DNA from: a virus
Taxonomy: Duplodnaviria > Heunggongvirae > Uroviricota > Caudoviricetes
DNA length: 48,174 nt
Strand: one strand, 5' to 3'
IMG/VR virus record: IMGVR_UViG_2711768016_000013
In this document: piece after piece, positions 1-48,174 of the stretch
Layout of the letters: each line of letters begins with the position of its first letter
How positions within the stretch are numbered: position 1 is the stretch's first letter
Notes under the pieces: model-generated
Databases searched by the model: none
What the model was told of the DNA's origin: nothing
What the model saw: only the letters and a program-made list of their open reading frames with translations
Program-made: the position numbers and the translations under genes

Positions 1-1236
1 CTACGATAACCGCGCATTCAACATGGCTACCTGTTCGTCGTTCATGTCATCAATCCACATACCGTAAATTTCATACACCATCTGCGCAGTTTCATGCCCC
101 ATCTGGCTGGCTATAAACGCCGGGTTCGCTCCTGCCGTCAACAGCCAGCAGGCAAAAGTATGCCGCGTATGGTACGGATTACGGCGGCGAATACCAGCAC
201 GTTTTACTGCTGCATTCCATCTCGCACCCAAACTGCTTACCGAGTAATAAGGTTTCTGTTTTCCGTTACACACTCTGGGCATGAAAACAAAATGCAGTTT
301 TTGCTTTTCGGTTCTGCCGTACTCCCGATGATAAAAAGTGATTTCGCTTTTGCGATGATGCCCGGTCAGTTTGTATTGCTCCTTCAGTGCTTCAAGAGCA
401 GGCTGCAGTAGTGTTACCGTCCGGATCCCCGCATTTGTTTTTGGGGGACCGAACATATCCAGTATCGTCAGGTTTCTTCTGACATTCACAACTCCCTTCT
501 CGAAATCCACATCCTCCCACGCCAGAGCAGCCAGTTCCCCGTGACGAAGCCCGGAGTATACGGCAAATTTCCACAAGTTCTGGCTCTGTCCTTTTTCACT
601 TTCCATTAATGCATTGAATTCTGTTTTAGATAACGGGTCAGGCTTTATTCTGTTTCTCTGTAATTTCTTTACTCCTTCAAATGGTTTGGTTGATATAAAT
701 CCCGACTGATACGCAAAACGTAACAACGAACAGAGCAGGGCGATATAGTTATCAACTGTGCGCACGGTTCTTCCTTTTTTGTTGGATCTTGGATTATCCA
801 GGTAAAGCGTTTCTCCATGCAGCAGTTCATTCCGGTAGTTTAAGATATCGCTATAACGAATATGCGATATCGGAGTACTCTCACAAATTATTATCCTGAG
901 TGTTTTTAATTGTGATTTCGTTTTCTTCATTGTGTTTGTTGTTAACTCTGTTTCTTTAATTTTTGTCCAGATATCACAAAGCTCCCCGAACGTTTTTATG
1001 ACCCTCGTTGTCACCATTTTTGCCCCAGTGCTGGACTGGGGAAAACGTCTTAAATACTCAAACTCACCGGAATTGATTTCATGAACTATCAACGCTCTTA
1101 AATTCCCGGCTTTTTTAATGTTACTGTTAGTAACCTCCCAGCCTTTCAATGTTTCCCGACATCGTTTTCCTCGAAACATGAACCAGATGCGAATGTATTT
1201 ACCTCGAATCTCGACACCTGTTGGTAATTTAGACAT
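1..1236 (-). CDS. intR: Tyrosine-type phage integrase (Rac IntR-like), 411 aa
   Basis: Complete 411-aa ORF with C-terminal R..HxxR..Y tyrosine-recombinase region; translation matches Rac integrase as remembered; excisionase-like gene directly upstream. Confidence 0.9.
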   Translation of the reverse strand: MSKLPTGVEIRGKYIRIWFMFRGKRCRETLKGWEVTNSNIKKAGNLRALIVHEINSGEFEYLRRFPQSSTGAKMVTTRVIKTFGELCDIWTKIKETELTTNTMKKTKSQLKTLRIIICESTPISHIRYSDILNYRNELLHGETLYLDNPRSNKKGRTVRTVDNYIALLCSLLRFAYQSGFISTKPFEGVKKLQRNRIKPDPLSKTEFNALMESEKGQSQNLWKFAVYSGLRHGELAALAWEDVDFEKGVVNVRRNLTILDMFGPPKTNAGIRTVTLLQPALEALKEQYKLTGHHRKSEITFYHREYGRTEKQKLHFVFMPRVCNGKQKPYYSVSSLGARWNAAVKRAGIRRRNPYHTRHTFACWLLTAGANPAFIASQMGHETAQMVYEIYGMWIDDMNDEQVAMLNARLS

Positions 1237-1237
1237 A

Positions 1238-1453
1238 TCATGAGTCTTTGATAAACTGATTTATCTTTGGATAGTTATACCAGATAATCCCTCGCTTACT
1301 GTCTGGCTTCCCTAAAGGAGATACTCGTTTGAAGTGGAAGCCTTCCACCCAACAGTTCTGGCGGTATGCTTCAATTTGTCTGGCCCCCAGACCAGTGCGA
1401 AGCATCAGGCCGTATTCAACCATCCACTCTTCATTAAAGATTACTTGTGCCAT
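1238..1453 (-). CDS. xisR: Excisionase-like small DNA-binding protein (YdaQ/XisR-like), about 71 aa from the ATG
   Basis: Small ORF abutting the int start; ATG at 1453 inside the longer TTG-initiated ORF 1238..1477. Confidence 0.7.
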
Positions 1454-1552
1454 CGCATCACCTCTGGCAGGCGCCAATGTTAGACTTAAATTGACGCCCG
1501 ATGTTGATTATTAATAATCAGCTATGAAGTTTTAATTTGAATACAATGCAAT

Positions 1553-1813
1553 TCACGAGGACTGAAGTTTCTCGCAATTAAAATTTATCAGTTTTACTTT
1601 CTGCTCTCTGGAAACGCCTGCTTCTTTTTTACCTGAGAGCATTTTTTCGCATTCTGATTTCGTTAGTTTAGATTTTGAATATCTTGTCCAGTTAGTAGGA
1701 GTGCCACCTTCCTTTTCAATAGTGGCGGTAATTTTATACATGAACACCTCCATTATTATTTCCAGTGGTTCGTTTATTTCATCGTTCGAGTGCTTCTTTT
1801 TCACTTCCACCAT
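1553..1813 (-). CDS. ydaC: Small hypothetical early protein (YdaC-like); start uncertain
   Basis: 86-aa ORF between xis and recT; several in-frame Met candidates (MEVFMYK...); overlaps the 3' end of the ralR frame. Confidence 0.5.
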   Translation of the reverse strand: MVEVKKKHSNDEINEPLEIIMEVFMYKITATIEKEGGTPTNWTRYSKSKLTKSECEKMLSGKKEAGVSREQKVKLINFNCEKLQSS

Positions 1814-1928
1814 AACCGGTTCGGGATTCGCATCCGTTACACTTCGCTCGGTAATATCCTGAAATGGCTTTCACCGTTACTGATGGACAACCACAAAATG
1901 GACATGGTTTAACATTGTCATATCTCAT
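1779..1928 (-). CDS. ralR: RalR-like small toxin / restriction-alleviation protein, truncated at 49 codons by an in-frame TGA
   Basis: Minus-strand translation MRYDNVKPCPFCGCPSVTVKAISGYYRAKCNGCESRTGYGGSEKEALER then TGA (plus 1779-1781); same frame continues NKRTTGNNNGGVHV to a TAA; below the 60-aa cutoff of the ORF track. Confidence 0.6.
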   Translation of the reverse strand: MRYDNVKPCPFCGCPSVTVKAISGYYRAKCNGCESRTGYGGSEKEALER

Positions 1929-1983
1929 AATTTTTCTCATAAAAATATTTCAAGTTGGCGGTGCATTACACCGCCAGGCTGAA

Positions 1984-2793
1984 TTATTCCTCTGAATTAT
2001 CGATTACACTGTATTCCCCGGTTAATACAGAGGAATCTGCAGGATCGATTGTCAGTGGTTCCTTTTCATCCATTGATACTGCACGCTGGATCTCAATTGA
2101 TACGGGCAGATATTTGAACAGGCGACGAATAGCCGTTTTCTTTGCCATTTCTTCCCAGTGAGTTACCCACGGCCCGTTATTACCAGCTTTACTCTGGCTG
2201 CGCACCAGCTCAATCTGTTTGCGCGTCATAACTTCAAACTGAGTACCTCCGTCTTTCAGTCTTGCGACAGCATAGACGTGGGTAACAGGGGCATCTTCGT
2301 TTTCTCCTGGGCGGTGTATTAACTTTTCATCAAGGCCAAATTCGAAATTAAACTCGTCACCTTCACGGACAACACGGGCTGACAGGCTGGCGATTTGACC
2401 TGAACGGCGAGCCAGATCAATCATGCCGCGATAGCCAATGATTAGCTGAACGTTTTTTTTACCGCTCTTTTCGTTTTTATTACCAAAAGGCAGTAAATAT
2501 GCATGACCGAGGGCGCTACCGGGCTCAAGTCCGAGCTGTGAACACTGTACGATTGCACTGACAAAACTCATAGTGTCACAGTTTCCTAACGCCGGAACTT
2601 TACGAATTTCTGTGGTGGCGATACGGATCATACGTTCAGCCGTCATATGGCGTGGAAGAGCTGCTGCCAGTTGCTCTTTCATTGATGGCTGGTTAATAAA
2701 ACTAATCACGTCGTTATTTTTAATTGCTGCTGGTGCACGGTTTCCCTGAGTTTTTTGCAGATCGGCTTTTGCGATTGGTGGTTGCTTAGTCAT
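1984..2793 (-). CDS. recT: RecT single-strand annealing recombinase, 269 aa from ATG at 2793
   Basis: Translation [23 protein letters not shown]... matches RecT as remembered; overlaps the recE stop. Confidence 0.93.
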
Positions 2794-5386
2794 TTGCATA
2801 TTCCTTAGCCCAGCGGGGCAGTGATAACGTCTTAATAGCTGGCCATTCATCGGTATTGAGGCAGTCAGCCAGGGTTCGCAGATTGCGGTGATATTCCAGC
2901 TGACCTGCCAGTTTTGCTTCTTCGCCCATCATGAAAATTTCAACCGGATAACGTCCGCATTCAATAGTTGTGCTGGCAACCAGAAAAACGAAAGTTGGCT
3001 GCACTCCAAACTGTGCTTCATAACCGTCACTGTAGAATGCATCCTGAACGTGATAGCGGTAGTCGTAATAAGCGGTTTTGAATCGTTGAATATCCGCCGT
3101 AGTTTTCACGTCCATGATCCAGTGAAATTCAGGGATAATTTTGTCCGGACGGCACCGACACAAAATTGCTGTTTCAGGATCTTCCCAGTAAATTGATGAT
3201 TCAGCGTGTCCGGCGCTTTCAACAAGCCATTGCCCCAGCGGCAAAGCCATAACGCTCTGATACATGAGTTCAATTTTCCGGCCTTCTTCGGCAGTGATAA
3301 CCGTTTTTCCTGTGCTTGCGCATTCCCTCAGAAACGCTTTCTCTTCTTCTTTTCCGGAGTTTGTCCGGCGGTTAAATTCAGGTGCTACGATAAAGCGGTT
3401 ACTGAATTCTTCCGGCTCAAGTACCCGGCAGTGGAAAGCGGTTCCTAAATCGAGCGTTTTTGTCTTTGTGGTGTCCACGGGGGCATTTTTACGCCACAAA
3501 TACAGTGCCGGAGTATCAGCAATGTCATCGAGCTGAGACTTACTGACACCGGGACCCGCGTGGTAATTCTCATTCGAAATTCCGTAATAAATACCTGGCT
3601 CTATGTCTTCTACGATTACGGGATCTGCGACTTCGCCAGTTTCATCACTGCAATCGCGATGCGGATCGCTGCCAGCATTCTCATTGTGCGGATGTTCAGC
3701 GCCTTCCATTTCCTCCGGATCATTTTCCTTAGCTTCAACCTGACTCTCTTCATCGAATGTTTCCTGGTATGTTGCGTCGCCCATCACCGCACCACAGTCA
3801 GGGCAGTTATCCCCGCCAGTCTGGCCGCAGGCATTGCAGGCTATTTCCGGTTCCTGTTGCACTACTGGCTCAGGTTGATTCATATCCGGGCTGGTTTTTT
3901 CCGTTTCTGGCTGGTTCTGGTACACACAATCGCGAGTCTGGATCCCCTTTACCCATTTCGGATCGTTCGGGTCGCTAATTCCGTCAACAAATTCACCACG
4001 TGATGCAGCAAGCAATTTATCGGCATCGACAGGATTTTTTGATGGAATGTTTTTCCGGGCTTCATGGAGTTCTGCCCGCAGTTCCTGATATTTCGCATCA
4101 ACAGAATTTACCTGTGACTGAGCATCCAGCGGCTGCGTGTCCTGATGATGTTCAGTTGCGTCCGGTTCCATTGTTTCAGCCTCTCCCTGTTCAACTGCCG
4201 TTGTTCCAGATGGTTGCGGTTTTTCTTCATCATCCTGTTTTCCTTCTTCTGTTACTCGCTGCGGCATCGGGGCAGAGGAGCGACCGCAGGCAATATCCAC
4301 GATTTCCGGATCAGGGTTGGCATGATCGGTTTCAGTCAGTACTTTGTTCAGATATTCAGTGACGTGCGCGGGGATGACCTCGATCCCAATTGGTGCTTCT
4401 TTTACGGACGCAACCACGATGGCGCGGGAATAATCCAGCCCGCCAGGCATGGTGATGAATTTGTCGCGGAAAACAGAAAAGGGCGGTTTATTTTCAGCGA
4501 TAATTTCCTCAATGCGTTTAGCGTGTGCCGGATGAAGGTTATAGATGTCCAGATCCATTGAACGGGCCAGTACGCCAGTGGCTACGTCCCGCGCCAGTGA
4601 CGTCAGATCGTGTACGAAACCTTCGCCGCGATCGGTGAGGTTTCCGCCGCCAGCATTAGCACCGGAAGCCGTGCGAGTGATGTGTGAAACACGATTACCC
4701 TTCATCCACTCTTTTGTCAGCAGTCCTCGATCGGTGTAGTCAGCGTTCAGGTATGCTTCGAAAAAAGCAGTTATCAGTCCCAGGTTTGAATTACCAGGAT
4801 TAGGGAAAACTTTGTCAGTGTCACGAACCAGTTTGTGGAGTTCGCGAATTTCCAGCGGGTCGAGCAGGCTGGTTTTGTGGGAAACAGCCAGGGCAGTAAC
4901 AGCCGGTAGTTCTTCAGCCCGAGCAATGTGTAATGCCTGGAGTCCGTCGCGTGAAACGTGCGTTACCGGTTTTTCGCTGCCGTGTTGAGCAAGCCAACGA
5001 ATGGGCAGTTCCTGGCCAGAAATTGGGAGTAGCATATTCTCCTCAATCTCAGTCATGTCTTCGCCGTTGACGTTGGTATTGCCTTGATAGTGAGCGTTGT
5101 CTGGTGCTGCTCCCGGTTTTAGTTCCCATGTCATGGAGTCTTTGCTGAGTTGATAGCGTTCACTCCAGGTAAAATCGATCTCACCTTCAGCGGGCAGGTC
5201 ATTAACGACAGGAAAATTCGTGGCAACAGCTTTAAAATAGCTGCTCAGTTTTTTACCTGACTTAACGATCAGGTAGTCCAGAGTGGCACAGGTCGATTCA
5301 AAATCGTTGCTTGCCCACAGGACGACGTCAGGTTCACCGGATGATTTTTTCGCTTTCCGTAACAGGAAGAGTGGTTTTGTGCTCAT
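2786..5386 (-). CDS. recE: RecE exonuclease VIII, 866 aa
   Basis: 866-aa ORF, length and sequence consistent with RecE; acidic N-terminal half, C-terminal nuclease region; coupled to recT. Confidence 0.93.
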
Positions 5387-5487
5387 TGTTTTTTAACCTC
5401 AACTCAGATTAAAATTCGTTTTGTTCAGTGAATGATCTTGCCGGATACACACTGTTCATAGCCTGCGCCATACGCAGGCTATTTCTT

Positions 5488-5763
5488 TCAGATTTCACCT
5501 TTTAATTTCATTGCAATTAGAGTTGCCAGAAATTCGGCTTTTTTTTCTGCGGGCAGATTCTTTCCGATATGCACCAGGCACATTTTTTTGACACCTTCAT
5601 CAAGTGTTTTTACGTTGCCTGATGGACCATCGATATCAACCACAGTGAATGGGGTTTCTTTATTTTCTGTTTTAATTACGTAGCCAATGCGCTTTCCTTC
5701 CAGATTCACCTCGTGAACAATGTCATCGGTAGTTACAACAGTGGCTTCATAATTGGTAATCAT
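5488..5763 (-). CDS. racC: RacC-like small protein, 91 aa
   Basis: MITNYEATVVTTDDIVHEVNLEGKR... from ATG at 5763 inside the longer ORF. Confidence 0.8.
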   Translation of the reverse strand: MITNYEATVVTTDDIVHEVNLEGKRIGYVIKTENKETPFTVVDIDGPSGNVKTLDEGVKKMCLVHIGKNLPAEKKAEFLATLIAMKLKGEI

Positions 5764-5837
5764 GTTTTTCTCCTTAATTAAGGTTGAGCGAATACCTGCC
5801 ATTTCTGGCATAAATTCAGTTTCGAATAGTCAATTAA

Positions 5838-6008
5838 TTAAAGTTCATGTGCCATCTGGTCTTTTTCGGCACAAGCTTCACTGCAATATTTTCTCGGTTC
5901 GTCTTTTGATAAAATCCCGTGCATGAAGTGAAGCATTCTTTCAATAGCTTTGCTTTCTTCAACGTCTTTTTTGCAAAGGTGGTAAGCACATTTTATTTTC
6001 TTAGTCAT
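5838..6008 (-). CDS. ydaE: Small Cys/His-rich protein (YdaE-like), 56 aa
   Basis: Hand translation of minus strand [56 protein letters not shown]; below the ORF-track cutoff. Confidence 0.75.
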   Translation of the reverse strand: MTKKIKCAYHLCKKDVEESKAIERMLHFMHGILSKDEPRKYCSEACAEKDQMAHEL

Positions 6009-6229
6009 CACCATGACTCCGCCTTTACAGGTAAACCATCACGACCGAGGAAGACTTTAATCATGCGGTCAGTAATGCATGTTTTTGTGGTCAGGTTACG
6101 AATATATAGTTTTCGCTTTTTAATATTGTTTGCCGAGGCAATATATGTCCGGCCTTCATGAAGAACATAATCGCCAGGAGTCACACACTGACGTGGTATT
6201 TCATCAGTTCCGAAGTGATGTGCAATCAT
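6008..6229 (-). CDS. kilR: KilR-like host killing / cell-division inhibitor, 73 aa
   Basis: [45 protein letters not shown]...; GGAG about 6 nt upstream of the ATG at 6229. Confidence 0.82.
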
Positions 6230-6670
6230 AATTATCTCCATTTTTACAAATGAACTTTGTTGATGCGGTGCCTGGTGCCTCCAGGTGACTGCAACCAGTT
6301 AACAATTACAGTCGGCTTTCCCACCCAAACCAATAAGGACTAACATGACTTTTAACTGTGCCACGTGCGCTTAGCCGCATTCACCGCATCACAAAATTCA
6401 CTTTAAAAAGGGCGGACATCAGCCGAACTTCAAGAAAAAAACTGATGCCGCCAGGACTACACACAGCAATGTCGTTATTTACAACCGGAGGCGCACTCCC
6501 ACCATTTAAATTTAACAGACAAGACCGACTCTTTATGGATATCGGAAATGCGCCTTCGTGTTGTGCCCGGTTTTATTTCACCACCTCCGGGCTTCGGTGG
6601 TCTCGGCTATACCCCTACAGCGAGAGCTTGTGTTAACATTTCAATACCCTTACAGTTGAGAGTTATTGAT

Positions 6671-7159
6671 ATGTTGGATGTATTTACTCCATTGTTGAAA
6701 CTTTTTGCTAACGAGCCACTCGAAATACTTATGTATACGATTATCATTTTTGGTCTCACTCTCTGGCTGATACCGAAAGAGTTTACTGTCGCATTCAATG
6801 CTTATACTGAAATACCTTGGCTCTTTCAGATTATCGTTTTTGCCTTTTCTTTCGTGGTCGCCATTTCCTTCTCAAGATTGCGAGCACATATTCAAAAGCA
6901 TTATTCATTACTACCAGAGCAACGAGTATTGCTTCGTTTATCTGAGAAAGAAATCGCTGTATTTAAAGATTTCCTTAAAACAGGAAATCTTATTATCACT
7001 TCTCCTTGCCGTAACCCGGTTATGAAAAAATTAGAACGGAAGGGCATCATTCAACATCAGAGTGATAGCGCAAACTGTTCTTATTATCTCGTCACCGAAA
7101 AATACTCCCATTTTATGAAGTTATTCTGGAACAGCAGGAGTAGACGTTTTAATCGTTAG
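6671..7159 (+). CDS. sieB: Superinfection exclusion protein B, membrane protein, 162 aa
   Basis: MLDVFTPLLKLFANEPLEILMYTIIIFGLTLWLIPKEF... with hydrophobic helices; ATG at 6671 within the longer ORF. Confidence 0.85.
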   Translation: MLDVFTPLLKLFANEPLEILMYTIIIFGLTLWLIPKEFTVAFNAYTEIPWLFQIIVFAFSFVVAISFSRLRAHIQKHYSLLPEQRVLLRLSEKEIAVFKDFLKTGNLIITSPCRNPVMKKLERKGIIQHQSDSANCSYYLVTEKYSHFMKLFWNSRSRRFNR

Positions 7160-7311
7160 CTTACTGTGTGCTTCTCCAACCATCGGCGCGCACCAGTTTC
7201 GGTTTTAAATGTTTTGCTTTTGGTATACGTCATGGCAGTGAACGTTCCATCCTGGTTGGGGAACACGCCGCACACCAGGGATTCGTTGTTGCCGAGGTCG
7301 ATTTTTTGCAT
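7156..7311 (-). CDS. ydaF: Small protein YdaF-like, 51 aa
   Basis: Hand translation MQKIDLGNNESLVCGVFPNQDGTFTAMTYTKSKTFKTETGARRWLEKHTVS; below cutoff. Confidence 0.65.
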   Translation of the reverse strand: MQKIDLGNNESLVCGVFPNQDGTFTAMTYTKSKTFKTETGARRWLEKHTVS

Positions 7312-7321
7312 TTTGCGAATC

Positions 7322-7456
7322 TCACATCTTGTTGCTGTGTATAGCGACTTCTGCCTGCCAGAGATCCCAGTCGTTGCTGCGTAAAGCCTGCACAGCCTGG
7401 TTGTAAGTGATACCGCAACAATCCATCAAATACTGAACTACTTCGTAATGCACCAT
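7322..7456 (-). CDS. ydaG: Small protein YdaG-like, 44 aa
   Basis: MVHYEVVQYLMDCCGITYNQAVQALRSNDWDLWQAEVAIHSNKM from ATG at 7456. Confidence 0.65.
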   Translation of the reverse strand: MVHYEVVQYLMDCCGITYNQAVQALRSNDWDLWQAEVAIHSNKM

Positions 7457-7626
7457 CTTATCTCTCCCCTTAACGCCGGGTGGCGGAACTGAAACCTGCT
7501 GCACTGCAAAATCTGAACCCTGCCGTCATGTTCATACGCCTCGGGCTGGCTACTTAACCCCTGACCACTGCCTGGTAACTCGAAGTATTGCCCTGCGTTC
7601 TGTGGGGCGGGGTGGGTTGGTAGGTA

Positions 7627-7670
7627 TATAATGTACTTTGTGTTCATTGATGTAAAGTACTATAAGTACA
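7627..7670. promoter_or_regulatory. Candidate leftward promoter/operator (OL-like) with GTAC-core inverted repeats downstream of the repressor gene
   Basis: GTACTTT (7633-7639) and AAAGTAC (7654-7660) form an inverted repeat; further AAGTAC copy at 7665-7669; TATAAT-like hexamers nearby. Confidence 0.35.
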
Positions 7671-7746
7671 TTTTGTGTGTAAAAAAATGAGATGGGATAA
7701 AGTGAAGCACAAACCCGGAGGGGGACGCTACCGGATTTATGCTGGT

Positions 7747-8184
7747 TTAAGAGGCTTTTTGTTTTTTCTTTCGTGCTAGCTCTTCGTAAATTGCATTGTA
7801 CTTCTGTTTTTTCTCCTCAAGAGTTTTTAAAAGTTCATCTGTCTCACTGTCAGGGAGCTCGTCCAGAAGGTCAATGATGATTTTTTGTCTTGGATTTAAC
7901 TCCTGATAGAAACGTACCTGTCCACTTTCTTCTGTATCCTCTCCCAAAAGATAGGTTGGTGTTGTTCCAATGAGTGTTGCTAATTCCCTTAATTTCTCTC
8001 GGCGAGGAATTGTTTCGCCATTAAACCATTTGCTAACCGCTTTTGGTGTTAATTTCATTCGACGGGCAATTTCTGCCTGCCTTCCATGTTGTTCATAACC
8101 AGCGTTTTCACAGGCTAGCGCAAGCCTACTGGCGAACTCTTTACGCGCTTTATCTTCATGAACCATAAGTTCAATGATATTCAC
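7747..8184 (-). CDS. racR: Prophage repressor, XRE-family HTH (RacR-like)
   Basis: HTH segment GRQAEIARRMKLTPKAVSKWFNG; divergent from ydaS/ydaT as in CI/Cro arrangements. Confidence 0.85.
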   Translation of the reverse strand: MNIIELMVHEDKARKEFASRLALACENAGYEQHGRQAEIARRMKLTPKAVSKWFNGETIPRREKLRELATLIGTTPTYLLGEDTEESGQVRFYQELNPRQKIIIDLLDELPDSETDELLKTLEEKKQKYNAIYEELARKKKQKAS

Positions 8185-8245
8185 TCTTGAATGTACTGTC
8201 AGTTCTGTTATAGCATGTACTCAAAGTTCACATTGTGAGGGTGAT
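8185..8245. promoter_or_regulatory. Divergent promoter/operator region between racR and ydaS (OR-like)
   Basis: 61-bp intergenic region with two direct ATGTACT copies (8191-8197, 8214-8220) sharing the GTAC core seen on the other side of racR. Confidence 0.4.
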
Positions 8246-8500
8246 ATGAACCAGAAAACACTTGAAGATGTAATCAAAACTGTTCGCGTTTCTGTTGTGG
8301 CCGACGTTTGTGGTGTCAGCCAAAGAGCAATCTACAAATGGATGGATAACGGAAAATTGCCTCGCACAGAATATACCGGCGAAACAAATTACGCTGAAAA
8401 AATCGCTCATGCATCAAACGGATTATTTTCTGCTGATGTAATTTTAACTATTGGCAGAAATAAAACTACTACGAAAAAGCTGATGGGAGTTGATTCATGA
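8246..8500 (+). CDS. ydaS: Cro-like small HTH protein (YdaS-like)
   Basis: ATG at 8246 preceded by GAGGG; VSQRAIYKWMDNG HTH-like segment; overlaps ydaT start. Confidence 0.7.
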   Translation: MNQKTLEDVIKTVRVSVVADVCGVSQRAIYKWMDNGKLPRTEYTGETNYAEKIAHASNGLFSADVILTIGRNKTTTKKLMGVDS

Positions 8501-8919
8501 AAATCAAGCATGAGCACATCGAGTCAGTGTTGTTAGCCCTGGCAGCCGAAAAAGGGCAGGCATGGGTAGCCAATGCCATTACTGAAGAATATCTGCGCCA
8601 GGGGGGCGGCGAATTGCCCCTGGTACCAGGCAAGGACTGGAATAATCAGCAGAATATCTATCACCGTTGGTTGAAAGGTGAAACGAAAACGCAAAGAGAA
8701 AAAATTCAGAAGCTGATCCCAGCAATTCTGGCAATCCTTCCGCGCGAGCTGCGTCACCGACTCTGCATCTTCGATACCCTGGAACGCCGTGCATTACTGG
8801 CGGCGCAGGAAGCGTTAAGTACGGCAATTGATGCGCATGATGATGCAGTCCAAGCCGTTTACCGGAAAGCGCATTTCAGCGGCGGCGGGTCTTCCGACGA
8901 TTCTGTCATTGTTCATTAA
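8497..8919 (+). CDS. ydaT: YdaT-like protein, 140 aa
   Basis: MKIKHEHIESVLLALAAEKGQAWV...; coupled to ydaS (ATGA overlap). Confidence 0.8.
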   Translation: MKIKHEHIESVLLALAAEKGQAWVANAITEEYLRQGGGELPLVPGKDWNNQQNIYHRWLKGETKTQREKIQKLIPAILAILPRELRHRLCIFDTLERRALLAAQEALSTAIDAHDDAVQAVYRKAHFSGGGSSDDSVIVH

Positions 8920-8931
8920 GCAAAAGTTTCC

Positions 8932-9789
8932 ATGCTGTTTGTGCTTATTCTAAGCCACCGGGCAGCATCATACGGGGCAATTATGGCCGCATTACCATAC
9001 ATGCAACTGTACATAGCTGATTACCTGGCTGACACCATGCATTTGTCAGCAGAGGAGCATGGTGCGTATTTGTTGCTGATGTTCAATTACTGGCAAACAG
9101 GAAAGCCAATACCTAAAAACAGGCTGGCAAAAATTGCCCGTCTGACTAACGAGCGATGGGCTGATGTTGAACCATCCTTGCAGGAGTTTTTTTGCGATAA
9201 CGGCGAGGAATGGGTGCATCTTCGGATTGAGGAAGATCTGGCATCAGTCAGGGAAAAATTAACCAAAAAATCAGCCGCAGGAAAAGCATCTGTTCAGGCC
9301 AGAAGAAGCAGAAAGGAAGCAGATGTTCAAACAAAACAAGAGAGAAATTTAACAGGTGTTCAAACAGATGTTGAAGTGGTGTTTGAACATGATGTCAACA
9401 CAAAGGCAACTAATAAAGATACAGATAAAGATCTAAAAACAGATCCCCCCCTAAATCCCCCCCGGGGGAATCGAGGTGTCAAAAAGTTTGACCCTCTGGA
9501 TATTGCTTTGCCGAACTGGATTTCTGTCTCGCTTTGGCGTGAGTGGGTTGAATTTCGCCAGGCATTGCGAAAACCGATTCGAACGGAGCAGGGCGCTAAC
9601 GGGGCGATACGGGAGCTGGAAAAATTCCGCCAGCAGGGTTTTTCACCTGAGCAGGTGATTCGACACAGCATCGCCAATGAATACCAGGGCTTGTTCGCGC
9701 CGAAAGGTGTTCGACCTGAGACGTTACTCCGACAGGTTAACACCGTCTCGTTACCGGATAGTGCGATCCCGCCAGGCTTCAGGGGGTAA
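8932..9789 (+). CDS. ydaU: Replication initiation protein (YdaU-like, lambda O analogue)
   Basis: 285-aa ORF immediately upstream of the DnaC-like gene; family assignment from memory. Confidence 0.75.
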   Translation: MLFVLILSHRAASYGAIMAALPYMQLYIADYLADTMHLSAEEHGAYLLLMFNYWQTGKPIPKNRLAKIARLTNERWADVEPSLQEFFCDNGEEWVHLRIEEDLASVREKLTKKSAAGKASVQARRSRKEADVQTKQERNLTGVQTDVEVVFEHDVNTKATNKDTDKDLKTDPPLNPPRGNRGVKKFDPLDIALPNWISVSLWREWVEFRQALRKPIRTEQGANGAIRELEKFRQQGFSPEQVIRHSIANEYQGLFAPKGVRPETLLRQVNTVSLPDSAIPPGFRG

Positions 9790-9795
9790 CTGACC

Positions 9796-10542
9796 ATGAA
9801 AAATATTGCGACAGGCGACGTTCTTGAACGTATCCGCAGACTGGCCCCGTCACATGTAACCGCGCCATTCAAGACGGTAGCGGAGTGGCGCGAGTGGCAA
9901 CTTTCCGAAGGCCAGAAACGTTGTGAGGAGATCAACCGTCAGAATCGTCAGTTGCGGGTGGAAAAAATTCTGAATCGCTCTGGCATCCAGCCATTGCACC
10001 GCAAATGCTCGTTTTCGAATTACCAGGTGCAGAACGAAGCGCAGCGATACGCGTTGAGTCAGGCGAAATCCATCGCTGATGAACTGATGACCGGGTGTAC
10101 AAATTTTGCGTTCAGCGGAAAACCTGGTACCGGGAAGAACCACTTAGCGGCAGCTATCGGGAATCGCCTGCTGAAAGACGGTCAGACAGTGATTGTGGTT
10201 ACCGTGGCTGATGTTATGAGTGCCCTGCACGCCAGCTATGACGATGGGCAGTCAGGCGAAAAATTTTTGCGGGAACTATGCGAAGTGGATCTGCTGGTTC
10301 TTGATGAAATTGGCATTCAGCGCGAGACGAAAAACGAGCAGGTGGTGCTGCACCAGATTGTTGATCGCCGGACAGCGTCGATGCGCAGCGTGGGGATGCT
10401 GACAAACCTGAACTATGAGGCCATGAAAACATTGCTCGGCGAGCGGATTATGGATCGCATGACCATGAACGGCGGGCGATGGGTGAATTTTAACTGGGAG
10501 AGCTGGCGTCCGAATGTCGTCCAGCCAGGAATTGAGAAGTAA
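9796..10542 (+). CDS. ydaV: DnaC-like helicase loader ATPase (YdaV-like)
   Basis: Walker [14 protein letters not shown] and Walker B LLVLDEIG motifs. Confidence 0.85.
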
Positions 10543-10564
10543 TTTTTACCGGGAGGAAATTTTT

Positions 10565-11326
10565 ATGGAGACTGTTTTTGACGCACTGAAAGCAATGGGA
10601 AAAGCCACATCCATAGAACTTGCTGCGCGACTTGATATCAGTCGTGAAGAAGTGCTGAACGAACTATGGGAACTGAAAAAAGCTGGTTTCGTTGATAAAA
10701 GCGCGTACACCTGGCGTGTGGCTGATAACAACGTTCAGCAGGAACAGCCAATGCAGGCAGAACTGCCGGAAGAAACCACCACGGCAACTGTAGTGAAAAT
10801 CTCAGAGTGCGATTTAACCGCGACGATTGAACAACGCGGACCACAAACGGCGGATGAACTGGCTACGCTGTTCGGTACAACATCCCGCAAAGTTGCTTCA
10901 ACGCTGGCAATGGCAATCAGCAAAGGACGCCTGATTCGCGTAAACCAGAACAGTAAATTTCGTTACTGCATGCCGGGCGATAATTTACCAGCAGAGCCGA
11001 AAGCTGCATCGGTAGCGGAAACTGATGGTAAAGCCTTTCCTCAGCCAGCCGGTGTTGCGTTACCAGTACAGGAAGCGGCAACACAGGAAGATATTAAAAC
11101 AGAAACTGTGGCGGACATTGTGCAGTCGCTGCCATCGTTTACTGAAACGCAAGCGGATGACCTAGTTTTACCATCGCTGCATATGGCAAACCGCGAACTG
11201 CGTCGGGCGAAAAATCATGTCCAGAAGTGGGAGCGAGTCTGCGCCGCGCTGCGGGAGCTGAACAAGCACCGGGATATTGTCCGACAGATTGTCGATTCCT
11301 CCAGTCGTATTGTGTCGGAAAAGTGA
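10565..11326 (+). CDS. ydaW: Hypothetical phage protein (YdaW-like, full length)
   Basis: ATG at 10565 preceded by GGGAGG; [24 protein letters not shown]... Confidence 0.65.
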
Positions 11327-11341
11327 TTGCCGGAGGCGCTT

Positions 11342-11758
11342 ATGGCAAAAGTTTTTACACAGGAAGAGCGTGAAAAAATTAAGGAGCAGGTTGTTGAGTT
11401 GGTACGCCAGAGTGGGCGCGAGACGTTAAGGCAACTGGAGGCCAAGACAGGTGCGACAAGATATCTGATGAGCATTCTTGCCAGAGAGTTGGTTGCCAGT
11501 GGCGATGTATACAACTCTGGCTATGGGTTATTCCCGTCTGAACAGGCTCGTAAGGATTGGAAAAACGCCCGCAAAAAACTATCCAGGGCAAAGGTGAAAA
11601 AAACGGTTGTGGTTGATCCTGACCTTATCTGGTCATTACCAGACGGAGAAATACGCCGCTATGACAGGCGTCAGAACATAATCTGTCGCGAGTGCCGGAA
11701 GAGTGAAGTTATGAAACGTGTACTGGCATTTTATCAAGGAAATCTTCGGTATTTATAG
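11342..11758 (+). CDS. Hypothetical phage protein
   Basis: ATG at 11342 with GGAGG 5 nt upstream; basic C-terminal half. Confidence 0.55.
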   Translation: MAKVFTQEEREKIKEQVVELVRQSGRETLRQLEAKTGATRYLMSILARELVASGDVYNSGYGLFPSEQARKDWKNARKKLSRAKVKKTVVVDPDLIWSLPDGEIRRYDRRQNIICRECRKSEVMKRVLAFYQGNLRYL

Positions 11759-11914
11759 ACGTTACTAGATCAAAGAGCATTAGTTCATATGTAAATTGAC
11801 ATTTTTCTGGCACAGGGGAGAGCTAGCGTGGTTGTCCGCTTTGTGCCAATAGCGGACATTGCTGGCTCATGGTATGTTAGTTTAAGGAGGCAGGTTATGC
11901 CCTGTATTTCGCTG

Positions 11915-11923
11915 TGGTATAAT
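11915..11923 (+). promoter_or_regulatory. Extended -10 promoter element (TGgTATAAT) upstream of the accessory operon
   Basis: TG at 11915-11916 and TATAAT at 11918-11923, about 34 nt upstream of the GTG at 11957. Confidence 0.4.
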
Positions 11924-11956
11924 AGTTGCGCAATTGATACAAGGGAGCGTTACATC

Positions 11957-12919
11957 GTGAAAATTGTTTTCGAGGTTAATGGAAAGAAAGTTCCACTAAA
12001 ATCTTTAAAATACATAAGCAAAAAAGATCAACTCGAAGTAATGAAAAACTGGTTCTTTGAAAACTTTGAAGATCCGGCAAATGCTTGTCCGTATGAAAGT
12101 AGAGAAGGTGGCTATGCTTACATATATGGCGGGCCGTATGATGCGAGCGAAGAACTACAATCCATCTTCGGTCAATATGTTAAATCTGAGTATATTGAGG
12201 AATTAGTAGATGAATTACAAACACAATGTTTTGACTGGTCTGGAAACTCAAATAATATAGATGATTGGTACGATGATGATATCTACGACGCTGTAACGTC
12301 TTCCGGTAATCCGTATTTAAAATTCATTGATAATATCGATAAAATAAAAAAACTTGCAAAAGATAAAACTGAACAACAGCAAAAAAACCACTTGCTTAGT
12401 TTGCTCTACACGAATGTTATTACAGCTTTGGAAACGCTTTATGTTGAGCTATTCATTAATTCTATAGAGAAAGATGATGTCTACATAGCCAATTGTATAG
12501 AAAAAGGTAAGACTGAATTTAAAGTAAGCAAAGATATTGCTGCGTTGCCTTTCAAGGGTGAACCCATCGAGAAAATTAGGGGAGAGCTAATCAGGTCAAT
12601 CAAGGAACACTTGATCAGTGCAAGCTGGCATAGCACTAAAAAGGTAATCGACCGCTATGAAGCTACATTCGATATAAAAGTACAAAAAGACTGTCCGATA
12701 GAAGCTATTGAATTGGCAACCCTCAATCGAAATCACTTAGTGCATCGTGGTGGAAAGGATAAAGAAGGGAACCTCGTAGTGATTACAGACCAGGATCTTG
12801 AAACGCTGATTGAAAATGCATCGAACCTGGCAATTATGCTCTACAACAGTTTAAATGTAGCAACGAATAAAACCACCATTTTGCAACCAGATGACAAACC
12901 GTTCATTCATGAATTTTAA
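11957..12919 (+). CDS. Uncharacterized protein with C-terminal Rx4H (HEPN-like) motif; first gene of AT-rich accessory operon
   Basis: Start uncertain (GTG 11957 with AGGGAG 9 nt upstream; longest ORF starts 11828); LNRNHLVHRGG at codons 299-309 follows predicted helices; low GC. Confidence 0.6.
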   Translation: MKIVFEVNGKKVPLKSLKYISKKDQLEVMKNWFFENFEDPANACPYESREGGYAYIYGGPYDASEELQSIFGQYVKSEYIEELVDELQTQCFDWSGNSNNIDDWYDDDIYDAVTSSGNPYLKFIDNIDKIKKLAKDKTEQQQKNHLLSLLYTNVITALETLYVELFINSIEKDDVYIANCIEKGKTEFKVSKDIAALPFKGEPIEKIRGELIRSIKEHLISASWHSTKKVIDRYEATFDIKVQKDCPIEAIELATLNRNHLVHRGGKDKEGNLVVITDQDLETLIENASNLAIMLYNSLNVATNKTTILQPDDKPFIHEF

Positions 12920-12934
12920 TAGCGCAGGTCATAC

Positions 12935-13936
12935 ATGGATATTCGCACACGAAAGACAAAATTTTTAGAGTCGTTAGATTCAACTGAAGTGATACGCAAA
13001 GCAGTAAGTCTCGCTATAGATTGCATTATTGATAATCATAATAGTAATGAAGATACCCCCTTAGTTATTACCAGCTATGATGATCTCTGTAGAATCCAGG
13101 TGCTAAATTATGTACAGGAGTTTTGCGAAGCTGCATTCCCTGATATGGATGAATATTACTTTAGTCCTAACATACTTCGCATCAACGGCAAGACTAGTGA
13201 AGAAGCTTGTATTAACTTAATTAAACTCTTAAGAAGTACAAAAGGCATGCTATTCTGGTCCGATGCCCCATCGTGGTTCGCTAGCCTCCCCGACGGATTA
13301 TTCCATGTTGTTAACATTGATCAAAAAATCGTTACTCGCGGCCTTAATAAGAAAAACTCTAAGCCGACAATAATCAATAAAGATTACAGTGTAGATACAC
13401 TACTATCAGAGCTATTTTTGAATGGCGCACACATGGAGCAACCCAACGTACACAACGTTTCTGAGGGAAACATGAAGTTCTATGATGAATGCCATGCTGG
13501 ATTAATCAGACCAATACCCGCTCCAATAGGCGCGTCATACGATGAAGAGATCACAATTAATTCTCCAGATTGGCAAAAGCTCGCGTGTGTAGCTTTACGC
13601 CGCTATCAGTCGAAGGAATGTCATGACGGAATGCAATGGGATACAACCGATCATGGTTGGACTGATGTAATCGCGTATCCATTCGTCGAAGAAATACAAT
13701 CAATGGATAATAGTGGTTATCGACAATGTTTAGTTGGGCTGGTCACAATAAACAATTCAAATGCAAATTCTCCGTACCTATCTACCGTTTGGATACATCC
13801 ATTTTATCGCAGGAGAGGGTTATTAAGTAAGTTATGGCCAAAATTACAAGAGTTATATGGAAGTAACTTCGAAATTGAGCGACCTAATGAAAATATGAAA
13901 GCATTTCTGAAAAGTGCGAAACACGCAGATTACTAA
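12935..13936 (+). CDS. Uncharacterized 333-aa protein with C-terminal GNAT-like motif; second gene of accessory operon
   Basis: ATG 15 nt after upstream stop; VWIHPFYRRRGLLSKLW resembles GNAT acetyl-CoA-binding motif A. Confidence 0.65.
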   Translation: MDIRTRKTKFLESLDSTEVIRKAVSLAIDCIIDNHNSNEDTPLVITSYDDLCRIQVLNYVQEFCEAAFPDMDEYYFSPNILRINGKTSEEACINLIKLLRSTKGMLFWSDAPSWFASLPDGLFHVVNIDQKIVTRGLNKKNSKPTIINKDYSVDTLLSELFLNGAHMEQPNVHNVSEGNMKFYDECHAGLIRPIPAPIGASYDEEITINSPDWQKLACVALRRYQSKECHDGMQWDTTDHGWTDVIAYPFVEEIQSMDNSGYRQCLVGLVTINNSNANSPYLSTVWIHPFYRRRGLLSKLWPKLQELYGSNFEIERPNENMKAFLKSAKHADY

Positions 13937-14113
13937 TTTATGAATCAGTCTGTGGAGTTAGGGTTGGTGTGAACAAGTAGGGTAAGAGCCTCAACGTGAT
14001 GCTATGCCGACCTGCTCCCTGAGAATTCACACAGAAGGCTGCTAGCAATGTCTGCAGATCGCTCAAAGCGGACTAAAATGTTGGCTTGTTTCTGACTTAG
14101 AGCATTTAAGGAA

Positions 14114-14338
14114 GTGCTGGTGGTGACTGGTTGTTGTGTTCCATTTCTACAGAATAAAATCACAGAAACTATACCCAATAGTTGTATTGAATCACTGACG
14201 AGACAGCCTCATATTTATCAGGACTGGTGTGCGTCTAATACAGGGGGTTGTCGTGCTGGTTCTCAAATGTGCGCTGGCTATTGCGGCTGTAATGGCAATT
14301 TATTGTCTTGCTGTTGTTCTTATGGAGCGGCTTTCTGA
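14114..14338 (+). CDS. Possible small Cys-rich peptide (9 Cys in the last 35 residues); weak call
   Basis: GTG-initiated ORF; C-terminus CRAGSQMCAGYCGCNGNLLSCCCSYGAAF; no convincing RBS. Confidence 0.2.
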   Translation: MLVVTGCCVPFLQNKITETIPNSCIESLTRQPHIYQDWCASNTGGCRAGSQMCAGYCGCNGNLLSCCCSYGAAF

Positions 14339-14496
14339 TTGATTACATACTGGCTAGAAAAAAGGTGTTACCTTGGTTTATCTTTGTCCGGCAAGGTGCG
14401 CTCATTAATCTTAAGTAAATTTATTGCTCAAGTATTCAGATTACTTCTTATGGTTGAAGTCTCCTGTCAATGTAGAACCAATATATTTACAAAAAT

Positions 14497-14535
14497 GAGA
14501 CCCGTCGGGGATAGCCCTGCCGGGTCTGACTGTTA
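14497..14535 (-). terminator. Hairpin plus T-run downstream of the minus-strand gene 14557..14895
   Basis: AGACCCG...CGGGTCT stem followed by CATTTTTG on the minus strand. Confidence 0.4.
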
Positions 14536-14556
14536 AAGCATTTTTAATATGATCAT

Positions 14557-14895
14557 CTATTTTTTGGTGCTATAGACTTTTTCGCCCGAAAAGTCTGGAG
14601 CGACCCAAAAGTTAATATTAAACTGAGCATCATCGCTTAGTTCAACACGGTGCCAGTATTGTGGTGGGCTTGTTGCAAAAGCGCCAGCATTAATGACTAC
14701 TTTTATCTCCGGTTCAGTAGCATTCTCATCAGTAAAACCATAATATGTTACAGTGCCTTCCATTACGCACAACTGCCCAAAAACACCTGCTGCTGTATTA
14801 TGATGTGTTAATAACGCTGAAGGTACGTTCTCTTTTGTGAAGAACGGAGTTGAGCGTTTGATTACCCAATCTTTAGGAATTCTCTTGTGTGTCAT
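14557..14895 (-). CDS. Hypothetical protein, possibly cupin-like (DUF1971-like); accessory gene on opposite strand
   Basis: ATG at 14895 with GGAGGAGG 7 nt upstream; MTHKRIPKDWVIKRSTPFFTKENVPSALL...; fold assignment tentative. Confidence 0.55.
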   Translation of the reverse strand: MTHKRIPKDWVIKRSTPFFTKENVPSALLTHHNTAAGVFGQLCVMEGTVTYYGFTDENATEPEIKVVINAGAFATSPPQYWHRVELSDDAQFNINFWVAPDFSGEKVYSTKK

Positions 14896-15708
14896 AACCA
14901 CCTCCTCCAAAACATGCATTAAAAATGCATCTTTTGGAGGGTTATGTCAAGCTGTTATGAAACACATAATTGATATGTTGATTAGAGGAGAAGATAGAAT
15001 AAATATGGTTGTTTTTCGTATAACTATTTGTTTTACTTTTAGTTTATGCATTCTGTGTGTTAGGAATAAGTTATTAAAGTTTAATCAAAAAATCTCGATG
15101 TAGTCCACATAGATTACTGTTACTGAACCTTATTGTGTGTATTAGTTGTGTTCTGAAATTTCAGCTTAATTATTTATGATGTATTTTTTAACGATAAATA
15201 TTTTCCCAGGATACCTTTACTGTGTATATAAATAAATTATATACGCATAAATAATGTAAAGGCGTCCTTTTAGATATATCTTATCAAATGTTAATGACTT
15301 GAGTGGGAAATATGATTCCAGCAACTTATCATGTGGCTACTTTATAAAAATAATGCCCATATAAAACAACAAGCGAAAAGGATTACGGATAAAAAAGGAG
15401 CGAGATGTGCGAACTTGTTATTTTCCATGTTTAACCACCTTAAATAATTGATGATGACGGGATGATTGCATCTGTAATGCTTTTATTGAAATGTTATGAT
15501 AAAAAAGAACTTTTGCATAACATTAAAATGTAATTTATCTAATCGTTTTTAATAATAAGTGTCGTATTTCTATCCTTGTACCAGCTATTTGATATGTAGT
15601 GTTTGTTCATGCTATGTGGGGCTTTACACCATAGCCAGTTTATTTATACTTTATTCGTCAGCCTGAACAACTGGCATCTGCTGCGCTGCGCCATCGAGAG
15701 ATTGAGAA

Positions 15709-16308
15709 ATGGCGCATATACAACTGGTCAAACAAACCTCTTCTGGTTTACTTCTCCCGGCGACGCCGGAGAGTTGCGATTTTCTGCATCAAATCAAAAT
15801 AGGTGAGTGGATACACGCAGACTTTAAGCGTGTGCGTAACTACGCATTCCACAAGCGTTTTTTCAAACTCCTGCAACTGGGATTCGATTACTGGACTCCG
15901 GTCGGTGGGGCGATCACGCCTCGCGAACGAGAACTGCTGTCTGGTTTCGTTGATTACCTGTGCGAATCAGTTGGTCGGGAACACACGCCAGCCCTGAGTG
16001 ATGCCGCAGAGCAATACCTTAACACCGTTGCGACTCGTAGAACCCGGGATACGGCGTTGCTAAAGTCGTTTGAGGCTTTCCGCGAGTGGGTAACCATTCA
16101 GGCCGGATTTTACACCGAGCATATTTATCCGGACGGTAGCCGTGGGCGTCGGGCAAAATCCATCGCTTTTGCGAATATGGACGAAGTCGAGTTTCAGCAG
16201 GTTTATAAATCTGTACTGAATGTGCTGTGGAACTGGATTCTGTTCCGTAAATTCTCCTCTCAGGAGGAAGTTGAAAATGTGGCCGCACAACTACTGGAGT
16301 TTGCGTAA
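15709..16308 (+). CDS. Lambdoid nin-region protein (DUF1367-like, tentative)
   Basis: 199-aa ORF in the position of nin genes upstream of Q. Confidence 0.65.
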   Translation: MAHIQLVKQTSSGLLLPATPESCDFLHQIKIGEWIHADFKRVRNYAFHKRFFKLLQLGFDYWTPVGGAITPRERELLSGFVDYLCESVGREHTPALSDAAEQYLNTVATRRTRDTALLKSFEAFREWVTIQAGFYTEHIYPDGSRGRRAKSIAFANMDEVEFQQVYKSVLNVLWNWILFRKFSSQEEVENVAAQLLEFA

Positions 16309-16598
16309 TGGTGAATTTACGTAAAGCGGCTAAAGGCCAGATGTGCCAGATCAGAATCCCTGGCTACTGCAATCACAATCCCGAAACCTCTGTGCTGGCG
16401 CATTACAGGCTGGCGGGGACGTGCGGAACAGCGACAAAACCACATGATATGCAGGCGGCGATAGCCTGTAGCTCATGCCACGATCTAATCGACGGGCGGG
16501 TAAAAACCAGCGATTACACCAAAGAAGAATTGCGCCTGATGCATGCTGAAGGGGTTTTTCGCACACAAGAAATCTGGAGAAAGAAAGGTCATTTATGA
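16308..16598 (+). CDS. Small Cys-rich nin-region protein (YbcO-like, putative nuclease)
   Basis: 96 aa with CQIRIPGYCNHNPE...CSSCHDL Cys cluster; start overlaps upstream stop. Confidence 0.65.
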   Translation: MVNLRKAAKGQMCQIRIPGYCNHNPETSVLAHYRLAGTCGTATKPHDMQAAIACSSCHDLIDGRVKTSDYTKEELRLMHAEGVFRTQEIWRKKGHL

Positions 16599-17137
16599 TT
16601 TACCCAACGAATACAGGAAAAAGCGGAGAACACCTTCGCCTCACCACGCTGGAAAGTGTCTGGATTCAGGGAAAACTACGTATGTGGGGGCGCTGGTCGT
16701 ATATTGGCGGTGGCAGGTCAGGGAATATGTTCAATCAGTTGTTGGCATCCAAAAAACTGACGAAAACAGCCATTAATGAAGCCCTGCGCAGAATGAAAAA
16801 AGCGGGAATAGAGAAAGCTGAGCTGGAAGCGTTTTTGCGAGAGATGATCAACGGCAAGCAAAAGAGCTGGCTGGCGCATTGTACTGATGCAGAGGCGTTA
16901 TGTATTGATCGAGTCATAAGTGAGGTGCTGGCAGAGCATCCAGGATTGATTTGCATTCTCCGGCAACGCTATGAAGGGCGGGGGATGACTAAGCGCAAAA
17001 TGGCTGAATTGCTAAATGATGCACACCCAGAGTGGTGTTTTAGCACATGCGAAAAACGGATTGCTAATTGGTTAGCTGTTGCTGAGTATGCCCTATATAT
17101 TCCCATGCGTGAATCATTTGCTGAGAAAATGGCTTGA
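16595..17137 (+). CDS. Putative late-gene antiterminator Q-like protein
   Basis: Position just upstream of terminator hairpins and the lysis cassette; N-terminal W-x-G-R-W pattern reminiscent of Q proteins; assignment from memory. Confidence 0.5.
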   Translation: MIYPTNTGKSGEHLRLTTLESVWIQGKLRMWGRWSYIGGGRSGNMFNQLLASKKLTKTAINEALRRMKKAGIEKAELEAFLREMINGKQKSWLAHCTDAEALCIDRVISEVLAEHPGLICILRQRYEGRGMTKRKMAELLNDAHPEWCFSTCEKRIANWLAVAEYALYIPMRESFAEKMA

Positions 17138-17220
17138 TTTCTTACGTATAAACTGCTTCAATTTTGCTATGCTTCGCAAAGCTGTATCGCGAGGCGGATT
17201 GCAGACATGGACATCGTAAA

Positions 17221-17244
17221 AAAACCGCTTAATGCGGTTTTTTT
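17221..17244. terminator. Rho-independent terminator hairpin with A-run/T-run flanks (possibly bidirectional)
   Basis: AAAACCGC-TTAAT-GCGGTTTT followed by TTT. Confidence 0.6.
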
Positions 17245-17564
17245 ACGTCAGGAAAGCAGGGGAGAATGCTGCTAGTTGGGCAACTGGTCTTTCTGCTCCA
17301 AATTATAACAGAGACCAGTTATAGTTTCGGTGCTGTGTTTTTTTTACAATATTGTGATAACACATTGCTGGCGGGAGTTTTGATATTTCTTGGCAGGGGC
17401 TGATGATGCGTTATCCTGATGTCGTCAACTCATATAAAATGAGATGAGAGATCATTGCAGGGTGGTTTGTAATTCGCTGTTTAGCGGGACAATATGTTGT
17501 CTGATACAAGACACCCGACGCCTCAGATTACTATAATAAAGACGAAGCATCCTTTGTATTGACC

Positions 17565-17590
17565 AACCGCCTGTTTAGGCGGTTCTTTTT
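17565..17590 (+). terminator. Rho-independent terminator, candidate tR'-like site for Q antitermination
   Basis: AACCGCC-TGTTTA-GGCGGTT followed by CTTTTT; TATAAT at 17533-17538 just upstream. Confidence 0.5.
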
Positions 17591-18181
17591 GGGCTGGTTT
17601 ATTGTATGCCAAATGATTATTAAAAAGGTTGTGTTAATAACAAGATCCGAAATAATATGCCTGCATATTTTTATCTTGCTTATATTCTGCATATTGTGCA
17701 TAGCAGGCTCATCCCTGCAATCAAAACTGTATGATGAGTATTTTTTGTTTTCCTTTTTTCCAGTCATCTGATGATGACCTGCTTCTTTTTAATCCGGATC
17801 GACATCAGTTTTTTAAGATAATTCCTGCGAGTTATATGCATAAATGCCACAAACTCCGCATTTTATGTGGTTGGGAGTTGCCGGGCGCGCAGTGAGTTTG
17901 CTAAGAAAACTCCTGCATGGTGAATCCCCCTGTGCGGTGGGGTGATACCATTAACCTTTTCTGTCGCCGACAGGTATCACGAACATTTTGTTCACCGGGA
18001 GGCACCCGGCACCATGCACTTCAATAGATTCTCTCCACATTATGGATATTCTTTCAGAATATCCCACGCAGACTTTGTGTAAATGTTAACAAATGTGCGT
18101 TTTATTTGATCTGATTCGCTGTTTGAGCGTCCAAAACAACGGTATATATAATCCTTTACTATATGACATATGTGAGGAAAA

Positions 18182-18610
18182 ATGGGTTTTCGTAGCGCAT
18201 CAATTCTTACGTTGATTATTAGTGGGATTATTATCGGGTGCACTGATGCTGTATCGACAAATTATCATGACCGTACATCATATTACTCCGATAAAGCAAT
18301 AGAGACACAGTATGTGAGTTCATCTGAACGTACTTCTGATGTTAGTGAGGATATCCGTCTGTATGCCCATCAAATCAAGAGCGCCATCGAAAAACAGTTC
18401 GGGGATGCGAGTAAGTATTCAGGAAAAGAGTGTACACTGAGAATGCATATGGCCCCGAATGGCCTTCTACTGGAGGTTAAAAGAGAAAGTGGAGACCTCG
18501 ATTTATGTCGTGAAGCGATGAATGCGATAAAGAATGCTGATATACCTGCCCCCCCTTCGCCGGAAGTATATAAAGTATTTCAAAATGGGGTGCTGGATTT
18601 TAAACCCTGA
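18182..18610 (+). CDS. Lipoprotein with TolA C-terminal (domain III)-like domain
   Basis: Signal peptide and Cys; C-terminus ...CTLRMHMAPNGLLLEVK...PEVYKVFQNGVLDFKP closely resembles the TolA C-terminus as remembered; RBS GAGGAAAA. Confidence 0.65.
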   Translation: MGFRSASILTLIISGIIIGCTDAVSTNYHDRTSYYSDKAIETQYVSSSERTSDVSEDIRLYAHQIKSAIEKQFGDASKYSGKECTLRMHMAPNGLLLEVKRESGDLDLCREAMNAIKNADIPAPPSPEVYKVFQNGVLDFKP

Positions 18611-18760
18611 TATTTATTGTTTTGTAATAAACGGTTTCGGCTTAGGTTTGTTCTGACACAGCTACGGCACTGAGCTAAATTTAGCGGATAGTCAGCTCTG
18701 AGCCAGTGGCGGACGTAACAACTACTATTGCTGAGATTTTAATGGATTGAGGAGCAAGAA

Positions 18761-19156
18761 GTGGGATTAAAGAAAATCGTTATGTTGACTTTTTGGGTCG
18801 GTTTTGTTGCGGGATGCACACCTTTACACCCTTCAGATTGCCACAAAACTACTGCTACAGGTAGTTGCAGTTCAGGACGCTGGGATGATCAGGATGAATG
18901 GGGGGCGCAAGCGCGGGGAATCAGAGCTGCAATTAATGCCAAACTTGATGAGCCGCATAACTGGAAAGGGAAAAAATGCAGGTTGCATATGGAATTCTCT
19001 CAGGATGGCACGGCGTTAAAAATATCTACCAGTAACGGTGATAAAGCCTATTGCGAAGCGATAAAGTCCGCAGCTCATAAAGCCAAATTTCCGGCCTTCA
19101 ACAATCCGGAAGTCTACAGAGATTTTCAGAAATCTGGCTTTGACATGCGAGGTTAG
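18761..19156 (+). CDS. Paralogous lipoprotein with TolA-domain-III-like C-terminus
   Basis: GTG start with GGAG RBS; lipobox VAGC; C-terminal KCRLHMEF...AFNNPEVYRDFQKSGFD aligns with the upstream paralog. Confidence 0.6.
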   Translation: MGLKKIVMLTFWVGFVAGCTPLHPSDCHKTTATGSCSSGRWDDQDEWGAQARGIRAAINAKLDEPHNWKGKKCRLHMEFSQDGTALKISTSNGDKAYCEAIKSAAHKAKFPAFNNPEVYRDFQKSGFDMRG

Positions 19157-19407
19157 CTCTTCAATTACTATATCTCATTCATAGCAAACTGACAGATTTG
19201 ATGATGTTCTATATACGAAACCTGTGATGTCAAGTCTGAGCTAATACAAATAAACATAATATCAGAGAAATACATTTTATTAGCTCGCTACGGCGAGCTT
19301 TTTATATTGCATCGTCTCCAGCATATATATCAATTAAGGCTCTGATTGATGTGTCTGAAAGCCTACACATAATAACTATGCCATCCGTTCCGTGCGGAGG
19401 TGAGGCT

Positions 19408-19623
19408 ATGAAATCCATGGACAAAATTTCAACAGGCATTGCCTACGGCACCTCCGCAGGCAGTGCTGGCTACTGGTTTTTACAGTTGCTCGATAGAGTA
19501 ACTCCGTCACAGTGGGCTGCAATCGGTGTGCTGGGTAGTCTGGTATTTGGCCTGCTGACGTACCTGACAAACCTTTATTTCAAGATTAAAGAAGATAAGC
19601 GCAAGGCTGCGAGAGGTGAATAA
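19408..19623 (+). CDS. Pinholin, phage 21 S-like, with dual-start motif MKSM
   Basis: [29 protein letters not shown]... two TM segments, charged C-terminus; GGAGGTGAGG RBS. Confidence 0.85.
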
Positions 19624-20120
19624 TGCCTCCATCATTACGAAAAGTCGTTGCTGCTGCTATTGGTGGCGGAGCAATTGCTATAGCATCAGTGTTAATCACT
19701 GGCCCAAGTGGTAACGATGGTCTGGAAGGTGTCAGCTACATACCATACAAAGATATTGTTGGTGTATGGACTGTATGTCACGGGCATACAGGAAAAGACA
19801 TCATGCTCGGTAAAACGTATACCAAAGCAGAATGCAAAACACTCTTGAATAAAGACCTTGCCACTGTCGCCAGACAAATTAACCCGTACATCAAAGTCGA
19901 TATACCGGAAACAACGCGCGGCGCTCTTTACTCATTCGTTTACAACGTGGGTGCTGGCAATTTCAGAACATCGACGCTTCTTCGCAAAATAAACCAGGGC
20001 GATATCAAAGGCGCATGTGATCAGCTACGTCGCTGGACATATGCTGGCGGTAAGCAATGGAAAGGTCTCATGACTCGTCGTGAGATTGAGCGTGAAATCT
20101 GTTTGTGGGGTCAGCAATGA
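19623..20120 (+). CDS. SAR endolysin (lysozyme with N-terminal signal-anchor-release domain)
   Basis: Gly/Ala-rich N-terminal TM segment [18 protein letters not shown] followed by lysozyme-like domain; start overlaps holin stop. Confidence 0.88.
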
Positions 20121-20581
20121 ACAGAGTAACCGCGATTATCTCCGCTCTGGTTATCTGCATCATCGTCTGCCTGTCATGGGCTGTTAATCATTACCGTGAT
20201 AACGCCATTACCTACAAAGCCCAGCGCGACAAAAATGCCAGAGAACTGAAGCTGGCGAACGCGGCAATTACTGACATGCAGATGCGTCAGCGTGATGTTG
20301 CTGCGCTCGATGCAAAATACACGAAGGAGTTAGCTGATGCGAAAGCTGAAAATGATGCTCTGCGTGATGATGTTGCCGCTGGTCGTCGTCGGTTGCACAT
20401 CAAAGCAGTCTGTCAGTCAGTGCGTGAAGCCACCACCGCCTCCGGCGTGGATAATGCAGCCTCCCCCCGACTGGCAGACACCGCTGAACGGGATTATTTC
20501 ACCCTCCGGGAACGACTGGTAATGATGCAGGCCCAACTTGAAGGTGCTCAGCAATACATAACCGAGCAGTGTTTAAAGTAA
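20117..20581 (+). CDS. Rz i-spanin
   Basis: N-terminal TM then coiled-coil periplasmic domain; ATGA overlap with endolysin stop. Confidence 0.85.
20337..20522 (+). CDS. Rz1 o-spanin lipoprotein embedded in +1 frame of Rz
   Basis: Lipobox VVGC, proline-rich (PPPPP) mature part, fully inside Rz. Confidence 0.75.
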
Positions 20582-20718
20582 AATCTTAACTACAATATGA
20601 TTCATTTTGATGATTGTTTCATAAGGAACAGTGAAGTAAGATCTAAGAGGAGTTAAATTTTATACAGTATAATCATAATATTGCAGCAAGGTGGTTATAA
20701 TTGAAAGAATATTTAGAT

Positions 20719-22176
20719 ATGAATACATCTCATGTAAGAGTTGTTACTCATATGTGTGGGTTCCTGGTTTGGCTCTATAGTCTTTCAATGTTGCCACCAA
20801 TGGTTGTAGCATTGTTTTATAAAGAAAAAAGCCTGTTCGTTTTCTTTATAACTTTCGTTATATTTTTTTGCATTGGTGGCGGAGCGTGGTATACAACTAA
20901 GAAATCTGGCATTCAATTACGTACCCGTGATGGGTTTATTATAATTGTAATGTTTTGGATTTTGTTTTCTGTTATTAGTGCATTCCCTTTATGGATTGAC
21001 TCAGAACTTAATTTAACGTTCATTGATGCTCTGTTTGAAGGGGTTTCTGGAATAACAACAACAGGAGCAACTGTAATTGATGATGTTAGTTCATTACCTC
21101 GGGCATATTTGTACTATCGGTCACAGTTAAATTTTATAGGTGGTTTAGGAGTTATTGTTCTGGCGGTTGCAGTATTGCCATTATTGGGTATTGGTGGTGC
21201 AAAGCTTTATCAGTCAGAAATGCCGGGGCCATTTAAGGATGACAAACTCACTCCCCGCCTGGCCGATACGTCACGGACACTGTGGATAACTTATTCTTTA
21301 TTAGGTATTGCTTGTATTGTCTGTTATAGACTTGCAGGAATGCCTTTGTTTGATGCTATTTGTCACGGGATTTCCACAGTTTCGCTTGGTGGTTTCTCAA
21401 CTCATAGCGAGAGTATCGGATATTTTAATAACTATTTGGTTGAGCTGGTGGCTGGTTCTTTTTCCCTGCTATCGGCTTTCAACTTCACTCTTTGGTATAT
21501 TGTTATTAGCAGAAAAACGATAAAACCTTTAATCAGAGATATTGAACTTCGTTTCTTTCTGTTAATAGCCTTAGGGGTGATCATTGTTACCTCTTTCCAG
21601 GTCTGGCATATAGGTATGTATGACTTGCATGGAAGTTTTATTCATTCGTTTTTTCTTGCCAGCTCCATGCTCACTGATAATGGTTTAGCTACGCAGGATT
21701 ATGCAAACTGGCCCACGCACACGATAGTGTTTTTGCTGTTGTCAAGTTTCTTTGGGGGATGTATAGGTTCAACCTGTGGTGGAATTAAGTCACTTCGATT
21801 TCTTATACTTTTCAAACAAAGCAAACACGAGATAAATCAGCTTTCTCATCCCAGAGCGTTGTTGAGTGTAAATGTAGGAGGGAAGATAGTTACAGATCGT
21901 GTAATGAGGTCTGTATGGAGTTTCTTTTTTCTTTATACTCTCTTCACGGTGTTTTTTATACTGGTGTTAAATGGTATGGGATATGATTTTCTTACATCAT
22001 TTGCAACAGTGGCTGCATGTATTAATAATATGGGATTAGGTTTTGGGGCTACTGCATCGTCATTCGGAGTGCTTAATGACATTGCAAAATATTTAATGTG
22101 CATAGCTATGATTCTTGGTCGCCTTGAAATTTATCCTGTTATTATATTGTTTTCAGGTTTTTTTTGGCGCTCCTAA
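20719..22176 (+). CDS. trkG: TrkG potassium uptake protein, 485 aa
   Basis: Multi-pass membrane protein; translation from MNTSHVRVVTHMCGF... matches TrkG as remembered; AT-rich. Confidence 0.9.
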   Translation: MNTSHVRVVTHMCGFLVWLYSLSMLPPMVVALFYKEKSLFVFFITFVIFFCIGGGAWYTTKKSGIQLRTRDGFIIIVMFWILFSVISAFPLWIDSELNLTFIDALFEGVSGITTTGATVIDDVSSLPRAYLYYRSQLNFIGGLGVIVLAVAVLPLLGIGGAKLYQSEMPGPFKDDKLTPRLADTSRTLWITYSLLGIACIVCYRLAGMPLFDAICHGISTVSLGGFSTHSESIGYFNNYLVELVAGSFSLLSAFNFTLWYIVISRKTIKPLIRDIELRFFLLIALGVIIVTSFQVWHIGMYDLHGSFIHSFFLASSMLTDNGLATQDYANWPTHTIVFLLLSSFFGGCIGSTCGGIKSLRFLILFKQSKHEINQLSHPRALLSVNVGGKIVTDRVMRSVWSFFFLYTLFTVFFILVLNGMGYDFLTSFATVAACINNMGLGFGATASSFGVLNDIAKYLMCIAMILGRLEIYPVIILFSGFFWRS

Positions 22177-22313
22177 TATATGGCTGATTTATAATTGTGA
22201 GTTTAATATTATGTTGACTCACTCATTGATCCAATACCTAACTTTACCAGCAACACCTCCGCCCCCAGTAGCACTGGCTGCTGGGGTGCGTTTTATTCAT
22301 AAAGCAAGGCTGT

Positions 22314-23102
22314 ATGAGCGAGAAATTAAAGATAGTCTATCGCCCATTACAAGAATTGTCACCGTATGCGCACAACGCCAGGACGCACAGTACTGAGCAG
22401 GTGGCACAACTGGTAGAAAGTATTAAGCAATTCGGCTGGACTAATCCGGTGCTGATTGACGAAAAGGGCGAAATTATTGCGGGTCACGGTCGTGTTATGG
22501 CGGCTGAAATGCTCAAAATGGATTCTGTTCCGGTCATTGTTCTGTCTGGCCTGACGGATGAGCAGAAAAAGGCGTACCGCCTGGCAGATAATCGCCTGCC
22601 GATGAATGCTGGCTGGGATGAAGATCTGTTGCGGATGGAGCTGTCGGACCTAATCAATGCTGATTTTGATGTCTCCCTGACAGGCTTCATCCCGGCAGAA
22701 ATTGATGAACTGTTGACGGATGTTTTGCCCGGTACAGGAAATGAGGAGGAGCCGTATACGACGAAAATTGATACGCCTGTTTATGAGCCGTCAGGCGGTA
22801 AACCGGATATCAGTGAACTGTACGACGATACGAAAACTCAGGAGCTGATCAGCCGGATACGTTCGGCGTCCCTTGATCCTGATATTGAGAAATTCCTCCT
22901 GTGTGCAGCAGAACGTCACACGGTGTTTAATTTCAGCAGAATTGCGGACTATTACGCTCATGCCCCCGCTGAAATTCAGTGCCTTTTCGAGGAGTCGGCG
23001 CTGGTGATCATTGATTATCAGCAGGCTATTGAAAATGGATTTGTCCGAATGACGCAGCGCATGGTGGAGATCATGCATGGCGGGGAGGAGGAATATGCGT
23101 GA
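22314..23102 (+). CDS. ParB-like nuclease domain protein (full-length YnaK-like)
   Basis: ParB/Srx signature ...IIAGHGRVMAA...; 262 aa; overlaps the start of the next gene. Confidence 0.7.
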   Translation: MSEKLKIVYRPLQELSPYAHNARTHSTEQVAQLVESIKQFGWTNPVLIDEKGEIIAGHGRVMAAEMLKMDSVPVIVLSGLTDEQKKAYRLADNRLPMNAGWDEDLLRMELSDLINADFDVSLTGFIPAEIDELLTDVLPGTGNEEEPYTTKIDTPVYEPSGGKPDISELYDDTKTQELISRIRSASLDPDIEKFLLCAAERHTVFNFSRIADYYAHAPAEIQCLFEESALVIIDYQQAIENGFVRMTQRMVEIMHGGEEEYA

Positions 23103-24027
23103 TGATTTTTGCGCCTTTATTCTGACTCACGGGCGACCGGACAAAGTTCTGACTTACCGGACGTTGCGTCGTGCTGGCTATACCGGGAAAATTTTTATCG
23201 TTGTTGATGATGAAGATAAGACACGGCATCAGTACATGGCTGAATTTGGTGAACAGGTGCTGGTATTTTCCAAAGCCGATATTGCTAGTCGTTTTGACGA
23301 AGCCGATAATTTTAGTGACCGCCGCTCAATTTTTTACGCCCGTAATGCCTGTTTCGACCAGGCAAAACTGGTCGGGTGTAAATACTTCATTCAGCTCGAT
23401 GATGATTATCACGAGTTCCAGTTTCGGGTGGATCGCAACTATGACCAGGCCTATTTCCCGATAAGGAAACTGGATGAGATCCTTTCTGAAATGCTTGCGT
23501 ACTACGAATCAATACCTGCTCTTTCCATCGCTATGTCGCAGGGCGGGGATTTTCTTGGTGACAATGGCGGCCATGCTTCGTGGGTGAAACGCAAGGCAAT
23601 GAACAGCTTTATCTGTTCGGTTGATCGACCGTTCTCATTCATGGGGCGCATTAACGAGGATGTGAATACGTACACGAATCTCGGTCGCTGTGGTGAATTG
23701 TTTATGACGATCGGTGCTGTCCAGTTAGGGCAGAAACAGACGCAGAAAAACAGCGGCGGAATGACCGAGCTGTATCTGGATTCCGGAACCTACGTTAAAA
23801 GTTTTTACTCCGTCATGTATGCGCCGTCGTGCGTAAAAATCTCACTTATGGGTGCCAGTCATAAACGCATTCACCATCAGGTCACCTGGAACAACGCTGC
23901 AGTAAAAATCCTTCACGAAAAATACAGGAAGAAGACACCCTGCATATCAATGGGGGTGACAAATGATTCCGTATTCGAAAGTCGAGTCTCTGGCAGCGTG
24001 CCGGATGACTGCACAACAAATCGCTGA
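23095..24027 (+). CDS. Glycosyltransferase-like protein (GT-A fold pattern with DxD), function unknown
   Basis: N-terminal ILTHGRPD...IFIVVDDED and downstream IQLDDDY resemble GT2 motifs; ATG with GGAGGAG RBS, 8-nt overlap with ParB-like gene. Confidence 0.45.
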   Translation: MRDDFCAFILTHGRPDKVLTYRTLRRAGYTGKIFIVVDDEDKTRHQYMAEFGEQVLVFSKADIASRFDEADNFSDRRSIFYARNACFDQAKLVGCKYFIQLDDDYHEFQFRVDRNYDQAYFPIRKLDEILSEMLAYYESIPALSIAMSQGGDFLGDNGGHASWVKRKAMNSFICSVDRPFSFMGRINEDVNTYTNLGRCGELFMTIGAVQLGQKQTQKNSGGMTELYLDSGTYVKSFYSVMYAPSCVKISLMGASHKRIHHQVTWNNAAVKILHEKYRKKTPCISMGVTNDSVFESRVSGSVPDDCTTNR

Positions 24028-24214
24028 CGTTCTGGATGTTGATCTGAACCGACTGAAAGAAAATCGGGAAGCAATGACAGATTTTTATGCGGCCATCCGT
24101 AAGGGCAGAGCGAAAGGTGAAGCCGAGTTACGAGCGGCATTGTTTAAGCTTGCCAGAAAAGGGGATGCCTTTGCTCTGCGCGAACTACTCAGGGTGGATA
24201 AAAATCAGGACTAA
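24005..24214 (+). CDS. Small hypothetical protein upstream of terminase small subunit
   Basis: ORF 23963..24214; likely start at MTAQQIADV (24005); basic, helical. Confidence 0.4.
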   Translation: MTAQQIADVLDVDLNRLKENREAMTDFYAAIRKGRAKGEAELRAALFKLARKGDAFALRELLRVDKNQD

Positions 24215-24217
24215 CTG

Positions 24218-25312
24218 ATGAGCAGACCGGACTGGGGGGCGTTGCAGCAGGAGTATATTGCTGAATACACCCGCTCCGGTATATCTCCGGTGGCATGGTG
24301 TGAAGCAAGGGGACTGAATTACGCAACAGCCCGTCGTTACATCAAAAAAACTCCGAAAAATGCGCAGACAGAAATGTGCAAAACTGCGCAAAAAAGTGCG
24401 CAGAAAAAATCTGCGCAGACTGCACAAAAGCGGAACGAAAAATCTCAGGAAAAAAAGCCAGTATTCGATGCGGGCCTGAATGAGGGCGACGCGGAGGAAT
24501 TTTCGTTCTGTCCCGATGAATTCGGCATTTCTGACCAGCAGGCTAAGTTTGCGATGCTTGTTGCTCAGGGTAAAAAGCCGACAGAGGCGTACCGACTAGC
24601 CGGTTATGAGGGGCAAGGTGCGACAGCTAACAGCAACGCCAGTCGTATGCTTAGAAATGCCAGGGTTTTTCGCGCTATCAGCTACTTCCGCAATCAGTAC
24701 CAGAAACGCTATACCGCAGACCTGGATTTACTAGTGAGTCAGTTGATGGCTATTGTCCTGGCCGACCCCAATCAGCTTGCACAATTTCGCCGTGTTAACT
24801 GCCGTTATTGCTGGGGCGAGAATCATCTCTACCAGTGGCGCGATATAGCAGAATTCGACAAGGCAGCGGCGCAGGCTTCCAGAGATGGCAAACCCGAACC
24901 GGAATATGGAGGCCTCGGCTTTGTTGATAACGCCATACCCAATCCGGACTGCCCGAAGTGCTGCGGTGAGGGAACGGGACAGCTTTATATGGCTGATACC
25001 ACTCTGCTTGATGGGGATGCGCGGCAATTATATGCAGGGGCAAAATTCGGAAAATTCGGCGTTGAGATCCTGCTGGAGGATAAGGCTGCCGCCCGGCGTG
25101 AATTGTTGCGTTTGTTTTCTGCTGGCGGGGCTTTATGTGCAGATAAGCGGCTACGGGAACTGGAAATTGAACGGCGCAGAATGGAAAACCAGAAGCTGCG
25201 CAAAGAGATCGAAACGGTGGAAGATAATGAACATCCCCAGCCTGTGGCGATCAATATTAATGTGGTTGATGCCAGAGTAAGGAGTGATGAAGATGATCTC
25301 TCCGACGCTTAA
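24218..25312 (+). CDS. Terminase small subunit
   Basis: Position immediately upstream of the large terminase; N-terminal HTH-like region; coiled C-terminal part. Confidence 0.7.
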   Translation: MSRPDWGALQQEYIAEYTRSGISPVAWCEARGLNYATARRYIKKTPKNAQTEMCKTAQKSAQKKSAQTAQKRNEKSQEKKPVFDAGLNEGDAEEFSFCPDEFGISDQQAKFAMLVAQGKKPTEAYRLAGYEGQGATANSNASRMLRNARVFRAISYFRNQYQKRYTADLDLLVSQLMAIVLADPNQLAQFRRVNCRYCWGENHLYQWRDIAEFDKAAAQASRDGKPEPEYGGLGFVDNAIPNPDCPKCCGEGTGQLYMADTTLLDGDARQLYAGAKFGKFGVEILLEDKAAARRELLRLFSAGGALCADKRLRELEIERRRMENQKLRKEIETVEDNEHPQPVAININVVDARVRSDEDDLSDA

Positions 25313-26594
25313 TGTGCCTCAGGCGCGATTTCTTTCAATGCCCCATAAATTTAAAGCCTATATTGCTGGTTTTGGCTCGGGCAAAACATGGGTTGGGTGT
25401 GGCGGCATATGCAAGGGGATTTGGGAGCATCCAGGTATAAATCAGGGATATTTTGCGCCAACGTATCCCCAAATTCGCGATATTTTTTACCCTACAGTGG
25501 AAGAAGTTGCTGCTGACTGGGGATTGAACGTAAAAATTAATGAGGGAAATAAAGAGGTTCACTTTTATTACGGACGCCAGTATCGGGGAACCACTATCTG
25601 CAGATCGATGGAGAAGCCACAAACGATCGTCGGTTTCAAAATTGGTAATGCGTTGGTGGATGAACTGGACATTTTGCCGAAGGAAAAAGCCAGAACGGCG
25701 TGGCGCAAGATAATTGCACGTATGCGTTATAAGATTGATGGACTTCGCAACGGTATTGACGTTACAACCACGCCGGAAGGATTCAAATTTGTCTACGAGC
25801 AGTTTGTTAAAGCCGTGCGTGAAAAAACAGAGCTGGCCTCACTGTATGGTCTGGTGCAGGCATCTACTTTCGATAATGAAAAGAACCTGCCAGCAGATTA
25901 CATTCCTTCGCTTCTTGAATCATACCCTCCAGAGCTGATTAAAGCCTATCTTCGAGGACAGTTTACTAACCTGACAAGTGGTACTGTTTACCATCAGTTT
26001 GACCGGAAACTGAATAATTGCGAAGAAGTGGAGCAGCCAGGGGAGCCGATTTATATTGGGATGGATTTTAACGTTGGAAAGATGGCGGGAATCGTCCATG
26101 TGCTGCGTTTGGGGCTTCCATGTGCGGTAACTGAAATCATCAATGCCTACGATACGCCGGATATGATCCGCATCATTAAAGAACGCTTCTGGCTGTATGA
26201 TGGGAATGATTACCGGAAAGTGAGGGAAATTTATATTTATCCAGATGCTTCCGGGGATTCCAGAAAATCAAGTAACGCAAGTACGACGGATATAGCCCAG
26301 CTTAAGCAGGCTGGTTTTAACGTTGTGGTGAACAGCTCGAACCCGCCAGTAAAAGATCGCGTTAACTCAATGAATGCAATGTTCTGCAATGCCAATGGTG
26401 AGCGTCGCTATAAAGTTAATGTGAAGCGTTGCCCGTTATATGCCGAATCTCTGGAGCAACAGGTCTGGGATGAGAAGGGGGAGCCTGATAAAAAATCTGG
26501 CAATGATCACCCGAATGATGCCGGAGGTTATTTCATCGTTAAGCAATTCCCTATTGTCAAACCGACCGGAAGAGTCACATCACTTCGGATTTAA
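25293..26594 (+). CDS. Terminase large subunit (ATPase/nuclease)
   Basis: Walker A-like GFGSGKT; acidic nuclease-region residues; AAGGAG RBS about 9 nt before ATG 25293. Confidence 0.88.
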   Translation: MISPTLNVPQARFLSMPHKFKAYIAGFGSGKTWVGCGGICKGIWEHPGINQGYFAPTYPQIRDIFYPTVEEVAADWGLNVKINEGNKEVHFYYGRQYRGTTICRSMEKPQTIVGFKIGNALVDELDILPKEKARTAWRKIIARMRYKIDGLRNGIDVTTTPEGFKFVYEQFVKAVREKTELASLYGLVQASTFDNEKNLPADYIPSLLESYPPELIKAYLRGQFTNLTSGTVYHQFDRKLNNCEEVEQPGEPIYIGMDFNVGKMAGIVHVLRLGLPCAVTEIINAYDTPDMIRIIKERFWLYDGNDYRKVREIYIYPDASGDSRKSSNASTTDIAQLKQAGFNVVVNSSNPPVKDRVNSMNAMFCNANGERRYKVNVKRCPLYAESLEQQVWDEKGEPDKKSGNDHPNDAGGYFIVKQFPIVKPTGRVTSLRI

Positions 26595-26596
26595 TT

Positions 26597-28003
26597 ATGG
26601 CTGATATATCAACACCCAACCTCGACTATAACGATATGCTGGAGGCGTGGGATATTAACGACGCACTGATGGGCGGTACGCTTGAAATGCGCAGGCAGGG
26701 GGAAAATTATCTCCCAAAATGGCCTAACGAAGATGAAGACGCTTATAAAAAACGCCTGTCTGTGGCTACGCTACTTCCTGTGTATGAAGAAAGCATCAAG
26801 CAAAATATTGGGCGCATATTTGCAGAGCCGACAGTATTGAGTGAGGAAACGCCGGCAAAAATCAGGGAATATGCAGAAAATATCGACATGGAGGGGAGCC
26901 GACTGGATGTGTGGGCGCAGCAATTTTTCAGCCTCGCATTTCAGTATGGTGTGGCACATGCGCTGGTGGACTATCCACGAACGGATATGAAAGAGATTCG
27001 GACAAAAGCCGATGAAAACGCGACCGGTGGTCGTCCGTACGTTACGATGCTGAATCCACGCCAGGTTATTGGATGGAAATCGAAAGTTGAAAAAGGGAAA
27101 GTTGTTCTCACTGATTTGCGTATAAAAGAGGTCATCATTATTGATGGTGATGATTTCGGGCAGAAGAAGGTGGAGCAGATCCGCCATATTATGCCCCGTC
27201 GAGTTGAAATTTATCGACGTAGCGAAGGCACTAATGGCGAATCTGTCTGGACGCTTCATGAGTCATGGAATACCAGCCGTGATGATATTCCTCTGGTAAC
27301 ACTGTACACGAAGAAAACAGGATTTATGCGTGGTACACCGCCATTGCTTAATCTTGGCTTGCTGAATATCAAGCACTGGCAAAGCCAGAGCGAGCAGGAC
27401 AATATTCTTCATGTTGCCCGCGTTCCATTGCTGGTGGCCTACGGGCTGGACAGGAATGAAGAACTGACGGTTGGTGCATCCACCGCTACGATTTTTGAGG
27501 ACAGAACAAAAAATGGCCTCGAATATGTTGAACATAGTGGCGCAGCGATAGAATCTGGCGAAACATCACTTGAGAAGCTGGAAAATCAGATGCGTCATGC
27601 CGGCGCTAAACTTCTGCGTGCTGAAAATACATCCACCAAATCTGTTGATCAGACTAATGAAGAGCGAATGCAGGAAAACTCGCCGCTTTATACAATGGCG
27701 AACTCCCTCGAAGATGCCCTCGATAATATTCTCCAGATAATGGCGGAATGGATCGGAGAGAGTTGCGGTGGCAATGTGGATGTGCGCACTGAACTGGATG
27801 TATCTGCCCAGGTGTTTGACTCATCCTCCGCGCTGGCTGTTCAGTCATTGCGTCAGGGCGGTGATATACGTCAGATTGATGCGGTTCGGGTGTTGCAGGC
27901 GTTGAAATTTATCGATCAGGATTCCCGTCCAGAGGAAGTGATCGATGAATTAAAAAATCAGAGTGTAATGCTGATGGAAATCAATGATGCAAACCGTGAA
28001 TGA
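26597..28003 (+). CDS. Portal protein
   Basis: 468-aa ORF directly after terminase, size and position typical of portal. Confidence 0.75.
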   Translation: MADISTPNLDYNDMLEAWDINDALMGGTLEMRRQGENYLPKWPNEDEDAYKKRLSVATLLPVYEESIKQNIGRIFAEPTVLSEETPAKIREYAENIDMEGSRLDVWAQQFFSLAFQYGVAHALVDYPRTDMKEIRTKADENATGGRPYVTMLNPRQVIGWKSKVEKGKVVLTDLRIKEVIIIDGDDFGQKKVEQIRHIMPRRVEIYRRSEGTNGESVWTLHESWNTSRDDIPLVTLYTKKTGFMRGTPPLLNLGLLNIKHWQSQSEQDNILHVARVPLLVAYGLDRNEELTVGASTATIFEDRTKNGLEYVEHSGAAIESGETSLEKLENQMRHAGAKLLRAENTSTKSVDQTNEERMQENSPLYTMANSLEDALDNILQIMAEWIGESCGGNVDVRTELDVSAQVFDSSSALAVQSLRQGGDIRQIDAVRVLQALKFIDQDSRPEEVIDELKNQSVMLMEINDANRE

Positions 28004-29099
28004 ACGGCTGCGTGATGAATCAATTGCTCATGCAGTCTGGATATCCCGCTATAGCACTGGCGTGGCTGCCAGAATGGTGAAAATACTGAATGACAGCGAT
28101 GCGGAACTTACTGCTCGCCTGCTGATAGCACTGGACAGCCTCGATCCAGGTAGTTTTACCGTTAAGCGCCTGGAGTCACTTCTGGCGAGCGTCAGAGAGG
28201 TTAACCGCACTGCTATTAACAGCATGTTTACCAGTCTCTCCGGAGAGCTGAACGAGCTGGCAATTTATGAGGCTGGTTATCAGTTAAGTCTGTTTGATTC
28301 TATGCTACCTGATTTTGTTGCTGATGTTCACCCTCTGGTTGGTATCTCTCCTGATGCACTTTATGCCGCTGCAATGGCGCGACCATTCCAGGGACGACTG
28401 CTCAGTGAGTGGGCCTCAGATCTTGAGGCGGATCGGCTCAGACGCATAACAAATACAGTGCGTCAGGGTTTTTTGCTGGGGGATACCAATGAGCAGATCG
28501 CAAGAAAAATTCGGGGACATGTCAGTAAGGGATTTCAGGATGGTGCATTGCAGATGAGCCGGGCTAATGCGGCCAGCATTGCAAAAACAGCGGTTGGACA
28601 TCTTGCTGCTACTGCCCGTGAGAGTTTTGCCAGCGCGAATAATGATTTGATTAAGGGTAAGCAATGGTTATCAACGCTTGATAATCGTACTACGCCACAA
28701 TGTCGAATCAGGGATCGCCTCAAATATACGCTGAATAATAAACCTGTAGGTCACAGCGTGCCTTATTTGCAGGGGCCGGGAAAAATTCATTTCTGCTGCC
28801 GCTCAACGGAAACGTTCATTCTGAAATCAGCGAAGGAACTGGGTATTGATGTTCGCGATATTTCCCCGGCTGAGCGGGCCAGCATGGATGGCGTGGTGGC
28901 CGGAGATACAACCTACAGGGAATGGTTTTTGCGTCAGCCTTACACCAGACAAAAACAGATTGTGGGGGAAAGCCGAGCAAAGCTGATTCGGGATGGTGGT
29001 ATGTCGCCAGATGAATTTTACACCGATAAAGGCGAATGGCTGACGCTGAAGCAGCTCCGTGAGCGTGATGCACAGGTATTCAGAAAAGCAGGGATTTAA
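27984..29099 (+). CDS. Head morphogenesis protein (Mu F / SPP1 gp7-like minor head protein)
   Basis: 371 aa following portal with overlap; family assignment from motif memory. Confidence 0.65.
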   Translation: MMQTVNERLRDESIAHAVWISRYSTGVAARMVKILNDSDAELTARLLIALDSLDPGSFTVKRLESLLASVREVNRTAINSMFTSLSGELNELAIYEAGYQLSLFDSMLPDFVADVHPLVGISPDALYAAAMARPFQGRLLSEWASDLEADRLRRITNTVRQGFLLGDTNEQIARKIRGHVSKGFQDGALQMSRANAASIAKTAVGHLAATARESFASANNDLIKGKQWLSTLDNRTTPQCRIRDRLKYTLNNKPVGHSVPYLQGPGKIHFCCRSTETFILKSAKELGIDVRDISPAERASMDGVVAGDTTYREWFLRQPYTRQKQIVGESRAKLIRDGGMSPDEFYTDKGEWLTLKQLRERDAQVFRKAGI

Positions 29100-29118
29100 A
29101 TAAATCATTTATTACAAC

Positions 29119-29143
29119 AGGCTACCTTCGGGTGGCCTTTTTT
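29119..29143 (+). terminator. Intra-operon hairpin with UUCG tetraloop and T-run
   Basis: AGGCTACC-TTCG-GGTGGCCT followed by TTTTT. Confidence 0.55.
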
Positions 29144-29203
29144 ATTGCTGCGATCCGGATGGTGAGCAGCGTAACTGTCGGAAGACTTAAACCAGGTACT
29201 AAT

Positions 29204-29968
29204 ATGAAACTGAAAACGGTCGAGATTAACGGAAAACAATACGCAGAAATTGATACTGCTGGCCTGCCAGTTTATGTGCACGACGATGGTAAAGAAATTG
29301 GCTTCGATGCACCGCTGGCGACAAAAAAAATTACAGAGCTTAATGGCGAGGCAAAAAATCATCGCCTGGCTAAAGAAGCTGCAGAGGAAAAACTGGCTAA
29401 GTTTGCCGCTATCGAAGACCCGAAGAAGGCGATCGAGGCACTGGAAATGCTGTCAAAAATCGACCAGAAAAAGCTGCTCGATGCGGGACAGGTTGACCAG
29501 GTTAAGGCAGAAATTACGAAAAATTTTCAGCAGCAATTAGATGAAGAAAAGCAACGCTCTCAGATGCTGGAGAAGCAGCTTTACGATTCTATGATTGGCG
29601 GTAGTTTTGCGGGTTCAAAATATATTGCCGATAAAATTGCGATTCCGGCAGATTTATTACAAGCCCGCTTCGGGCAGGCATTCAAAGTGGAAGAAGGGAG
29701 GATCGTTGCTTATGACGCTTCCGGCAACAAAATTTATTCCCGCGCGAAGCCTGGCGAACTGGCGCAGTTTGATGAGGCGCTGGAGTTCCTTGTCGAAAAT
29801 TACCCTCAGAAAGACTACATCCTGAAAGCCAGTGGCAACAATGGCGGCGGCTCCCGTCCGACACAGCATGATATTGGTCAGAAAACGATGAAACGCTCTG
29901 CTTTTGATGCACTGGATGTTGCAGGTAAGCAAAACGCATTGAAAGACGGTATCACAATCGTTGATTAA
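29204..29968 (+). CDS. Putative scaffolding protein
   Basis: Charged, helix-rich protein (EEKQRSQMLEKQL) between head morphogenesis and capsid genes. Confidence 0.55.
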   Translation: MKLKTVEINGKQYAEIDTAGLPVYVHDDGKEIGFDAPLATKKITELNGEAKNHRLAKEAAEEKLAKFAAIEDPKKAIEALEMLSKIDQKKLLDAGQVDQVKAEITKNFQQQLDEEKQRSQMLEKQLYDSMIGGSFAGSKYIADKIAIPADLLQARFGQAFKVEEGRIVAYDASGNKIYSRAKPGELAQFDEALEFLVENYPQKDYILKASGNNGGGSRPTQHDIGQKTMKRSAFDALDVAGKQNALKDGITIVD

Positions 29969-30066
29969 CACATTTGTCAGCTTCCGGATGGGAGCTGGTG
30001 TCAGGGCTGGATAGCTCATTACTCCATCTATTCACAATTACGCAAATTTTTAAGGAATATTTAATT

Positions 30067-31206
30067 ATGGCTGGAAATACCCTGACCGGGTTGATCCCGA
30101 CTATTTATACCGCCCTGGATGTTGTATCCCGTGAGCAGGTAGGTTTTATCCCTGCGGTAGCAAAAAACGCAAAAGCTGACGCCGCAGCAAAAGATCAGAC
30201 GGTAACCGCGCCAGTTGCGCCTGAGGCGAAAACCGAAGATATCGTACCGGGGCCGTCAGCTCCGAATACCGGTGATCAAAATATTGGCACTGTTGATGTA
30301 AAAATTACTAAATCCAAAATGGCACCGGTTAAATGGAATGGTGAAGAACAACTGGCTCTTGGCCCTTCAGGGACTTACAACACCATTCTGGCTGATCAGT
30401 TCAAGCAGGCTTTTCGCGCCCTTGCAAACGAGGTTGAGGCTGATCTTGGTGCGTTGTATTTCGGTGCTTCCCGCGCCGTGGGAACCGCAGGGACAACGCC
30501 GTTTGGTGTTAAAGATGATCTTTCTGATGCTGCTCTGGCTCGTCAGGTTCTGGAGGATAACGGCGCACCGACAACCGATCTGCAGATGGTGCTTGGCTCC
30601 ACTGCCATTGCTAATTTGCGCGGAAAACAGTCTGTATTGTTTAAAGTGAATGAATCCGGCACTGAACAGCTACTGCGTGAGGGCGTGTTGGGGCGTCTGG
30701 AGGGATTCAATATTCACAGTTCGGCAGGTGTGAAACGAGCGCCAAAGGTTGCTGCAACTGGTTATCTCGTGAATGGAGAGAAAAAAGAAGGCGATGTTCT
30801 TATTTCCATTGATACTGGTTCGGGGAGTATTTCTGCAGGTCAGATTGTTACGTTCGCTGGTGATCCGAATCAGTATGTTGTGGCAGCAGCGACCAGCAAT
30901 CTGATTACTCTTGCAGCGCCCGGACTGCGTCAGGATCTGGCCGATGATACTGCCATCACAGTTGTTGGGGCCTTTACTGCAAATATGGCGTTTGATCGCA
31001 ACGCGTTTCTGCTGGCATCCCGTACTCCGGCAATGCCGGAAGGTGGCGATAATGCTGATGATGTAATGAATGTTACGGACCCGATTTCAGGGATTACGTT
31101 CCAGATTGCACTGTATCGTCAGTATCGCCAGGTGCGCTATGAAGTTGGACTGGCATGGGGTGTTTCATCAGTGAAGCCGGCACATGGTTGTCTGATTCTT
31201 GGTTAA
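30067..31206 (+). CDS. Major capsid protein
   Basis: ATG at 30067 with AAGGAA RBS; about 380 aa; followed by a strong terminator hairpin. Confidence 0.78.
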   Translation: MAGNTLTGLIPTIYTALDVVSREQVGFIPAVAKNAKADAAAKDQTVTAPVAPEAKTEDIVPGPSAPNTGDQNIGTVDVKITKSKMAPVKWNGEEQLALGPSGTYNTILADQFKQAFRALANEVEADLGALYFGASRAVGTAGTTPFGVKDDLSDAALARQVLEDNGAPTTDLQMVLGSTAIANLRGKQSVLFKVNESGTEQLLREGVLGRLEGFNIHSSAGVKRAPKVAATGYLVNGEKKEGDVLISIDTGSGSISAGQIVTFAGDPNQYVVAAATSNLITLAAPGLRQDLADDTAITVVGAFTANMAFDRNAFLLASRTPAMPEGGDNADDVMNVTDPISGITFQIALYRQYRQVRYEVGLAWGVSSVKPAHGCLILG

Positions 31207-31216
31207 ACATTCAAAC

Positions 31217-31236
31217 GGGGCTTCGGCCCCATTTTT
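31217..31236 (+). terminator. Rho-independent terminator hairpin after capsid gene (UUCG tetraloop)
   Basis: GGGGC-TTCG-GCCCC followed by ATTTTT. Confidence 0.6.
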
Positions 31237-31248
31237 AATGGGGGGCAT

Positions 31249-31425
31249 ATGGCCGGATTAACTAAAGAGCAAAGAGCACAGCGTGAAGCCGCACAAAAAA
31301 CGCAAATTGAGTTAGTGGTTATGGTGACCGATTATCAGATGTTTCCCGGCGCACCAACTATCGCTAATGTTCATCCTGATGAAGTTGACAACTGGAAGGC
31401 TATGGGCTGGAAAACTCAGGAGTAA
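31249..31425 (+). CDS. Small hypothetical ORF (58 aa) between capsid and head-tail genes
   Basis: Hand translation MAGLTKEQRAQREAAQKTQIELVVMVTDYQMFPGAPTIANVHPDEVDNWKAMGWKTQE; fills an otherwise empty gap. Confidence 0.3.
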   Translation: MAGLTKEQRAQREAAQKTQIELVVMVTDYQMFPGAPTIANVHPDEVDNWKAMGWKTQE

Positions 31426-31428
31426 CAC

Positions 31429-31824
31429 ATGATCACTTACGTGACCTGTGATGACGTTGATAATGCGTTTGGGAACGCCTGGACGAGTGAGAACGCTAAA
31501 AATAAAGCTGTTTTAATGGCTAATGCCTGGCTTAATGGCTTCAACCTGAAAATTAACCCATCCCGTATTCCGGAAGAGGTAAAACTTGCGGGAGCATATG
31601 CAGCCAGAATTGCCTCATTCGGTAAGTTGTTTCAGCAGAAAAATGATTCTGGCGTTGTTATCAGTAAAGCCGTGTCGGCTGACGGGGTCAGTGTATCGAA
31701 ATCATTTTCTGAGTTGCCAGCAAACAGCACTGCATTGCTTGAACCCGATTTACAGCTTGCGATAGCACTGCTGAAACCGTACGGACTTAGTCGCTCACAA
31801 GTCAGGGTTGTGAGGGGGGGATAA
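31429..31824 (+). CDS. Head-tail connector / head completion protein (putative)
   Basis: 131-aa ORF in canonical position, translationally coupled to downstream genes. Confidence 0.55.
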   Translation: MITYVTCDDVDNAFGNAWTSENAKNKAVLMANAWLNGFNLKINPSRIPEEVKLAGAYAARIASFGKLFQQKNDSGVVISKAVSADGVSVSKSFSELPANSTALLEPDLQLAIALLKPYGLSRSQVRVVRGG

Positions 31825-32207
31825 TGGGGCTTCGTGAAGAGATTCAGTCAGAGGTTGCCGCTGCTTTTGATGAGGATTTAGCGGACGCCGTGAGTGATTT
31901 TTCTGGTTCTTACGTTACGCACCGGCACTGGGATCCTGTGACGGAAACTGGCGGCGAATCAACCGCAATCTATACCGGGCGAGGCGTGTTGACACGTTAT
32001 AAGCTGGGCAGAATTGATGGGATTAATATTTTGCATGGTGACCTTAAATTAACCGCTCTGGTATGCGAGGTTACGGATAAACCAGCTGTCGACCATATTA
32101 TTGAGATTTATGATCCTGTATCAAGGCAGTTACAACGATACGAGGTAATTACAGCAAGTGTAGATCCTTCCGCATCAGTTTACTCTATCCAGTTAAGGAG
32201 AGCGTAA
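31824..32207 (+). CDS. Head-tail joining protein (putative)
   Basis: 127-aa ORF; start overlaps upstream stop; G7 tract in RBS region. Confidence 0.5.
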   Translation: MGLREEIQSEVAAAFDEDLADAVSDFSGSYVTHRHWDPVTETGGESTAIYTGRGVLTRYKLGRIDGINILHGDLKLTALVCEVTDKPAVDHIIEIYDPVSRQLQRYEVITASVDPSASVYSIQLRRA

Positions 32208-32588
32208 ATGGCAAAGGCATGGGATATAGAACCGTCAATATTTGCCGGGATGATTGAGGAAGATGTAGGGCTGAAGATTCGCTACATCGCTATGCAGATT
32301 CTTACTGCTATTGATATTGCTGCTCCGGTTGATACCGGACGTTTCAGAAATAACAACCTGGTGTCGTTACAGCATCCCGATTTTGGTATATCTGATAACG
32401 TGGATCCGAACGGTACGATTGCTGTTCAGCGTGGGATCGGGGTTATTTCGAAAGCTGCAAATTACGGGGTTATTTATATCCAGAATAACCTTCCTTATGC
32501 AGAGGCTCTTGAAAACGGTCATTCACAACAAGCGCCAACTGGCGTGTATGCCAACGCTTTTCATGGTGTTTTACAGGCTTACAAATGA
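32208..32588 (+). CDS. Head-tail joining / tail completion protein (putative)
   Basis: 126-aa ORF in tightly packed array. Confidence 0.5.
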   Translation: MAKAWDIEPSIFAGMIEEDVGLKIRYIAMQILTAIDIAAPVDTGRFRNNNLVSLQHPDFGISDNVDPNGTIAVQRGIGVISKAANYGVIYIQNNLPYAEALENGHSQQAPTGVYANAFHGVLQAYK

Positions 32589-32977
32589 AGTTTACTGAAA
32601 TCAGAAATACGGTTATTTCCAGAATGACGGCACAGACGATTATTGATGGAAAAGACGTATTGTATCCGAACGGGCCAACGTTCGATCCTTCCGGTAAGTT
32701 AATCTGGGCGCGGTTAAGTAATATTCCCGGGCAGGCTGGAGTTAATGAAATTGGCGCGGGGCCGGTTGTTTATCGCACGGGGATAATCATTATTCAGTTA
32801 TTTGTCCCCGCAGGTTCTGGTTCAAAACTCATTACTGAGACAGCCGATAAATTGCGGGAACTGTTTGAGTTTCAGGATGACGATCGTCTCAGTTACCAGG
32901 CTGTTTCCTCAATAGCCGTTGGCGAAAAGAATGGCTGGTTCCAGCTTAATCTTCAAATTCCATATCGCGCGCTCTAG
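32585..32977 (+). CDS. Tail terminator / completion protein (putative)
   Basis: 130-aa ORF preceding the major tail protein gene. Confidence 0.5.
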   Translation: MKFTEIRNTVISRMTAQTIIDGKDVLYPNGPTFDPSGKLIWARLSNIPGQAGVNEIGAGPVVYRTGIIIIQLFVPAGSGSKLITETADKLRELFEFQDDDRLSYQAVSSIAVGEKNGWFQLNLQIPYRAL

Positions 32978-33003
32978 CGCAATTAATGACATAGGAGGCT
33001 CCT

Positions 33004-33966
33004 GTGAGTTCAGGTGCAAAGGTTATCTCGGCATTTATCCGGGAGACGGTTGCAGGCACTACGCCAGCAAGTGGTGACTGGAGTTTATTAAAACGCACAA
33101 GCTGGGGAGTAAAACCCACCCAGAATAAAGGCGAAAATAATGAGATTGGTGGCTCCCGGATGGCTCAGGGGGCGACGCCTGGCACTGTGGATGTCGGCGG
33201 TGATGTTGGTACCAAATTTCGCTGGGGTCAACATGATGATTTTCTTGCATCCTGTTTCGGCGCGGAATGGTCAGGCGATTCTCTGACAATGGGGAATGAG
33301 CGAATAACATTTTCTCTGGCGACCTATGCGTCCGATGTCGGAATTGCCTCTGTCGTCAGAGGAGCGCAGGTTGGCTCATGGAAAATGCAGATCCCTAACG
33401 ACGGCGATATTACAGCGACCGTAACCTTTGCCGGACTGGACTGGGAATCAAAGGCCGATGATACGAATTTTATCAAAGGCGAACCTGTGGATAGTGCAGG
33501 AAAGCTACGTTATTCGTTTAAGGAGGTTTCAGCAGTAAGCCTGAATGGTGTTGCCGGAGGTAACGGTTTTTGTATCGACAGTTTTGATATTCAGTTCGAT
33601 AACAAACTCCAGACACAGCGTTGTATCGGGACTGGCTCGCCTTATGCAGGAGCAAATATTCCGACTACTTTTACACCGTCCGGTACGGTGACGCTTTCAT
33701 GGTCTAAAGCCGCGTGGGAAATCTGGAGTAAAACACTGACTGGAGAAACAGTTCCGTTCAGCTTCACGCTTTCGAATGGAGAGGGGGCATACACTTTCAG
33801 TTTCCCGAAGGTTCAGGTGTCAGGTGAATGGCCTGATGGGGGTAATAGCGACATTATCCAGGTTCAATTGAGCATTACCGCAGCAGATGAAGCACCTACG
33901 ATAACCAGAAAAAAAAATTCCCCGGCTGCCGTGATCGCAAAAGCCAGTGCTGAGGCGATTAGTTGA
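33004..33966 (+). CDS. Major tail (tube) protein
   Basis: GTG start with AGGAGG RBS; 320 aa; upstream of chaperone and tape measure genes. Confidence 0.7.
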   Translation: MSSGAKVISAFIRETVAGTTPASGDWSLLKRTSWGVKPTQNKGENNEIGGSRMAQGATPGTVDVGGDVGTKFRWGQHDDFLASCFGAEWSGDSLTMGNERITFSLATYASDVGIASVVRGAQVGSWKMQIPNDGDITATVTFAGLDWESKADDTNFIKGEPVDSAGKLRYSFKEVSAVSLNGVAGGNGFCIDSFDIQFDNKLQTQRCIGTGSPYAGANIPTTFTPSGTVTLSWSKAAWEIWSKTLTGETVPFSFTLSNGEGAYTFSFPKVQVSGEWPDGGNSDIIQVQLSITAADEAPTITRKKNSPAAVIAKASAEAIS

Positions 33967-34014
33967 TTTTCCGTTATTCCTCCTGTGGTACTGCCCTACA
34001 GGGGGACGCATTGA

Positions 34015-34476
34015 ATGAGGTTATGGATGTTTATTCTTAATCAGAAAATTATCATTGGTGGAGAACGCTGGTTTACGCCAATGAAGGACTTAAAACCTGT
34101 AGACGGGTTAAAACTGTTGGTGGCAAGCAGCGATAACGATCAGTATCGCTCCCGTAATGCATTAATCCGTCGCCACATTGAGAAAATGGATGCCAGTTTG
34201 CACGTCGGAACGAAGGAGTTTGATATTTCAAAGGTTTCCGAGGTGGATTCTGTTGATGATTTACTCATTGATAATGCCGCTCGTTATCTGCTGAAAGACT
34301 GGAAAGGGGTTGGTGAACTGGTTAATGGTGTTGAGGTTGCACTGGAATATACGGCAGAACGAGGGATCGCGCTGCTTAAGCAGAATCCAGAGTTGTACTG
34401 GCAGATCCTTGCAGAAGCAGCCAGCATCGCCCAGGGTAAAGAGCAGCAGAAGCAGGATACGATAAAAAAGCCATAG
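34015..34476 (+). CDS. Tail assembly chaperone (lambda G-like)
   Basis: Position between major tail and tape measure genes; ends 4 nt after slippery heptamer A AAA AAG. Confidence 0.7.
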   Translation: MRLWMFILNQKIIIGGERWFTPMKDLKPVDGLKLLVASSDNDQYRSRNALIRRHIEKMDASLHVGTKEFDISKVSEVDSVDDLLIDNAARYLLKDWKGVGELVNGVEVALEYTAERGIALLKQNPELYWQILAEAASIAQGKEQQKQDTIKKP

Positions 34477-34784
34477 CTGCCCAGCGGTGGTTATCGGAGT
34501 TCGGGGGAGAAAGGGGGGAAAAGGCAAGATGGAAGCGAGAAAAACTCAGGTTGCCACCGATACCGGAACCAGAAATAGACCCGGTGCTTAAGGAGTTGTT
34601 GTACGCCTATTCGGTAATATCCCGTGCCCGACGTTATGCTGGAATGGCTGGGGTGCCTTTGCCTTTATCTCTGACAGAGATAAATGAATATTTAGCCACT
34701 CATCCGGTATTGATTGAGCGCGATGAATTTGAAGCAGTGATCTTTGCACTGGATGACCAGTATTTTCAGGAGCAGTGTGTGTAG
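34015..34784 (+). CDS. Tail assembly chaperone frameshift fusion (lambda GT-like) via programmed -1 frameshift at 34464-34470
   Basis: A AAA AAG in frame of ORF1; -1 frame is open from the slip site to the stop at 34784. Confidence 0.55.
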
Positions 34785-34904
34785 TTGTTAATTACGTACA
34801 CTCTGTTACAGAGATGTGATGGTGTCTTTAATTAAATCGATGATGCTCCTGGAGAAAAGCATTGCGTGGCCTCGTAATCGCTATATCTACTATTATGTCG
34901 CCTG

Positions 34905-34930
34905 AAACCCACTTCGCGGTGGGTTTTTTG
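34905..34930 (+). terminator. Hairpin plus T-run between chaperone and tape measure genes
   Basis: AAACCCAC-TTCGCG-GTGGGTTT followed by TTTG. Confidence 0.45.
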
Positions 34931-34949
34931 TTGTCAGGAGTTTTAATAA

Positions 34950-37900
34950 ATGGCAGAGCAAACCTCGCGTCTCGCAATAATTATTGATAGCACTGGAGCG
35001 AAAAATAATGCTGACAATCTGACCTCCTCATTAGTCAAAATGACGCAGGCTGGGGAAACTGCTGCAAATAGCGCAGGGAAAGTGACTAAGGCAACAGAAG
35101 ATGAGAAGAACGCGCTCGCAAAATTAAAAGCAGCTATTGATCCAGTTGGTGCCGCAATTGATACTGTCGGTCGACGCTATTCTGAATTAAAGAAATTTTT
35201 CGATAAAGGGCTTATTGATAAAGAAGAATATGAATTTCTTGTCCGTAAACTTAATGAAACCACAGAGGAATTGAGCGGGGTTGCGCAAGCGCAGAGAGAA
35301 GCCGAGAAGGCCGGAAAACTTGCTGCCGCCCAGCAGGAAGCGCAGGCTCAGGCCTTTCAAAGAATGCTGGACAAGATCGACCCTCTGGCTGCGGCGCTAA
35401 GAAATCTTGAACAACAGCATGATGAACTTAATGCTGCGTTTGCATCCGGGAAAATAAATGGTTCTCAGTTTGAGAATTATAGCCGAAAAATACAGGAAAC
35501 ACGGCGAGAGCTTACCGGAGAGGCTCAGGCAGAGCGAGAAGCAGCAAAAGCGCATGATGAACAGGTTGTTGCTTTGCAACGTCTGATTGCTCAACTTGAT
35601 CCTGTCGGAACTGCTTTTAATCGTCTGGTAGAACAACAGAAACAGCTCAATGAAGCAAAAGCTAAGGGGATGCTTTCTCCTGAAATGTATGAGGAGCTTT
35701 CTGGAAAACTTCGTGCTATGCGGAGTGAGCTTGAGGTTACTCAATCACAATTAAGCAAAACCGGAATGTCGGCAAAACAAACGGCTTTTGCTATGCGCAT
35801 GTTGCCTGTACAAATGACGGATATTGTTGTTGGGTTGTCCACTGGTCAGTCGCCATTTATGGTGTTAATGCAGCAGGGCGGCCAGCTAAAAGATATGTTC
35901 GGTGGGATTGGCCCGGCGATCAAAGGTGTAGGTTCTTATGTGCTGGGATTAATTAATCCTTTTACCCTGGCCGCAGCAGCCGTTGGGGTCTTAGGACTGG
36001 CTTACTATAAAGGCTCTCAGGAGCAGGACGAATTTAATAAATCTCTTATTCTTACCGGAAATCAGTTGGGGACAACCAGCGGGCAATTGGGCGATATAGC
36101 TCAACGTGCCGGGAATGCGGCTGATTCGACAACTGGTGCTGCGGCGGCAGTATTAAATCAGCTTGTGCGTTCGGGAAAGGTAGCGAGCAGTTCGCTGGAG
36201 CAAGTGACGACAGCGATAGTAAAAACGAGCGAAGTAACAGGAATATCAACCGAACAACTGGTTAATGACTTCAATGAAATTGCAAAGGATCCTGTCAGTG
36301 CCATATCAAAACTTAATGATCAGTACCATTTTCTGACACTTGCGACTTATAACCAGATTAAGGCGCTACAGGATGAAGGGAACCAGCAGGAGGCCGCCCG
36401 CATTGCGACAGAAGAATACTCATCCTCAATGATCCAGCGCACCAACCAGATTAAAGAAAATCTTGGTTATCTTGAGACTGCATGGAAAGCTGTCGCAGAC
36501 TCCGCAAAATGGGCATGGGATTCCATGCTGGATATTGGCCGTGAGGCCTCCCTTGATCAAAAAATCTCAGATGTTCTCCGTCAAATTGATGAAATAGAAA
36601 AAAATACCCGACCCGGAGTTTTCGGGTTAGGTGGCATTGGAGATGGCGGAGCTCAAAATAAAAGGCTGGCACGATTAAAGCAGCAATTGGGCGTACTTCA
36701 AGCAGAAAAAATTGCTCAGGACGTACTAAATTCATCAATAAACGATTACAACAAGCGACAACAGGAAGGAATTGAACTCAGACAGAGAGCAGATGCCTTT
36801 TCAAAACAATATCAGACCCGGGAGCAGCAGAGAGCTAGTGAACTTGCAAAACTGGAAAAGCTAAAGAATCAGTATTCAAAGGAAGAATATAATAATCTTA
36901 TCGCTCAAATAAATGAGCGTTATAAAGATCCAAAGCAACCAAAGGCGAAAGGTTATTCTGATGATGCAGCCCAACGAATGATTGATCATCTGAATCAACA
37001 GAATGCGTTACTAAGTTCACAAGCTGAGTTGACCGTTAAATTAAGTTCCTCTGAACAGGAACTGGTTAAGTGGCGTCAGCGGATTGCCGACCTAGAGTCA
37101 CGACCATCATCGAAATTAACCCAGGATCAGAAATCGCTTCTCTTACACCGGGAAGAAATAACCACGTTGATGGAGAAAAATGTTGCGATTGAAAAAAATA
37201 ACAGGCTAATCAAGGAATCCGCCGAAATAACAGCATGGCGTGATTCATTGCAGGCTTCGATTGATAATCGTCAGCAGGGGTATGATATTCAGATTGCTGG
37301 TTATGGGGTTGGCGATAAAAATCAGCAACGCCAGCAGGAATTACTGCGGATTGAACATGGATATAACAATCAGCGTCTGCAACTTGAACGTGACTATGCA
37401 GATAAATCCCGTGGAATGTCAGATCATGTTTTTCAAGAGAAAATGCAGGCTCTGAATGATGCTCTGGAACGGGAAAAAGAAATTGTCAGACAGAAAAACG
37501 AGCAGCTCGATATTCAGGCAGGAGACTGGGTTAGTGGTGCCTCCCAGGGATTCAATAACTGGCTGGATGACACTAAGGATATCAGTGAGCAGATAAAATC
37601 AACCACGACTCAGATGTTTGATGGGATGACCGATGCGCTGGGTGATTTTGTCACGACAGGCAAGGCAAATTTTCGTTCTTTCGCTACTTCCGTGATTTCG
37701 GATCTTAGTCGAATAGCATTAAAGGCTTCAATTACTGGGATTTTCGACAGCATTAGTAACAGTTCTTCTGGGGGGATTTTAGGAACTATCGGGAGTGCTA
37801 TTAGTAAATTTATTCCGAATGCAAAGGGCGGTGTTTATGAGTCTCCGTCATTGAGCACGTATTCGAACGGTATTTATGATTCCCCGCAATTTTTTGCTTT

Positions 37901-38183
37901 TGCAAAAGGGGCTGGTGTTTTTGGTGAGGCTGGACCGGAAGCCATTATGCCATTAACACGAACTTCCGATGGTTCTCTTGGTGTCAGAGCTATTAATAGT
38001 AAAAGTGGTAATGGAGGCGGAGATATTACCTATGCCCCTGTATACCAAATCACTATTCAAAATGACGGCCAGAATGGAGAGATTGGCCCTCAGGCAATAA
38101 AAGCACTTATGGGGATGGTTGATCAGCGGGTGCAGGGCAATCTGTTAAATATGCGACGTGATGGGGGAATGTTAAGTGGCTAA
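34950..38183 (+). CDS. Tail tape measure protein
   Basis: 1077 aa, coiled-coil-rich N-terminal two thirds, hydrophobic central segment. Confidence 0.9.
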
Positions 38184-38514
38184 TACGGAAGAATTTCACT
38201 GGTTACCAGAGGATGGAATGAAAACAGAAAATAAACCATCGATAAAAACTGTAAGATTTGGTGATGGTTATGAGCAACGAAGTCCAAATGGACTTAATCA
38301 TTCTCTGCGCGTTTTCACCTGTGATTTCAAAGTTGAGGCGAATGAACGTGATTCATTTGAAAAATTTTTAGCCCGGCATGAAGGCTATAAATCTTTTTTT
38401 TGGCGCCCGCCGGGTATTAACAGAAAAATCAGAGTGGTGTGTCGAACGTGGTCAGCGACAGAACATATCACCTATACCGATTTTTCGTGTCAGTTTGACG
38501 AAGTGGTGATCTGA
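38176..38514 (+). CDS. Minor tail protein M (lambda gpM-like)
   Basis: 112 aa immediately after tape measure gene. Confidence 0.82.
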
Positions 38515-39212
38515 TGCAGGACATACAACAGGAAACGCTGAATGAATGCATTCGTGCGGAGCAGTCGGCCAGCGTGGTGCTCTGGGAAATCGACCTGACC
38601 GAGGTAGGCGGGGATCGCTACTTTTTCTGCAATGAGCAGAACGAGAAAGGAGAGTCTGTCACCTGGCAGAGTCGGCAGTATCAGGCCTATCCCATTCAGG
38701 GGAGTGGATTTGAGATGAACGGCAAAGGTGCCAGTGCAAGGCCAACGCTGAAAGTCTCTAATCTGCACGGCATGGTCACCGGGATGGCGGAAGACCTGCA
38801 GAGTCTGGTCGGCGGAACGGTGGTCAGGCGTAAGGTTTACGCCCGTTTTCTGGATGCGGTGAACTTCGTCAACGGAAACAGTGACGCCGATCCGGAGCAG
38901 GAGGTGATCAGCCGCTGGCGTATTGAGCAGTGCAGCGAACTGAGCGCGGTCAGTGCCTCCTTTGTACTGTCCACGCCGACGGAAACGGACGGCGCTGTTT
39001 TTCCGGGGCGCATCATGCTTGCTAATACCTGCACCTGGACCTATCGCGGTGATGAGTGCGGTTATCACGGTCCGGCTGTCGCGGATGAATATGACCAGCC
39101 AACGTCCGATATCACGAAGGATAAATGCAGCAAATGCCTGAGCGGTTGTAAGTTCCGCAATAACGTCGGCAACTTTGGCGGCTTCCTTTCCATTAACAAA
39201 CTTTCGCAGTAA
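38514..39212 (+). CDS. Minor tail protein L (lambda gpL-like)
   Basis: 232 aa with C-terminal Cys cluster (CTWTYRGDECGY...CSKCLSGC). Confidence 0.85.
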   Translation: MQDIQQETLNECIRAEQSASVVLWEIDLTEVGGDRYFFCNEQNEKGESVTWQSRQYQAYPIQGSGFEMNGKGASARPTLKVSNLHGMVTGMAEDLQSLVGGTVVRRKVYARFLDAVNFVNGNSDADPEQEVISRWRIEQCSELSAVSASFVLSTPTETDGAVFPGRIMLANTCTWTYRGDECGYHGPAVADEYDQPTSDITKDKCSKCLSGCKFRNNVGNFGGFLSINKLSQ

Positions 39213-39217
39213 ATCCC

Positions 39218-39961
39218 ATGACACAGACAGAATCAGCGATTCTGGCGCACGCCCGGCGATGTGCGCCAGCGGAGTCGTGCGGCTTCGTGGTGAGAACACC
39301 GGAGGGGGAAAGATATTTTCCCTGCGTGAATATTTCCGGTGAGCCGGAGGAGTATTTCCGGATGGCTCCGGAGGACTGGCTGCAGGCAGAGATGCAGGGT
39401 GAGATTGTGGCGCTGGTCCACAGCCACCCCGGTGGTCTGCCCTGGCTGAGTGAGGCCGACCGGCGGCTGCAGGTGCAGAGTGATTTGTCGTGGTGGCTGG
39501 TCTGCCGCGGGGCGATTCACAAGTTCCGCTGTGTGCCGCATCTCACCGGGCGGCGCTTTGAGCACGGGGTGACGGACTGTTACACGCTGTTCCGGGACGC
39601 TTACCATCTGGCGGGAATTGAGATGCCAGATTTTCATCGTGAGGACGACTGGTGGCGTAATGGTCAGAATCTCTATCTGGATAATCTGGAGGCTACAGGG
39701 CTGTATCAGGTGCCGTTGTCAACGGCGCAGCCGGGCGATGTGCTGCTGTGCTGTTTTGGTTCATCGGTGCCGAATCATGCCGCCATTTACTGTGGTGACG
39801 GCGAGCTGCTGCACCATATTCCTGAACAACTGAGCAAACGAGAGAGGTATACCGACAAATGGCAGCGACGCACACACTCCCTCTGGCGTCACCGGGCATG
39901 GCACGCATCTGCCTTTACGGGGATTTGCAGCGATTTGGCCGCCGCATCGACCTTCGTGTGA
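39218..39961 (+). CDS. Tail assembly protein K (lambda gpK-like; JAMM/MPN plus NlpC/P60)
   Basis: HSHP JAMM-like motif and DCYTLFRDAY NlpC/P60-like Cys region. Confidence 0.85.
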   Translation: MTQTESAILAHARRCAPAESCGFVVRTPEGERYFPCVNISGEPEEYFRMAPEDWLQAEMQGEIVALVHSHPGGLPWLSEADRRLQVQSDLSWWLVCRGAIHKFRCVPHLTGRRFEHGVTDCYTLFRDAYHLAGIEMPDFHREDDWWRNGQNLYLDNLEATGLYQVPLSTAQPGDVLLCCFGSSVPNHAAIYCGDGELLHHIPEQLSKRERYTDKWQRRTHSLWRHRAWHASAFTGICSDLAAASTFV

Positions 39962-40506
39962 AAACGGGGGCCGAAGCCATCCGGGCACTGGCCACACAGC
40001 TCCCGGCATTTCGTCAGAAACTGAGCGACGGCTGGTATCAGGTGCGCATTGCCGGGCGTGATGCAGGCGAAAATGAATTATCTGCCCGTCTTAATGAACC
40101 GCTGGCAAATGGTGCCGTGATCCACATCGTTCCGCGTCTGGCGGGTGCCAAAAGTGGCGGTGTGTTTCAGGCGGTGCTGGGTGCGGCGCTGATTGCGGTG
40201 GCATGGTGGAACCCTGTGGGCTGGCTGGGGGCCGCGGCTGTATCGGGTATGTATGCAGCAGGGGCCAGTATGATCCTGGGTGGTGTGGCGCAGATGCTGG
40301 CACCGAAAGCCAGGACGCCCACGGCAGCCAGTACAGATAACGGCAAACAGAACACGTATTTCTCGTCACTGGATAACATGGTTGCCCAGGGTAATGTTCT
40401 GCCTGTTCTGTACGGGGAAATGCGCGTGGGGTCACGTGTGGTTTCTCAGGAGATCAGCACGGCAGACGAAGGGGATGGTGGTCAGGTTGTGGTGATTGGT
40501 CGCTGA
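39859..40506 (+). CDS. Tail assembly protein I (lambda gpI-like)
   Basis: MAATHTLPLASPGMARICLYGDLQRFGRRIDLRVK... matches lambda I N-terminus as remembered; overlaps K 3' end. Confidence 0.8.
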   Translation: MAATHTLPLASPGMARICLYGDLQRFGRRIDLRVKTGAEAIRALATQLPAFRQKLSDGWYQVRIAGRDAGENELSARLNEPLANGAVIHIVPRLAGAKSGGVFQAVLGAALIAVAWWNPVGWLGAAAVSGMYAAGASMILGGVAQMLAPKARTPTAASTDNGKQNTYFSSLDNMVAQGNVLPVLYGEMRVGSRVVSQEISTADEGDGGQVVVIGR

Positions 40507-40524
40507 TGCAAAATGTTTTATGAG

Positions 40525-40548
40525 AAACCGCCTGCGGGCGGTTTTGTC
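40525..40548 (+). terminator. Hairpin between I and J genes
   Basis: AAACCGCC-TGCG-GGCGGTTT followed by T-rich tract. Confidence 0.4.
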
Positions 40549-40566
40549 GTTTATGGAGCGTGAGGA

Positions 40567-43500
40567 ATGGGTAAAGGCAGCAGTAAGGGGCATACCCCGC
40601 GCGAAGCGAAGGACAACCTGAAGTCCACGCAGCTGCTGAGTGTGATCGATGCCATCAGTGAAGGGCCGGTTGAAGGTCCGGTGGATGGATTAAAAAGCGT
40701 GCTGCTGAACAGTACGCCGGTGCTGGACAATGAGGGGAATACCAACATCTCCGGCGTCACGGTGGTGTTCCGGGCAGGTGAGCAGGAGCAGTCACCGCCG
40801 GAGGGGTTTGAATCCTCCGGCTCCGAGACGGTGCTGGGTACGGAAGTGAAATATGACACGCCGATCACCCGGACCATCACGTCGGCAAACATCGACCGTC
40901 TGCGCTTTACCTTCGGTGTACAGGCACTGGTGGAAACCACCTCAAAGGGAGACAGGAATCCGTCGGAAGTCCGCCTGCTGGTTCAGATACAGCGTAACGG
41001 TGGCTGGGTGACGGAAAAAGACATCACCATTAAGGGCAAAACCACCTCGCAGTATCTGGTCTCGGTGGTGGTGGATAACCTGCCTCCGCGCCCGTTCAGT
41101 ATCCGGATGCGCAGGATGACACCGGACAGCACCACAGACCAGCTGCAGAACAAAACGCTCTGGTCGTCATACACCGAAATCATCGATGTGAAACAGTGCT
41201 ACCCGAACACTGCACTGGTCGGCGTACAGGTGGACTCGGAGCAGTTCGGCAGCCAGCAGGTGAGTCGTAATTATCATCTTCGCGGGCGCATTCTGCAGGT
41301 GCCGTCGAACTATAACCCGCAGACGCGACAATACAGCGGTATCTGGGACGGAACGTTAAAACCAGCATACAGCAACAACATGGCCTGGTGTCTGTGGGAT
41401 ATGCTGACCCACCCGCGCTACGGCATGGGGAAACGTCTTGGTGCGGCGGATGTGGACAAATGGGCGCTGTATGTCATCGGCCAGTACTGCGACCAGTCAG
41501 TGCCGGACGGCTTTGGCGGCACGGAGCCGCGCATCACCTGTAATGCGTACCTGACCACACAGCGCAAGGCGTGGGATGTGCTCAGTGATTTCTGCTCGGC
41601 GATGCGCTGTATGCCGGTATGGAACGGGCAGACGCTGACGTTCGTGCAGGACCGACCGTCGGATAAGGTGTGGACCTATAACCGCAGTAATGTGGTGATG
41701 CCGGATGATGGCGCGCCGTTCCGCTACAGCTTCAGCGCCCTGAAAGACCGCCATAATGCCGTTGAGGTGAACTGGATTGACCCGGATAACGGCTGGGAGA
41801 CGGCGACAGAGCTTGTGGAGGATACGCAGGCCATTGCCCGTTACGGTCGTAACGTCACGAAGATGGATGCTTTTGGCTGTACCAGCCGGGGGCAGGCACA
41901 CCGCGCCGGGCTGTGGCTGATTAAAACAGAACTGCTGGAAACGCAGACCGTGGACTTCAGCGTGGGCGCAGAAGGGCTTCGCCATGTGCCGGGCGATGTC
42001 ATTGAAATCTGTGATGATGACTATGCGGGTATCAGCATCGGCGGGCGCGTGCTGGCGGTAAACAGCCAGACCCGGACGCTGACGCTCGACCGTGAAATCA
42101 CGCTGCCATCCTCCGGTACCATGCTGATAAGCCTGGTTGACGGAAGTGGCAATCCGGTCAGCGTGGAGGTTCAGTCCGTCACCGACGGCGTGAAGGTGAA
42201 AGTGAGCCGTGTTCCTGACGGCGTTGCTGAATACAGCGTGTGGGGGCTGAAGCTGCCGACGTTGCGCCAGCGCCTGTTCCGCTGTGTGAGTATCCGTGAG
42301 AACGATGACGGCACGTATGCCATCACTGCCGTGCAGCATGTACCGGAAAAAGAAGCCATCGTGGATAACGGGGCGCACTTTGACGGCGACCAGAGCGGCA
42401 CGGTGAATGGTGTCACGCCGCCAGCGGTGCAGCACCTGACTGCCGAAGTCACCGCAGACAGCGGGGAATATCAGGTGCTGGCGCGCTGGGACACGCCGAA
42501 GGTGGTGAAGGGGGTGAGCTTTATGCTTCGCCTGACCGTGGCAGCGGATGACGGCAGTGAGCGGCTGGTCAGCACGGCCCGGACGACGGAAACCACATAC
42601 CGCTTCACGCAACTGGCGCTGGGACGGTACACGCTGACAGTCCGGGCGGTAAATGCCTGGGGACAGCAGGGCGATCCGGCGTCGGTATCGTTCAGGATTG
42701 CCGCACCGGTAGCACCGTCGCGGATTGAGCTGACGCCGGGCTATTTTCAGATAACTGCCACGCCGCATCTTGCGGTTTATGATCCGACGGTACAGTTTGA
42801 GTTCTGGTTCTCGGAAACGCGGATTACCGATATCAGGCAGGTTGAAACCACAGCCCGCTACCTTGGCGCGGGGCTGTACTGGATAGCCGCCAGTATCAAT
42901 ATCAAACCGGGCCATGATTATTACTTTTATATCCGCAGTGTGAACACCGTTGGCAAATCGGCATTCGTGGAGGCCGTCGGTCGGGCGAGCGATGATGCGG
43001 AAGGTTACCTGGATTTTTTCAAAGGCAAGATAACCGAATCCCATCTCGGTAAAGAGCTGCTGGAAAAAGTTGATCTGACGGAGGATAACGCCAGCAGACT
43101 GGATGAGTTTTCGAAAGAGTGGAAGGACGCTAACGATAAATGGAATGCGATGTGGGGCGTCAAAATTGAGCAGACCAAAGACGGCAAACATTATGTCGCG
43201 GGTATTGGCCTCAGCATGGAGGACACGGAGGAAGGCAAGCTGAGCCAGTTTCTGGTTGCCGCCAATCGTATCGCGTTTATTGACCCGGCAAACGGGAATG
43301 AAACGCCGATGTTTGTGGCGCAGGGCAACCAGATATTCATGAACGACGTGTTCCTGAAGCGCCTGACAGCCCCCGCCATTACCAGCGGTGGCAGTCCTCC
43401 GGTATTTTCCCTGACATCAGACGGAAAGCTGACCGCTAAAAATGCGGATATCAGTGGTAGTGTGAATGCGAACTCAGGAACGCTCAACAATGTCACGATT

Positions 43501-43980
43501 AACCAGAACTGTACGATTAAGGGCATGCTGGAGGCGACCCAGGTCAGAGGGGATTTCGTTAAAGCTGTATCAAAAGCCTTCCCGAAAAAAGTCGGTACGT
43601 GGGGTAACACGGAAACACCAGACGGTACGGTTACAGTCACCATCAGCGATGATCATAACTTTGACCGCCAGATTATTATTCCGCCCATTATTTTTAACGG
43701 TATAGCGTATGACGATCCGGGGAGCGGAAATAACCCGGGAGGCACGCGATACACGGGTTATGGTTTTGAAGTTCGCAAAAACGGCGTATTAATCGCATCC
43801 AGAGAAACTAAAGGGGCCATTCCCGGTAGTTACAGTGCAGTTATTGATATGCCTAGTGGTGGTGGTAGCGTCACTCTGGAGTTTAAGATTTTCCAGAAAG
43901 GCAATCAGGGGGCAGGCAATATCACCGACTGTACGGTGATTGTGACCAAAAAAGCGGCTTCCGGCATCAGTATTCGTTGA
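40567..43980 (+). CDS. Host specificity protein J (central tail fiber / tip attachment)
   Basis: 1137 aa; N-terminus [21 protein letters not shown]... typical of lambda J. Confidence 0.92.
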
Positions 43981-44002
43981 AATATTTATAACCCCAATAA
44001 AT

Positions 44003-44026
44003 GGCGTCAGGAATGACGCCTTTTTT
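44003..44026 (+). terminator. Rho-independent terminator after J
   Basis: GGCGTCA-GGAA-TGACGCC followed by TTTTTT. Confidence 0.65.
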
Positions 44027-44050
44027 ATTGCAGAAAAGCGAGAGGTAATT

Positions 44051-44650
44051 ATGCGTAAAGTTTGTGCCGCCATTTTGTCCGCAGCCATTTGTCTGGCCGT
44101 ATCCGGTGCGCCTGCATGGGCGTCTGAACATCAGTCCACGCTGAGCGCGGGGTATCTTCATGCCCGGACCAACGTTCCCGGCAGTGATGATCTGAACGGG
44201 ATTAACGTGAAATACCGTTATGAGTTTACGGATACGCTGGGGCTGGTGACGTCATTCAGCTATGCAGGAGACAAGAATCGCCAGCTGACCCGTTACAGCG
44301 ATACCCGCTGGCATGAAGATTCCGTTCGTAACCGCTGGTTCAGCGTAATGGCGGGGCCGTCTGTGCGCGTGAATGAATGGTTCAGCGCGTATGCGATGGC
44401 GGGTGTGGCTTACAGCCGTGTGTCGACTTTCTCCGGGGATTATCTCCGCGTAACTGACAACAAGGGGAAAACGCACGACGTGCTGACCGGAAGTGATGAC
44501 GGTCGCCACAGCAACACGTCTCTGGCGTGGGGAGCTGGCGTGCAGTTTAACCCGACCGAATCCGTGGCCATTGATATTGCTTATGAAGGCTCCGGCAGTG
44601 GCGACTGGCGCACTGACGGTTTCATCGTGGGTGTCGGTTATAAGTTCTGA
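44051..44650 (+). CDS. lom: Lom/Ail-family outer membrane beta-barrel protein (intact)
   Basis: Signal peptide, alternating-hydrophobic beta-strand pattern, C-terminal ...GVGYKF. Confidence 0.9.
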   Translation: MRKVCAAILSAAICLAVSGAPAWASEHQSTLSAGYLHARTNVPGSDDLNGINVKYRYEFTDTLGLVTSFSYAGDKNRQLTRYSDTRWHEDSVRNRWFSVMAGPSVRVNEWFSAYAMAGVAYSRVSTFSGDYLRVTDNKGKTHDVLTGSDDGRHSNTSLAWGAGVQFNPTESVAIDIAYEGSGSGDWRTDGFIVGVGYKF

Positions 44651-44676
44651 TTAGCCAGGTAACACAGTGTTATGAC

Positions 44677-44703
44677 AGCCCGCCGGTTCAGGCGGGCTTT
44701 TTT
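44677..44703 (+). terminator. Rho-independent terminator after lom
   Basis: AGCCCGCC-GGTTCA-GGCGGGCT followed by TTTTTT. Confidence 0.65.
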
Positions 44704-44714
44704 GTGGGGTGAAT

Positions 44715-47543
44715 ATGGCAGTAAAGATTTCAGGTGTACTGAAAGACGGCACAGGAAAACCGGTACAGAACTGCACAATCCAGCTGAAAGCAAAACGTAA
44801 CAGCACCACGGTGGTGGTGAACACGCTGGCCTCAGAAAATCCGGATGAAGCCGGGCGTTACAGCATGGACGTTGAGTACGGTCAGTACAGCGTTATTCTG
44901 TTGGTGGAAGGATTCCCGCCGTCACATGCCGGGACCATCACTGTGTATGAAGATTCCCGACCCGGTACGCTGAATGATTTTCTCGGTGCCATGACGGAGG
45001 ATGATGCCCGTCCGGAGGCTCTGCGCCGTTTTGAACTGATGGTGGAAGAGGTGGCGCGTAACGCGTCCGCGGTGGCACAGAACACGGCAGCCGCGAAGAA
45101 GTCAGCCAGTGATGCCGGCACATCTGCCCGTGAGGCGGCAACCCATGCGACTGATGCTGCAGGCTCAGCGCGTGCAGCCAGCACGTCAGCCGGACAGGCC
45201 GCGACTTCGGCTCAGGAGGCGTCTTCCAGCGCAGGAACGGCATCAACAAAGGCCACTGAAGCATCAAAAAGTGCTGCCGCTGCAGAGTCCTCAAAAAGCG
45301 CGGCGGCCACCAGTGCCGGTGCGGCGAAAACGTCAGAAACGAATGCTGCAGCGTCACAAAAATCAGCAGCCACTTCTGCATCCACTGCGACAACGAAAGC
45401 GTCAGAAGCCGCCACTTCAGCCAGAGATGCGGCGGCCTCCAAAGAGGCGGCAAAATCATCAGAAACGAACGCCTCCACAAGCGCCAGCAGTGCAGCCTCC
45501 TCGGCAACGGCGGCAGGAAATTCCGTGAAGGCGGCAAAAACGTCCGAGACGAATGCTAAGTCTTCTGAAACGGCAGCGGAACAGAGCGCCTCAGCTGCGG
45601 CAGACTCTGAGACAGCAGCTGCATCATCGGCCCGTGAGGCGTCCATTAAGGCAGAGGAGGCAGCAGTCAGTGCCACCGCCGCCGGAAAATCGGCAGAAAG
45701 CGCCGCATCATCCGCTTCAACAGCCACAACGAAGGCTGGCGAAGCCACTGAACAGGCCAGCGCAGCAGCGAGGTCTGCTTCCGCAGCGAAGACATCCGAA
45801 ACGAACGCGAAAGCGTCGGAAACCAGCGCAGAATCCTCAAAAACGGCTGCCGCATCGTCCGCCAGTTCGGCGGCGTCATCGGCATCATCTGCGTCTGCTT
45901 CAAAAGATGAGGCGACCAGACAGGCGTCAGCAGCGAGGGGCAGCGCCACGACGGCATCCACGAAGGCGACAGAGGCTGCTGGCAGTGCGGCAGCGGCAGC
46001 ACAGAGCAAAAGTACGGCGGAATCCGCGGCAACGCGCGCCGAGACAGCAGCAAAACGGGCAGAGGATATTGCATCCGCCGTGGCGCTTGAGGATGCGAGC
46101 ACGACGAAAAAGGGGATAGTACAGCTCAGCAGTGCGACCAACAGCACTTCCGAGTCACAGGCGGCAACGCCAAAAGCCGTTAAGGCCGCGTATGACCTGG
46201 CTAACGGGAAATACACCGCACAGGACGCTACGACAGCACAAAAAGGAATTGTCCAGCTCAGTAGTGCAACCAACAGCACATCTGAAACGCTTGCTGCGAC
46301 ACCGAAAGCAGTGAAAGCAGCTAATGACAATGCGAATGGTCGGGTACCTTCTGCCCGTAAGGTGAATGGTAAGGCGCTTTCAGCGGATATAACACTGACG
46401 CCGAAAGATATTGGTACGCTTAACTCAACAACAATGTCATTCAGCGGTGGTGCTGGTTGGTTCAAATTAGCAACGGTAACCATGCCACAGGCGAGTTCTG
46501 TTGTTTCAATTACGTTGATTGGTGGCGCTGGATTTAACGTGGGGTCACCTCAACAGGCAGGTATATCTGAACTTGTTTTACGTGCAGGTAATGGTAATCC
46601 GAAGGGGATTACTGGTGCTTTATGGCAGCGCACATTGACAGGGTTTACAAATTTTGCCTGGGTTAATACATCTGGTGATACTTACGATATTTACGTTGCA
46701 ATCGGAAATTATGCGACTGGTGTAAATATTCAATGGGATTATACCAGTAATGCCAGCGTGACGATTCATACGTCACCAGCATATTCTGCTAATAAGCCGG
46801 AAGGGTTAACGGACGGTACAGTTTATTCACTCTATACGCCATCAGAGCAGTTTTATCCGCCTGGCGCACCAATCCCGTGGCCATCAGATACCGTTCCGTC
46901 TGGCTATGCCCTGATGCAGGGGCAGGCTTTTGACAAATCTGCATACCCGAAACTTGCAGCGGCTTATCCGTCAGGCGTGATCCCTGATATGCGTGGCTGG
47001 ACGATTAAGGGCAAACCTGCCAGTGGTCGGGCCGTATTGTCTCAGGAACAGGACGGCATTAAATCGCATACCCACAGCGCCAGCGCATCCAGTACGGATT
47101 TGGGGACGAAAACCACATCGTCGTTTGATTACGGCACTAAATCCACGAATAACACTGGTGCGCATACCCATAGTTTAAGTGGCAGCACGAATGCAGCTGG
47201 TAATCACAGCCATAGAGATGGCCGTCGATTTAACCCCAGTGTTTTTAAAGATACTTATCAATATGGTTATACAAGCTCAGGTCAAAATACCTGGGGTGTA
47301 CAAGGCTCAGTAGGTATGTCTACGGGGTGGTTAGCGAATACCAGTATAGATGGTAATCATAGCCATTCACTGTCCGGCACAGCAGCATCTGCAGGTGCAC
47401 ACGCGCATACTGTCGGTATTGGTGCTCATACGCACTCCGTTGCGATTGGTTCACATGGACACACCATCACCGTTAACGCTGCTGGTAACGCGGAAAACAC
47501 CGTCAAAAACATCGCATTTAACTATATTGTGAGGCTTGCATAA
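44715..47543 (+). CDS. stfR: Side tail fiber protein (Stf-like) with Ala/Ser/Thr-rich repeat shaft and His-rich C-terminal tip
   Basis: [26 protein letters not shown]... N-terminus; long low-complexity repeat; C-terminal HxH repeats. Confidence 0.85.
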
Positions 47544-48174
47544 TGGCATTCAGAATGAGTGAACAACCACGGACCATAAAAATTTATAATCTGCTGGCCG
47601 GAACTAATGAATTTATTGGTGAAGGTGATGCATATATTCCGCCTCATACAGGTCTGCCANNNNNNNNNNNNNNNNNNNNNNNNNNNNNNNNNNNNNNNNN
47701 NNNNNNNNNNNNNNNNNNNNNNNNNNNNNNNNNNNNNNNNNNNNNNNNNNNNNNNNNNNNNNNNNNNNNNNNNNNNNNNNNNNNNNNNNNNNNNNNNNNN
47801 NNNNNNNNNNNNNNNNNNNNNNNNNNNNNNNNNNNNNNNNNNNNNNNNNNNNNNNNNNNNNNNNNNNNNNNNNNNNNNNNNNNNNNNNNNNNNNNNNNNN
47901 NNNNNNNNNNNNNNNNNNNNNNNNCCCCGGAGGGGGGCATTTCATTATTTTTCTAATCGTTACTGGTGAGAAGGCGGAAGAAACAAAAAACAACCTGATG
48001 CAGGTAGCCAGTGAGCATATTGCGCCGCTTCAGGATGCTGCAGATCTGGAAATTGCAACGGAGGAAGAAATCTCGTTGCTGGAAGCATGGAAAAAGTATC
48101 GGGTATTGCTGAACCGTGTTGATACGTCAACTGCACCTGATATTGAGTGGCCTACGAACCCTGTCAGGGAGTAA
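47543..48174 (+). CDS. tfaR: Tail fiber assembly protein (Tfa-like), interrupted by an N-run gap
   Basis: Starts by ATGA overlap with stf stop; C-terminal reading after the gap ends at TAA 48172-48174; gap length breaks the frame. Confidence 0.55.
47660..47924. other. Assembly gap (265 N)
   Basis: Run of n characters in the sequence. Confidence 1.

Follow-up and report, generated by a model that had tools for sequence, protein, structure and literature searches.

A two-gene cassette in an accessory slot of a Rac-type prophage

The window analysed here (the whole stretch of 48,174 nucleotides of Caudoviricetes DNA in IMG/VR record IMGVR_UViG_2711768016_000013) contains two plus-strand open reading frames, referred to below as genes A and B, that lie 15 nt apart according to both the window sequence and its ORF list. 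The pair is AT-rich (GC 0.34-0.41) in comparison with its flanks (0.49-0.55), namely the replication genes upstream (0.50-0.55) and the DUF1367, DUF1364 and DUF1133 genes downstream (0.49-0.53). On the 5' side it follows DUF1376/YdaU-like, DnaC-like, DUF1627 and DUF977 genes, a position between the replication and nin/Q-like modules, and neither gene corresponds to a standard lambdoid function. In all these respects, including the two ORFs and their spacer, a preliminary description of this DNA was confirmed. The features discussed in this work are:

11833..14075, plus strand: mobile cassette shared with other taxa, delimited by blastn extents
11915..11923, plus strand: extended -10 promoter element TGGTATAAT of the cassette, read directly from the sequence, function putative
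11941..11947, plus strand: Shine-Dalgarno sequence AAGGGAG, 9 nt 5' of the gene A GTG (AAGGAG in Aeromonas)
11957..12919, plus strand: gene A, DS-33A (WP_014639476.1), 320-aa HEPN effector, assigned from identity, RefSeq and conserved start, and published mutants
11957..12310, plus strand: A N-terminal domain (residues ~1-118), PF18870-type 'HEPN/RES N-terminal domain 1', assigned from a sub-cut-off Pfam match and from relatives
12311..12880, plus strand: A HEPN domain (residues ~119-308), RiboL-PSP-HEPN type
12728..12745, plus strand: catalytic R-x4-H motif RNHLVH (R258...H263), assigned from conservation and the published loss of defence in R258A
12920..12934, plus strand: 15-nt A-B spacer TAGCGCAGGTCATAC, from sequence
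12935..13936, plus strand: gene B, DS-33B family (WP_000354966.1 in RefSeq), 333 aa, 332/333 identity to the tested DS-33B
12935..13549, plus strand: B N-terminal ~205 residues, family-specific domain (Pfam and phmmer)
13550..13933, plus strand: B GNAT-fold domain (residues ~206-333)
13799..13801, plus strand: B codon 289 (CCA, Pro), sole position at which B departs from the tested allele (Leu), from sequence comparison

The host prophage is of the Rac type, as indicated by an Rfam match to the RalA sRNA at 1557-1735 of the window and by a genome in which the 2.4 kb from 11700 to 14100 are found at 100% identity in an intR/recET/kilR/sieB context at ttcA. A comparison of related Rac-like prophages, proposed in the preliminary description, showed that the cassette occupies a variable accessory slot, located between the DUF977 gene and the DUF1367 gene. 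Elsewhere this slot holds QueH and hokD, a hydrolase, hypothetical genes, or IteA/IteS, the last of these in another Rac variant. Its recognition as a variable hotspot is among the points that are new here. Rfam placed no RNA family within the cassette region, and a phage genome collection yielded no copy of the pair, with short matches to the DUF977 end only.

Copies in Aeromonas align by blastn to window positions 11898-13978, and derivatives in Enterobacteriaceae that carry B only align from ~11833 out to ~14010-14075. We conclude that the cassette moves as a unit because its carrier is a Rac prophage in E. coli but an element with a relaxase gene in Aeromonas.

Predicted transcription and translation signals of gene A

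Read to its full length, ORF A spans 11828-12919 and would encode 363 aa. However, the extended -10 element (TGaTAcAAT or TGgTAcAAT in the Aeromonas, Serratia and Enterobacter copies), the Shine-Dalgarno sequence and a GTG at 11957 are all kept from E. coli to Aeromonas, whereas conservation across the same copies does not extend to the ATG at 11897 or the GTG at 11828 further upstream. On this comparative sequence evidence, with which the RefSeq start agrees, the true start of gene A is the GTG at 11957 and its product has 320 aa; the 363-aa and 340-aa readings were dropped. The 333 aa given for B in the preliminary description stand, and the size of A is corrected to 320 aa. A scan for consensus promoters and terminators gave no enrichment over shuffled sequences and missed the extended -10 element because of its weak -35 region.

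Identity with the published system DS-33

Protein identity and gene arrangement identify the pair as DS-33, an anti-phage system that is already known from the literature. Gene A is identical in 320/320 residues to DS-33A (WP_014639476.1; Table S8 sequence of PMC13092281), gene B matches the tested DS-33B (WP_000354965.1, 333 aa) in 332/333, and the genes follow one another in the order and with the 15-nt gap given by the published DS-33 coordinates (6922-7884 / 7900-8901). The sole difference lies at residue 289 of B, where the window has the common P289 allele and the tested clone L289. The label 'undescribed' that had been attached to the pair thus no longer applies, since the system has been cloned and validated.

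DS-33, which like the window pair comes from E. coli, was reported in the DefensePredictor study under the lab nickname 'GNAT' (PMC13092281; Science 2026; preprint January 2025, 10.1101/2025.01.08.631726). There it was classed as a 'predicted novel defense gene' and not as a remote homolog, with accessions in supplementary tables and with neither a mechanism nor discussion in the text (PMC13092281). Expressed from its native promoter on a low-copy plasmid in MG1655, the cassette gave 2-6 log protection against T7, T3, Bas67 and Bas26 (PMC13092281, Tables S6-S8). Deletion of the HEPN gene and the R258A mutation reduced protection to 0-0.8 log in two replicates, while the GNAT deletion left a viable strain that kept 3.3-5 log of defence; wild type and B deletion differed by 0 to 1.7 log, little more than ten-fold spot assays can resolve (PMC13092281). 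B alone, in a HEPN-deleted construct with the L289 allele, protected against none of five phages (PMC13092281). The paper's table gives A a defence score of 9.45 and B one of 1.08 (PMC13092281). Our literature search found no follow-up on DS-33 or on HEPN-GNAT pairs. About 4% of complete E. coli genomes carry the system, among them those of UTI89 and of ATCC 11775, the type strain.

Gene A is a self-sufficient HEPN protein

The R-x4-H motif that had been noticed in gene A is borne out as RNHLVH, an instance of the R-x4-6-H motif of the HEPN superfamily, and A has the all-alpha helical fold of that superfamily. R258, H263 and R264 are invariant among 51 A homologs, as is E159. At the level of Pfam, family membership (PF18870/PF18735) rests on homologs and on the fold: PF18870 scores 22.2 bits in window A, below the gathering cut-off of 27.4, and 28.7-30.4 bits in relatives, while PF18735 (RiboL-PSP-HEPN; gathering cut-off 28.4 bits) is not among the window A matches at E-values up to 1 and is passed by the homologs P0101 (36.1 bits) and P0061 (28.5 bits), many other members carrying it as a precomputed annotation. 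The profile searches suggested at the outset left window A, and likewise window B (see below), under Pfam cut-offs that homologs pass. PADLOC and NCBIfam scans of A and B returned nothing significant, and profile searches of PDB sequences found no relatives of either family.

The N-terminal domain is the most conserved block of the A family, and in other proteins PF18870-type domains are fused to PIN_8 (L075) and to S1 plus RNase E/G (L070). This domain is a candidate sensor or regulatory module. Together with the published loss of defence in R258A, these features point to a HEPN protein with putative RNase activity. Its dN/dS values of 0.06-0.16 indicate that purifying selection on gene A is strong.

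The neighbourhood sample comprised 80 loci of the A family and about 15 of the B family. Relatives of A stand alone in about 30 of the 40 assessable loci; B adjoins a full-length A in one of 40 assessable species-level loci; and clustering of all neighbours across the 80 loci revealed no recurrent partner family of A. We take A to be self-sufficient on the basis of these loci and of the purifying selection, and the published B deletion agrees with this.

Gene B is a GNAT-fold protein tested through a rare allele

The GNAT-like character proposed for B was likewise upheld, its AF2 model (pLDDT 90) having a GNAT fold. PF00583 scores 19.9 bits in window B against a cut-off of 20.7, reaches 27.0 and 26.2 bits in the homologs P0164 and P0166, and is matched by 35/44 members at E-values up to 1. 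The N-terminal domain has no Pfam match in any of the 44 members and, by phmmer against 1.84 billion representatives, is confined to B-type proteins (21 clusters). The CoA-binding motif Q/R-x-x-G-x-G/A reads R292-R-R-G295-L-L in B, the final G/A being missing; G295 is replaced in several homologs, and H288, P289 and R292 are invariant.

Pro289 in particular is present in 44/44 aligned B homologs and in 62/62 family representatives with the motif. Among 5426 complete E. coli genomes the Pro289 allele occurs in 209 and the Leu289 (CTA) allele in none. The published tests of B were thus made with a rare variant, P289L at an invariant residue, an observation that is new here. B is dispensable for defence against the tested phages and is not a core component. 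The tested allele may itself be defective, however, and the published B deletion for this reason neither proves nor excludes a role of the normal allele.

Translation-blocking GNAT toxins are an established class, and the fold of B could be taken to mean that B acts as a further effector, acetylating aminoacyl-tRNA as TacT/AtaT toxins do and shutting down translation jointly with the HEPN RNase. We regard this as highly improbable: B, with its unique N-terminal domain, is twice as large as such toxins, the glycine of its CoA-binding motif varies within the family, and B is unneeded for defence and confers none alone (PMC13092281). With 333 aa and no small partner ORF that could encode an adjacent antitoxin, B was accordingly rejected as a toxin-antitoxin module of the TacT/AtaT type.

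Gene B with and without gene A

In E. coli A and B co-occur in 209/209 cases and are never found apart. Outside this species each gene is widespread without the other, and B has been left intact after three independent deletions of A, with dN/dS values of 0.26-0.46 after the loss. The identical spacer TAGCGCAGGTCATAC persists in the Mangrovibacter, Enterobacter and Citrobacter loci from which A was deleted. In the Enterobacter derivatives B now lies behind A's conserved -10 element; the Mangrovibacter derivative retains only sequence upstream of that element. Two further lineages, Marinomonas and Shewanella vesiculosa, have B-family genes close to Abi_2 genes, which are likewise HEPN-type, a finding new here.

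The wide occurrence of each gene without the other, the survival of an intact B after loss of A, its placement behind the -10 element in Enterobacter, its low published defence score (PMC13092281) and its carriage by conjugative and integrative elements would suit a view in which the two genes are independent neighbouring cargo, A being a one-gene defence and B having its own role, such as against phages outside the panel, in counter-defence or in small-molecule modification. This remains a rather doubtful possibility, as gene order and the 15-nt spacing are the same in E. coli and Aeromonas (by gene coordinates) despite a nucleotide identity of only 86%, the genes never part in E. coli, three distinct arrangements place B close to a HEPN-type gene, and B alone (L289 allele) gave no protection against five phages (PMC13092281).

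The tight linkage, the joint transfer of A and B to Aeromonas and their constant co-occurrence in E. coli could instead reflect a toxin-antitoxin-like pair in which B, by analogy with the AMPylation of HEPN toxins by MNT nucleotidyltransferases, would neutralise the HEPN RNase by acetylating A or its target until infection relieves the block. Three losses of A with B intact are the pattern expected if a toxin is dispensable and its antidote is not; B-family genes adjoin Abi_2 genes; the closest structural matches of B are the protein acetyltransferases HAT1, ESCO1, MYST and ATAT; and deletion of B left defence equal or slightly higher (PMC13092281). Yet A is not lethal without B, since cells with the B-deleted construct live and show normal defence, the strain of origin of the tested clone tolerates A while carrying the P289L allele (PMC13092281), most A relatives are solitary, and B occurs in Neptunicella, in a Serratia conjugative element and downstream of polA without a HEPN neighbour. 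We consider such a pair unlikely. Of the defence pair envisaged as prophage accessory cargo in the preliminary description, the defence cassette survives; neither an obligate two-gene system nor a toxin/antitoxin pair is at hand, given the viable and defending B deletion, the mostly solitary A and the persistence of B without A.

Comparison with known systems

HepS of the Salmonella prophage Gifsy-1 is a HEPN nuclease that acts as a standalone defence by abortive infection; it is a minimal HEPN protein (homologues under 250 aa) with catalytic H105, is triggered by the tail tip protein J and targets tRNA (PMC13043305). Like A, it is a lone HEPN defender without an obligate partner in an accessory slot after lambdoid replication genes. 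Unlike HepS, as set apart by its description, A has 320 aa with an added PF18870-type N-terminal domain and acts on T7/T3-type phages, and on size and architecture A was rejected as a HepS.

In the HEPN/MNT type VII toxin-antitoxin systems (PDB 5yep, 7ae2, 8xdj) the partner is an MNT protein, whereas here it has a GNAT fold; A has its added N-terminal domain and B is unneeded for cell viability. Membership in this class was rejected, as B is GNAT-fold and has no nucleotidyltransferase match. PD-T4-2, from an E. coli pangenome screen, includes a RiboL-PSP-HEPN protein, PD-T4-2_B, to which A has a remote profile match (probability 96.1, covering 55% of A; PMC13092281). A and PD-T4-2_B belong to the same broad HEPN subfamily, but neither A nor B matched the PADLOC PD-T4-2 models at E-values up to 1, and membership was rejected.

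Abi_2 proteins (AbiD/AbiF-type), which we take to lie within the HEPN superfamily, resemble A as single-gene defences and in having B-family genes beside them in Marinomonas and Shewanella. They differ from A, which has no PF07751 match and whose N-terminal domain is PF18870-type. The Marinomonas Abi_2 copy shows weak matches to two HEPN models.

Discussion

The explanation that we consider very probable is that the locus is DS-33 in the Rac slot, with A as the defence protein and B as a non-core component. Experiments by others establish that the cassette protects and that protection requires gene A and R258. In the mechanism that we regard as most likely, A would be made constitutively from its own extended -10 promoter and stay inactive until T7/T3-like and some other phages infect the cell and activate it, probably by way of the N-terminal domain. 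Active A would then cleave RNA of the cell and/or the phage and bring translation to a halt, and no phage progeny would be formed, in the manner of abortive infection. RNase activity, trigger, N-terminal role and abortive infection are all putative in this scheme.

For gene B, our tentative best guess is that it modulates HEPN-type effectors, tuning or restraining them, without being essential. A more specific and improbable proposal, by analogy with HEPN-MNT systems, is that B-family proteins are dedicated acetyltransferase partners of HEPN-type abortive-infection RNases, a HEPN-GNAT counterpart in which acetylation would replace AMPylation and would restrain the nuclease or give the prophage immunity. 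Under that proposal the published result that B is dispensable would have missed its role because P289L in the tested allele alters an invariant position within the CoA-binding region.

Because DS-33 has already been published and validated, the discovery value of the locus is small. Carried by about 4% of complete E. coli genomes, DS-33 is a common and uncharacterised defence in pathogenic lineages, and the sole functional test of its gene B was made with a rare allele in which an invariant residue is mutated. That the nuclease gene was lost repeatedly while the acetyltransferase gene was kept, and that B occurs near other HEPN-type genes, leads to a concrete and testable hypothesis on how such nucleases may be restrained.

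Identity of the pair and its genomic setting

The preliminary description placed an undescribed two-gene accessory system in an AT-rich prophage insert at 11828-13936. Two closely spaced plus-strand ORFs were indeed observed there (genes A and B, 15-nt gap), with a GC content of 0.34-0.41 across the pair vs. 0.50-0.55 in the adjoining phage genes of the window. The pair is not undescribed, however: it is the already published anti-phage system DS-33, the window products being identical at 320/320 (A) and 332/333 (B) residues to the sequences printed for that system. The supplementary tables of the DefensePredictor study list the candidate, nicknamed 'GNAT', as WP_014639476.1 and WP_000354965.1 (NZ_QOWT01000046.1, 6922-8901) and mark it as validated (PMC13092281). 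MG1655 carrying the operon, native promoter included, on a low-copy plasmid was challenged with 24 phages, and plating of T7, T3, Bas67 and Bas26 was reduced by ~2-6 log (PMC13092281). This protection, together with the HEPN-type A and GNAT-type B products, bears out the earlier guess at a defence pair. DS-33 is not discussed by name in the text of that paper (PMC13092281), we found no follow-up literature on it, and RefSeq labels both proteins as hypothetical. In profile searches with the single sequences, Pfam gave sub-threshold matches to PF18870 ('HEPN/RES N-terminal domain 1') for A and to GNAT for B; PADLOC (2023) and NCBIfam scans of A and B returned nothing.

Features of the A/B locus and its prophage
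1557-1735: RalA sRNA (RalR antitoxin, a Rac marker), Rfam match above threshold
11828-12919, plus strand: ORF A, longest reading, 363 aa from GTG 11828
11915-11923, plus strand: extended -10 element TGGTATAAT, kept in the upstream-region alignment
11941-11947, plus strand: Shine-Dalgarno AAGGGAG, kept in the upstream-region alignment
12935-13936, plus strand: ORF B, 15 nt past the end of ORF A

The element carrying the pair is a Rac-type prophage, an assignment based on the RalA sRNA and on strain FORC_081, in which a 100% identical copy of window 11700-14100 is placed at ttcA with intR, xisR, recET, kilR and sieB. Replication-module genes lie 5' of the pair (DUF1376/YdaU-like, DnaC-like ATPase, DUF1627, DUF977); on the 3' side, more AT-rich DNA with a minus-strand DUF1971 gene is followed by DUF1367, DUF1364 and DUF1133. 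The DUF1971 gene (TehB N-terminal-like; 14557-14919, opposite in strand to the pair) and the ~700 nt at 27-31% GC after it (14900-15600, without a long ORF) are a separate AT-rich insert, beyond the cassette common to other taxa. A 74-aa plus-strand ORF at 14114-14338, very cysteine-rich in its C-terminal half (...CASNTGGCRAGSQMCAGYCGCNGNLLSCCCSYGAAF), has no Pfam match, is absent from the RefSeq annotation and could be a chance ORF or a small secreted peptide. Other Rfam matches above threshold in the window were STnc100 and IS009 (positions listed: 17885-18071 and 47954-48131).

Directly downstream of the DUF977 gene lies a hotspot of variable content. The related prophages compared, Rac-like ones included, carry varied contents there, as a check proposed in the preliminary description was meant to reveal: QueH with hokD, an alpha/beta hydrolase, unrelated hypotheticals and, between the same DUF977/DUF1367 flanks of another Rac variant (E. 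coli KKa019, locus L102, 5141-8534), the annotated anti-phage pair IteA/IteS. The arrangement agrees with the paper on the solo HEPN nuclease HepS of Salmonella prophage Gifsy-1, according to which lambdoid prophages place accessory genes after their replication genes (PMC13043305).

Gene A is the defence gene

Gene A has three candidate starts: GTG 11828 (363 aa), ATG 11897 (340 aa; the PHROG 17908 choice) and GTG 11957 (320 aa; the RefSeq choice). In an upstream alignment of E. coli, Serratia and Aeromonas copies the extended -10 element, the Shine-Dalgarno and GTG 11957 are all conserved, and homologs of other taxa also begin at this last position. This settles the start: gene A encodes the 320-aa product. 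The ATG 11897 start was rejected, as neither the ATG nor its ribosome-binding site is conserved in the same alignment. An inverted repeat, GTCCGC-N12-GCGGAC (11833-11856), lies at the left edge of cassette homology; Serratia and Enterobacter copies keep it, Mangrovibacter in part.

Two replicate sets of mutant data are available for DS-33 (Table S7, PMC13092281). Protection fell to 0-0.5 log upon deletion of the HEPN gene and to 0-0.8 log with R258A, whereas it remained at 3.3-5 log against T7, T3, Bas67 and Bas26 upon deletion of the GNAT gene, a construct that matched wild type or exceeded it by at most 1.7 log, a gap near the resolution of ten-fold spot dilutions. Gene A is thus necessary and, in the published plating assay, sufficient for defence.

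The distribution of gene A agrees with a self-sufficient defender. Its relatives are encoded at 181 loci in GTDB species genomes, from Proteobacteria to Acidobacteriota, Chloroflexota and Cyanobacteria. Among 55 retained loci with a full-length relative, 40 had enough flank to be judged; gene B was present in only one of these, a tightly linked ORF lay downstream in only five and upstream in seven, and no recurring neighbour family was found. The family (122 clusters) includes many members matching PF18870 and PF18735 (RiboL-PSP-HEPN), and R258, H263 and R264 (RNHLVHR) as well as E159 are invariant in a 51-member alignment with identities down to 26%. The N-terminal domain recurs as a module in other proteins, where its fusion partner is a PIN_8 nuclease, S1 plus RNase E/G or, in alphaproteobacteria, a C-terminus without assignment. 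Gene A encodes a HEPN protein that defends by itself; beyond the need for R258, its mechanism would be that suggested by other HEPN defences.

Mobility of the pair and the role of gene B

Each gene occurs in 209 E. coli genomes (UTI89 and ATCC 11775 included), always together, and in Aeromonas caviae the pair (loci L086-L089, ~7200-9300; 86% nucleotide identity) keeps the same 15-nt spacing. The pair moves as a unit. It is not an obligate two-gene system: A alone suffices in the published assay, and B is rare among the 40 loci of A relatives judged above. With SIR2 and cREC_REC genes as neighbours, the Aeromonas copy sits in a relaxase-bearing element, a setting suggestive of a small, mobilisable defence island. 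A 3.3-kb contig assigned to an actinobacterial MAG (Collinsella sp.), with an A gene 100% identical to that of E. coli followed by B, most likely comes from E. coli and was mis-binned. Damaged copies were seen in NZ_OZ546967 (5' half of A gone) and SF-173 (IS1 inside B). IS elements cluster around the pair (loci L097 and L098, hits H38 and H39): in that set, comprising E. coli O78 strain 3 and MB56, one strain has IS2 upstream of A, and in MB56 A is flanked by a pair of ISSen4 copies that change the 5' end of B.

Close 'solo B' genes (86-91% identity) are deletion derivatives of the pair with three different junctions: the upstream region of A is fused to its last 13 codons in Mangrovibacter and to its last ~20 in Enterobacter, and A is reduced to codons 257-320 in a Citrobacter-type island. 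B remains intact in these derivatives (333 codons; dN/dS 0.26-0.46); A, where present among the cassette copies compared, gives 0.06-0.16. Distant B genes occur without a partner (Neptunicella; a Serratia conjugative element; downstream of polA) or adjoin genes of Abi_2, another HEPN-type abortive-infection family, divergently in Marinomonas and on the same strand in Shewanella vesiculosa. In the latter locus (L104/L105, 1-5996), a 102-aa ORF and an Abi_2 gene precede B, and genes for DUF4062 and a reverse transcriptase (RVT_1) are close by, so that it looks like a defence-type island.

PF00583 is matched by 35 of 44 B family members, and the CoA-binding motif of B is canonical in part only. 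No Pfam model matches the N-terminal ~205 residues, which among 1.84 billion representative proteins are confined to B-type proteins. Ten repeated stretches of a 570-aa protein (P0196) match B residues 160-200; it may be a repeat protein with a short motif in common. The single difference from the tested clone is residue 289, Pro in the window and Leu in DS-33. Pro289 directly precedes the R292-x-x-G CoA-binding loop and is invariant (44/44 aligned homologs; 62/62 family representatives with the motif). Of 5426 complete E. coli genomes screened with a 43-nt probe, 209 carry the Pro allele and none the Leu allele (single-step CTA). The allele in the tested clone is thus rare and possibly impaired, and the published dispensability of B holds for that allele.

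Gene B is accessory, and two readings of it fit about equally: a non-essential modulator of HEPN-type nucleases, or independent cargo. The viable B deletion and the many solitary A genes weaken a strict toxin-antitoxin reading of the pair, which may nevertheless hold for the P289 allele. What DS-33 still offers is a mechanism to characterise, together with the allele caveat on gene B.

What the first reader, a model, noticed from the sequence alone, without database searches (positions are those of the whole stretch)
11760..15700. AT-rich accessory island with its own promoter inside the prophage
About 4 kb of markedly lower GC than the phage backbone. It holds the two-gene operon, a possible Cys-rich small ORF, an opposite-strand gene with a strong RBS, and roughly 0.8 kb of very AT-rich non-coding DNA (14920-15700). 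This looks like a horizontally acquired moron or hotspot insertion between the replication and nin modules.
Basis: seen in the sequence. Interest (0 to 1): 0.65.

Follow-up and report, generated by a model that had tools for sequence, protein, structure and literature searches.

The report
Known anti-phage operon in prophage hotspot
The AT-rich stretch is real, but it is a patchwork of separately exchanged modules in a Rac-like E. coli prophage, and its two-gene operon is DS-33, an anti-phage defence system already validated in 2026.

Summary
Window 11760-15700 has 37.7% GC against 47% for the window and about 50% in the flanking replication and nin-like modules, and it is the lowest-GC stretch of that size.

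The "single island" reading is only partly right, because three modules assort independently:
- A 2.2-kb cassette (about 11819-14075) carrying a two-gene operon.
- A conserved element with a 29-aa hydrophobic ORF.
- A DUF1971 gene plus a 0.8-kb AT-rich divergent promoter region.

The operon is DS-33 of the DefensePredictor paper (Science 2026). Protein A is the published sequence and B differs at one residue. Published plaque assays show 2-6 logs of protection against T7, T3, Bas67 and Bas26. Protection is abolished by deleting A or by A-R258A, and retained or increased by deleting B.

My models agree: A has a HEPN fold with an invariant Rx4H motif, and B has a C-terminal GNAT fold.

New here: the cassette sits in a lambdoid cargo hotspot bracketed by conserved inverted repeats. 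At least 32 alternative cargoes occupy that site, including DS-3, PD-T7-1, AbiH and an SMEK-domain gene (the DS-27 protein family). Recombination breakpoints map inside the repeats.

The core is already known, so interest is modest.

The parts
11342..11758 (+). DUF977 gene, the last gene of the replication module. It is the conserved left flank of the hotspot.
   Evidence: Pfam PF06163 E 3.3e-31. PGAP annotation in the 100%-identical record. Homology to other prophages runs from here to about 11860.
11821..11866 (.). Left arm of the inverted repeat that brackets the cargo (core GTCCGCTTTGTGCCAATAGCGGAC at 11834-11857).
   Evidence: 46-nt arms, 72% complementary. Core motif found at 11834-11857 (+) and 14050-14073 (-), with 0.01 matches expected by chance. 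Arms are conserved around other cargoes.
11915..11923 (+). Candidate extended -10 promoter (TGgTATAAT) inside the cassette, 34 nt upstream of the GTG start. The AAGGGAG ribosome-binding site lies at 11942-11948.
   Evidence: Read directly from the sequence. It lies within the published functional clone. It was missed by the scan, which requires 9 of 12 hexamer matches. This is an inference and was not tested.
11957..12919 (+). DS-33A: 320-aa protein with an N-terminal HEPN/RES-NTD1-like domain and a C-terminal RiboL-PSP-type HEPN domain. It is the effector of the defence system.
12935..13936 (+). DS-33B: 333-aa protein with an N-terminal alpha/beta domain and a C-terminal GNAT fold. It is dispensable for defence and appears to dampen it.
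14041..14086 (.). Right arm of the inverted repeat (core on the - strand at 14050-14073).
   Evidence: Homology to prophages carrying other cargo resumes at 14025-14061.
14187..14215 (+). Candidate promoter (TTGAAT, 17-nt spacer, CATATT) for the small ORF.
   Evidence: These are the only upstream blocks conserved between the two divergent versions of the element (alignment). Inference.
14253..14342 (+). Conserved 29-aa hydrophobic ORF (MLVLKCALAIAAVMAIYCLAVVLMERLSD).
   Evidence: Intact in 8 of 8 copies, including phages Tritos and HannyBb, with an AGGAG-type ribosome-binding site. Synonymous-type to amino-acid changes are 13:8 here, against 5:15 and 3:16 in the other two frames. Occasionally deposited as 'putative membrane protein'.
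14498..14527 (.). GC-rich hairpin (AGACCCG...CGGGTCT) between the convergent units. On the - strand it is followed by a T run, so it is a likely terminator of the DUF1971 gene.
   Evidence: Read directly from the sequence. The consensus scan did not list it.
14557..14895 (-). DUF1971 (TehB N-terminal-like) gene. Its function here is unknown.
   Evidence: Pfam PF09313 E 2.6e-26. PGAP WP_000149055.1. With the AT-rich region it occurs in 450 of 5426 genomes.
14892..14960 (-). Leader hairpin of the DUF1971 mRNA that pairs with the ribosome-binding site and the AUG.
   Evidence: Minimum free energy -30.2 kcal/mol, z-score -6.84, 0 of 200 shuffles as stable. A 17-nt inverted repeat, 94% complementary (I3).
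14920..15708 (.). AT-rich (GC 0.305) non-coding region between the divergent DUF1971 and DUF1367 genes. The best promoter-like site lies at 15623-15650 (+).
   Evidence: No Rfam match. The last 370 nt or so are conserved at about 78% upstream of DUF1367 in many other prophages.
15709..16308 (+). DUF1367 gene, the first gene of the nin/Q-like module and the right backbone flank.
   Evidence: Pfam PF07105 E 6.4e-98. Annotation.

Best explanation
The region is accessory cargo at a recombination hotspot of lambdoid prophages. It lies between the last replication-module gene (DUF977) and the nin/Q-like genes of a Rac-like E. coli prophage.

Its core (about 11819-14075) is a self-expressed cassette encoding DS-33, an anti-phage defence system that has already been validated experimentally.

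Shown:
- The A protein is the published DS-33A sequence (PGAP accession match in a 100%-identical record) and the B protein differs at one residue.
- A has a HEPN fold with an invariant R258-x4-H263 motif.
- In the published assays A is necessary and sufficient for 2-6 logs of protection against T7, T3, Bas67 and Bas26, and R258 is required.
- B has a GNAT fold. Deleting it does not abolish protection and raised it against T7, T3 and Bas67 in one plating series.

Inferred:
- A is an auto-inhibited RNase. Infection switches it on, probably through its N-terminal HEPN/RES-NTD1-like domain, and it then cuts RNA so that the infected cell yields no phage.
- B restrains A, by binding or by acetylation, and so sets the activation threshold.
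- The cassette is swapped between phages by recombination within two conserved inverted-repeat arms (11821-11866 and 14041-14086) that bracket many alternative cargoes.

For: Identity with DS-33:
- PGAP accessions in the 100%-identical record.
- Table S6 and Table S8 of PMC13092281.

Published phenotypes:
- Wild type.
- Deletion of A, A-R258A and deletion of B.
- The clone carried its predicted native promoter region; its vector, pCV1, comes from Vassallo 2022, whose destination vector lacks an upstream promoter. The primers place the clone at about window 11763-14037.

Protein folds:
- A: R258, H263 and R264 are invariant across 74 homologues.
- A family: 52 of 74 members match PF18870 and 32 of 74 match PF18735.

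A and B are separable:
- Distant A homologues occur without B.
- Distant B homologues occur alone, or next to an AbiD/F-type HEPN gene.

Hotspot:
- Other cargoes occupy the same place.
- 32 cargo clusters were found among 79 viral contigs that hold both repeat cores. They include DS-3, PD-T7-1, AbiH and PDC-S15, -S33, -S39 and -S06.

Breakpoints:
- Same cargo in a different backbone: 1 difference across 11819-14075, against 84-91% identity outside.
- Same backbone with different cargo: 99.6-99.8% identity up to 11856 and again from 14025.

Spread and composition:
- The operon is at least 99% identical in 208 of the 209 genomes that carry it.
- Low GC and low third-position GC.
Against: - No RNase activity, RNA target, trigger or abortive-infection phenotype has been shown for DS-33, here or in the paper.
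- The dampening by B rests on one plating series. Against Bas26 the wild type was about 1 log better than the B deletion.
- The published DS-33B carries L at the otherwise invariant P289. Its behaviour may therefore not represent the version in this window.
- For this exact sequence, the Pfam matches to HEPN_RES_NTD1 and to GNAT fall below the curated cut-offs, and there is no Pfam match to RiboL-PSP-HEPN.
- The inverted repeat is only marginally above shuffles within this single sequence (33 of 46 matches, against a maximum of 32 in 100 shuffles).
- Breakpoints inside short conserved blocks are also what ordinary homologous recombination would produce.
Confidence: 0.8

Rival explanations
1. 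DS-33 is a toxin-antitoxin pair of the enzymatic-antitoxin kind, like HEPN/MNT. The GNAT protein would keep the HEPN toxin inactive by acetylating it, and loss of B during infection would release the toxin.
For: HEPN toxins neutralised by a modifying enzyme are among the closest structural matches (5yep, 7ae2, 8xdj). B lowers defence against T7, T3 and Bas67 by 1-1.7 logs. A B homologue sits beside another HEPN family (Abi_2) in Marinomonas.
Against: The strain lacking B exists, grows and defends, so A is not lethal without B. A homologues are frequently solo. B is about 330 aa with an extra N-terminal domain and lies downstream of A, unlike typical antitoxins.
Confidence: 0.2
2. The whole 11760-15700 stretch is one island acquired in a single event.
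For: Uniformly low GC across the stretch. Thirteen genomes carry it intact at 99.8-100% identity.
Against: The operon cassette (209 genomes), the 29-aa ORF element (over a thousand genomes at about 90% identity) and the DUF1971 module (450 genomes) have different distributions. The identity profile breaks at 11819 and 14075. A Rac prophage with a 99.6-99.8% identical backbone carries another cargo next to the same DUF1971 module.
Confidence: 0.03
3. The inverted-repeat arms have no role in cassette exchange. They would be small conserved hairpins or protein-binding sites of the phage backbone, for example transcript-processing or termination signals, and breakpoints fall there only because they are the best-conserved flanking sequence.
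For: Significance within this one sequence is marginal. The left core folds as a hairpin of -12.9 kcal/mol. No cargo was seen in both orientations. There are no target-site duplications and no recombinase gene in the cargo.
Against: The 15-nt core GTCCGCTTTGWGCSA is kept in inverted orientation around 32 different cargoes and in several unrelated outer flanks. The 3' half of the right core often loses pairing without compensation, so a structural hairpin is not what is conserved. Only one near-empty site was found in 5426 genomes.
Confidence: 0.4
4. The DUF1971 gene and its AT-rich upstream region are a stress or metabolic lysogenic-conversion gene that is unrelated to phage defence.
For: The DUF1971 domain is the N-terminal domain of TehB-family proteins (NCBIfam PRK12335, E 5e-13). 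There is no PADLOC match. The gene has its own orientation, a terminator-like hairpin and a strongly structured leader.
Against: No function has been tested. The gene sits in a region rich in defence cargo.
Confidence: 0.5

Closest known systems
DS-33 (working name 'GNAT'), DefensePredictor-discovered system, Science 2026 (PMC13092281)
   Same: Same A protein (WP_014639476.1). B is identical at 332 of 333 residues. Same gene order and 15-nt spacing, and the same upstream region as in the published clone.
   Different: B has P289 here, which is the family consensus; the published clone has L289. The paper gives plaque and mutant data in its tables only and does not discuss mechanism or genomic location. 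Here the cassette lies in a Rac-like rather than a Qin/DicB-like prophage.
PD-T4-2 (Vassallo et al. 2022), component B, a RiboL-PSP-HEPN protein
   Same: It is the best remote match of DS-33A in the authors' HHblits search (probability 96.1, 55% coverage). It is a HEPN effector of the AbiD/F-related branch.
   Different: No PADLOC match to any PD-T4-2 model at E up to 1. DS-33A has an extra N-terminal HEPN/RES-NTD1-like domain. I could not check the partner protein of PD-T4-2.
HEPN/MNT toxin-antitoxin systems (for example SO_3166/SO_3165)
   Same: A HEPN fold with the Rx4-6H motif, paired with a small-molecule transferase that restrains it.
   Different: The partner is a GNAT fold, not a nucleotidyltransferase. 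The HEPN protein is not lethal without its partner. The gene order is reversed, and both proteins are about twice the size.
Defence hotspots of P2-like prophages and P4-like satellites (Rousset et al. 2022; Vassallo et al. 2022)
   Same: A fixed position in a temperate phage, between conserved genes, holding one of many alternative short defence cassettes of low GC.
   Different: A different phage group (lambdoid) and a different position, downstream of DUF977 and upstream of hokD or DUF1971. The site is bracketed by a conserved inverted repeat. I did not find it described in the papers I could search. Brenes and Laub 2025 could not be read.

Membership tests
DS-33 defence system | Protein A identical or near-identical to WP_014639476.1 | tested here: met
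   The 100%-identical record annotates the gene as WP_014639476.1. The translation also matches, by eye, the sequence printed in Table S8.
DS-33 defence system | Protein B near-identical to WP_000354965.1, downstream in the same operon | tested here: met
   332 of 333 residues are identical (P289 here, L in the published clone). The 15-nt gap is the same as in 6922-7884 / 7900-8901.
DS-33 defence system | Protection against phage when expressed | not testable with these tools
   Published for the near-identical clone: -log EOP of T7 2.6-3.0, T3 2.4-3.5, Bas67 2.0-2.3, Bas26 4.7-5.9.
HEPN superfamily | Rx4-6H motif | tested here: met
   R258-N-H-L-V-H263, with both R258 and H263 invariant in 74 homologues.
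HEPN superfamily | Four-helix up-down HEPN fold | tested here: met
HEPN superfamily | RNase activity | not testable with these tools
   The published R258A mutant loses defence. No biochemistry is available.
Pfam PF18735 HEPN_RiboL-PSP | Score above the gathering threshold | tested here: inconclusive
   No match for this sequence at E up to 0.01. 32 of 74 homologues match at E up to 0.001, best 7e-11.
Pfam PF18870 HEPN_RES_NTD1 | Score above the gathering threshold | tested here: inconclusive
   22.2 bits against a cut-off of 27.4 for this sequence. 52 of 74 homologues match at E up to 0.001.
GNAT acetyltransferases | GNAT fold | tested here: met
GNAT acetyltransferases | Acetyl-CoA binding motif R/Q-x-x-G-x-G/A and Pfam membership | tested here: inconclusive
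   The motif here reads R292-R-R-G295-L-L297, with L in place of G/A at the last position. R292 is invariant. Acetyltransf_1 scores 19.9 bits against a cut-off of 20.7, and 13 of 54 homologues match.
Toxin-antitoxin system (type II or VII) | The toxin is deleterious when the antitoxin gene is removed | not testable with these tools
   Not tested here; the published evidence points against it. A strain lacking B was built, plated and defended better than wild type against T7, T3 and Bas67.
Moron (self-contained transcription unit in a prophage) | Own promoter | tested here: inconclusive
   The consensus scan finds none. An extended -10 candidate lies at 11915-11923. The published clone of about 11763-14037 carried its predicted native promoter region, in pCV1, a vector from Vassallo 2022, whose destination vector lacks an upstream promoter.
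Moron (self-contained transcription unit in a prophage) | Own terminator | tested here: not met
   No terminator-like site lies between 13937 and 14040. The nearest strong hairpin is at 14498-14527, outside the cassette.
Transposable element with terminal inverted repeats | Terminal inverted repeats | tested here: met
   46-nt arms, 72% complementary, at the limits of the exchanged unit.
Transposable element with terminal inverted repeats | Target-site duplication and a transposase | tested here: not met
   No direct repeat flanks the arms. The cargoes encode no recognisable transposase.
Type I toxin (for the 29-aa ORF) | Small hydrophobic peptide under purifying selection | tested here: met
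Type I toxin (for the 29-aa ORF) | Cognate antisense RNA and toxicity on over-expression | not tested
   No Rfam match. No family match in Pfam or NCBIfam.

The most novel reading that the evidence does not exclude
The DS-33 cassette is one of dozens of alternative defence cargoes held between two conserved inverted copies of a 15-46-nt motif (core GTCCGCTTTGWGCSA) downstream of the DUF977 gene in lambdoid phages. On this reading the arms are a dedicated cassette-exchange site: short homology that phage recombinases such as RecET or Red, or an unknown site-specific enzyme, use to swap immune genes between co-resident phages. That would explain why at least three separately published systems (DS-3, DS-33, PD-T7-1), an SMEK-domain gene of the DS-27 protein family and, from primer evidence only, DS-37 all sit at one address.
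Probability: 0.35. Interest if true: 0.6.

Novelty: already known. Interest (0 to 1): 0.35.

Why it matters
The operon itself adds nothing new, because it is a published and validated defence system.

Three things are worth keeping:
- The supplementary mutant data, read together with the fold models and the gene-neighbourhood survey, point to a HEPN effector that works alone and a GNAT partner that restrains it. That gives a testable route to how HEPN defence nucleases are kept quiet.
- The cassette's address is a rich hotspot in lambdoid prophages, bracketed by inverted repeats. I did not find it described in the papers I could search. It holds several validated systems and many untested cargoes, so it could serve as a discovery anchor in the way the P2 and P4 hotspots have.
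- The 29-aa conserved membrane-type ORF next to hok/sok is absent from RefSeq (PGAP) annotation and is a candidate small toxin or membrane protein.

Tried and rejected
- PADLOC, NCBIfam and PHROGs gave no functional name for A or B. The only hits were weak chance-level PADLOC matches and PHROG families of unknown function.
- An Rfam scan of 11000-18500 found nothing in the island. The only strong match was STnc100, outside it.
- The consensus promoter and terminator scan was no better than shuffles.
- The longer starts for gene A (11828 GTG and 11897 ATG, the latter with a strong AAGGAGG site) were set aside because homologues are 310-320 aa long and PGAP uses 11957. I did not exclude 11897 experimentally.
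Only short two-copy chance matches turned up.
- A truly empty hotspot was not found. The best case, E. coli A20, still has about 230 nt between the arms.
- I tested whether the arm cores are conserved as hairpins. The right core often loses pairing with no compensating change, so I rejected the structural reading.
- I tested for cassette inversion. No cargo occurs in both orientations.
- The 29-aa peptide was too short for the homologue search. It has no family match and no paper in the library holds the sequence.
- Brenes and Laub 2025 (Cell Host Microbe) could not be read, so prior description of the hotspot there is not excluded.

Full report
**Context**

The window is a Rac-like prophage of E. 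coli. It is 100% identical over the queried stretch (11700-15750) to strain JP538 and several others. In those records the element lies next to ttcA and carries intR, xisR, ralR, recET, kilR, sieB, ydaS/T/U/V-type replication genes, DUF1627 and DUF977. After the region in question come DUF1367, DUF1364, DUF1133, lysis genes and trkG.

**Check of the observation**

- GC of 11760-15700 is 0.377. The window as a whole is 0.470, the replication module 0.498 and the nin/Q-like module 0.491.
- Among all sliding windows of the same length, only 0.4% are as low, and the minimum starts at 11711.
- Third-codon-position GC is 0.35-0.36 in the three genes of the region, against 0.47-0.61 in six neighbouring genes.
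- The two-gene operon, the opposite-strand gene with its GGAGGAGG ribosome-binding site, and the AT-rich (0.305) non-coding stretch 14920-15708 are all present.
- Rfam finds nothing in the region.
- The consensus promoter and terminator scan is no better than shuffles.

Two details do not hold: the 'Cys-rich ORF', and the idea that the stretch is a single unit. Both are treated below.

**The operon is DS-33**

PGAP names the two products WP_014639476.1 and WP_000354966.1. Table S6 of the DefensePredictor paper (PMC13092281, Science 2026) lists WP_014639476.1 plus WP_000354965.1 as working system 'GNAT' = DS-33, with defensive = TRUE.

The sequences printed in Table S8 match my translation of A, and match B except for P289 here against L there.

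[quoted passage not shown] The vector, pCV1, comes from Vassallo 2022, whose destination vector lacks an upstream promoter. The DS-33 primers place the insert at about window 11763-14037. A promoter must therefore lie in 11763-11956.

My candidate is an extended -10, TGgTATAAT, at 11915-11923. It fits the AAGGGAG ribosome-binding site and the GTG start at 11957. Homologue lengths of 310-320 aa support that start.

**Published phenotypes**

The values below are -log10 efficiency of plating in MG1655 (Table S7). The first screen gave similar wild-type values; the mutant series is.

| Construct | T7 | T3 | Bas67 | Bas26 | T5 |
|---|---|---|---|---|---|
| Wild type | 2.6 | 2.4 | 2.0 | 5.9 | 0.08 |
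| A deleted | about 0 | about 0 | about 0 | about 0 | about 0 |
| A-R258A | 0-0.5 | 0-0.5 | 0-0.5 | 0-0.5 | 0-0.5 |
| B deleted | 4.3 | 3.3 | 3.3 | 4.9 | 0.55 |

The main text of the paper does not discuss DS-33.

**My own analysis of the proteins**

Protein A:
- 122 homologue clusters were found.
- Of the 74 aligned, 52 match Pfam HEPN_RES_NTD1 and 32 match HEPN_RiboL-PSP.
- R258, H263 and R264 are invariant, and W224, H225 and E159 as well.
- The RiboL-PSP branch is described as a distant relative of AbiD/AbiF.

Protein B:
- 66 clusters were found; every cluster that carries an organism name is from Gammaproteobacteria.
- W286, H288, P289 and R292 are invariant, within a partly canonical acetyl-CoA motif.

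Gene neighbourhoods:
- The A+B pair is conserved in Aeromonas on a relaxase-bearing element, next to a SIR2 gene.
- Distant A homologues stand alone or with unrelated small genes.
- Distant B homologues stand alone, or beside a divergent Abi_2 HEPN gene with its own RNRVAH motif.

**Mechanism**

Shown:
- A is the effector, and its HEPN arginine is required.
- B is not needed.

Inferred, at about 60%:
- A is an auto-inhibited RNase that is switched on by infection, probably through its N-terminal domain, and it stops phage production by cutting RNA.

Inferred, at about 45%:
- B restrains A by binding or by acetylation. The supports are the higher protection without B, the association of B with a second HEPN family, and the precedent of HEPN toxins neutralised by a modifying enzyme.

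A classical toxin-antitoxin reading is weakened because the strain lacking B is viable and defends.

**The region is a patchwork**

- The operon occurs in 209 of 5426 complete E. coli genomes, and it is at least 99% identical in 208 of them.
- No sequenced phage in the collection holds it.
- In most carriers (ATCC 11775, UTI89, IHE3034 and others) it lies in a different, DicB/Qin-like prophage and is followed by hokD rather than DUF1971.
- The DUF1971 plus AT-rich module occurs in 450 genomes.
- The two together occur in only 13 genomes.

**The hotspot and its arms**

Other prophages carry different genes between DUF977 and the same downstream element:
- a RelA/SpoT-domain protein;
- an SMEK protein plus a methyltransferase;
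- an FRG-domain protein;
- QueH;
- an Sll1717-type ATPase;
- three hypothetical proteins, in a Rac prophage whose backbone is 99.6-99.8% identical to this one.

The cargo is bracketed by an inverted repeat with arms at 11821-11866 and 14041-14086 (46 nt, 72% complementary). The same arms flank the FRG and RelA/SpoT cargoes. The core motif occurs at both arms of the window, against 0.01 matches expected by chance.

Two comparisons locate the crossovers:
- Against ATCC 11775 (same cargo, different backbone) there is one difference across 11819-14075, while the flanks are 84-91% identical.
- Against LD39-1 (same backbone, different cargo) identity runs up to 11856 and resumes at 14025.

The crossovers therefore fall inside the arms.

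Of these, 79 also have the inverted right core. Their cargoes form 32 clusters of 0.4-6.7 kb, mostly of low GC. Matches among the cargoes include:
- PD-T7-1;
- AbiH;
- the candidate families PDC-S15 (FRG), PDC-S33 (RelA/SpoT), PDC-S39 and PDC-S06;
- a HAD plus NUDIX pair;
- a 340-aa PIN protein whose C-terminus equals that of DS-3.

The DS-3 cloning primers are themselves the left core and the hok leader.

Caveats on the arms:
- Within this single sequence the repeat barely exceeds shuffles (33 matches against a maximum of 32).
- No cargo is seen in both orientations.
- There is no target-site duplication and no recombinase gene in the cargo.
- The right core is conserved as sequence rather than as a hairpin.
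- Only one near-empty site was found, with the arms about 230 nt apart, in strain A20.

I found no description of this hotspot in the papers I could search. One relevant paper could not be read.

**The 'Cys-rich ORF'**

The ORF lies in a 0.3-kb element (about 14047-14357) that is present at about 90% identity in over a thousand E. coli genomes and in phages Tritos, Evi and mEp460, where it is unannotated.

The conserved reading frame is a different one: a 29-aa hydrophobic ORF at 14253-14342. It is intact in 8 of 8 copies and has an AGGAG-type ribosome-binding site. Its synonymous-type to amino-acid change count is 13:8, against 3:16 in the Cys-rich frame.

A candidate promoter (TTGAAT, 17-nt spacer, CATATT; 14187-14215) is the only upstream block shared by the two divergent versions of the element.

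The peptide has no family match. It is deposited only sporadically, as 'putative membrane protein'.

**DUF1971 module**

The gene (14557-14895, - strand) is followed by a terminator-like hairpin at 14498-14527. Its leader folds into a -30.2 kcal/mol hairpin (z-score -6.8) that buries the ribosome-binding site and the AUG, which suggests translational control. Its function here is unknown.

The AT-rich stretch is the divergent intergenic region between this gene and DUF1367. Its best promoter-like site is at 15623-15650.

**Verdict**

- The 'hotspot insertion' reading is right in kind but wrong about the unit and its boundaries.
- The central operon is already known and validated.
- The arm-bracketed lambdoid hotspot, the apparent restraining role of the GNAT protein, and the 29-aa ORF are the parts that may be new. 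All three rest on inference and need the experiments listed under next steps.

Noticed in passing
window 14253-14342 (+): A conserved 29-aa hydrophobic ORF (MLVLKCALAIAAVMAIYCLAVVLMERLSD) with its own ribosome-binding site and a candidate promoter. It lies directly upstream of hok/sok in Qin/DicB-like prophages. PGAP does not annotate it. It is a candidate small membrane protein or type I-like toxin.
   Followed up: partly
window 11821-11866 and 14041-14086; also L002, L008, L010, L013, L139 and 79 IMG/VR loci: Conserved inverted-repeat arms bracket at least 32 alternative cargo cassettes in lambdoid phages. Recombination breakpoints map inside the arms.
   Followed up: partly
Table S11 primers of PMC13092281 compared with window 11834-11857, L009, L014 and the hok leader: At least three separately published defence systems (DS-3, DS-33, PD-T7-1) sit at this one hotspot. 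An SMEK-domain gene (the DS-27 protein family, a different accession) occupies it in L009, and the DS-27 forward primer resembles the left-arm region. DS-37 is placed there from primer sequence only. The source papers do not mention a shared location.
   Followed up: partly
window 14892-14960 (-): The DUF1971 mRNA leader folds into a very stable hairpin (-30.2 kcal/mol, z-score -6.8) that sequesters the ribosome-binding site and the start codon. This suggests translational control.
   Followed up: partly
window 18691-18714 (+): A third, weaker copy (2 mismatches) of the arm core motif lies between the two TolA-like genes. It may mark a second cargo site, or it may be chance.
   Followed up: no
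window 17885-18071 (+): Rfam match to the sRNA family STnc100 (86.6 bits, E 4e-18), downstream of the Q-like gene.
   Followed up: no
DS-33B residue 289 (window 13799-13801): The published DS-33B clone has leucine at a proline that is invariant in 54 homologues. The window has the proline. The published behaviour of B may therefore come from an impaired allele.
   Followed up: partly
L014 2760-3040 (E. coli A20): The only near-empty version of the hotspot among 5426 genomes. About 230 nt lie between the arms, and they include sequence that matches the DS-37 cloning primer, so this is probably a deletion remnant.
   Followed up: partly
records NZ_CP084096, NZ_CP073936, NZ_CP182331, NZ_CP012631: IS2, ISSen4 and IS1 insertions interrupt the island or the operon in several genomes that otherwise carry it at 99-100% identity.
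   Followed up: no
window 38501-43000 and 47501-48000: A GC-rich block (0.56-0.61) near the right part of the window, and an extremely AT-rich end (GC 0.19). Both are further compositional mosaics that I did not examine.
   Followed up: no
L005-L007 (Aeromonas), positions about 8212-9293: The Aeromonas copy of the A+B pair sits on a relaxase-bearing element beside a SIR2 plus cREC_REC gene pair, which is a likely second defence system.
   Followed up: no

Follow-up and report, generated by a model that had tools for sequence, protein, structure and literature searches.

We propose that gene A, at 11957..12919 (+), encodes a stand-alone, two-domain abortive-infection HEPN ribonuclease carried as cargo of a lambdoid prophage, a reading to which we give a probability of about 0.65. 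The window, by which we mean the whole 48,174-nt stretch that was analysed (IMG/VR record IMGVR_UViG_2711768016_000013), begins with an integrase gene (1-1236, -), after which come genes for a YdaT-family protein, a DUF1376 replication protein, a DnaC/IstB-like loader, DUF1627 and DUF977 proteins, and gene A. Gene A is followed by gene B, a gene for a DUF1971 protein encoded on the minus strand, and genes for DUF1367, YbcO and a Q-like antiterminator; the sizes and order of the ORFs, the only basis for this judgement, suggest that lysis, head and tail genes lie downstream of the Q-like gene. GC content drops from about 0.5 to 0.34-0.40 over 12000-15500, and gene A belongs to this low-GC block between the DnaC-like, DUF1627 and DUF977 genes on one side and the YbcO and Q-like genes on the other. 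Escherichia coli ATCC 11775 carries an identical cassette, there flanked by DUF977 and hokD and set in another lambdoid backbone. Because of its low GC content and its transfer between different prophage backbones, we regard gene A as prophage cargo.

The DUF1971 gene (14557-14919, -) encodes a 120-aa tellurite-resistance TehB-C-like protein (PF09313, E 3e-26) and lies in the low-GC cargo block; the stretch that follows it is very AT-rich (GC 0.29 at 15000-15499). The YdaT-family gene (8497-8919, +; PF06254), which Pfam names a toxin, lies just 5' of the replication genes, an arrangement shared with Rac-like and Qin-like prophages.

The reading frame of gene A can be entered at three places. 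Its longest form in the ORF list, 11828-12919 (+), starts at GTG 11828 and encodes 363 aa, and an alternative start at ATG 11897, preceded by a strong AAGGAGG Shine-Dalgarno sequence, yields 340 aa. When leaders from E. coli, Serratia, Yersinia and two Aeromonas loci were aligned, GTG 11957 and its GGAG Shine-Dalgarno sequence were invariant, whereas ATG 11897 was not. The PGAP annotation of E. coli ATCC 11775 likewise has a 963-nt CDS that corresponds to the GTG 11957 version, and in an AlphaFold2 model of the 340-aa form residues 1-15 are disordered (pLDDT below 50). Given this conservation, the agreement with PGAP and the disordered extension, the product is likely the 320-aa protein that begins at GTG 11957. 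Residue numbers below follow the 340-aa form unless 320-aa numbering is stated.

The original prediction had singled out an Rx4H motif, R-N-H-L-V-H, at 12728-12745. We recovered it as cga aat cac tta gtg cat on the + strand, in the frame of ORF 11828-12919. Its numbering as codons 301-306 holds only when counting from GTG 11828; the same residues are 278-283 from ATG 11897 and 258-263 from GTG 11957. Together with an invariant arginine that follows, the motif spans 12728..12748 (+), and its key residues R278, H283 and R284 are R258, H263 and R264 in 320-aa numbering.

Taken alone, an Rx4H motif is weak evidence for a HEPN domain and does not rise beyond chance. It occurred in 13% of composition-preserving shuffles of the gene A protein and in 14 of the window's 37 large ORFs, the stricter pattern R[NDH]x3H occurred in 2% of the shuffles, and gene A itself contains a second, non-conserved copy (R233-H238) whose arginine is found in only 2/48 relatives. 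These frequencies are what would favor dismissing RNHLVH as a coincidence in an ordinary helical protein. The motif is significant because it is conserved, not because it occurs. R278, H283 and R284 are identical in all 48 aligned relatives, down to 26% identity, and among 250 full-length relatives reaching to about 26% identity, a set that includes representatives from a library-wide HMM search, they are retained in 247, 247 and 245 sequences, respectively. The position after the arginine is H or N in 48/48 aligned sequences, and active HEPN domains have a polar N, D or H there (Anantharaman et al., 2013; PMC3710099). On the strength of the R/H conservation, and of the Pfam matches of relatives described below, we reject coincidence, whose probability we put close to nil.

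The structural model points the same way. AlphaFold2, run on the alignment of relatives, gave a mean pLDDT of 87 and divided the protein into a small N-terminal alpha/beta domain (residues 24-135) and an all-helical C-terminal domain of the RiboL-PSP-HEPN type (12311..12880, +; residues about 139-328) with long helices at 160-190, 224-241, 268-283 and 298-328. These helices form the four-helix up-and-down bundle that is the HEPN core, and R278-H283 make up the last turn of helix 268-283, the third core helix, which is followed by a short hairpin loop. Such a position, at the C-terminal end of a core helix and ahead of a loop, is where Rx4-6H is located in HEPN domains (Anantharaman et al., 2013; PMC3710099), and the polar residue after the arginine and the family-wide conservation of the motif are HEPN features as well. 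A structure prediction without a four-helix core around the motif had been named as an outcome that would count against the HEPN reading; the model has this core, and the HEPN reading passed. The helical segment NHLLSLLYTNVITALETLYVELF, which had been described as preceding the motif, is indeed a helix but not an immediate neighbor of it: the segment is found some 90 residues upstream, where the model has the first long helix of the HEPN domain (residues 160-190), with an invariant glutamate. Foldseek found no match for the model in the PDB.

That glutamate, Glu179 (12431..12433, +; in the sequence ITALET), is present in 48/48 aligned relatives and in 246/250 of the full-length set. Many HEPN families conserve an acidic residue upstream of the motif (Anantharaman et al., 2013; PMC3710099), and we consider Glu179 a candidate auxiliary acidic active-site residue. 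Just after the second core helix, Trp244-His245 (12626..12631, +) is also invariant in 48/48 sequences (W in 236/250 and H in 244/250 of the larger set), and judging by this conservation His245 could be a second catalytic or RNA-binding histidine. Taken together, conservation and the model support the view that RNHLVH is the conserved catalytic signature of a real HEPN domain with predicted ribonuclease activity.

To which HEPN family does the domain belong? A search of 5.8 billion proteins returned 121 relatives of the gene A protein, and the library-wide HMM search returned 3617 cluster representatives at E ≤ 1e-3, with 853 remaining at E ≤ 1e-30; most are 280-320 aa long, and the family is spread over many phyla. 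The window protein itself has no match to the RiboL-PSP-HEPN profile PF18735 at E ≤ 1 (gathering threshold 28.4 bits). Its relatives do: PF18735 scores of 36.1 and 39.1 bits were obtained for proteins whose own match to the window protein is at E 1e-38 to 1e-39, relatives at 30-60% identity match above the gathering score over nearly the whole profile (one of them, P0101, over positions 7-190 of 191), and 24 of the 48 aligned members match at E ≤ 1e-3. Membership of gene A in PF18735 is thus by transitive homology, and the assignment, which rests on this homology and on the predicted fold, agrees with the HEPN-like interpretation first placed on the motif. Within HEPN, RiboL-PSP-HEPN is a clade with a distant relationship to AbiD/AbiF (Anantharaman et al., 2013; PMC3710099), and the family is bacterial and conflict-associated. 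Gene A resembles it in that the C-terminal domain of its relatives fits the profile almost end to end and in the conserved Rx4-6H, which predicts an active enzyme; it differs in bearing an N-terminal PF18870 domain and in that the window protein falls below the reporting threshold for PF18735.

Searches of other collections were negative. Pfam scans of the 48 members found no family besides PF18735 and PF18870, and NCBIfam made no assignment for gene A. PADLOC-DB v2, which includes the PD-T4 and PD-T7 HEPN systems, ApeA and Abi families, gave no significant match; the best, at E 0.01-0.03, were to the unrelated models PglX, DpdH and PDC-M13A. Among PDB chains, the single sequence matched none at E ≤ 10 and the family profile matched no HEPN chain. 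A literature search found nothing on the gene A protein, its accessions, its PHROG ids or a HEPN counterpart of the aRES system discussed below. HEPN abortive-infection nucleases are nonetheless a well-known kind, and gene A is a further member with an already-catalogued architecture; that HEPN fusions of this sort had been seen before is implied by the Pfam name of PF18870, "HEPN/RES N-terminal domain 1".

The PF18870 domain occupies the first 115 residues or so of the protein (11957..12301, +; residues 21-135) and holds the best-conserved motif of the whole protein, WFxxNFEDPxxxxPYESREGGYxYIYGGPY. Residues 46-112 of the window protein match PF18870 at 21.8 bits (E 2.5e-4), below the gathering threshold of 27.4; 33/48 relatives match the profile, some of them above the threshold (P0112 at 29.6 bits; proteins from loci L061, L063 and L072 at 29.0-29.5 bits). 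We found no solved relative of this fold. PF18870 is also the N-terminal family of aRES, in which it is joined to a RES domain and which has been validated as a stand-alone abortive defence that depletes NAD+ and produces growth arrest (Osterman et al., Sorek laboratory, bioRxiv 10.64898/2026.01.28.702374). Compared by way of the Pfam definition, gene A and aRES share the PF18870 N-terminal family, and both are single genes without an operonic partner in defence-island or mobile contexts. Where aRES has a RES NAD+ phosphorylase as effector, gene A has a predicted HEPN RNase domain in its place. We rejected membership of gene A in aRES itself: the C-terminal domain is HEPN, and neither the window protein nor any of 48 relatives matches RES. 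A profile search with the N-terminal domain returned short fragments only and no RES fusions.

PF18870 occurs in further architectures. One protein, P0116, has a PIN_8 domain followed by a C-terminal PF18870; in a Bradyrhizobium ORF (L070:6025-8106) PF18870 appears to be fused with S1 and RNase E/G N-terminal domains, although this may be ORF run-on; and alphaproteobacterial proteins of about 250-300 aa (among loci L061-L080) carry PF18870 with unassigned C-termini. By analogy with aRES, the N-terminal domain of gene A may be a sensor. A broader and more tentative idea, which we hold at somewhat less than even odds, is that PF18870 is a portable phage-sensing switch mounted on interchangeable suicide effectors, namely RES in aRES, HEPN in gene A, PIN in P0116 and the C-termini of the alphaproteobacterial proteins. 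Gene A would then be an RNase-armed sibling of aRES responding to the same class of phage cue, and the E. coli subclade may add a GNAT-like partner with a modulating or extending effect on the response.

The GNAT-like gene, gene B (12935-13936, +), encodes 333 aa and begins 15 nt past the end of gene A. Its acetyltransferase motif, C-terminal and GNAT-like, matches PF00583 just under the gathering score (E=9e-4), and NCBI names some homologues GNAT family N-acetyltransferase. Its family is small and gammaproteobacterial (66 matches), with a large unassigned N-terminal region. A count over 5426 complete E. coli genomes gave 209 with gene A and 209 with gene B, in each case 208 of them at ≥99% identity; in E. 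coli gene A is always followed by gene B. The model uropathogen UTI89 and the type strain ATCC 11775 are among the carriers, and annotations invariably call the two products hypothetical. In a few E. coli genomes (H4, H11 and H31) the cassette is interrupted or flanked by IS elements (IS2, ISSen4, IS1A), and in one IS-affected record a truncated gene B is annotated as a GNAT family N-acetyltransferase. A megablast search of deposited phage genomes found a match only at the end of the DUF977 gene, and relatives of gene A are encoded on 83 IMG/VR viral contigs.

An all-against-all comparison of the ±3 neighbors at about 60 loci found no recurring partner family for gene A. Its neighbors include integrases, transposases, SIR2, Fic, capP/M78 peptidase, DUF2290, AbiJ_NTD3, a methylase and ArdA, with the defence-type genes scattered at 2-5 loci per family, so that the case for defence islands is less than overwhelming. 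Since no neighbor recurs across these loci, gene A is a stand-alone unit in mobile, defence-rich DNA. In Aeromonas caviae (L082/L083; 3026-4993 and 6212-7293), the A and B cassette sits in a relaxase-bearing element beside a SIR2 and cREC_REC pair; prophages are thus not its only vehicle, and the cassette also moves on conjugative or mobilisable elements.

The close association in E. coli raises the alternative that A and B form an obligate two-gene system, a toxin-antitoxin or sensor-effector pair. In such a pair the HEPN RNase would be neutralised or modified by B, or B would cooperate with it, much as MNT proteins AMPylate HEPN toxins or GNAT toxins acetylate charged tRNA. The arrangement of the genes fits this idea: they lie on the same strand, with no terminator-like site in the 15-nt gap, they have equal counts in E. 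coli, and B recurs at the same spacing in every fetched locus with A at ≥84% identity, which comprises E. coli-type viral contigs, Serratia and Aeromonas caviae. However, it is only at this level of identity that B follows A (26/113 loci). Where the fetched A homologue is near full length but at ≤76% identity, B is absent from 87/87 loci and no other neighbor replaces it, and gene B homologues occur without A in Marinomonas, beside an Abi_2-like gene, in Shewanella, and in a metagenomic defence island whose other genes include TerB, BrxC-like, helicase, Mrr and HEPN_Toprim_N. Because each occurs alone, the A family functions without B and B without A. We consider an obligate pair unlikely, and read A and B as independent modules that were linked recently, with B facultative rather than family-defining, although the two may interact functionally in the subclade that includes E. 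coli; its defence-island-like contexts make B a candidate defence gene in its own right.

Less probable still is that the HEPN domain lacks catalysis and merely binds RNA, nucleotides or protein, or that the protein serves prophage biology, such as RNA processing, lysogeny control or exclusion without suicide, rather than abortive defence. Inactive HEPN domains do exist, for example fused to nucleotidyltransferases, but HEPN families that lose activity usually lose Rx4-6H (PMC3710099), and in gene A the R, the H, the flanking R and the upstream E are near-invariant across 250 sequences. Similarly, the adjoining phage replication and regulatory genes are compatible with a phage-internal role, and no known defence-system model matches gene A; yet the family extends over many phyla in chromosomal non-phage and mobile contexts with no tie to any phage module, and low GC content and movement between prophage backbones are marks of cargo. 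We therefore keep to the stand-alone abortive-infection RNase as the preferred reading.

For this reading, HepS offers a precedent in logic and genomic position, by analogy. HepS is a solo HEPN abortive-infection anticodon nuclease of the Salmonella prophage Gifsy-1; its known features include the J tail tip as trigger and a tetrameric state (PMC13043305). Like gene A, HepS is a single HEPN protein with a canonical Rx4H and no conserved partner, in a lambdoid accessory slot downstream of replication genes. Unlike gene A, which has two domains and 320 aa, HepS is under 250 aa, lacks PF18870 and has its motif at R100-H105. Searches of PDB chains with phmmer and the family profile revealed no sequence likeness to HepS, assuming that the 2026 PDB copy includes the HepS entries, and with no sequence homology, two domains and a length of 320 aa gene A was not assigned to the HepS type. 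Type VII HEPN-MNT systems (HepT/MntA) were rejected too. Their toxins are about 130 aa with an adjacent MNT antitoxin, whereas gene A encodes 320 aa with an extra N-terminal domain and is flanked by the DUF977 gene and the GNAT-like gene B, with no MNT; across gene A family loci, NTP_transf_2 was found in only 2/139 neighbors.

We envisage that the HEPN domain homodimerises, with R278 and H283 forming a composite metal-independent RNase site of the kind known from other HEPN enzymes, to which R284, E179 and H245 would probably contribute, and that cleavage would leave 2',3'-cyclic phosphate ends. The PF18870 domain would keep the nuclease silent until an infecting phage is sensed. Once activated, the enzyme would become toxic by cleaving tRNA or mRNA, arresting translation and aborting the infection, a predicted defence phenotype that would protect the lysogen population together with its resident prophage.

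This proposal gives a testable function to a pair of hypothetical proteins found in about 4% of complete E. coli genomes, and it can be tested in standard E. coli strains. The result would be unsurprising to a specialist. If true, the newly described aRES sensor family would gain a HEPN-armed branch, and the presence of two effectors on one N-terminal domain would provide a route to what PF18870 senses. Gene A would also be the second, unrelated solo HEPN nuclease, after HepS, in the lambdoid accessory slot downstream of replication genes.

We also inspected the cassette for regulatory elements. An RNA antitoxin or repeat array of the type III or AbiF-like kind was sought, and only sub-threshold Rfam noise and one trivial tandem repeat were found. 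Consensus scanning for promoters and terminators gave counts no higher than in shuffled sequence. Read from the sequence, an extended -10 promoter-like element, TGgTATAAT (11915-11923, +), sits 34 nt 5' of GTG 11957, within the non-conserved 5' extension of the gene A ORF; the consensus scan, which requires a -35 element, does not report it. In the leader alignment the element is kept as TGGTACAAT or TGATACAAT in Serratia and Aeromonas caviae, and we infer a promoter role for it. The cassette leader further contains an 8-bp inverted repeat, TGTCCGCT / AGCGGACA, whose arms match perfectly around a 10-nt loop (11833-11858, +); the repeat is conserved in Serratia and in part in Yersinia and is possibly an operator or an RNA hairpin. 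The leader, with both the inverted repeat and the extended -10 element, travels with the cassette, and some annotations translate the two as a 5' extension of the ORF.

Follow-up and report, generated by a model that had tools for sequence, protein, structure and literature searches.

Gene B, an open reading frame in a 48,174-nucleotide Caudoviricetes sequence (IMG/VR record IMGVR_UViG_2711768016_000013; this whole stretch is called the window here), was flagged in an earlier note, made from the letters alone, because a peptide near its C-terminus resembles GNAT motif A, the acetyl-CoA-binding element of a large acetyltransferase superfamily. The same note raised the possibility that gene B is an enzymatic effector comparable to the GNAT toxins that acetylate aminoacyl-tRNA. 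The locus therefore poses two questions: whether the peptide belongs to a genuine GNAT domain, and what role a protein carrying such a domain may play on a mobile element.

A divergent GNAT module at the C-terminus of gene B

The features of gene B that bear on the first question are as follows.

12935..13936, plus strand: gene B, 333 aa, two domains; WP_000354966.1, 'hypothetical protein'; PHROG 16994 (4.5e-246), function unknown
13484..13933, plus strand: predicted C-terminal minimal GNAT-fold module, aa ~184-333; beta1-alpha1-alpha2-beta2-beta3-beta4-alpha3-beta5-alpha4, no beta6/beta7
13787..13837, plus strand: flagged peptide VWIHPFYRRRGLLSKLW (in-frame translation), aa 285-301 of gene B; end of beta4 and start of alpha3, GNAT motif A
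13859..13915, plus strand: beta5-alpha4 segment YGSNFEIERPNENMKAFLK, equivalent of GNAT motif B; P317 and M321 conserved (from DSSP and conservation)

Positions 42-91 of the Pfam profile PF00583 (Acetyltransf_1) aligned to aa 264-311 of gene B with an E-value of 9e-4 and a score of 19.9 bits, just below the gathering cut-off of 20.7 bits. The same profile matched 16 of 43 orthologues (39-91% identity; E up to 0.01), the best of them with an E-value of 6e-6, so that the profile search proposed in the earlier note returned the expected family but at a sub-threshold score for gene B itself. A precomputed PF00583 assignment was present on two orthologues (P0044 and P0046), two others bear the NCBI name 'GNAT family N-acetyltransferase', and PGAP gives this name to the C-terminal fragment of an IS1-split gene B. 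NCBI had thus already annotated fragments and some orthologues in a way that partly anticipates the GNAT call, which is not new in kind. NCBIfam held no family for gene B, and the PDB yielded nothing useful when searched by sequence, either with gene B alone or with the profile of its family (SAGA factor 11, E 0.39; radical SAM protein, E 0.037).

Full-length homologues of gene B fall into 66 clusters, and an AlphaFold2 model computed from the family alignment (pLDDT 89.9, pTM 0.83) displayed the GNAT core beta1-alpha1-alpha2-beta2-beta3-beta4-alpha3-beta5-alpha4. The best 50 Foldseek matches all belonged to the GNAT superfamily, including HAT1, ESCO1, MYST, aminoglycoside and polyamine acetyltransferases, and RibT; the structure prediction that the earlier note had named as a check therefore came out in its favour. 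DSSP of the model assigned alpha1 to residues 212-229, beta2-beta4 to 245-287, alpha3 to 289-308, beta5 to about 313 and alpha4 to 319-327, and the protein terminates after alpha4, leaving beta6 and beta7 missing. Stand-alone relatives stop at the same point. The closest matches to the model are protein and polyamine acetyltransferases, not aminoacyl-tRNA-acetylating toxins, although fold rank does not establish a substrate. Our modeling showed that the C-terminal ~150 aa of gene B are predicted to adopt a divergent, minimal GNAT-fold acyltransferase module.

When the flagged peptide was compared with the canonical motif A, h-x-P-x-x-[R/Q]-x-x-G-x-[G/A]-x-x-L, residues I287, P289, R292, G295 and L300 fitted, while the final G/A is Leu297 in gene B (R292-R-R-G295-L-L297). 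The R/Q-x-x-G-x-G/A pattern read earlier is thus correct in its R292 and G295 but not in its last residue, a position occupied by Leu, Phe or Met in the orthologues. G295 is mostly Gly across relatives, with R, Q or E in some orthologues, and the usual Tyr position of alpha4 is Leu in gene B (with the register read by eye rather than taken from a tool alignment). By itself, the motif A pattern is no proof of a GNAT because the bare form h-x-P-x-x-[RQ]-x-x-G is not above chance: the window, translated in six frames, contains it three times, whereas shuffles gave 7.4. The strict motif ending in G/A had no match in the same translation. We deem the flagged motif real on independent evidence from profile, conservation and fold. 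Among 42 relatives (19 full-length and 23 stand-alone), R292 and P289 were 100% conserved, H288 95% and W301 92%, with P317 and M321 at or above 92%, and S210, W213, R223, E228, W242, G268 and L282, like H288, P289, W301, P317 and M321, each reached at least 85%. The resulting family signature around motif A reads W-[ILV]-H-P-F-x-R-x-x-G-x-h. The resemblance noticed at aa 285-301 of 333 is thereby borne out by the PF00583 alignment and the predicted GNAT fold, which together showed that this peptide is the putative beta4-alpha3 acetyl-CoA-binding loop (motif A) of a divergent GNAT domain. Catalytic competence is not assured, however, given the Leu/Phe/Met at the G/A position, the variable G295, the missing beta6-beta7 and the Leu in place of Tyr.

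A P-loop-like N-terminal domain without Walker A

12935..13414, plus strand: predicted N-terminal domain, aa 1 to ~160; P-loop-NTPase-like alpha/beta fold (AAA+/STAND/ORC-Cdc6 type), no Walker A

The N-terminal 240 aa had been described as lacking recognizable features. This description does not hold, because the GNAT module begins near aa 184 and the region from aa 1 to ~160 resembles a P-loop NTPase. Aa 1-190 were modelled separately (pLDDT 87.9), and the predicted structure contains the three-layer alpha/beta core fold of P-loop NTPases. The Walker A motif GxxxxGK[ST] was not found at the beta1-alpha1 position (PLVITSYDDLCR), where gene B has VITSYDDLCR and the consensus of the family, PIVxxSYxDxxR, is without Gly-Lys. 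A Walker-B-like MLFWSD110 lies on the strand at 106-109, and D110 is conserved in at least 90% of the family. The models thus showed the N-terminal ~160 aa of gene B to be a predicted P-loop-NTPase-like domain that has lost Walker A. In an exhaustive search, this domain was found only in full-length members of the gene B family or in fragments of them, and its combination with a minimal GNAT was not seen elsewhere.

Stand-alone relatives form an unmodelled GNAT clade

The exhaustive HMM search covered 1.84 billion cluster representatives at a threshold of E up to 1e-3, and 469 representatives matched the gene B family HMM. The profile segment ~180-330 also occurs as stand-alone proteins of 150-170 aa (E 1e-37 to 1e-20), from which we take the GNAT module to span aa ~184-333, and the segment from motif A to alpha4 (profile ~277-330) recurs at the C-terminus of proteins of 437-568 aa. 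A word-indexed homologue search with the C-terminal domain alone returned fragments only. Remoter relatives of 160-190 aa share the block W-x-H-P-[FY]-x-R-R-x-G-x-L..LWP...FG.F.V..P....M..FL. Pfam gave no match for 9 of 10 remote stand-alone relatives tested, and NCBIfam gave none for any of 10, on which grounds we judge this divergent GNAT clade to be unmodelled. The genomic surroundings of the stand-alone relatives were heterogeneous: P0193 belongs to a phage replication module and overlaps the end of the DUF3987 primase/helicase-like gene there, another has a SieB gene and a gene for a trypsin-like peptidase nearby, and a third follows rpoD. A fixed partner for these proteins, such as the upstream primase gene, was therefore rejected.

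Gene B occupies cargo slots and defence islands

11759..15708, no strand: low-GC (27-44%) cargo island between the DUF977 and DUF1367 genes, containing genes A and B and a DUF1971 gene (from composition and Pfam)
14557-14919, minus strand: DUF1971 gene in the cargo island, the next gene downstream of gene B

The window matches a Rac-like lambdoid prophage, and at the corresponding E. coli locus recE, kilR, sieB, repressors and replication genes lie upstream and lysis genes downstream. The island occupies what we take to be the position where ren and the nin region begin in phage lambda. Its equivalent in phage Tritos holds an FRG-domain protein, and that in phage Evi an XRE/cupin regulator and a canonical GNAT; the slot is a cargo hot spot. 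The phage Evi GNAT was considered as a relative of gene B and rejected (BLASTP E 0.69). Rfam, promoter and terminator scans of 11.0-16.5 kb detected nothing above chance.

Searches with tblastn located seven copies of gene B on plasmids and none in 50,697 sequenced phage genomes. For one solo copy with 86% identity, a full-length PD-Lambda-4_A gene is found upstream at a distance of 672 bp and a PD-T4-3 GIY-YIG gene downstream at ~1.9 kb; PD-Lambda-4 corresponds to the capsid-sensing STAND protein Avs8 (bioRxiv 10.64898/2026.01.04.697583). Other copies adjoin McrBC, a gene for a NERD nuclease or one for a Tse2 ADP-ribosyltransferase toxin, and one sits beside an ICE DUF4400 gene. Several loci appear to be chromosomal, as the flanks examined contained no recognized mobile-element genes. 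Gene B had no match at E up to 1 among the 5027 models of PADLOC-DB v2.0. Gene B thus occurs as cargo of prophages, plasmids and integrative elements as well as within defence islands. The latter placement is guilt by association, since anti-defence genes and unrelated cargo are found in these islands too, and the stand-alone relative in a phage replication module is also compatible with a role that benefits the phage.

Linkage to the HEPN gene A is facultative

11957..12919, plus strand: gene A, 320 aa from the RefSeq GTG start; WP_014639476.1; alternative ORF starts at 11897 or 11828
12728..12745, plus strand: gene A HEPN catalytic motif R258-N-H-L-V-H263 (Rx4H), from translation and conservation
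12920..12934, plus strand: spacer between gene A and gene B, 15 nt

Gene A is a probable RNase, with a PF18870 HEPN/RES N-terminal domain followed by a RiboL-PSP-type HEPN domain, as judged from sequence. Its protein scored 22.2 bits on PF18870, below the 27.4 cut-off; PF18870 and/or PF18735 are present in homologues with 58-76% identity, and R258 and H263 were each 98% conserved among 111 aligned homologues. Against PADLOC-DB v2.0, gene A gave nothing better than E 0.011. PF18735 is listed for PD-T4-2, PD-T4-5, PD-T7-3 and ApeA (PMC10952713).

Genes A and B were each present in 209 of 5426 complete E. coli genomes, nearly all at ≥99% identity, and 201 E. coli genomes contained 80% or more of the full A-B stretch. 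The carriers of gene B, which account for ~4% of complete E. coli genomes, include UTI89 and the type strain ATCC 11775. Outside E. coli, the cassette was located in Serratia grimesii, on a Citrobacter IncFIB plasmid with phage-type genes, and in an Aeromonas caviae relaxase island, where it adjoins SIR2 and cREC genes. The 15-nt spacer was constant wherever the cassette was seen (E. coli, Serratia, Citrobacter, Aeromonas and an IMG/VR contig; gene B at 79-100% identity). At more distant loci the association dissolves: among the loci examined, homologues of gene B at ≤62% identity are all solo, and an E. coli PICI-like satellite carries a gene A homologue (71% identity) on its own. Across 14 loci, gene B had no conserved neighbour, except gene A in three.

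Disrupted cassettes were found in both directions. Gene A is broken into three frames beside an intact gene B on a Providencia plasmid, and in Rahnella it is reduced to its last 20 codons before an intact gene B; in E. coli SF-173, an intact gene A (identical protein) precedes a gene B that IS1A interrupts near aa 187, and in E. coli MB56 an ISSen4 lies between the two genes. An obligate toxin-antidote relation was down-weighted in either direction because intact copies of either gene occur next to a disrupted partner, which indicates that neither is an obligate antidote of the other. Both genes follow the replication genes and may not be transcribed in the lysogenic state, a possibility that weakens arguments from the tolerance of disruption. 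Gene B is an autonomous, horizontally mobile accessory gene of gammaproteobacteria, and its linkage to the HEPN gene is facultative. Literature searches did not find the RefSeq accessions or a description of this GNAT and HEPN pair.

Proposed role and alternative explanations

On balance, we consider it fairly probable that gene B is a mobile two-domain protein, a pseudo-P-loop joined to a GNAT, that acts as an acetyl-CoA-dependent effector in phage-host conflict and is not a toxin of the TacT/AtaT type. In this scheme, the GNAT module would bind acetyl-CoA and acetylate a macromolecule, which may be a protein lysine or N-terminus or an RNA-linked amine, while the pseudo-ATPase domain might serve target recognition, oligomerization or gating. 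A role in phage-host conflict is the most likely one that we infer, with a defence effector preferred; gene B would act as an abortive-infection type effector able to work without gene A. The suggestion that gene B could be an enzymatic effector accordingly fares well in part: an acetyl-CoA-dependent effector is favoured from the GNAT fold and the defence-island context, whereas a classical GNAT toxin is not.

A narrower version, which we advance tentatively, is that gene B, alone or with gene A, is a new anti-phage defence module that kills or arrests by acetylation. The P-loop-like domain lacking Walker A would sense or gate, and the minimal GNAT would acetylate a host or phage macromolecule upon infection. 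Were this version true, gene B would be a GNAT-effector immune protein without counterpart among the PADLOC v2.0 models searched, and the 'WxHPFxRRxG' clade (469 representatives) would constitute a previously unmodelled pool of conflict acetyltransferases. Acetylation as the effector chemistry would represent a new biochemical mode for single-gene bacterial immunity or counter-immunity; otherwise, gene B remains an ordinary accessory acetyltransferase. A 'hypothetical protein' of ~4% of complete E. coli genomes becomes a testable enzyme candidate. The new elements are a divergent GNAT clade for which databases hold no model, the joining of this GNAT to a pseudo-P-loop domain that is unique to the family, and the consistent placement among defence genes.

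An acetyltransferase that helps the mobile element by inactivating a host immune or housekeeping protein, as an anti-defence or host-takeover factor, appears unlikely. Such a factor would suit the early-right region of a lambdoid prophage, directly after the replication genes, where gene B lies, as well as the overlap of the relative P0193 with a DUF3987 gene in a phage replication module and the copies on plasmids and a probable phage-plasmid; AcrVA5, an anti-CRISPR protein, inactivates Cas12a by acetylation (bioRxiv 10.1101/2021.11.16.468554 = PMC9114340). It is harder to reconcile with the lack of any gene B copy in the sequenced phage genomes, with loci that look chromosomal and others that are defence islands beside Avs8, PD-T4-3 and McrBC, and with a putative co-transcription partner that is a probable defence nuclease and not a known anti-defence gene.

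We also regard as improbable a catalytically dead GNAT-like module that only binds or scaffolds, paired with a pseudo-ATPase domain. The bulky hydrophobic residue at the last G/A of motif A, the R, Q or E that replaces G295 in some orthologues, the missing beta6-beta7, the parallel loss of the catalytic motif in the N-terminal domain, the score of gene B under the Pfam cut-off and the lack of a Pfam match in most of the wider clade would all agree with such a decay. GNATs bind pyrophosphate through backbone amides, so that side-chain changes at the G/A position can be tolerated. Short GNATs such as RibT and PanZ are moreover among the structural matches, and the complete conservation of R292, together with the persistence of H288, P289, E228, W213 and S210 down to ~30% identity, suggests that an active or ligand-binding site is under selection.

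The constant cassette raises the question of whether gene B is instead an enzymatic antidote or regulator of the gene A HEPN RNase, acting by acetylation. Type VII HepT-MntA pairs offer an analogy, their HEPN toxin being AMPylated by the partner enzyme. Control of a HEPN toxin by an enzyme has precedent (PMC13000451). The identical 15-nt spacing in E. coli, Serratia, Citrobacter and Aeromonas, the equal counts of both genes (209 of 5426) and the protein acetyltransferases among the best structural matches are in keeping with this idea, as is the decay of A beside a persisting B (the Providencia plasmid, Rahnella and a few E. coli), the pattern expected for the loss of a toxin. The opposite configuration in SF-173, where A is intact and B split by IS1A, and the insertion between A and B in MB56 speak against it, as do the solo homologues of A (71%, in the PICI-like satellite) and of B (≤62%); from these solo homologues and IS-disrupted E. 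coli loci it follows that each protein works without the other. We therefore hold this explanation to be quite doubtful.

GNAT toxins that acetylate aminoacyl-tRNA are well established (PMC9177977, PMC4942678, PMC7595197), but the extension of this model to gene B as a TacT/AtaT/ItaT-like toxin with a neighbour such as gene A as antidote, despite the genuine GNAT fold and the location in a two-gene cassette on a mobile element, fails and is very improbable because no DUF1778/RHH gene is adjacent (a HEPN gene lies upstream and a DUF1971 gene on the opposite strand downstream), gene B persists without a fixed partner, with no conserved small neighbour in 14 loci, and its 333 aa in two domains differ from the single-domain ~160-180 aa of these toxins (PMC9177977), with TacT and AtaT not among the best structures.

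Comparison with known systems

The preferred reading, an acetyl-CoA-dependent effector of phage-host conflict, invites comparison with several described systems. TacT/AtaT/ItaT/KacT with DUF1778 share with gene B a GNAT fold on mobile DNA and the possibility of a growth-arresting effector that uses acetyl-CoA. AcrVA5 is a small, divergent GNAT from a mobile element that acts on a protein in phage-host conflict, and the stand-alone relatives of gene B are similarly short; however, no sequence or structural match to AcrVA5 was retrieved, and gene B differs in its extra domain and its absence from sequenced phage genomes. The aRES and other PF18870-headed single-gene defence effectors have the PF18870 N-terminal domain in common with gene A, and PF18870 together with a RES domain is the criterion by which aRES defence genes are detected (bioRxiv 10.64898/2026.01.28.702374). 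The effector of gene A would be a HEPN domain, unlike the RES domain of aRES, and no PADLOC model of such systems matches gene A.

Within the GNAT superfamily, the structures nearest to the gene B model are those of alpha-tubulin acetyltransferase, ESCO1, HAT1/MYST, SSAT2 and NatD, which are protein and polyamine N-acetyltransferases. Sequence identity to them is 10-19%, and gene B differs in a sub-threshold Pfam score, a Leu in motif A and a GNAT without beta6/beta7; its module is fused to a unique N-terminal domain, unlike that of its nearest superfamily members. The RNA cytidine acetyltransferases TmcA/NAT10 likewise unite a P-loop domain, in their case a helicase, with a GNAT.

Relatives of the gene B acetyltransferase block

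Stand-alone proteins of 150-190 aa that resemble the C-terminus of gene B formed a large clade (P0193-P0218 and P0238-P0272; loci L026-L028 and L033-L037), sharing with it the block W-x-H-P-F-x-R-R-x-G ... P-x-x-x-M-x-x-F-L and ending directly after helix alpha4. Most of these proteins had no match in Pfam, none of those tested had one in NCBIfam, and their genomic contexts were mixed, including a phage replication module, the vicinity of SieB, and a position after rpoD. Two longer proteins, P0234 (568 aa) and P0242 (492 aa; locus L029 for this pair), carried the gene B-type motif A-B block at the C-terminus. Because a second, degenerate copy (RFIWCHPFVR in P0234, RFVWRSGLNG in P0242) lies upstream in the N-terminal third, the sequences suggest that both proteins contain tandem GNAT-like modules.

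The cargo slot and the mobility of the cassette

Comparison with phages Evi (L002) and Tritos (L003) revealed that the slot following the DUF977 gene (window 11759-15708) is a cargo hot spot. In Evi, it holds an XRE/cupin regulator and, on the opposite strand, a canonical PF13673 GNAT that is unrelated to gene B, and in Tritos a 444-aa FRG-domain protein. A hokD/mokW gene lies just downstream in both phages and in E. coli SF-173, the position taken in the window by a DUF1971 gene, which, together with an adjoining AT-rich stretch of approximately 790 bp, belongs to the same low-GC cargo island as gene A and gene B:

Window 14557-14919, minus strand (opposite to gene A and gene B): gene of the DUF1971 family, which resembles the N-terminal domain of TehB (PHROG 34268).
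Window 14920-15708: approximately 790 bp with a GC content of 27-31%, in which no gene is called and the ORFs number just two, both short (67-88 aa).

Across this part of the island, no Rfam family was detected, and the promoter and terminator scan yielded no signal above chance.

The A-B cassette was a repeated target of IS elements, with IS2 or IS1B inside the matched stretch in further strains:

L039 (E. coli MB56) 1071-4433: gene A bracketed by two ISSen4 copies in a composite-transposon-like arrangement.
L038 (E. coli SF-173) 3078-3775: gene B split by IS1A at the junction of its two domains.

A cassette 100% identical to that of E. coli also occurred on a 3262-bp contig (L004, JAIHTM010000277.1) binned in a Collinsella sp. 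(Actinomycetota) metagenome-assembled genome; this placement probably arose through misbinning, not through real transfer.

Association with defence genes

On one IMG/VR contig (L059), a solo gene B was flanked by known defence genes on both sides, the three together forming a compact defence island. An ORF of 209 aa farther downstream matched no family. The three genes are placed as follows:

L059 1736-5329: PD-Lambda-4_A (Avs8 STAND) gene, full-length.
L059 6001-7002: solo gene B, 86% identity.
L059 8909-9697: PD-T4-3 GIY-YIG gene.

Gene A also occurred solo, as a 71% identical homologue in an E. coli PICI-like satellite with integrase, AlpA, and primase genes. Its assignment in the window is as follows:

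Window 11957-12919, plus strand: gene A, PF18870 and RiboL-PSP-type HEPN, with a conserved Rx4H motif; related loci L016-L019.

No PADLOC model matched gene A, which is therefore a candidate single-gene defence nuclease in its own right. It corresponds to the RES-bearing aRES defence proteins, with HEPN in the place of RES.

Follow-up and report, generated by a model that had tools for sequence, protein, structure and literature searches.

Two prophage lipoprotein genes with a TolA domain III in a variable late-region slot: candidate decoys for colicins and filamentous phages

The window, by which the whole analysed stretch of 48,174 nucleotides of viral DNA is meant, carries two short genes, ORF1 and ORF2, between a Q-like late-gene antiterminator candidate and the lysis genes (Table 1). 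Both begin and end exactly where the earlier note on this DNA, made from the sequence alone, had put them, and its placement of the pair between the antiterminator gene and the holin gene is borne out on both flanks. Apart from its DUF1133 match, the Q-like gene reaches 26.1 bits against Pfam Phage_antitermQ (cutoff 26), and no relative of its product has been found among solved structures. The lysis genes are identified by Pfam (PF04971, PF00959, PF03245, and PF06085) as well as by the RefSeq annotation of an identical prophage. Directly upstream of the two-gene cassette lies an sRNA homologue of the STnc100 family, which scores 86.6 bits (E about 1e-18; gathering score 47) and has an AU-rich 3' stem devoid of the consensus U-tract.

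Table 1. Features of the late-region slot and its borders (positions in the window).
Feature	Position	Strand	Remarks
Q-like late-gene antiterminator candidate	16595-17137	+	upstream slot boundary; Pfam DUF1133, 356 bits
Promoter-like site AAGACA-18-TATAAT	17508-17537	+	candidate late promoter; consensus scan, consensus match only
Terminator-like hairpin after the promoter-like site	17565-17584	+	candidate terminator; -14.3 kcal/mol, z -1.9; consensus match only
STnc100-family prophage sRNA homologue	17885-18071	+	Rfam RF02076
Sigma-70-like promoter candidate TTGAGC-18-TATAAT	18123-18152	+	10/12; 30 nt upstream of ORF1; consensus match only
ORF1, TolA-III lipoprotein gene, 142 aa	18182-18610	+	lipobox IIGC (Cys20 codon 18239-18241), linker, TolA-III domain (18344-18607)
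ORF2, TolA-III lipoprotein gene, 131 aa	18761-19156	+	lipobox VAGC (Cys19 codon 18815-18817), Cys-x8-Cys segment, TolA-III domain (18890-19153)
Intrinsic-terminator-like hairpin AGCTCGC-TACG-GCGAGCT + T-run	19282-19305	+	closes the two-gene unit before the holin; consensus match
P21-type holin	19408-19623	+	lysis cassette (19408-20581), downstream slot boundary
Lysozyme	19623-20120	+	lysis cassette
Rz	20105-20581	+	lysis cassette
Rz1, embedded in Rz	20337-20522	+	lysis cassette

The interval between the Q-like gene and the lysis genes is supported as a variable slot for accessory genes, equivalent to the slot of stx, and this part of the earlier note holds well. In related prophages, the Q-like gene is common up to about 60 nt beyond its stop codon and divergence sets in after that point; a sister prophage in ATCC 8739 shares the Q-like gene and trkG and has tRNAs in the slot instead. 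The same cassette is found behind a different Q gene in mEp460_ev081. Furthermore, a variant of ORF1 occupies the literal stx slot of a Stx-phage-like late region, where it follows tRNA-Ile/tRNA-Arg and precedes a NanS-p-type esterase gene. The cassette is thus present or absent between related phages, as a moron is. Of the promoter and terminator that a moron has of its own, candidates are seen as consensus matches only: the 10/12 promoter-like site ahead of ORF1 and the hairpin behind ORF2, which folds at -13 kcal/mol with a z of -4.2 and is equalled in stability by 0 of 200 shuffles. In another prophage, the ORF1 variant is not preceded by this promoter candidate, which therefore belongs to the present junction rather than to the gene module. 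The cassette also has a lower GC content (about 41-43% in the ORF1 domain).

Both products are homologues of TolA domain III (TolA-III) with lipoprotein signals, as had been claimed for them. In ORF1, a GAGG ribosome-binding site stands 5 nt ahead of the ATG, and the N-terminus MGFRSASILTLIISGIIIG-C20, read directly from the sequence, reads as a lipoprotein signal with Thr at +2. A disordered linker (residues 21-54) leads to the TolA-III domain (residues 55-142), the C-terminus of which, ...VYKVFQNGVLDFKP, is as the earlier note wrote it. The protein scores 82.6 bits against the Pfam family of TolA C-terminal domains (PF06519; E 2.4e-23, gathering score 25), and its domain gives a gap-free alignment with E. 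coli TolA 334-421 (E about 1e-27 to 1e-28; 1s62, 3qdp, 2x9a, and 1tol), with which it shares 52 of 88 residues (59%). An AlphaFold2 model superposes on 2x9a_B at an rmsd of 0.6 Å with a target TM-score of 0.96 (Foldseek). The surface by which TolA contacts g3p, ColN, and TolB is mostly kept, including 11 of 16 helix positions and the terminal LDFKP of strand β3, as are two of the three TolA lysines that contact colicin A. Judged by these residues, ORF1 closely mimics E. coli TolA-III at its known ligand surfaces.

The second gene is of the same build and has a more distant domain. ORF2 starts with GTG behind a GAGGAG ribosome-binding site, and the copies on plasmids and in Enterobacter and Serratia start at the same position, with either GTG or ATG. 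Its N-terminus MGLKKIVMLTFWVGFVAG-C19, likewise read directly from the sequence, also reads as a lipoprotein signal with Thr at +2; a conserved Cys-x8-Cys segment (residues 20-43) and the TolA-III domain (residues 44-131) follow. PF06519 is matched at 54.6 bits (E 1.3e-14; same gathering score), and a search of solved structures aligns residues 50-129 with TolA 340-419 (E 5e-9). Identity to TolA is 27/88 over the domain (31%), and the AlphaFold2 model lies on 3qdp at 1.1 Å with a target TM-score of 0.91 (Foldseek). The ligand-surface positions of TolA are mostly lost (helix 4/16, β3 2/10, colicin A lysines 0/3); the C-terminal FDMRG keeps the Asp and a basic residue. As a diverged version of TolA-III, ORF2 probably has a different or narrower partner.

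Alignment with the C-terminal region of TolA and structure prediction, the two computational checks suggested in the earlier note, have thus given significant matches and close superpositions for both proteins. In both models, pLDDT is about 90 for the domain and stays under 50 in signal peptide and linker. The α/β fold is present together with the disulfide pair (C363 and C388 in TolA numbering), and both proteins stop at the equivalent of the last residue of TolA, leaving the C-terminal β3 edge strand free. Neither is a bona fide TolA: membrane anchor and helical domain II are lacking, and in place of a tolQ-tolR-tolA-tolB-pal cluster the flanks are the Q-like gene and the holin gene of a prophage. 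Accordingly, the full-length TolA models of NCBIfam (NF007065 and TIGR02794, with 362 and 387 positions) are matched only at their C-terminal ends, over the last 80-100 positions or so, with NF007065 scores of 107.8 (ORF1) and 53.7 (ORF2) against a cutoff of 213. Basic and hydrophobic segments precede the lipobox in both proteins, and the lipobox is kept across the family. The pattern IIG-C20-T-D in ORF1 and VAG-C19-T-P in ORF2 matches that of outer-membrane lipoproteins, which have a lipobox Cys and no Asp at +2. As Thr and not Asp stands at +2, sorting to the inner face of the outer membrane is predicted, and both proteins should be lipidated and carried there.

NCBI's annotation pipeline PGAP labels ORF1 'tolA, incomplete, missing N-terminus', that is, a truncated tolA pseudogene. 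The label arises from a score above the TIGR02794 cutoff, which ORF1 reaches although only the C-terminal part of the model is matched. Taken at its word, it would make the cassette non-functional debris, a truncated tolA pseudogene and a further fragment. This is very improbable and is already contradicted by the intact ATG, the ribosome-binding site, and a canonical lipoprotein signal where TolA has its anchor. Moreover, dN/dS is well below 1, at 0.29 for the ORF1 domain (against an allele of 84% identity) and at 0.06-0.11 for ORF2 across genera. Sensitive blastn with the DNA of the ORF1 domain matches 897 of 5426 complete E. coli genomes, with the prophage gene in all of the matches listed; similarity to chromosomal tolA was not found at the DNA level in this search, which speaks against debris and also leads to the rejection of a recent capture from host tolA. 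Among 150 cluster representatives, no TolA nearer to ORF1 than that of E. coli was found, the closest having about 55% identity. Intact signal peptide and purifying selection argue that ORF1 is a real gene, and the RefSeq annotation may be corrected to what looks like an intact lipoprotein gene.

The whole cassette is present at 99% identity or more in 771 of the 5426 genomes, or about one in seven, which is again hard to square with debris, as is the assignment of both ORFs to one phage protein family, PHROG 5772 (listed as 'unknown function'). Around a quarter of the genomes have at least part of the cassette, mostly the plasmid gene of ORF2 type. The earlier note had called the two genes paralogous. 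This stands insofar as they belong to one family and are 29% identical overall, but not in the sense of a tandem duplication: a recent one is rejected by the mere 25 of 88 identities over the domain and by the occurrence of each gene alone elsewhere. They are separately mobile modules, two accessory genes acquired independently into the variable slot of a lambdoid prophage. Relatives of ORF2 constitute a backbone gene of I-complex conjugative plasmids, 68 nt after the relaxase gene nikB. One is present on pO157, and others are lone chromosomal genes in ordinary neighbourhoods in Enterobacter, Citrobacter, and Serratia, adjoining GmrSD and HEPN genes in the last of these. The ORF2 family is hence not phage-specific. 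A tblastn search with ORF2 found a homologue in one of 50,697 deposited phage genomes, a scan of IMG/VR only near-identical copies in E. coli prophages (99-100%), and a fold search against predicted viral structures nothing. The PADLOC library of defence-system proteins has no match for either ORF.

A full-text literature search found no paper on the two proteins. Three apparent leads were set aside: an uncommented 'TolA protein, hypothetical protein' among tabulated accessory regions, a tail-fibre gene termed TolA-like without basis, and a paper that concerned chromosomal tolA.

The Cys-x8-Cys segment of ORF2 is more conserved than its domain, with a dN/dS of 0.01-0.10. Such extreme conservation, together with the strong divergence at the TolA ligand surfaces, would suit a partner outside the Tol system. 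The C-terminal domain of TonB/TolA type would then be a generic module for binding β-strands, to which the Cys-loop of ORF2 gives a specificity of its own, and the genes would be carried for some benefit such as stress or serum resistance. In keeping with this, short TolA-III lipoproteins form a large and diverse class, which occurs in Serratia, Erwinia, Klebsiella, and Enterobacter and has a lipobox in at least 62 of 96 short cluster representatives. A non-Tol partner is nevertheless distinctly unlikely, since the mimicry of ORF1 falls on exactly the known ligand surfaces and, without a ligand related to Tol, would be difficult to account for. Additionally, no alternative partner can be named, and a search with the N-terminal motif of ORF2 gave only fragments of the same family and no fusion to another domain.

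TolA's C-terminal domain serves group A colicins and filamentous phages as their docking site in the periplasm, and the pili of I-complex plasmids are the receptors of filamentous phages of the IF1 type. Soluble periplasmic TolA-III is reported, in a 1993 study of Levengood-Freyermuth et al. in J Bacteriol, to make wild-type cells colicin-tolerant and leaky. The g3p of IF1 has been solved in complex with TolA-III (2x9a). The most likely function of ORF1 and ORF2, put forward with somewhat less than even confidence, is that of a decoy. The sole folded part of each protein is a TolA-III, which would be displayed on the inner face of the outer membrane. Without the membrane anchor and helical domain II of TolA, it cannot couple to the TolQ-TolR motor, and a ligand bound to it could not be energised. 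The domain would offer the exposed β-strand edge to which g3p-N1, colicin translocation domains, and the TolB N-terminus bind on real TolA. Just under the outer membrane, arriving ligands would be trapped unproductively, and a lysogen or plasmid host that expresses the proteins would become tolerant to Tol-dependent colicins and pilus-specific filamentous phages.

Strand β3 of TolA (A415-K420) is a β-strand-addition site common to g3p-N1, ColN, and TolB, and binding there depends mostly on the backbone (PMC4339652). Known affinities for TolA-III are micromolar (1-40 µM; PMC4339652), so that a decoy would need a high copy number. A known mirror image, by analogy, of the proposed mechanism is the sequestration of TolA by periplasmic pIII-N1, which results in colicin A resistance and a 4-log lower phage uptake (PMC10424213). 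The contexts of the genes are consistent with a protective conversion gene, namely the variable slot, the promoter-like site, the strong terminator, and the lower GC content as well as the neighbourhoods of stx, nikB, pO157, and GmrSD/HEPN.

TolB is itself a user of the β3 site, the blocking of which leads to a full tol phenotype (PMC4339652), and the anchored domains might for this reason be modulators of the host's own Tol-Pal system. By binding the TolB N-terminus (or Pal), they would weaken Tol-Pal locally; with late phage transcription of their genes, just ahead of those for lysis, the outer membrane would be held less tightly to the cell wall, which would favour lysis, release, or vesiculation, and on plasmids assembly of the transfer apparatus might be eased. 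The genes do lie on the strand of the late operon directly upstream of holin, endolysin, and Rz/Rz1, the plasmid copy stands in the transfer region, and the upstream STnc100 homologue, lacking a terminator U-tract, might permit read-through. However, a strong terminator stands between the unit and the holin gene, and ORF1 and ORF2 are missing from sister prophages in which the Q-like gene is the same and the lysis cassette has the same gene types, so the genes are dispensable for lysis. The ORF2 family is also kept as a lone chromosomal gene distant from lysis or transfer genes. Furthermore, TolA Y352 in the Walburger numbering (Y353 in the present alignment), important for the TolB interaction according to the passage of PMC2707214 that cites this result, is replaced by Gly in ORF1 and by Asp in ORF2. 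The gene is not mentioned in the available part of a conjugation screen of an I-complex plasmid, which is weak evidence. Modulation of Tol-Pal is therefore regarded as unlikely.

The decoy explanation has difficulties of its own. ORF2 lacks most of the TolA side chains at known ligand surfaces, and its conserved Cys-x8-Cys segment points to a specific partner beyond what a decoy would involve. The lone chromosomal genes of the ORF2 family are equally compatible with a housekeeping role in the envelope. Competition for TolB could entail a costly, tol-like leaky phenotype, and the near absence of ORF2 homologues from deposited phage genomes also counts against a decoy. A wider proposal, likewise held at somewhat less than even confidence, is that widespread, unrecognised TolA-III decoys at the outer membrane are carried by enterobacterial mobile elements (lambdoid prophages, I-complex plasmids, and pO157) and by some chromosomes as a defence against colicins and plasmid-pilus filamentous phages, the ORF1 and ORF2 types being tuned to different invaders and TolB being spared. 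If the decoy function is true, about a seventh of complete E. coli genomes, or about a quarter when partial cassettes are counted, would have a built-in tolerance to group A colicins and filamentous phages, with effects on strain competition in the gut, on the host range of colicin- or phage-based antimicrobials, and on phage-display hosts. The conserved but unnamed gene in the backbone of I-complex resistance plasmids would be explained as well. Moreover, a copy of the receptor domain at the entry gate would add an exclusion strategy to the known ones, which otherwise mask or remove receptors.

Several known systems resemble the present one in part. Domain III of E. coli TolA (1s62, 1tol, 2x9a, and 3qdp/3qdr) shares its Pfam domain, fold, disulfide, and C-terminal end with ORF1 and ORF2, whereas these have a lipoprotein signal instead of the membrane anchor, helical domain II, and tolQRAB-pal operon; with the predicted lipoprotein anchoring, they cannot transmit proton-motive force. 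Soluble periplasmic TolA-III and g3p-N1/pIII compete at the TolA-III interface in the periplasm and bring about colicin tolerance and filamentous-phage resistance, as is proposed here. Those competitors were made in the laboratory or are the pIII of the filamentous phage itself, while ORF1 and ORF2 are natural predicted lipoproteins of a lambdoid prophage and of plasmids. Cor of phi80 and N15, Llp of T5, and TraT of F are small outer-membrane lipoproteins by which mobile elements exclude superinfection. ORF1 and ORF2 are of the same type, small lipoproteins encoded on mobile elements with a proposed role in host protection, but there is no sequence relationship, and Cor, Llp, and TraT mask or inactivate a receptor (FhuA, OmpA), whereas ORF1 and ORF2 would copy a receptor domain. 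Finally, the cassette is like the lambdoid late-region morons stx, bor, and lom in that it is optional, occupies a variable slot, and has a lower GC content and promoter- and terminator-like signals; it differs from them in its cargo, which is a host-derived receptor domain rather than a toxin or adhesin.

Two genes of the prophage, ORF1 and ORF2 (together, the cassette), encode probable lipoproteins ending in TolA's C-terminal domain (TolA-III), and the coordinates proposed for both in an earlier note were matched exactly. The resemblance to TolA-III claimed there proved real and strong for both proteins. Pfam PF06519 (TolA C-terminal; cutoff 25) scored 82.6 bits for ORF1 (E 2.4e-23) and 54.6 bits for ORF2 (E 1.3e-14). 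Alignment with solved structures was likewise significant: ORF1 residues 55-142 correspond to E. coli TolA 334-421 without gaps and to the final residue (E ~1e-27 to 1e-28), and ORF2 residues 50-129 match TolA 340-419 (E 5e-9). Over the 88-residue domain, identities number 52 between ORF1 and TolA, 27 between ORF2 and TolA, and 25 between ORF1 and ORF2, with the disulfide cysteine pair of TolA retained in both. Furthermore, AlphaFold2 models of both proteins (pLDDT ~90 over the domain, <50 over signal peptide and linker) superpose on TolA-III; Foldseek matched ORF1 to 2x9a_B, TolA-III of the IF1 g3p complex (rmsd 0.6 Å, TM 0.96), and ORF2 to 3qdp (rmsd 1.1 Å, TM 0.91).

The membrane anchor and helical domain II of TolA are absent from both proteins, and full-length TolA models match them at the C-terminal ends of the models alone. 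At each N-terminus a short basic region leads into a hydrophobic stretch, and this into a lipobox (IIG-C20 for ORF1, VAG-C19 for ORF2) with Thr at +2. As the +2 rule is an established predictor of lipoprotein sorting, this residue predicts Lol-dependent sorting of both to the outer membrane. ORF1 has a ribosome-binding site (GAGG) 5 nt 5' of its ATG. The preferred start of ORF2 is the GTG at 18761, not the ATG at 18782 chosen by PGAP, because GAGGAG lies just before the GTG and plasmid, Enterobacter, and Serratia copies likewise have GTG or ATG there. In RefSeq, PGAP begins ORF2 of an identical prophage at that ATG and labels ORF1 a tolA pseudogene 'missing N-terminus' (L001, 6451-6711), since ORF1 passes the TIGR02794 cutoff (75.6 vs 59.45) with a match limited to the C-terminal end of the model. 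This call is considered a misannotation, and the ATG start looks like a similar artefact of the full-length TolA model. The annotated 143-aa plasmid form of ORF2 probably starts 12 codons too early. That ORF1 is a pseudogene is essentially excluded. Both are real genes under constraint, with dN/dS of 0.06-0.11 for ORF2 against plasmid, Enterobacter, Serratia, and Citrobacter copies, and of 0.29 (domain) and 0.42 (linker) for ORF1 against an 84%-identical allele.

The window corresponds to a complete E. coli prophage of lambdoid type, bounded by an integrase on one side and tail-fibre genes on the other. The cassette follows DUF1367, YbcO, and DUF1133 genes, and precedes a P21-type holin, lysozyme, Rz with embedded Rz1, and trkG, the last placed as in the Rac prophage.

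Features of the late region around the cassette
Feature	Position	Strand	Remarks
Q-like DUF1133 protein	16595-17137	+	180 aa; phage antiterminator Q Pfam 26.1 bits vs cutoff 26
isrK-like match	17171-17244		weak, sub-threshold
Promoter-like AAGACA-18-TATAAT, then terminator-like hairpin within 30 nt	17508-17584	+	3' of Q-like gene
STnc100-family sRNA homologue	17885-18071	+	Rfam RF02076, 86.6 bits vs gathering score 47; directly 5' of ORF1
Promoter-like TTGAGC-18-TATAAT	18123-18152	+	10/12 match
ORF1	18182-18610	+	142 aa
ORF2	18761-19156	+	131 aa
ORF2 mature N-terminal segment	18815-18889		residues 20-43
G+C-rich hairpin and T-run	19282-19305	+	-13 kcal/mol, z -4.2, 0/200 shuffles as stable
P21-type holin	19408-19623
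trkG (potassium transporter)	20701-22176	+	between Rz/Rz1 and terminase genes; second accessory gene of late region

The first promoter-like site beyond the Q-like gene could be a late promoter followed by a short leader. The STnc100 homologue may fail to terminate here, as its AU-rich 3' stem lacks the U-tract of the family terminator. As an accessory unit, the cassette occupies a variable slot between the Q-like and holin genes. Its region has a GC content of ~40-46%, vs ~50% in neighbouring replication-region genes, and related prophages share the Q-like gene up to ~60 nt beyond its stop and then diverge. In the ATCC 8739 prophage the Q-like gene is the same, the lysis genes are of the same type (holin, lysozyme, lysis protein), and trkG is present, but the slot contains tRNA-Thr, tRNA-Gly, and a hypothetical ORF. 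Phage mEp460_ev081 has an identical cassette behind a different Q gene.

ORF1 and ORF2 (29% overall identity) are independent modules. The 84%-identical ORF1 allele stands alone in a Stx-phage-like late region of E. coli 2015C-3905 (L120, 3839-4267) and MDP9-27 (L121, 3839-4201), in the order Q, methyltransferase, tRNA-Ile, tRNA-Arg, ORF1 variant, and SASA/NanS-p-type esterase; the stx-equivalent position suggested in the earlier note is literal for this variant. ORF2 relatives (~88% nucleotide identity) are carried by ~600 plasmids. In I-complex plasmids (IncI1/B/O/K/Z) the homologue belongs to the conserved backbone, lying 68 nt 3' of the relaxase gene nikB and before convergent trbC (L003, 5995-6426; L122 and L123, 4995-5426), and in pO157 it lies near toxB (L004, 5995-6426). 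Additionally, proteins with 78-89% identity to ORF2 are encoded by lone chromosomal genes of Enterobacter, Citrobacter, and Serratia, with phage genes absent nearby, and further relatives occur in Klebsiella, Raoultella, Kluyvera, and others. The Serratia marcescens gene adjoins GmrSD-like (DUF262) and HEPN genes (L009, 8001-10736), a pairing characteristic of defence islands. Of 5426 complete E. coli genomes, 771 carry the whole cassette at >=99% identity and 1372 match it at least in part; a homologue was found in one of 50,697 deposited phage genomes, and the predicted viral structure library gave no match.

Automatic annotation already shows the TolA resemblance ('TolA protein', 'TolA C-terminal domain-containing protein'), which is therefore not new in itself; new here are the architecture and setting of a known domain. 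PHROG 5772, the family of both proteins, carries the label 'unknown function', and neither protein has a match in PADLOC. No publication on these proteins was found in the literature covered, which takes in only a minority of subscription journals, and prior work may have escaped notice. An exhaustive profile search yielded 590 cluster representatives at E <= 0.001; of the best 150, 96 are no longer than 170 aa, and at least 62 of these have a lipobox. Such numbers indicate that lipoprotein-anchored TolA-III forms a large, uncharacterised class, whose named short members (Serratia, Erwinia, Klebsiella, Enterobacter) all bear automatic TolA-type names.

In TolA-III, g3p-N1, ColN, and the TolB N-terminus have one β-strand-addition site in common, strand β3 (A415-K420), with mostly backbone-dependent binding (PMC4339652). 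Colicin A occupies the opposite edge (L375-P380) and contacts three cation-π lysines, K368, K379, and K396 (PMC3365938). By alignment, ORF1 keeps 7 of 10 residues of β3 (412-421), LDFKP included, 11 of 16 in helix 334-349, and two of the three lysines; the counts for ORF2 are 2, 4, and none, its β3 retaining Asp418 and having Arg, not scored as identity, at 420. Because each protein ends at the equivalent of the last TolA residue, the β3 edge is free in both. The main rival to a decoy function is deliberate modulation of Tol-Pal via TolB in the service of lysis, vesiculation, or transfer, a rival that we consider rather unlikely. A TolA tyrosine described as important for the interaction with TolB (Y352 in the numbering of Walburger, as cited in PMC2707214; Y353 in the present alignment) is replaced by Gly in ORF1 and by Asp in ORF2, no more than a hint of possibly weaker TolB binding. 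In ORF2, the mature N-terminal segment, TPLHPSDCHKTTATGSCSSGRWDDQDEW, has a Cys-x8-Cys pattern, found at the same position in more distant family members. Across genera it is more constrained than the TolA-III domain (dN/dS 0.01-0.10), with 2-4 nonsynonymous changes and synonymous sites near saturation; AlphaFold gave no confident structure for it. A third reading, of still lower probability, gives the proteins, especially ORF2, a different partner.

The best-supported reading, held tentatively, is that of a periplasmic decoy, proposed in the earlier note for superinfection exclusion. A TolA-III that cannot be energised would be anchored on the outer membrane's inner face and would there intercept the translocation domains of colicins and the g3p of filamentous phages ahead of the real TolA. 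The plasmid context fits the decoy, since I-complex pili are receptors of IF1-type filamentous phages and IF1 g3p has been solved in complex with TolA-III (2x9a). If true, this function would give exclusion by mobile elements a new twist, and it is cheap to test. Soluble periplasmic TolA-III, in the 1993 work of Levengood-Freyermuth, is said to have left cells colicin-tolerant and leaky. Moreover, the mirror experiment of the proposed decoy has been published: periplasmic pIII-N1 sequesters TolA, which makes cells resistant to colicin A and lowers their phage uptake by 4 logs (PMC10424213).

Follow-up and report, generated by a model that had tools for sequence, protein, structure and literature searches.

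The window, the whole 48,174-nt stretch of Escherichia coli prophage DNA that was analysed, carries two overlapping genes next to its terminase genes; these and all other features described here are on the plus strand. Gene 1 (22314..23102, 262 aa) encodes a ParB-like protein, termed here the partner, and is the full-length form of ynaK of Escherichia coli K-12. Gene 2 (23095..24027, 310 aa, ATG at 23095) encodes a product that begins with MRDDFCAF and is a GT-A glycosyltransferase of the TAGT family. A preliminary description had recognized a ParB-like gene with a GHGR motif that overlaps the downstream gene by 8 nt, and both open reading frames and the overlap are found as described. The junction (23084..23102) displays the layout of translational coupling. 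As read from the sequence, the Shine-Dalgarno motif of gene 2 is GGAGGAGG at 23084-23091, and the 8-nt overlap ATGCGTGA (23095-23102) is common to the gene 2 ATG and the gene 1 TGA (23100-23102). An alternative in-frame ATG for gene 2 at 23077 would give 316 aa; the MRDDF start is the one used by homologues and by RefSeq.

Relative to diverged alleles, dN/dS is 0.09-0.14 for gene 1 and 0.07-0.19 for gene 2, and both genes are under purifying selection. Together with the profile matches given below, these values rule out that either gene is a chance open reading frame.

Upstream, a terminator-like hairpin with a 10-bp stem and a T-rich tail (22263..22286) follows the trkG moron and is situated 28 nt before the gene 1 start codon. 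No promoter-like site was found between this hairpin and gene 1, which suggests that the pair is expressed when the Q-antiterminated late operon is read through, and not in the lysogen. Downstream, a small open reading frame of 83 aa (23963..24214; RefSeq start at 24005) resembles part of a terminase small subunit and overlaps the tail of gene 2. It is followed by the terminase small subunit gene (24218-25312, Pfam profile Terminase_2) and the terminase large subunit gene (25284-26594, Terminase_6N/6C).

Domains of the ParB-like partner

The N-terminal domain of the partner (aa 4-120, 22323..22673) has the ParB/Srx CTPase fold, as judged by PDB profile and Foldseek matches. The profile search matches Noc, Spo0J and ParB at 2e-12 to 2e-7, and Foldseek retrieves Noc, ParB-CDP, PadC and KorB. 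The gene 1 product also matches Pfam ParB_N (PF02195; 29.3 bits, cutoff 26.3) and phrog_620 (1.7e-90), and scores 38 bits against TIGR00180, below the cutoff of 58. Residues N21/R23, R60 and D92-N93 are conserved. Motif counts over 48 partners give GHGR (aa 57-60, nt 22482-22493) in 43 of them and a conservation of 93% or more for N21, R60 and D92-N93. The Arg of GxxR is missing in the partners of Nocardia phage NTR1 and the Porphyromonas phage.

The partner resembles the CTP-gated DNA clamps of chromosomes and plasmids (ParB, Noc and KorB) in fold and in most phosphate-binding residues (R23, R60, N93). It differs from them in its C-terminal domain and in the GHGR motif, where His stands in place of the hydrolysis Glu of the canonical GERR. 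In addition, it lacks a parS-binding domain, and no HTH or other DNA-binding domain was matched in Pfam. Its N-terminus, MSEKLKIVYRP, does not have the ParA-binding motif LG[KR]G[LFI], and no ParA was found among the open reading frames of the window. A canonical ParABS partition role was rejected, since the locus offers neither a ParA nor an HTH, nor a parS to search for. The 'ParB-like nuclease' label was likewise rejected as a reading of function, as a nuclease found no support.

Phages also carry the N-terminal module as a fusion to DNA methyltransferases. It matches the ParB-DNA methyltransferase family phrog_498 (6e-51, positions 31-171 of 633) and the PADLOC model MTase_II (1.5e-38, positions 13-151 of 436). 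These matches agree with the earlier remark that phage ParB-domain proteins near packaging genes are usually fused to or paired with DNA methyltransferases, as does the literature (PMC12704722; PMC4738411). The likeness to the methyltransferase fusions covers aa 3-141 of the partner. The matches are confined to the first ∼140 residues, however, and a methyltransferase catalytic domain is absent from the gene 1 product. A different C-terminal domain takes its place, and catalysis would be supplied in trans by the transferase.

This C-terminal region, termed CTD, consists of a linker motif (Y-x-K-x3-P-x-YEP) and a helical C-terminal domain. The linker (22746..22811) lies in a predicted disordered segment and carries the invariant motif Y148-T-x-K151-I-x-x-P155-x-Y157-E-P-x-G-x-x-P164. 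The helical domain (22812..23078) shows the signature AAxRHxVFxF ... IAxYYAH ... Q-L-E-SALVIIDY ... AIENGF. Pfam and PDB family searches with the CTD gave no match, and the domain appears to be previously undescribed. The AlphaFold2 (AF2) model of the partner has a mean pLDDT of 63.2, with the CTD mostly below 50, and this part of the model was excluded from conclusions.

The TAGT-family transferase

The gene 2 product matches Pfam TAGT (PF20691) at 3.7e-34 (118.9 bits, cutoff 27.5). Within the protein the match covers aa 8-222, and within the 205-position profile it runs from position 4 to 205. A match to phrog_842 (7.5e-104) brings with it the label 'beta-glucosyl-HMC-alpha-glucosyltransferase', and the RefSeq name is 'GREB1-related protein'. 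A search of NCBIfam gave nothing above cutoffs. The motifs ILTHGRPD, IVVDDED and IQLDDDY, previously noted as GT-A-like, are all present in the translation.

Conserved residues are R14, D38/D41, D68-E69-D71, D102-D103-D104 (nt 23398-23406), Q149/G151/D152, N187-E188-D189 (E188-D189 at nt 23656-23661) and H260-H261. R14, D102-D103-D104 and E188-D189 are invariant or nearly so, both in 14 homologues and in a set of 48 non-redundant ones. They make up the R...DDD...ED catalytic motif that has been described for phage DNA GT-A enzymes and JGT (bioRxiv 10.1101/2023.12.21.572611). The last ∼25 aa are an E. coli-specific tail and are not conserved.

The AF2 model of the transferase has a mean pLDDT of 66.6. 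Block means are mostly above 85 in the N-terminal 150 residues; the last third is mostly below 50 and was excluded from conclusions. Foldseek matches in the PDB include SpsA, glycogenin, ColGalT1 and LARGE1, and the best matches in BFVD are TAGT proteins (1e-19, TM 0.65-0.71). By profile and predicted fold, then, the gene 2 product is a GT-A glycosyltransferase of the TAGT family. The preliminary description had proposed profile and fold searches of the 310-aa protein, with assignment to a non-transferase family as the outcome that would speak against its reading, and a transferase family is what these searches return. Characterised members of the TAGT family glycosylate 5-hydroxymethyl-pyrimidines in DNA (PMC13216743; bioRxiv 10.1101/2023.12.21.572611).

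Occurrence of the pair in viruses

The CTD and the transferase are found together almost without exception. The CTD is encoded directly upstream of the TAGT gene in 79 of 80 viral contigs from IMG/VR, and it adjoins a downstream TAGT gene in all 76 genome loci that have enough downstream sequence, from at least 12 phyla. The same arrangement is present in 28 of 28 cultured phage records, an archaeal virus included, and these are exactly the 28 cultured-phage records that have an intact transferase of this clade. In Vibrio phages the CTD is encoded alone, without the ParB module, and is again directly upstream of the transferase. A Porphyromonas phage has the same layout, although its transferase is only 27% identical.

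The transferases of phages of E. coli, Lactobacillus, Nocardia, Vibrio and a haloarchaeon are 40-47% identical, while the virion modules of these phages are unrelated. This supports a universal substrate. The cassette is located directly upstream of terminases of four unrelated families, and in phage c5 it forms the first genes after cos. The pair is also found in phages without an integrase (c5 and the 191-kb Vibrio phages) and in the archaeal virus, and halovirus HHTV-2 is among the carriers. At some loci a second TAGT, a Methyltransf_23 gene, or a histidine-phosphatase and nucleotidyltransferase gene is inserted between the partner and the transferase, which supports the existence of a real glycan pathway.

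A 560-aa open reading frame in contig L166 was considered as a ParB-glycosyltransferase fusion and rejected. In this frame ParB runs on into the inserted phosphatase/nucleotidyltransferase gene, a frameshift being the probable cause. It is therefore no Rosetta-stone fusion; the contig ends before the transferase.

Many phage glycosyltransferases went unexplained in two recent surveys. About 65% of glycosyltransferase-containing contigs have neither 5mYOX nor ThyS (bioRxiv 10.1101/2023.12.21.572611), and a 'solitary' TAGT has been recorded in 288 of 753 phages (PMC13216743). The present locus shows that a large and coherent part of this class is not solitary but forms a strict pair of genes, one of which encodes a dedicated ParB-like protein. 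The pair is situated at the packaging genes and is sometimes joined by another transferase, a methyltransferase or a nucleotide-sugar enzyme.

Candidate substrates of the transferase

A ParB gene and a DNA-modifying enzyme beside the terminase have, as a general idea, been described before, under the name of the ParB-terminase large subunit (ParB-Tls) locus of phages and prophages (Iyer et al., 2013, as summarized in PMC4738411 and PMC8256090). Modification of DNA during packaging has been predicted for such loci (PMC4738411; PMC8256090). The present locus is similar to them in having a ParB-fold gene and a putative DNA-modifying enzyme immediately upstream of the terminase. It differs in its payload, which is a TAGT alone with neither a methyltransferase nor an acceptor-making TET/JBP, and in a ParB protein whose C-terminal domain is specific to TAGT neighbours.

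A second comparison is with 5mYOX176/ParB176, in which a ParB-like protein is needed for the activity of a phage thymine dioxygenase on double-stranded DNA and the pairs are cognate-specific (PMC13229309). This requirement applies to one subclass of phage thymine dioxygenases, and glycosyltransferases and terminases are frequent neighbours of the ParB-dependent 5mYOX (PMC13229309). Both systems have a short ParB-like protein with an NBD and a C-terminal domain, without an HTH, beside a DNA-modifying enzyme; the likeness of the C-terminal domains is one of description. The enzyme here is a transferase, with no dioxygenase present or adjacent, and its dependence on the partner is suggested by analogy. 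A literature search found no experimental work on a ParB-like and TAGT pair.

The best explanation, held with moderate confidence, is that the pair is a two-subunit glycosyltransferase system of the ParB-terminase class of DNA-modification loci. Gene 2 would encode the catalytic subunit, a nucleotide-sugar-dependent GT-A transferase. The CTD most likely binds the transferase and activates or targets it, and the N-terminal CTPase-fold module most likely keeps the complex attached to double-stranded phage DNA, as the 5mYOX-activating ParB suggests by analogy. The two genes, translationally coupled by layout, head the packaging module of the late operon, and from this position the enzyme would be expected to act, with a host nucleotide sugar, on replicated phage DNA that is being packaged or is about to be. 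The product may be DNA that is canonical apart from a sparse or local glycosylation, which would protect it against host nucleases. Family and fold, the dedicated CTD partner, the DNA-linked ParB module, the position at the terminase genes and the selection on both genes all support this explanation. The earlier suggestion that the pair may modify DNA or the virion is in keeping with it.

One argument against modification of DNA is the missing acceptor. No 5mYOX/TET, thymidylate-synthase-like hydroxymethylase or methyltransferase was found by Pfam profiles among the open reading frames of the 48-kb prophage, and with neither a hydroxylase nor a hydroxymethylase of its own, the phage would not be the source of a 5hmC or 5hmU acceptor. 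The complete genomes of L. delbrueckii phage c5 (31.8 kb) and L. gasseri phage phi jlb1 (38 kb), both of which carry the pair, have no annotated hydroxylase, hydroxymethylase or methyltransferase, and no unassigned open reading frame as large as known phage 5mYOX. Among the 25 families listed of 62 matching upstream open reading frames in the 80 viral loci, TET_JBP does not appear, which is suggestive only. The enzyme belongs by sequence to the TAGT/JGT/GREB1 family (PF20691), together with the T2/T6 enzyme, the metavirome 5hmC glycosyltransferases and the trypanosome base-J glucosyltransferase, and shares with them the predicted GT-A fold and R...DDD...ED. The known enzymes, however, use 5hmC, glucosyl-5hmC or 5hmU as acceptors, none of which the prophage could make, and the clade described here has an obligate CTD partner. 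To our knowledge, every characterised TAGT-family DNA enzyme needs the hydroxyl of a hydroxymethyl group as acceptor, and we know of no Leloir transferase that glycosylates canonical DNA directly. The authors of a 2023 survey set aside transferase contigs without 5mYOX or ThyS, considering action on DNA less likely (bioRxiv 10.1101/2023.12.21.572611). Also against modification of DNA are the protein-glycosylating relative GREB1, the lack of an HTH in the partner and the loss of the GxxR Arg in Nocardia and Porphyromonas. In addition, the literature searched gave no report that the DNA of a carrier phage is modified, and the structure models are poor in the CTD and in the last third of the transferase.

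Perhaps the transferase, with the ParB-like protein as adaptor, adds sugar directly to canonical, non-hydroxymethylated DNA, at a base, at the ends or on the backbone, and possibly only near the packaging start. This more specific proposal is tentative and rather doubtful. If true, it would be a new DNA-modification chemistry, and its range would extend from prophages in about one-sixth of the complete E. coli genomes to viruses of haloarchaea and of 12 or more bacterial phyla. Restriction evasion, phage DNA sequencing and enzyme tools would all be affected if DNA is glycosylated without prior hydroxymethylation. The 3'-OH ends of packaged DNA are judged an unlikely acceptor, since the ends have to be ligated in cos phages, such as c5 and the carriers whose terminases are of the GpA type.

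The problem of the missing hydroxyl acceptor vanishes if the transferase glycosylates a protein, either a packaging protein or the partner itself, on Tyr/Thr of Y-T-x-K-I-x-x-P-x-Y-E-P in a glycogenin-like manner. The CTD is the only protein feature that always co-occurs with the transferase, and its most invariant part is this Tyr/Thr motif in a linker predicted to be disordered. Moreover, the TAGT relative GREB1 O-GlcNAcylates a protein (PMC7968844), and glycogenin is among the fold matches. But the glycogenin-type matches are generic to GT-A at 10-12% identity, and the N-terminal module that the partner has in common with DNA methyltransferase fusions points to delivery to DNA. Since virion and terminase proteins show no conservation among carriers, the partner is the one protein that all of them could use as an acceptor, and a glycosylated ParB-like protein has no evident biological role. 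Glycosylation of a protein is considered unlikely; if it takes place on the partner, it would give the ParB fold a new role. The peptide YTTKIDTPVYEPSG is a candidate acceptor for such a reaction.

It is also improbable that the enzyme carries out classical TAGT chemistry on hydroxymethyl-pyrimidine DNA made elsewhere, by a superinfecting T-even-like phage, another prophage or the host, as a form of phage-phage competition or scavenging. TAGT membership and the PHROG label are in line with this idea, and the T2/T6 TAGT acts on DNA that is already modified (PMC13216743). However, the genes are behind a terminator in the late operon without a promoter of their own, the integrase-free phages and the archaeal virus also carry the pair, and T-even TAGTs were not retrieved by tblastn, being too distant. 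No supply of hmC or hmU is known from such diverse hosts as Lactobacillus, Nocardia and Haloarcula.

A similarly low probability is given to a small-molecule acceptor, for example a nucleotide or a host-defence signalling molecule, with the ParB fold as an NTP-binding regulatory subunit. Proteins with the ParB fold take CTP, ATP or GTP as ligands and serve a range of functions other than segregation (PMC12704722), and the failure to find a DNA-binding domain in the partner would be explained. Yet the fixed site at the terminase genes across four terminase families and the module in common with DNA methyltransferases argue against such an acceptor, and the transferase matches no PADLOC defence or anti-defence model.

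That the pair is the remnant of a decaying ParB-5mYOX-GT cluster, or a structural packaging accessory with an inactive transferase, is very improbable. Truncated copies are common in E. coli and broken ones occur in several L. delbrueckii phages, but the catalytic residues are intact, dN/dS is 0.07-0.19, pairing is strict across phyla and in small complete genomes, and the cassette has taken up accessory genes of a sugar pathway.

Among 5426 complete E. coli genomes, 1607 have a match to the region and 867, about one in six, have at least 80% of it. The carrier prophage of E. coli EC2 is 100% identical to the window. The truncated ynaK of K-12 had been described as an apparent remnant of gene 1, and the JM109 sequence bears this out. 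Here ynaK is 87 aa in length, made up of the first 85 codons of gene 1 followed by QR*, and owes its truncation to an 11.56-kb deletion, which brings window positions 22567 and 34125 together. K-12, left with only this 85-codon stub, is a natural null, and E. coli thus allows a direct test.

An overlapping gene pair ahead of the terminase

The window comprises a complete E. coli prophage of the lambdoid Rac type. Integrase, recT, recE, sieB, the repressor region, ydaU/ydaV-like replication genes and a Q-like antiterminator are followed by lysis genes, a trkG moron and then two plus-strand genes, gene 1 (22314–23102, 262 aa) and gene 2 (23095–24027, 310 aa). Downstream are the small and large terminase subunits, a DUF4055 portal, a Mu-F-like protein and a P22-like coat; tail genes, lom and a tail fibre gene complete the prophage. 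The preliminary description of a ParB-like gene coupled to a glycosyltransferase-like gene is borne out in every detail, from the coordinates and the 8-nt overlap to the motifs GHGR, ILTHGRPD, IVVDDED and IQLDDDY, all of which are found in the translations. The gene 2 ATG is preceded by the Shine-Dalgarno sequence GGAGGAGG, and the overlap is with the end of gene 1 at its TGA. A terminator-like hairpin lies 3′ of trkG (22263–22286, plus strand) and no promoter-like site was found in the window upstream of gene 1, from which we infer late expression of the pair from the Q-antiterminated transcript.

The gene 1 product has two parts. Residues 4–120 form a ParB/Srx CTPase-fold domain, recognized by Pfam (ParB_N), PDB profiles (Noc/Spo0J/ParB, best 2e-12) and Foldseek (Noc, ParB-CDP, PadC and KorB). 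The N-terminus is very close to that of phage ParB-DNA-methyltransferase fusions (phrog_498, 6e-51; PADLOC MTase_II, 1.5e-38), but this match is limited to the first ∼140 residues. The phosphate-contacting residues R23, R60 and N93 are retained. The Glu of the canonical GERR is replaced by His, the resulting GHGR being present in 43 of 48 non-redundant partners, and the GxxR Arg is lost in the partners of Nocardia and Porphyromonas phages. Gene 1 does not encode a partition protein, since neither an HTH nor a ParA-binding motif nor a ParA gene was found for it or the prophage.

The second part, the C-terminal domain (CTD), consists of an invariant linker motif, Y-[ST]-x-K-[IV]-x-x-P-x-Y-E-P-x-G-x-x-P (aa 148–164), in a segment predicted to be disordered, and a helical domain (AAxRHxVFxF ... 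IAxYYAH ... Q-L-E-SALVIIDY ... AIENGF). No Pfam or PDB relative of the CTD was found. Its conservation, from E. coli to Lactobacillus, Nocardia and haloarchaeal viruses, is at least that of the ParB domain, and it has 1195 matches at E ≤ 0.001 in 1.84 billion representatives of clusters formed at 50% identity. Among the 150 matches listed, proteins are mostly ∼250–310 aa long and the CTD is C-terminal in almost all. Longer proteins scanned against Pfam have ParB_N before the CTD; those of 128–200 aa contain little beyond it.

The gene 2 product is a GT-A glycosyltransferase of the TAGT (TET-associated glycosyltransferase) family, as its match to Pfam PF20691 demonstrates (3.7e-34, 118.9 bits). 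It also matches phrog_842 (7.5e-104) and has more than 8000 close homologues. The conserved residues (R14, D38/D41, D68-E69-D71, DDD 102–104, Q149/G151/D152, N187-E188-D189 and H260-H261) correspond to the R...DDD...ED set of phage DNA GT-A enzymes and the base-J glucosyltransferase (bioRxiv 10.1101/2023.12.21.572611). No solved structure of a TAGT member is detectable by sequence search. In an AF2 model the N-terminal, Rossmann-like half is confident, and the model has PDB matches to SpsA, glycogenin, ColGalT1 and LARGE1 and BFVD matches to TAGT proteins. The E. coli enzyme has a C-terminal tail of ∼25 aa (23953–24027), absent or unconserved in homologues of 285–290 aa; it overlaps the next open reading frame (23963/24005–24214), which is similar to part of a small terminase subunit.

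Constancy of the pairing and its genomic setting

Three independent collections agree on the pairing. Eighty diverse IMG/VR contigs were retrieved with patterns derived from the CTD only, and 79 have a TAGT gene immediately downstream, in the same orientation and mostly overlapping; the remaining contig stops too soon to show the downstream gene. Eighty loci were sampled from species-representative bacterial genomes of at least 12 phyla (Bacillota, Pseudomonadota, Bacteroidota, Verrucomicrobiota, Desulfobacterota, Saccharibacteria, Melainabacteria, Acidobacteriota, Chlorobiota, Bdellovibrionota, Spirochaetota and Actinomycetota), and the transferase adjoins the CTD gene in 76 of the 76 with sufficient downstream sequence. 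Among 50 697 cultured-phage records the CTD occurs in 28, exactly those with an intact transferase of the same clade: phages of E. coli, Salmonella, Vibrio, Lactobacillus and Nocardia, a faecal phage and Haloarcula virus HHTV-2. In 191-kb Vibrio phages the partner, of 139 aa, consists of the CTD alone (phage pv27, L091:6459–6878), with no ParB domain within 7 kb, and CTD-only partners occur in several genome loci (L251, L252, L253). Strict pairing and the CTD-only partners together indicate that the CTD is the obligate partner of the transferase and the ParB module a common yet dispensable addition, as judged from gene content. A Porphyromonas phage with a transferase of just 27.5% identity keeps the order ParB (NBD + CTD), transferase, terS, terL.

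Terminase genes follow the cassette immediately at each locus that was inspected individually. Phage c5 of L. delbrueckii has the order cos (1–11), partner (90–863), transferase (835–1713) and terminase. An open reading frame of at least 380 aa lies downstream of the transferase in 63 viral loci and nearly always encodes a terminase large subunit, with matches to four unrelated families (42 Terminase_6N, 27 Terminase_3, 5 GpA and 3 TerL_ATPase, counts that overlap between related models). The arrangement is that of the ParB-terminase large subunit (ParB-Tls) locus of the Aravind group, whose predicted role is modification of phage DNA in the course of packaging (PMC4738411; also PMC8256090, PMC13229309).

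In the 191-kb Vibrio phages the pair is located among replication genes, away from terminase. At four loci (NTR1, L104, L154, L169) a large open reading frame follows the transferase directly, leaving no space for a small-subunit gene; in Nocardia phage NTR1 (L090, 845–3408) it is annotated as terminase large subunit. Perhaps the ParB-like protein shares in DNA recognition for packaging at such loci. Broken or partly deleted cassettes are found in several Lactobacillus delbrueckii phages (Ld17, LL-Ku and Ld25A, the last with the ParB frame joined to the final 45 transferase residues), and the pair thus seems dispensable during dairy propagation.

Acceptor and donor of the sugar

TAGT relatives glycosylate 5hmC produced by phage methyltransferase and TET (PMC8256090; bioRxiv 10.1101/2023.12.21.572611), and those of T2 and T6 add a second glucose to glucosyl-5hmC (PMC13216743; PMC13390438). 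Others glucosylate 5hmU to base J, and GREB1 O-GlcNAcylates a protein (PMC7968844). The prophage frames include no detectable TET/JBP dioxygenase (5mYOX), 2OG-dioxygenase, thymidylate-synthase-like hydroxymethylase or DNA methyltransferase, and two unassigned morons match solely PHROGs of unknown function. Nor was a hydroxylase, hydroxymethylase or methyltransferase candidate found in complete phages c5 (31.8 kb, 50 frames; largest 'hypothetical'-only protein 208 aa) and phi jlb1 (38.3 kb, 54 frames), or among the matches listed for genes upstream of the cassette in the 80 viral loci. By this gene inventory the cassette would be autonomous, and phage-made 5hmC and 5hmU are excluded as acceptor.

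In the model proposed, the CTD would bind the transferase, and the ParB module, where present, would tether the complex to double-stranded phage DNA, perhaps in the manner of an NTP-gated clamp. Such a role parallels one 5mYOX subclass that needs a ParB-like protein on dsDNA, and also KorB-KorA, cited as a precedent in PMC13229309. Sugar would pass from a host nucleotide sugar to DNA late in infection, beside the packaging machinery. The odds that DNA is the acceptor are about even. The ParB module common to DNA methyltransferases and the fixed position at the terminase favour DNA over a protein, as does the 40–47% transferase identity across viruses with unrelated hosts and virion proteins, which requires a universal substrate. 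The main weakness is chemical: canonical DNA has no hydroxyl like those of 5hmC and 5hmU. The chief alternative, that the partner's own invariant Tyr/Thr motif receives the sugar, needs no DNA hydroxyl; it is improbable, and the remaining explanations are rated lower still.

Some cassettes carry further genes. In 12 of 80 viral loci a gene of ∼320 aa between partner and transferase encodes a histidine phosphatase (His_Phos_1) and a cytidylyltransferase-like domain (CTP_transf_like) resembling the heptose-1-phosphate adenylyltransferase domain of HldE (L096, L099, L102, L106 at 6722–7717, L109, L116, L118, L122, L129, L133, L149; the 560-aa fused frame L166:5986–7668 also carries it). Its product plausibly makes a special, perhaps heptose-like, nucleotide-sugar donor. 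Inserts at this place differ elsewhere: four genome loci have a second, tandem TAGT paralogue (L195:4225–5058, L202:4252–5103, L224:4228–5079, L230:641–1489); single loci have a TAGT-Methyltransf_23 fusion (L216:3581–5275) or a stand-alone Methyltransf_23-like protein (L252:3841–4677). Such variants are suggestive of di-glycosylation or of methylated sugars. Purifying selection acts on both core genes (dN/dS 0.07–0.19) and, together with the inserted sugar genes, is a sign of a real glycan pathway.

Both protein families and their database names, the ParB-Tls concept and the ParB need of some phage dioxygenases were known already. In the literature, Iyer et al. (2013) excepted, no description was found of a self-sufficient ParB + TAGT unit without hydroxylase, of a distinct CTD as the transferase's true constant companion, or of the cassette's bacterial and archaeal virus range and recruitment of sugar genes. 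No report of modified DNA in any carrier phage was found there either; a 2023 survey explicitly put glycosyltransferase contigs of this kind to one side (bioRxiv 10.1101/2023.12.21.572611). The cassette's appeal lies in its frequency and in how easily it could be tested in E. coli.

The K-12 remnant and other prophage genes

The 2.1-kb region is found in 1607 of 5426 complete E. coli genomes, 867 of which have at least 80% of it. RefSeq names gene 1 'ynaK: ParB/Srx family N-terminal domain-containing protein' and gene 2 'GREB1-related protein'. In K-12 derivatives the match is confined to the first 368 nt of the query. An 11.56-kb deletion there fuses window positions 22567 and 34125, removing the remainder of gene 1 together with the transferase, the two terminase genes, portal and head genes. 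K-12 ynaK (87 aa) is the first 85 codons plus two junction codons, and hence the remnant of gene 1 that it had been supposed to be. The common laboratory strain is thus a natural null, which is probably why the pair has gone unstudied.

Outside three large deletions (11015–20136, 22568–34124, 35885–44252), the Rac prophage of K-12 JM109 (L001) is 96.6–99.9% identical to the window, so that the window seems to be Rac in its intact form. The ydaY gene of K-12 begins at the second junction (∼34125), 5′ of the tape-measure gene. In strain EC2 (L002, NZ_CP058571.1), whose genome matches the window at 100% identity, RefSeq calls the intact gene for the 262-aa ParB protein (3115–3895 = window 22314–23094) a 258-nt truncated pseudogene 'ynaK', 'missing C-terminus', and leaves ∼520 nt unannotated. 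The 87-aa K-12 stub, as best-known reference protein, is the likely source of the error.

Two adjacent plus-strand genes of unknown function between the replication and Q regions (11828–12919, 363 aa; 12935–13936, 333 aa) match phrog_17908 and phrog_16994. They show faint hints of HEPN/RES-NTD1 and GNAT but have no counterpart in PADLOC, and are possible prophage morons or candidates for defence. A DUF1971 gene lies on the opposite strand (14557–14919). Just 5′ of the lysis genes, two small plus-strand genes (18182–18610, 18761–19156) encode proteins with a TolA C-terminal domain (2.4e-23, 1.3e-14), which may act as TolA mimics and influence the entry of colicins or filamentous phages. In a Yersinia enterocolitica prophage (L006:2180–3332) the slot of trkG, between lysis genes and the ParB-glycosyltransferase pair, is occupied by genes for a heat-labile-enterotoxin-like A subunit (Enterotoxin_a/Scabin-like) and an LT-IIB-like B subunit.
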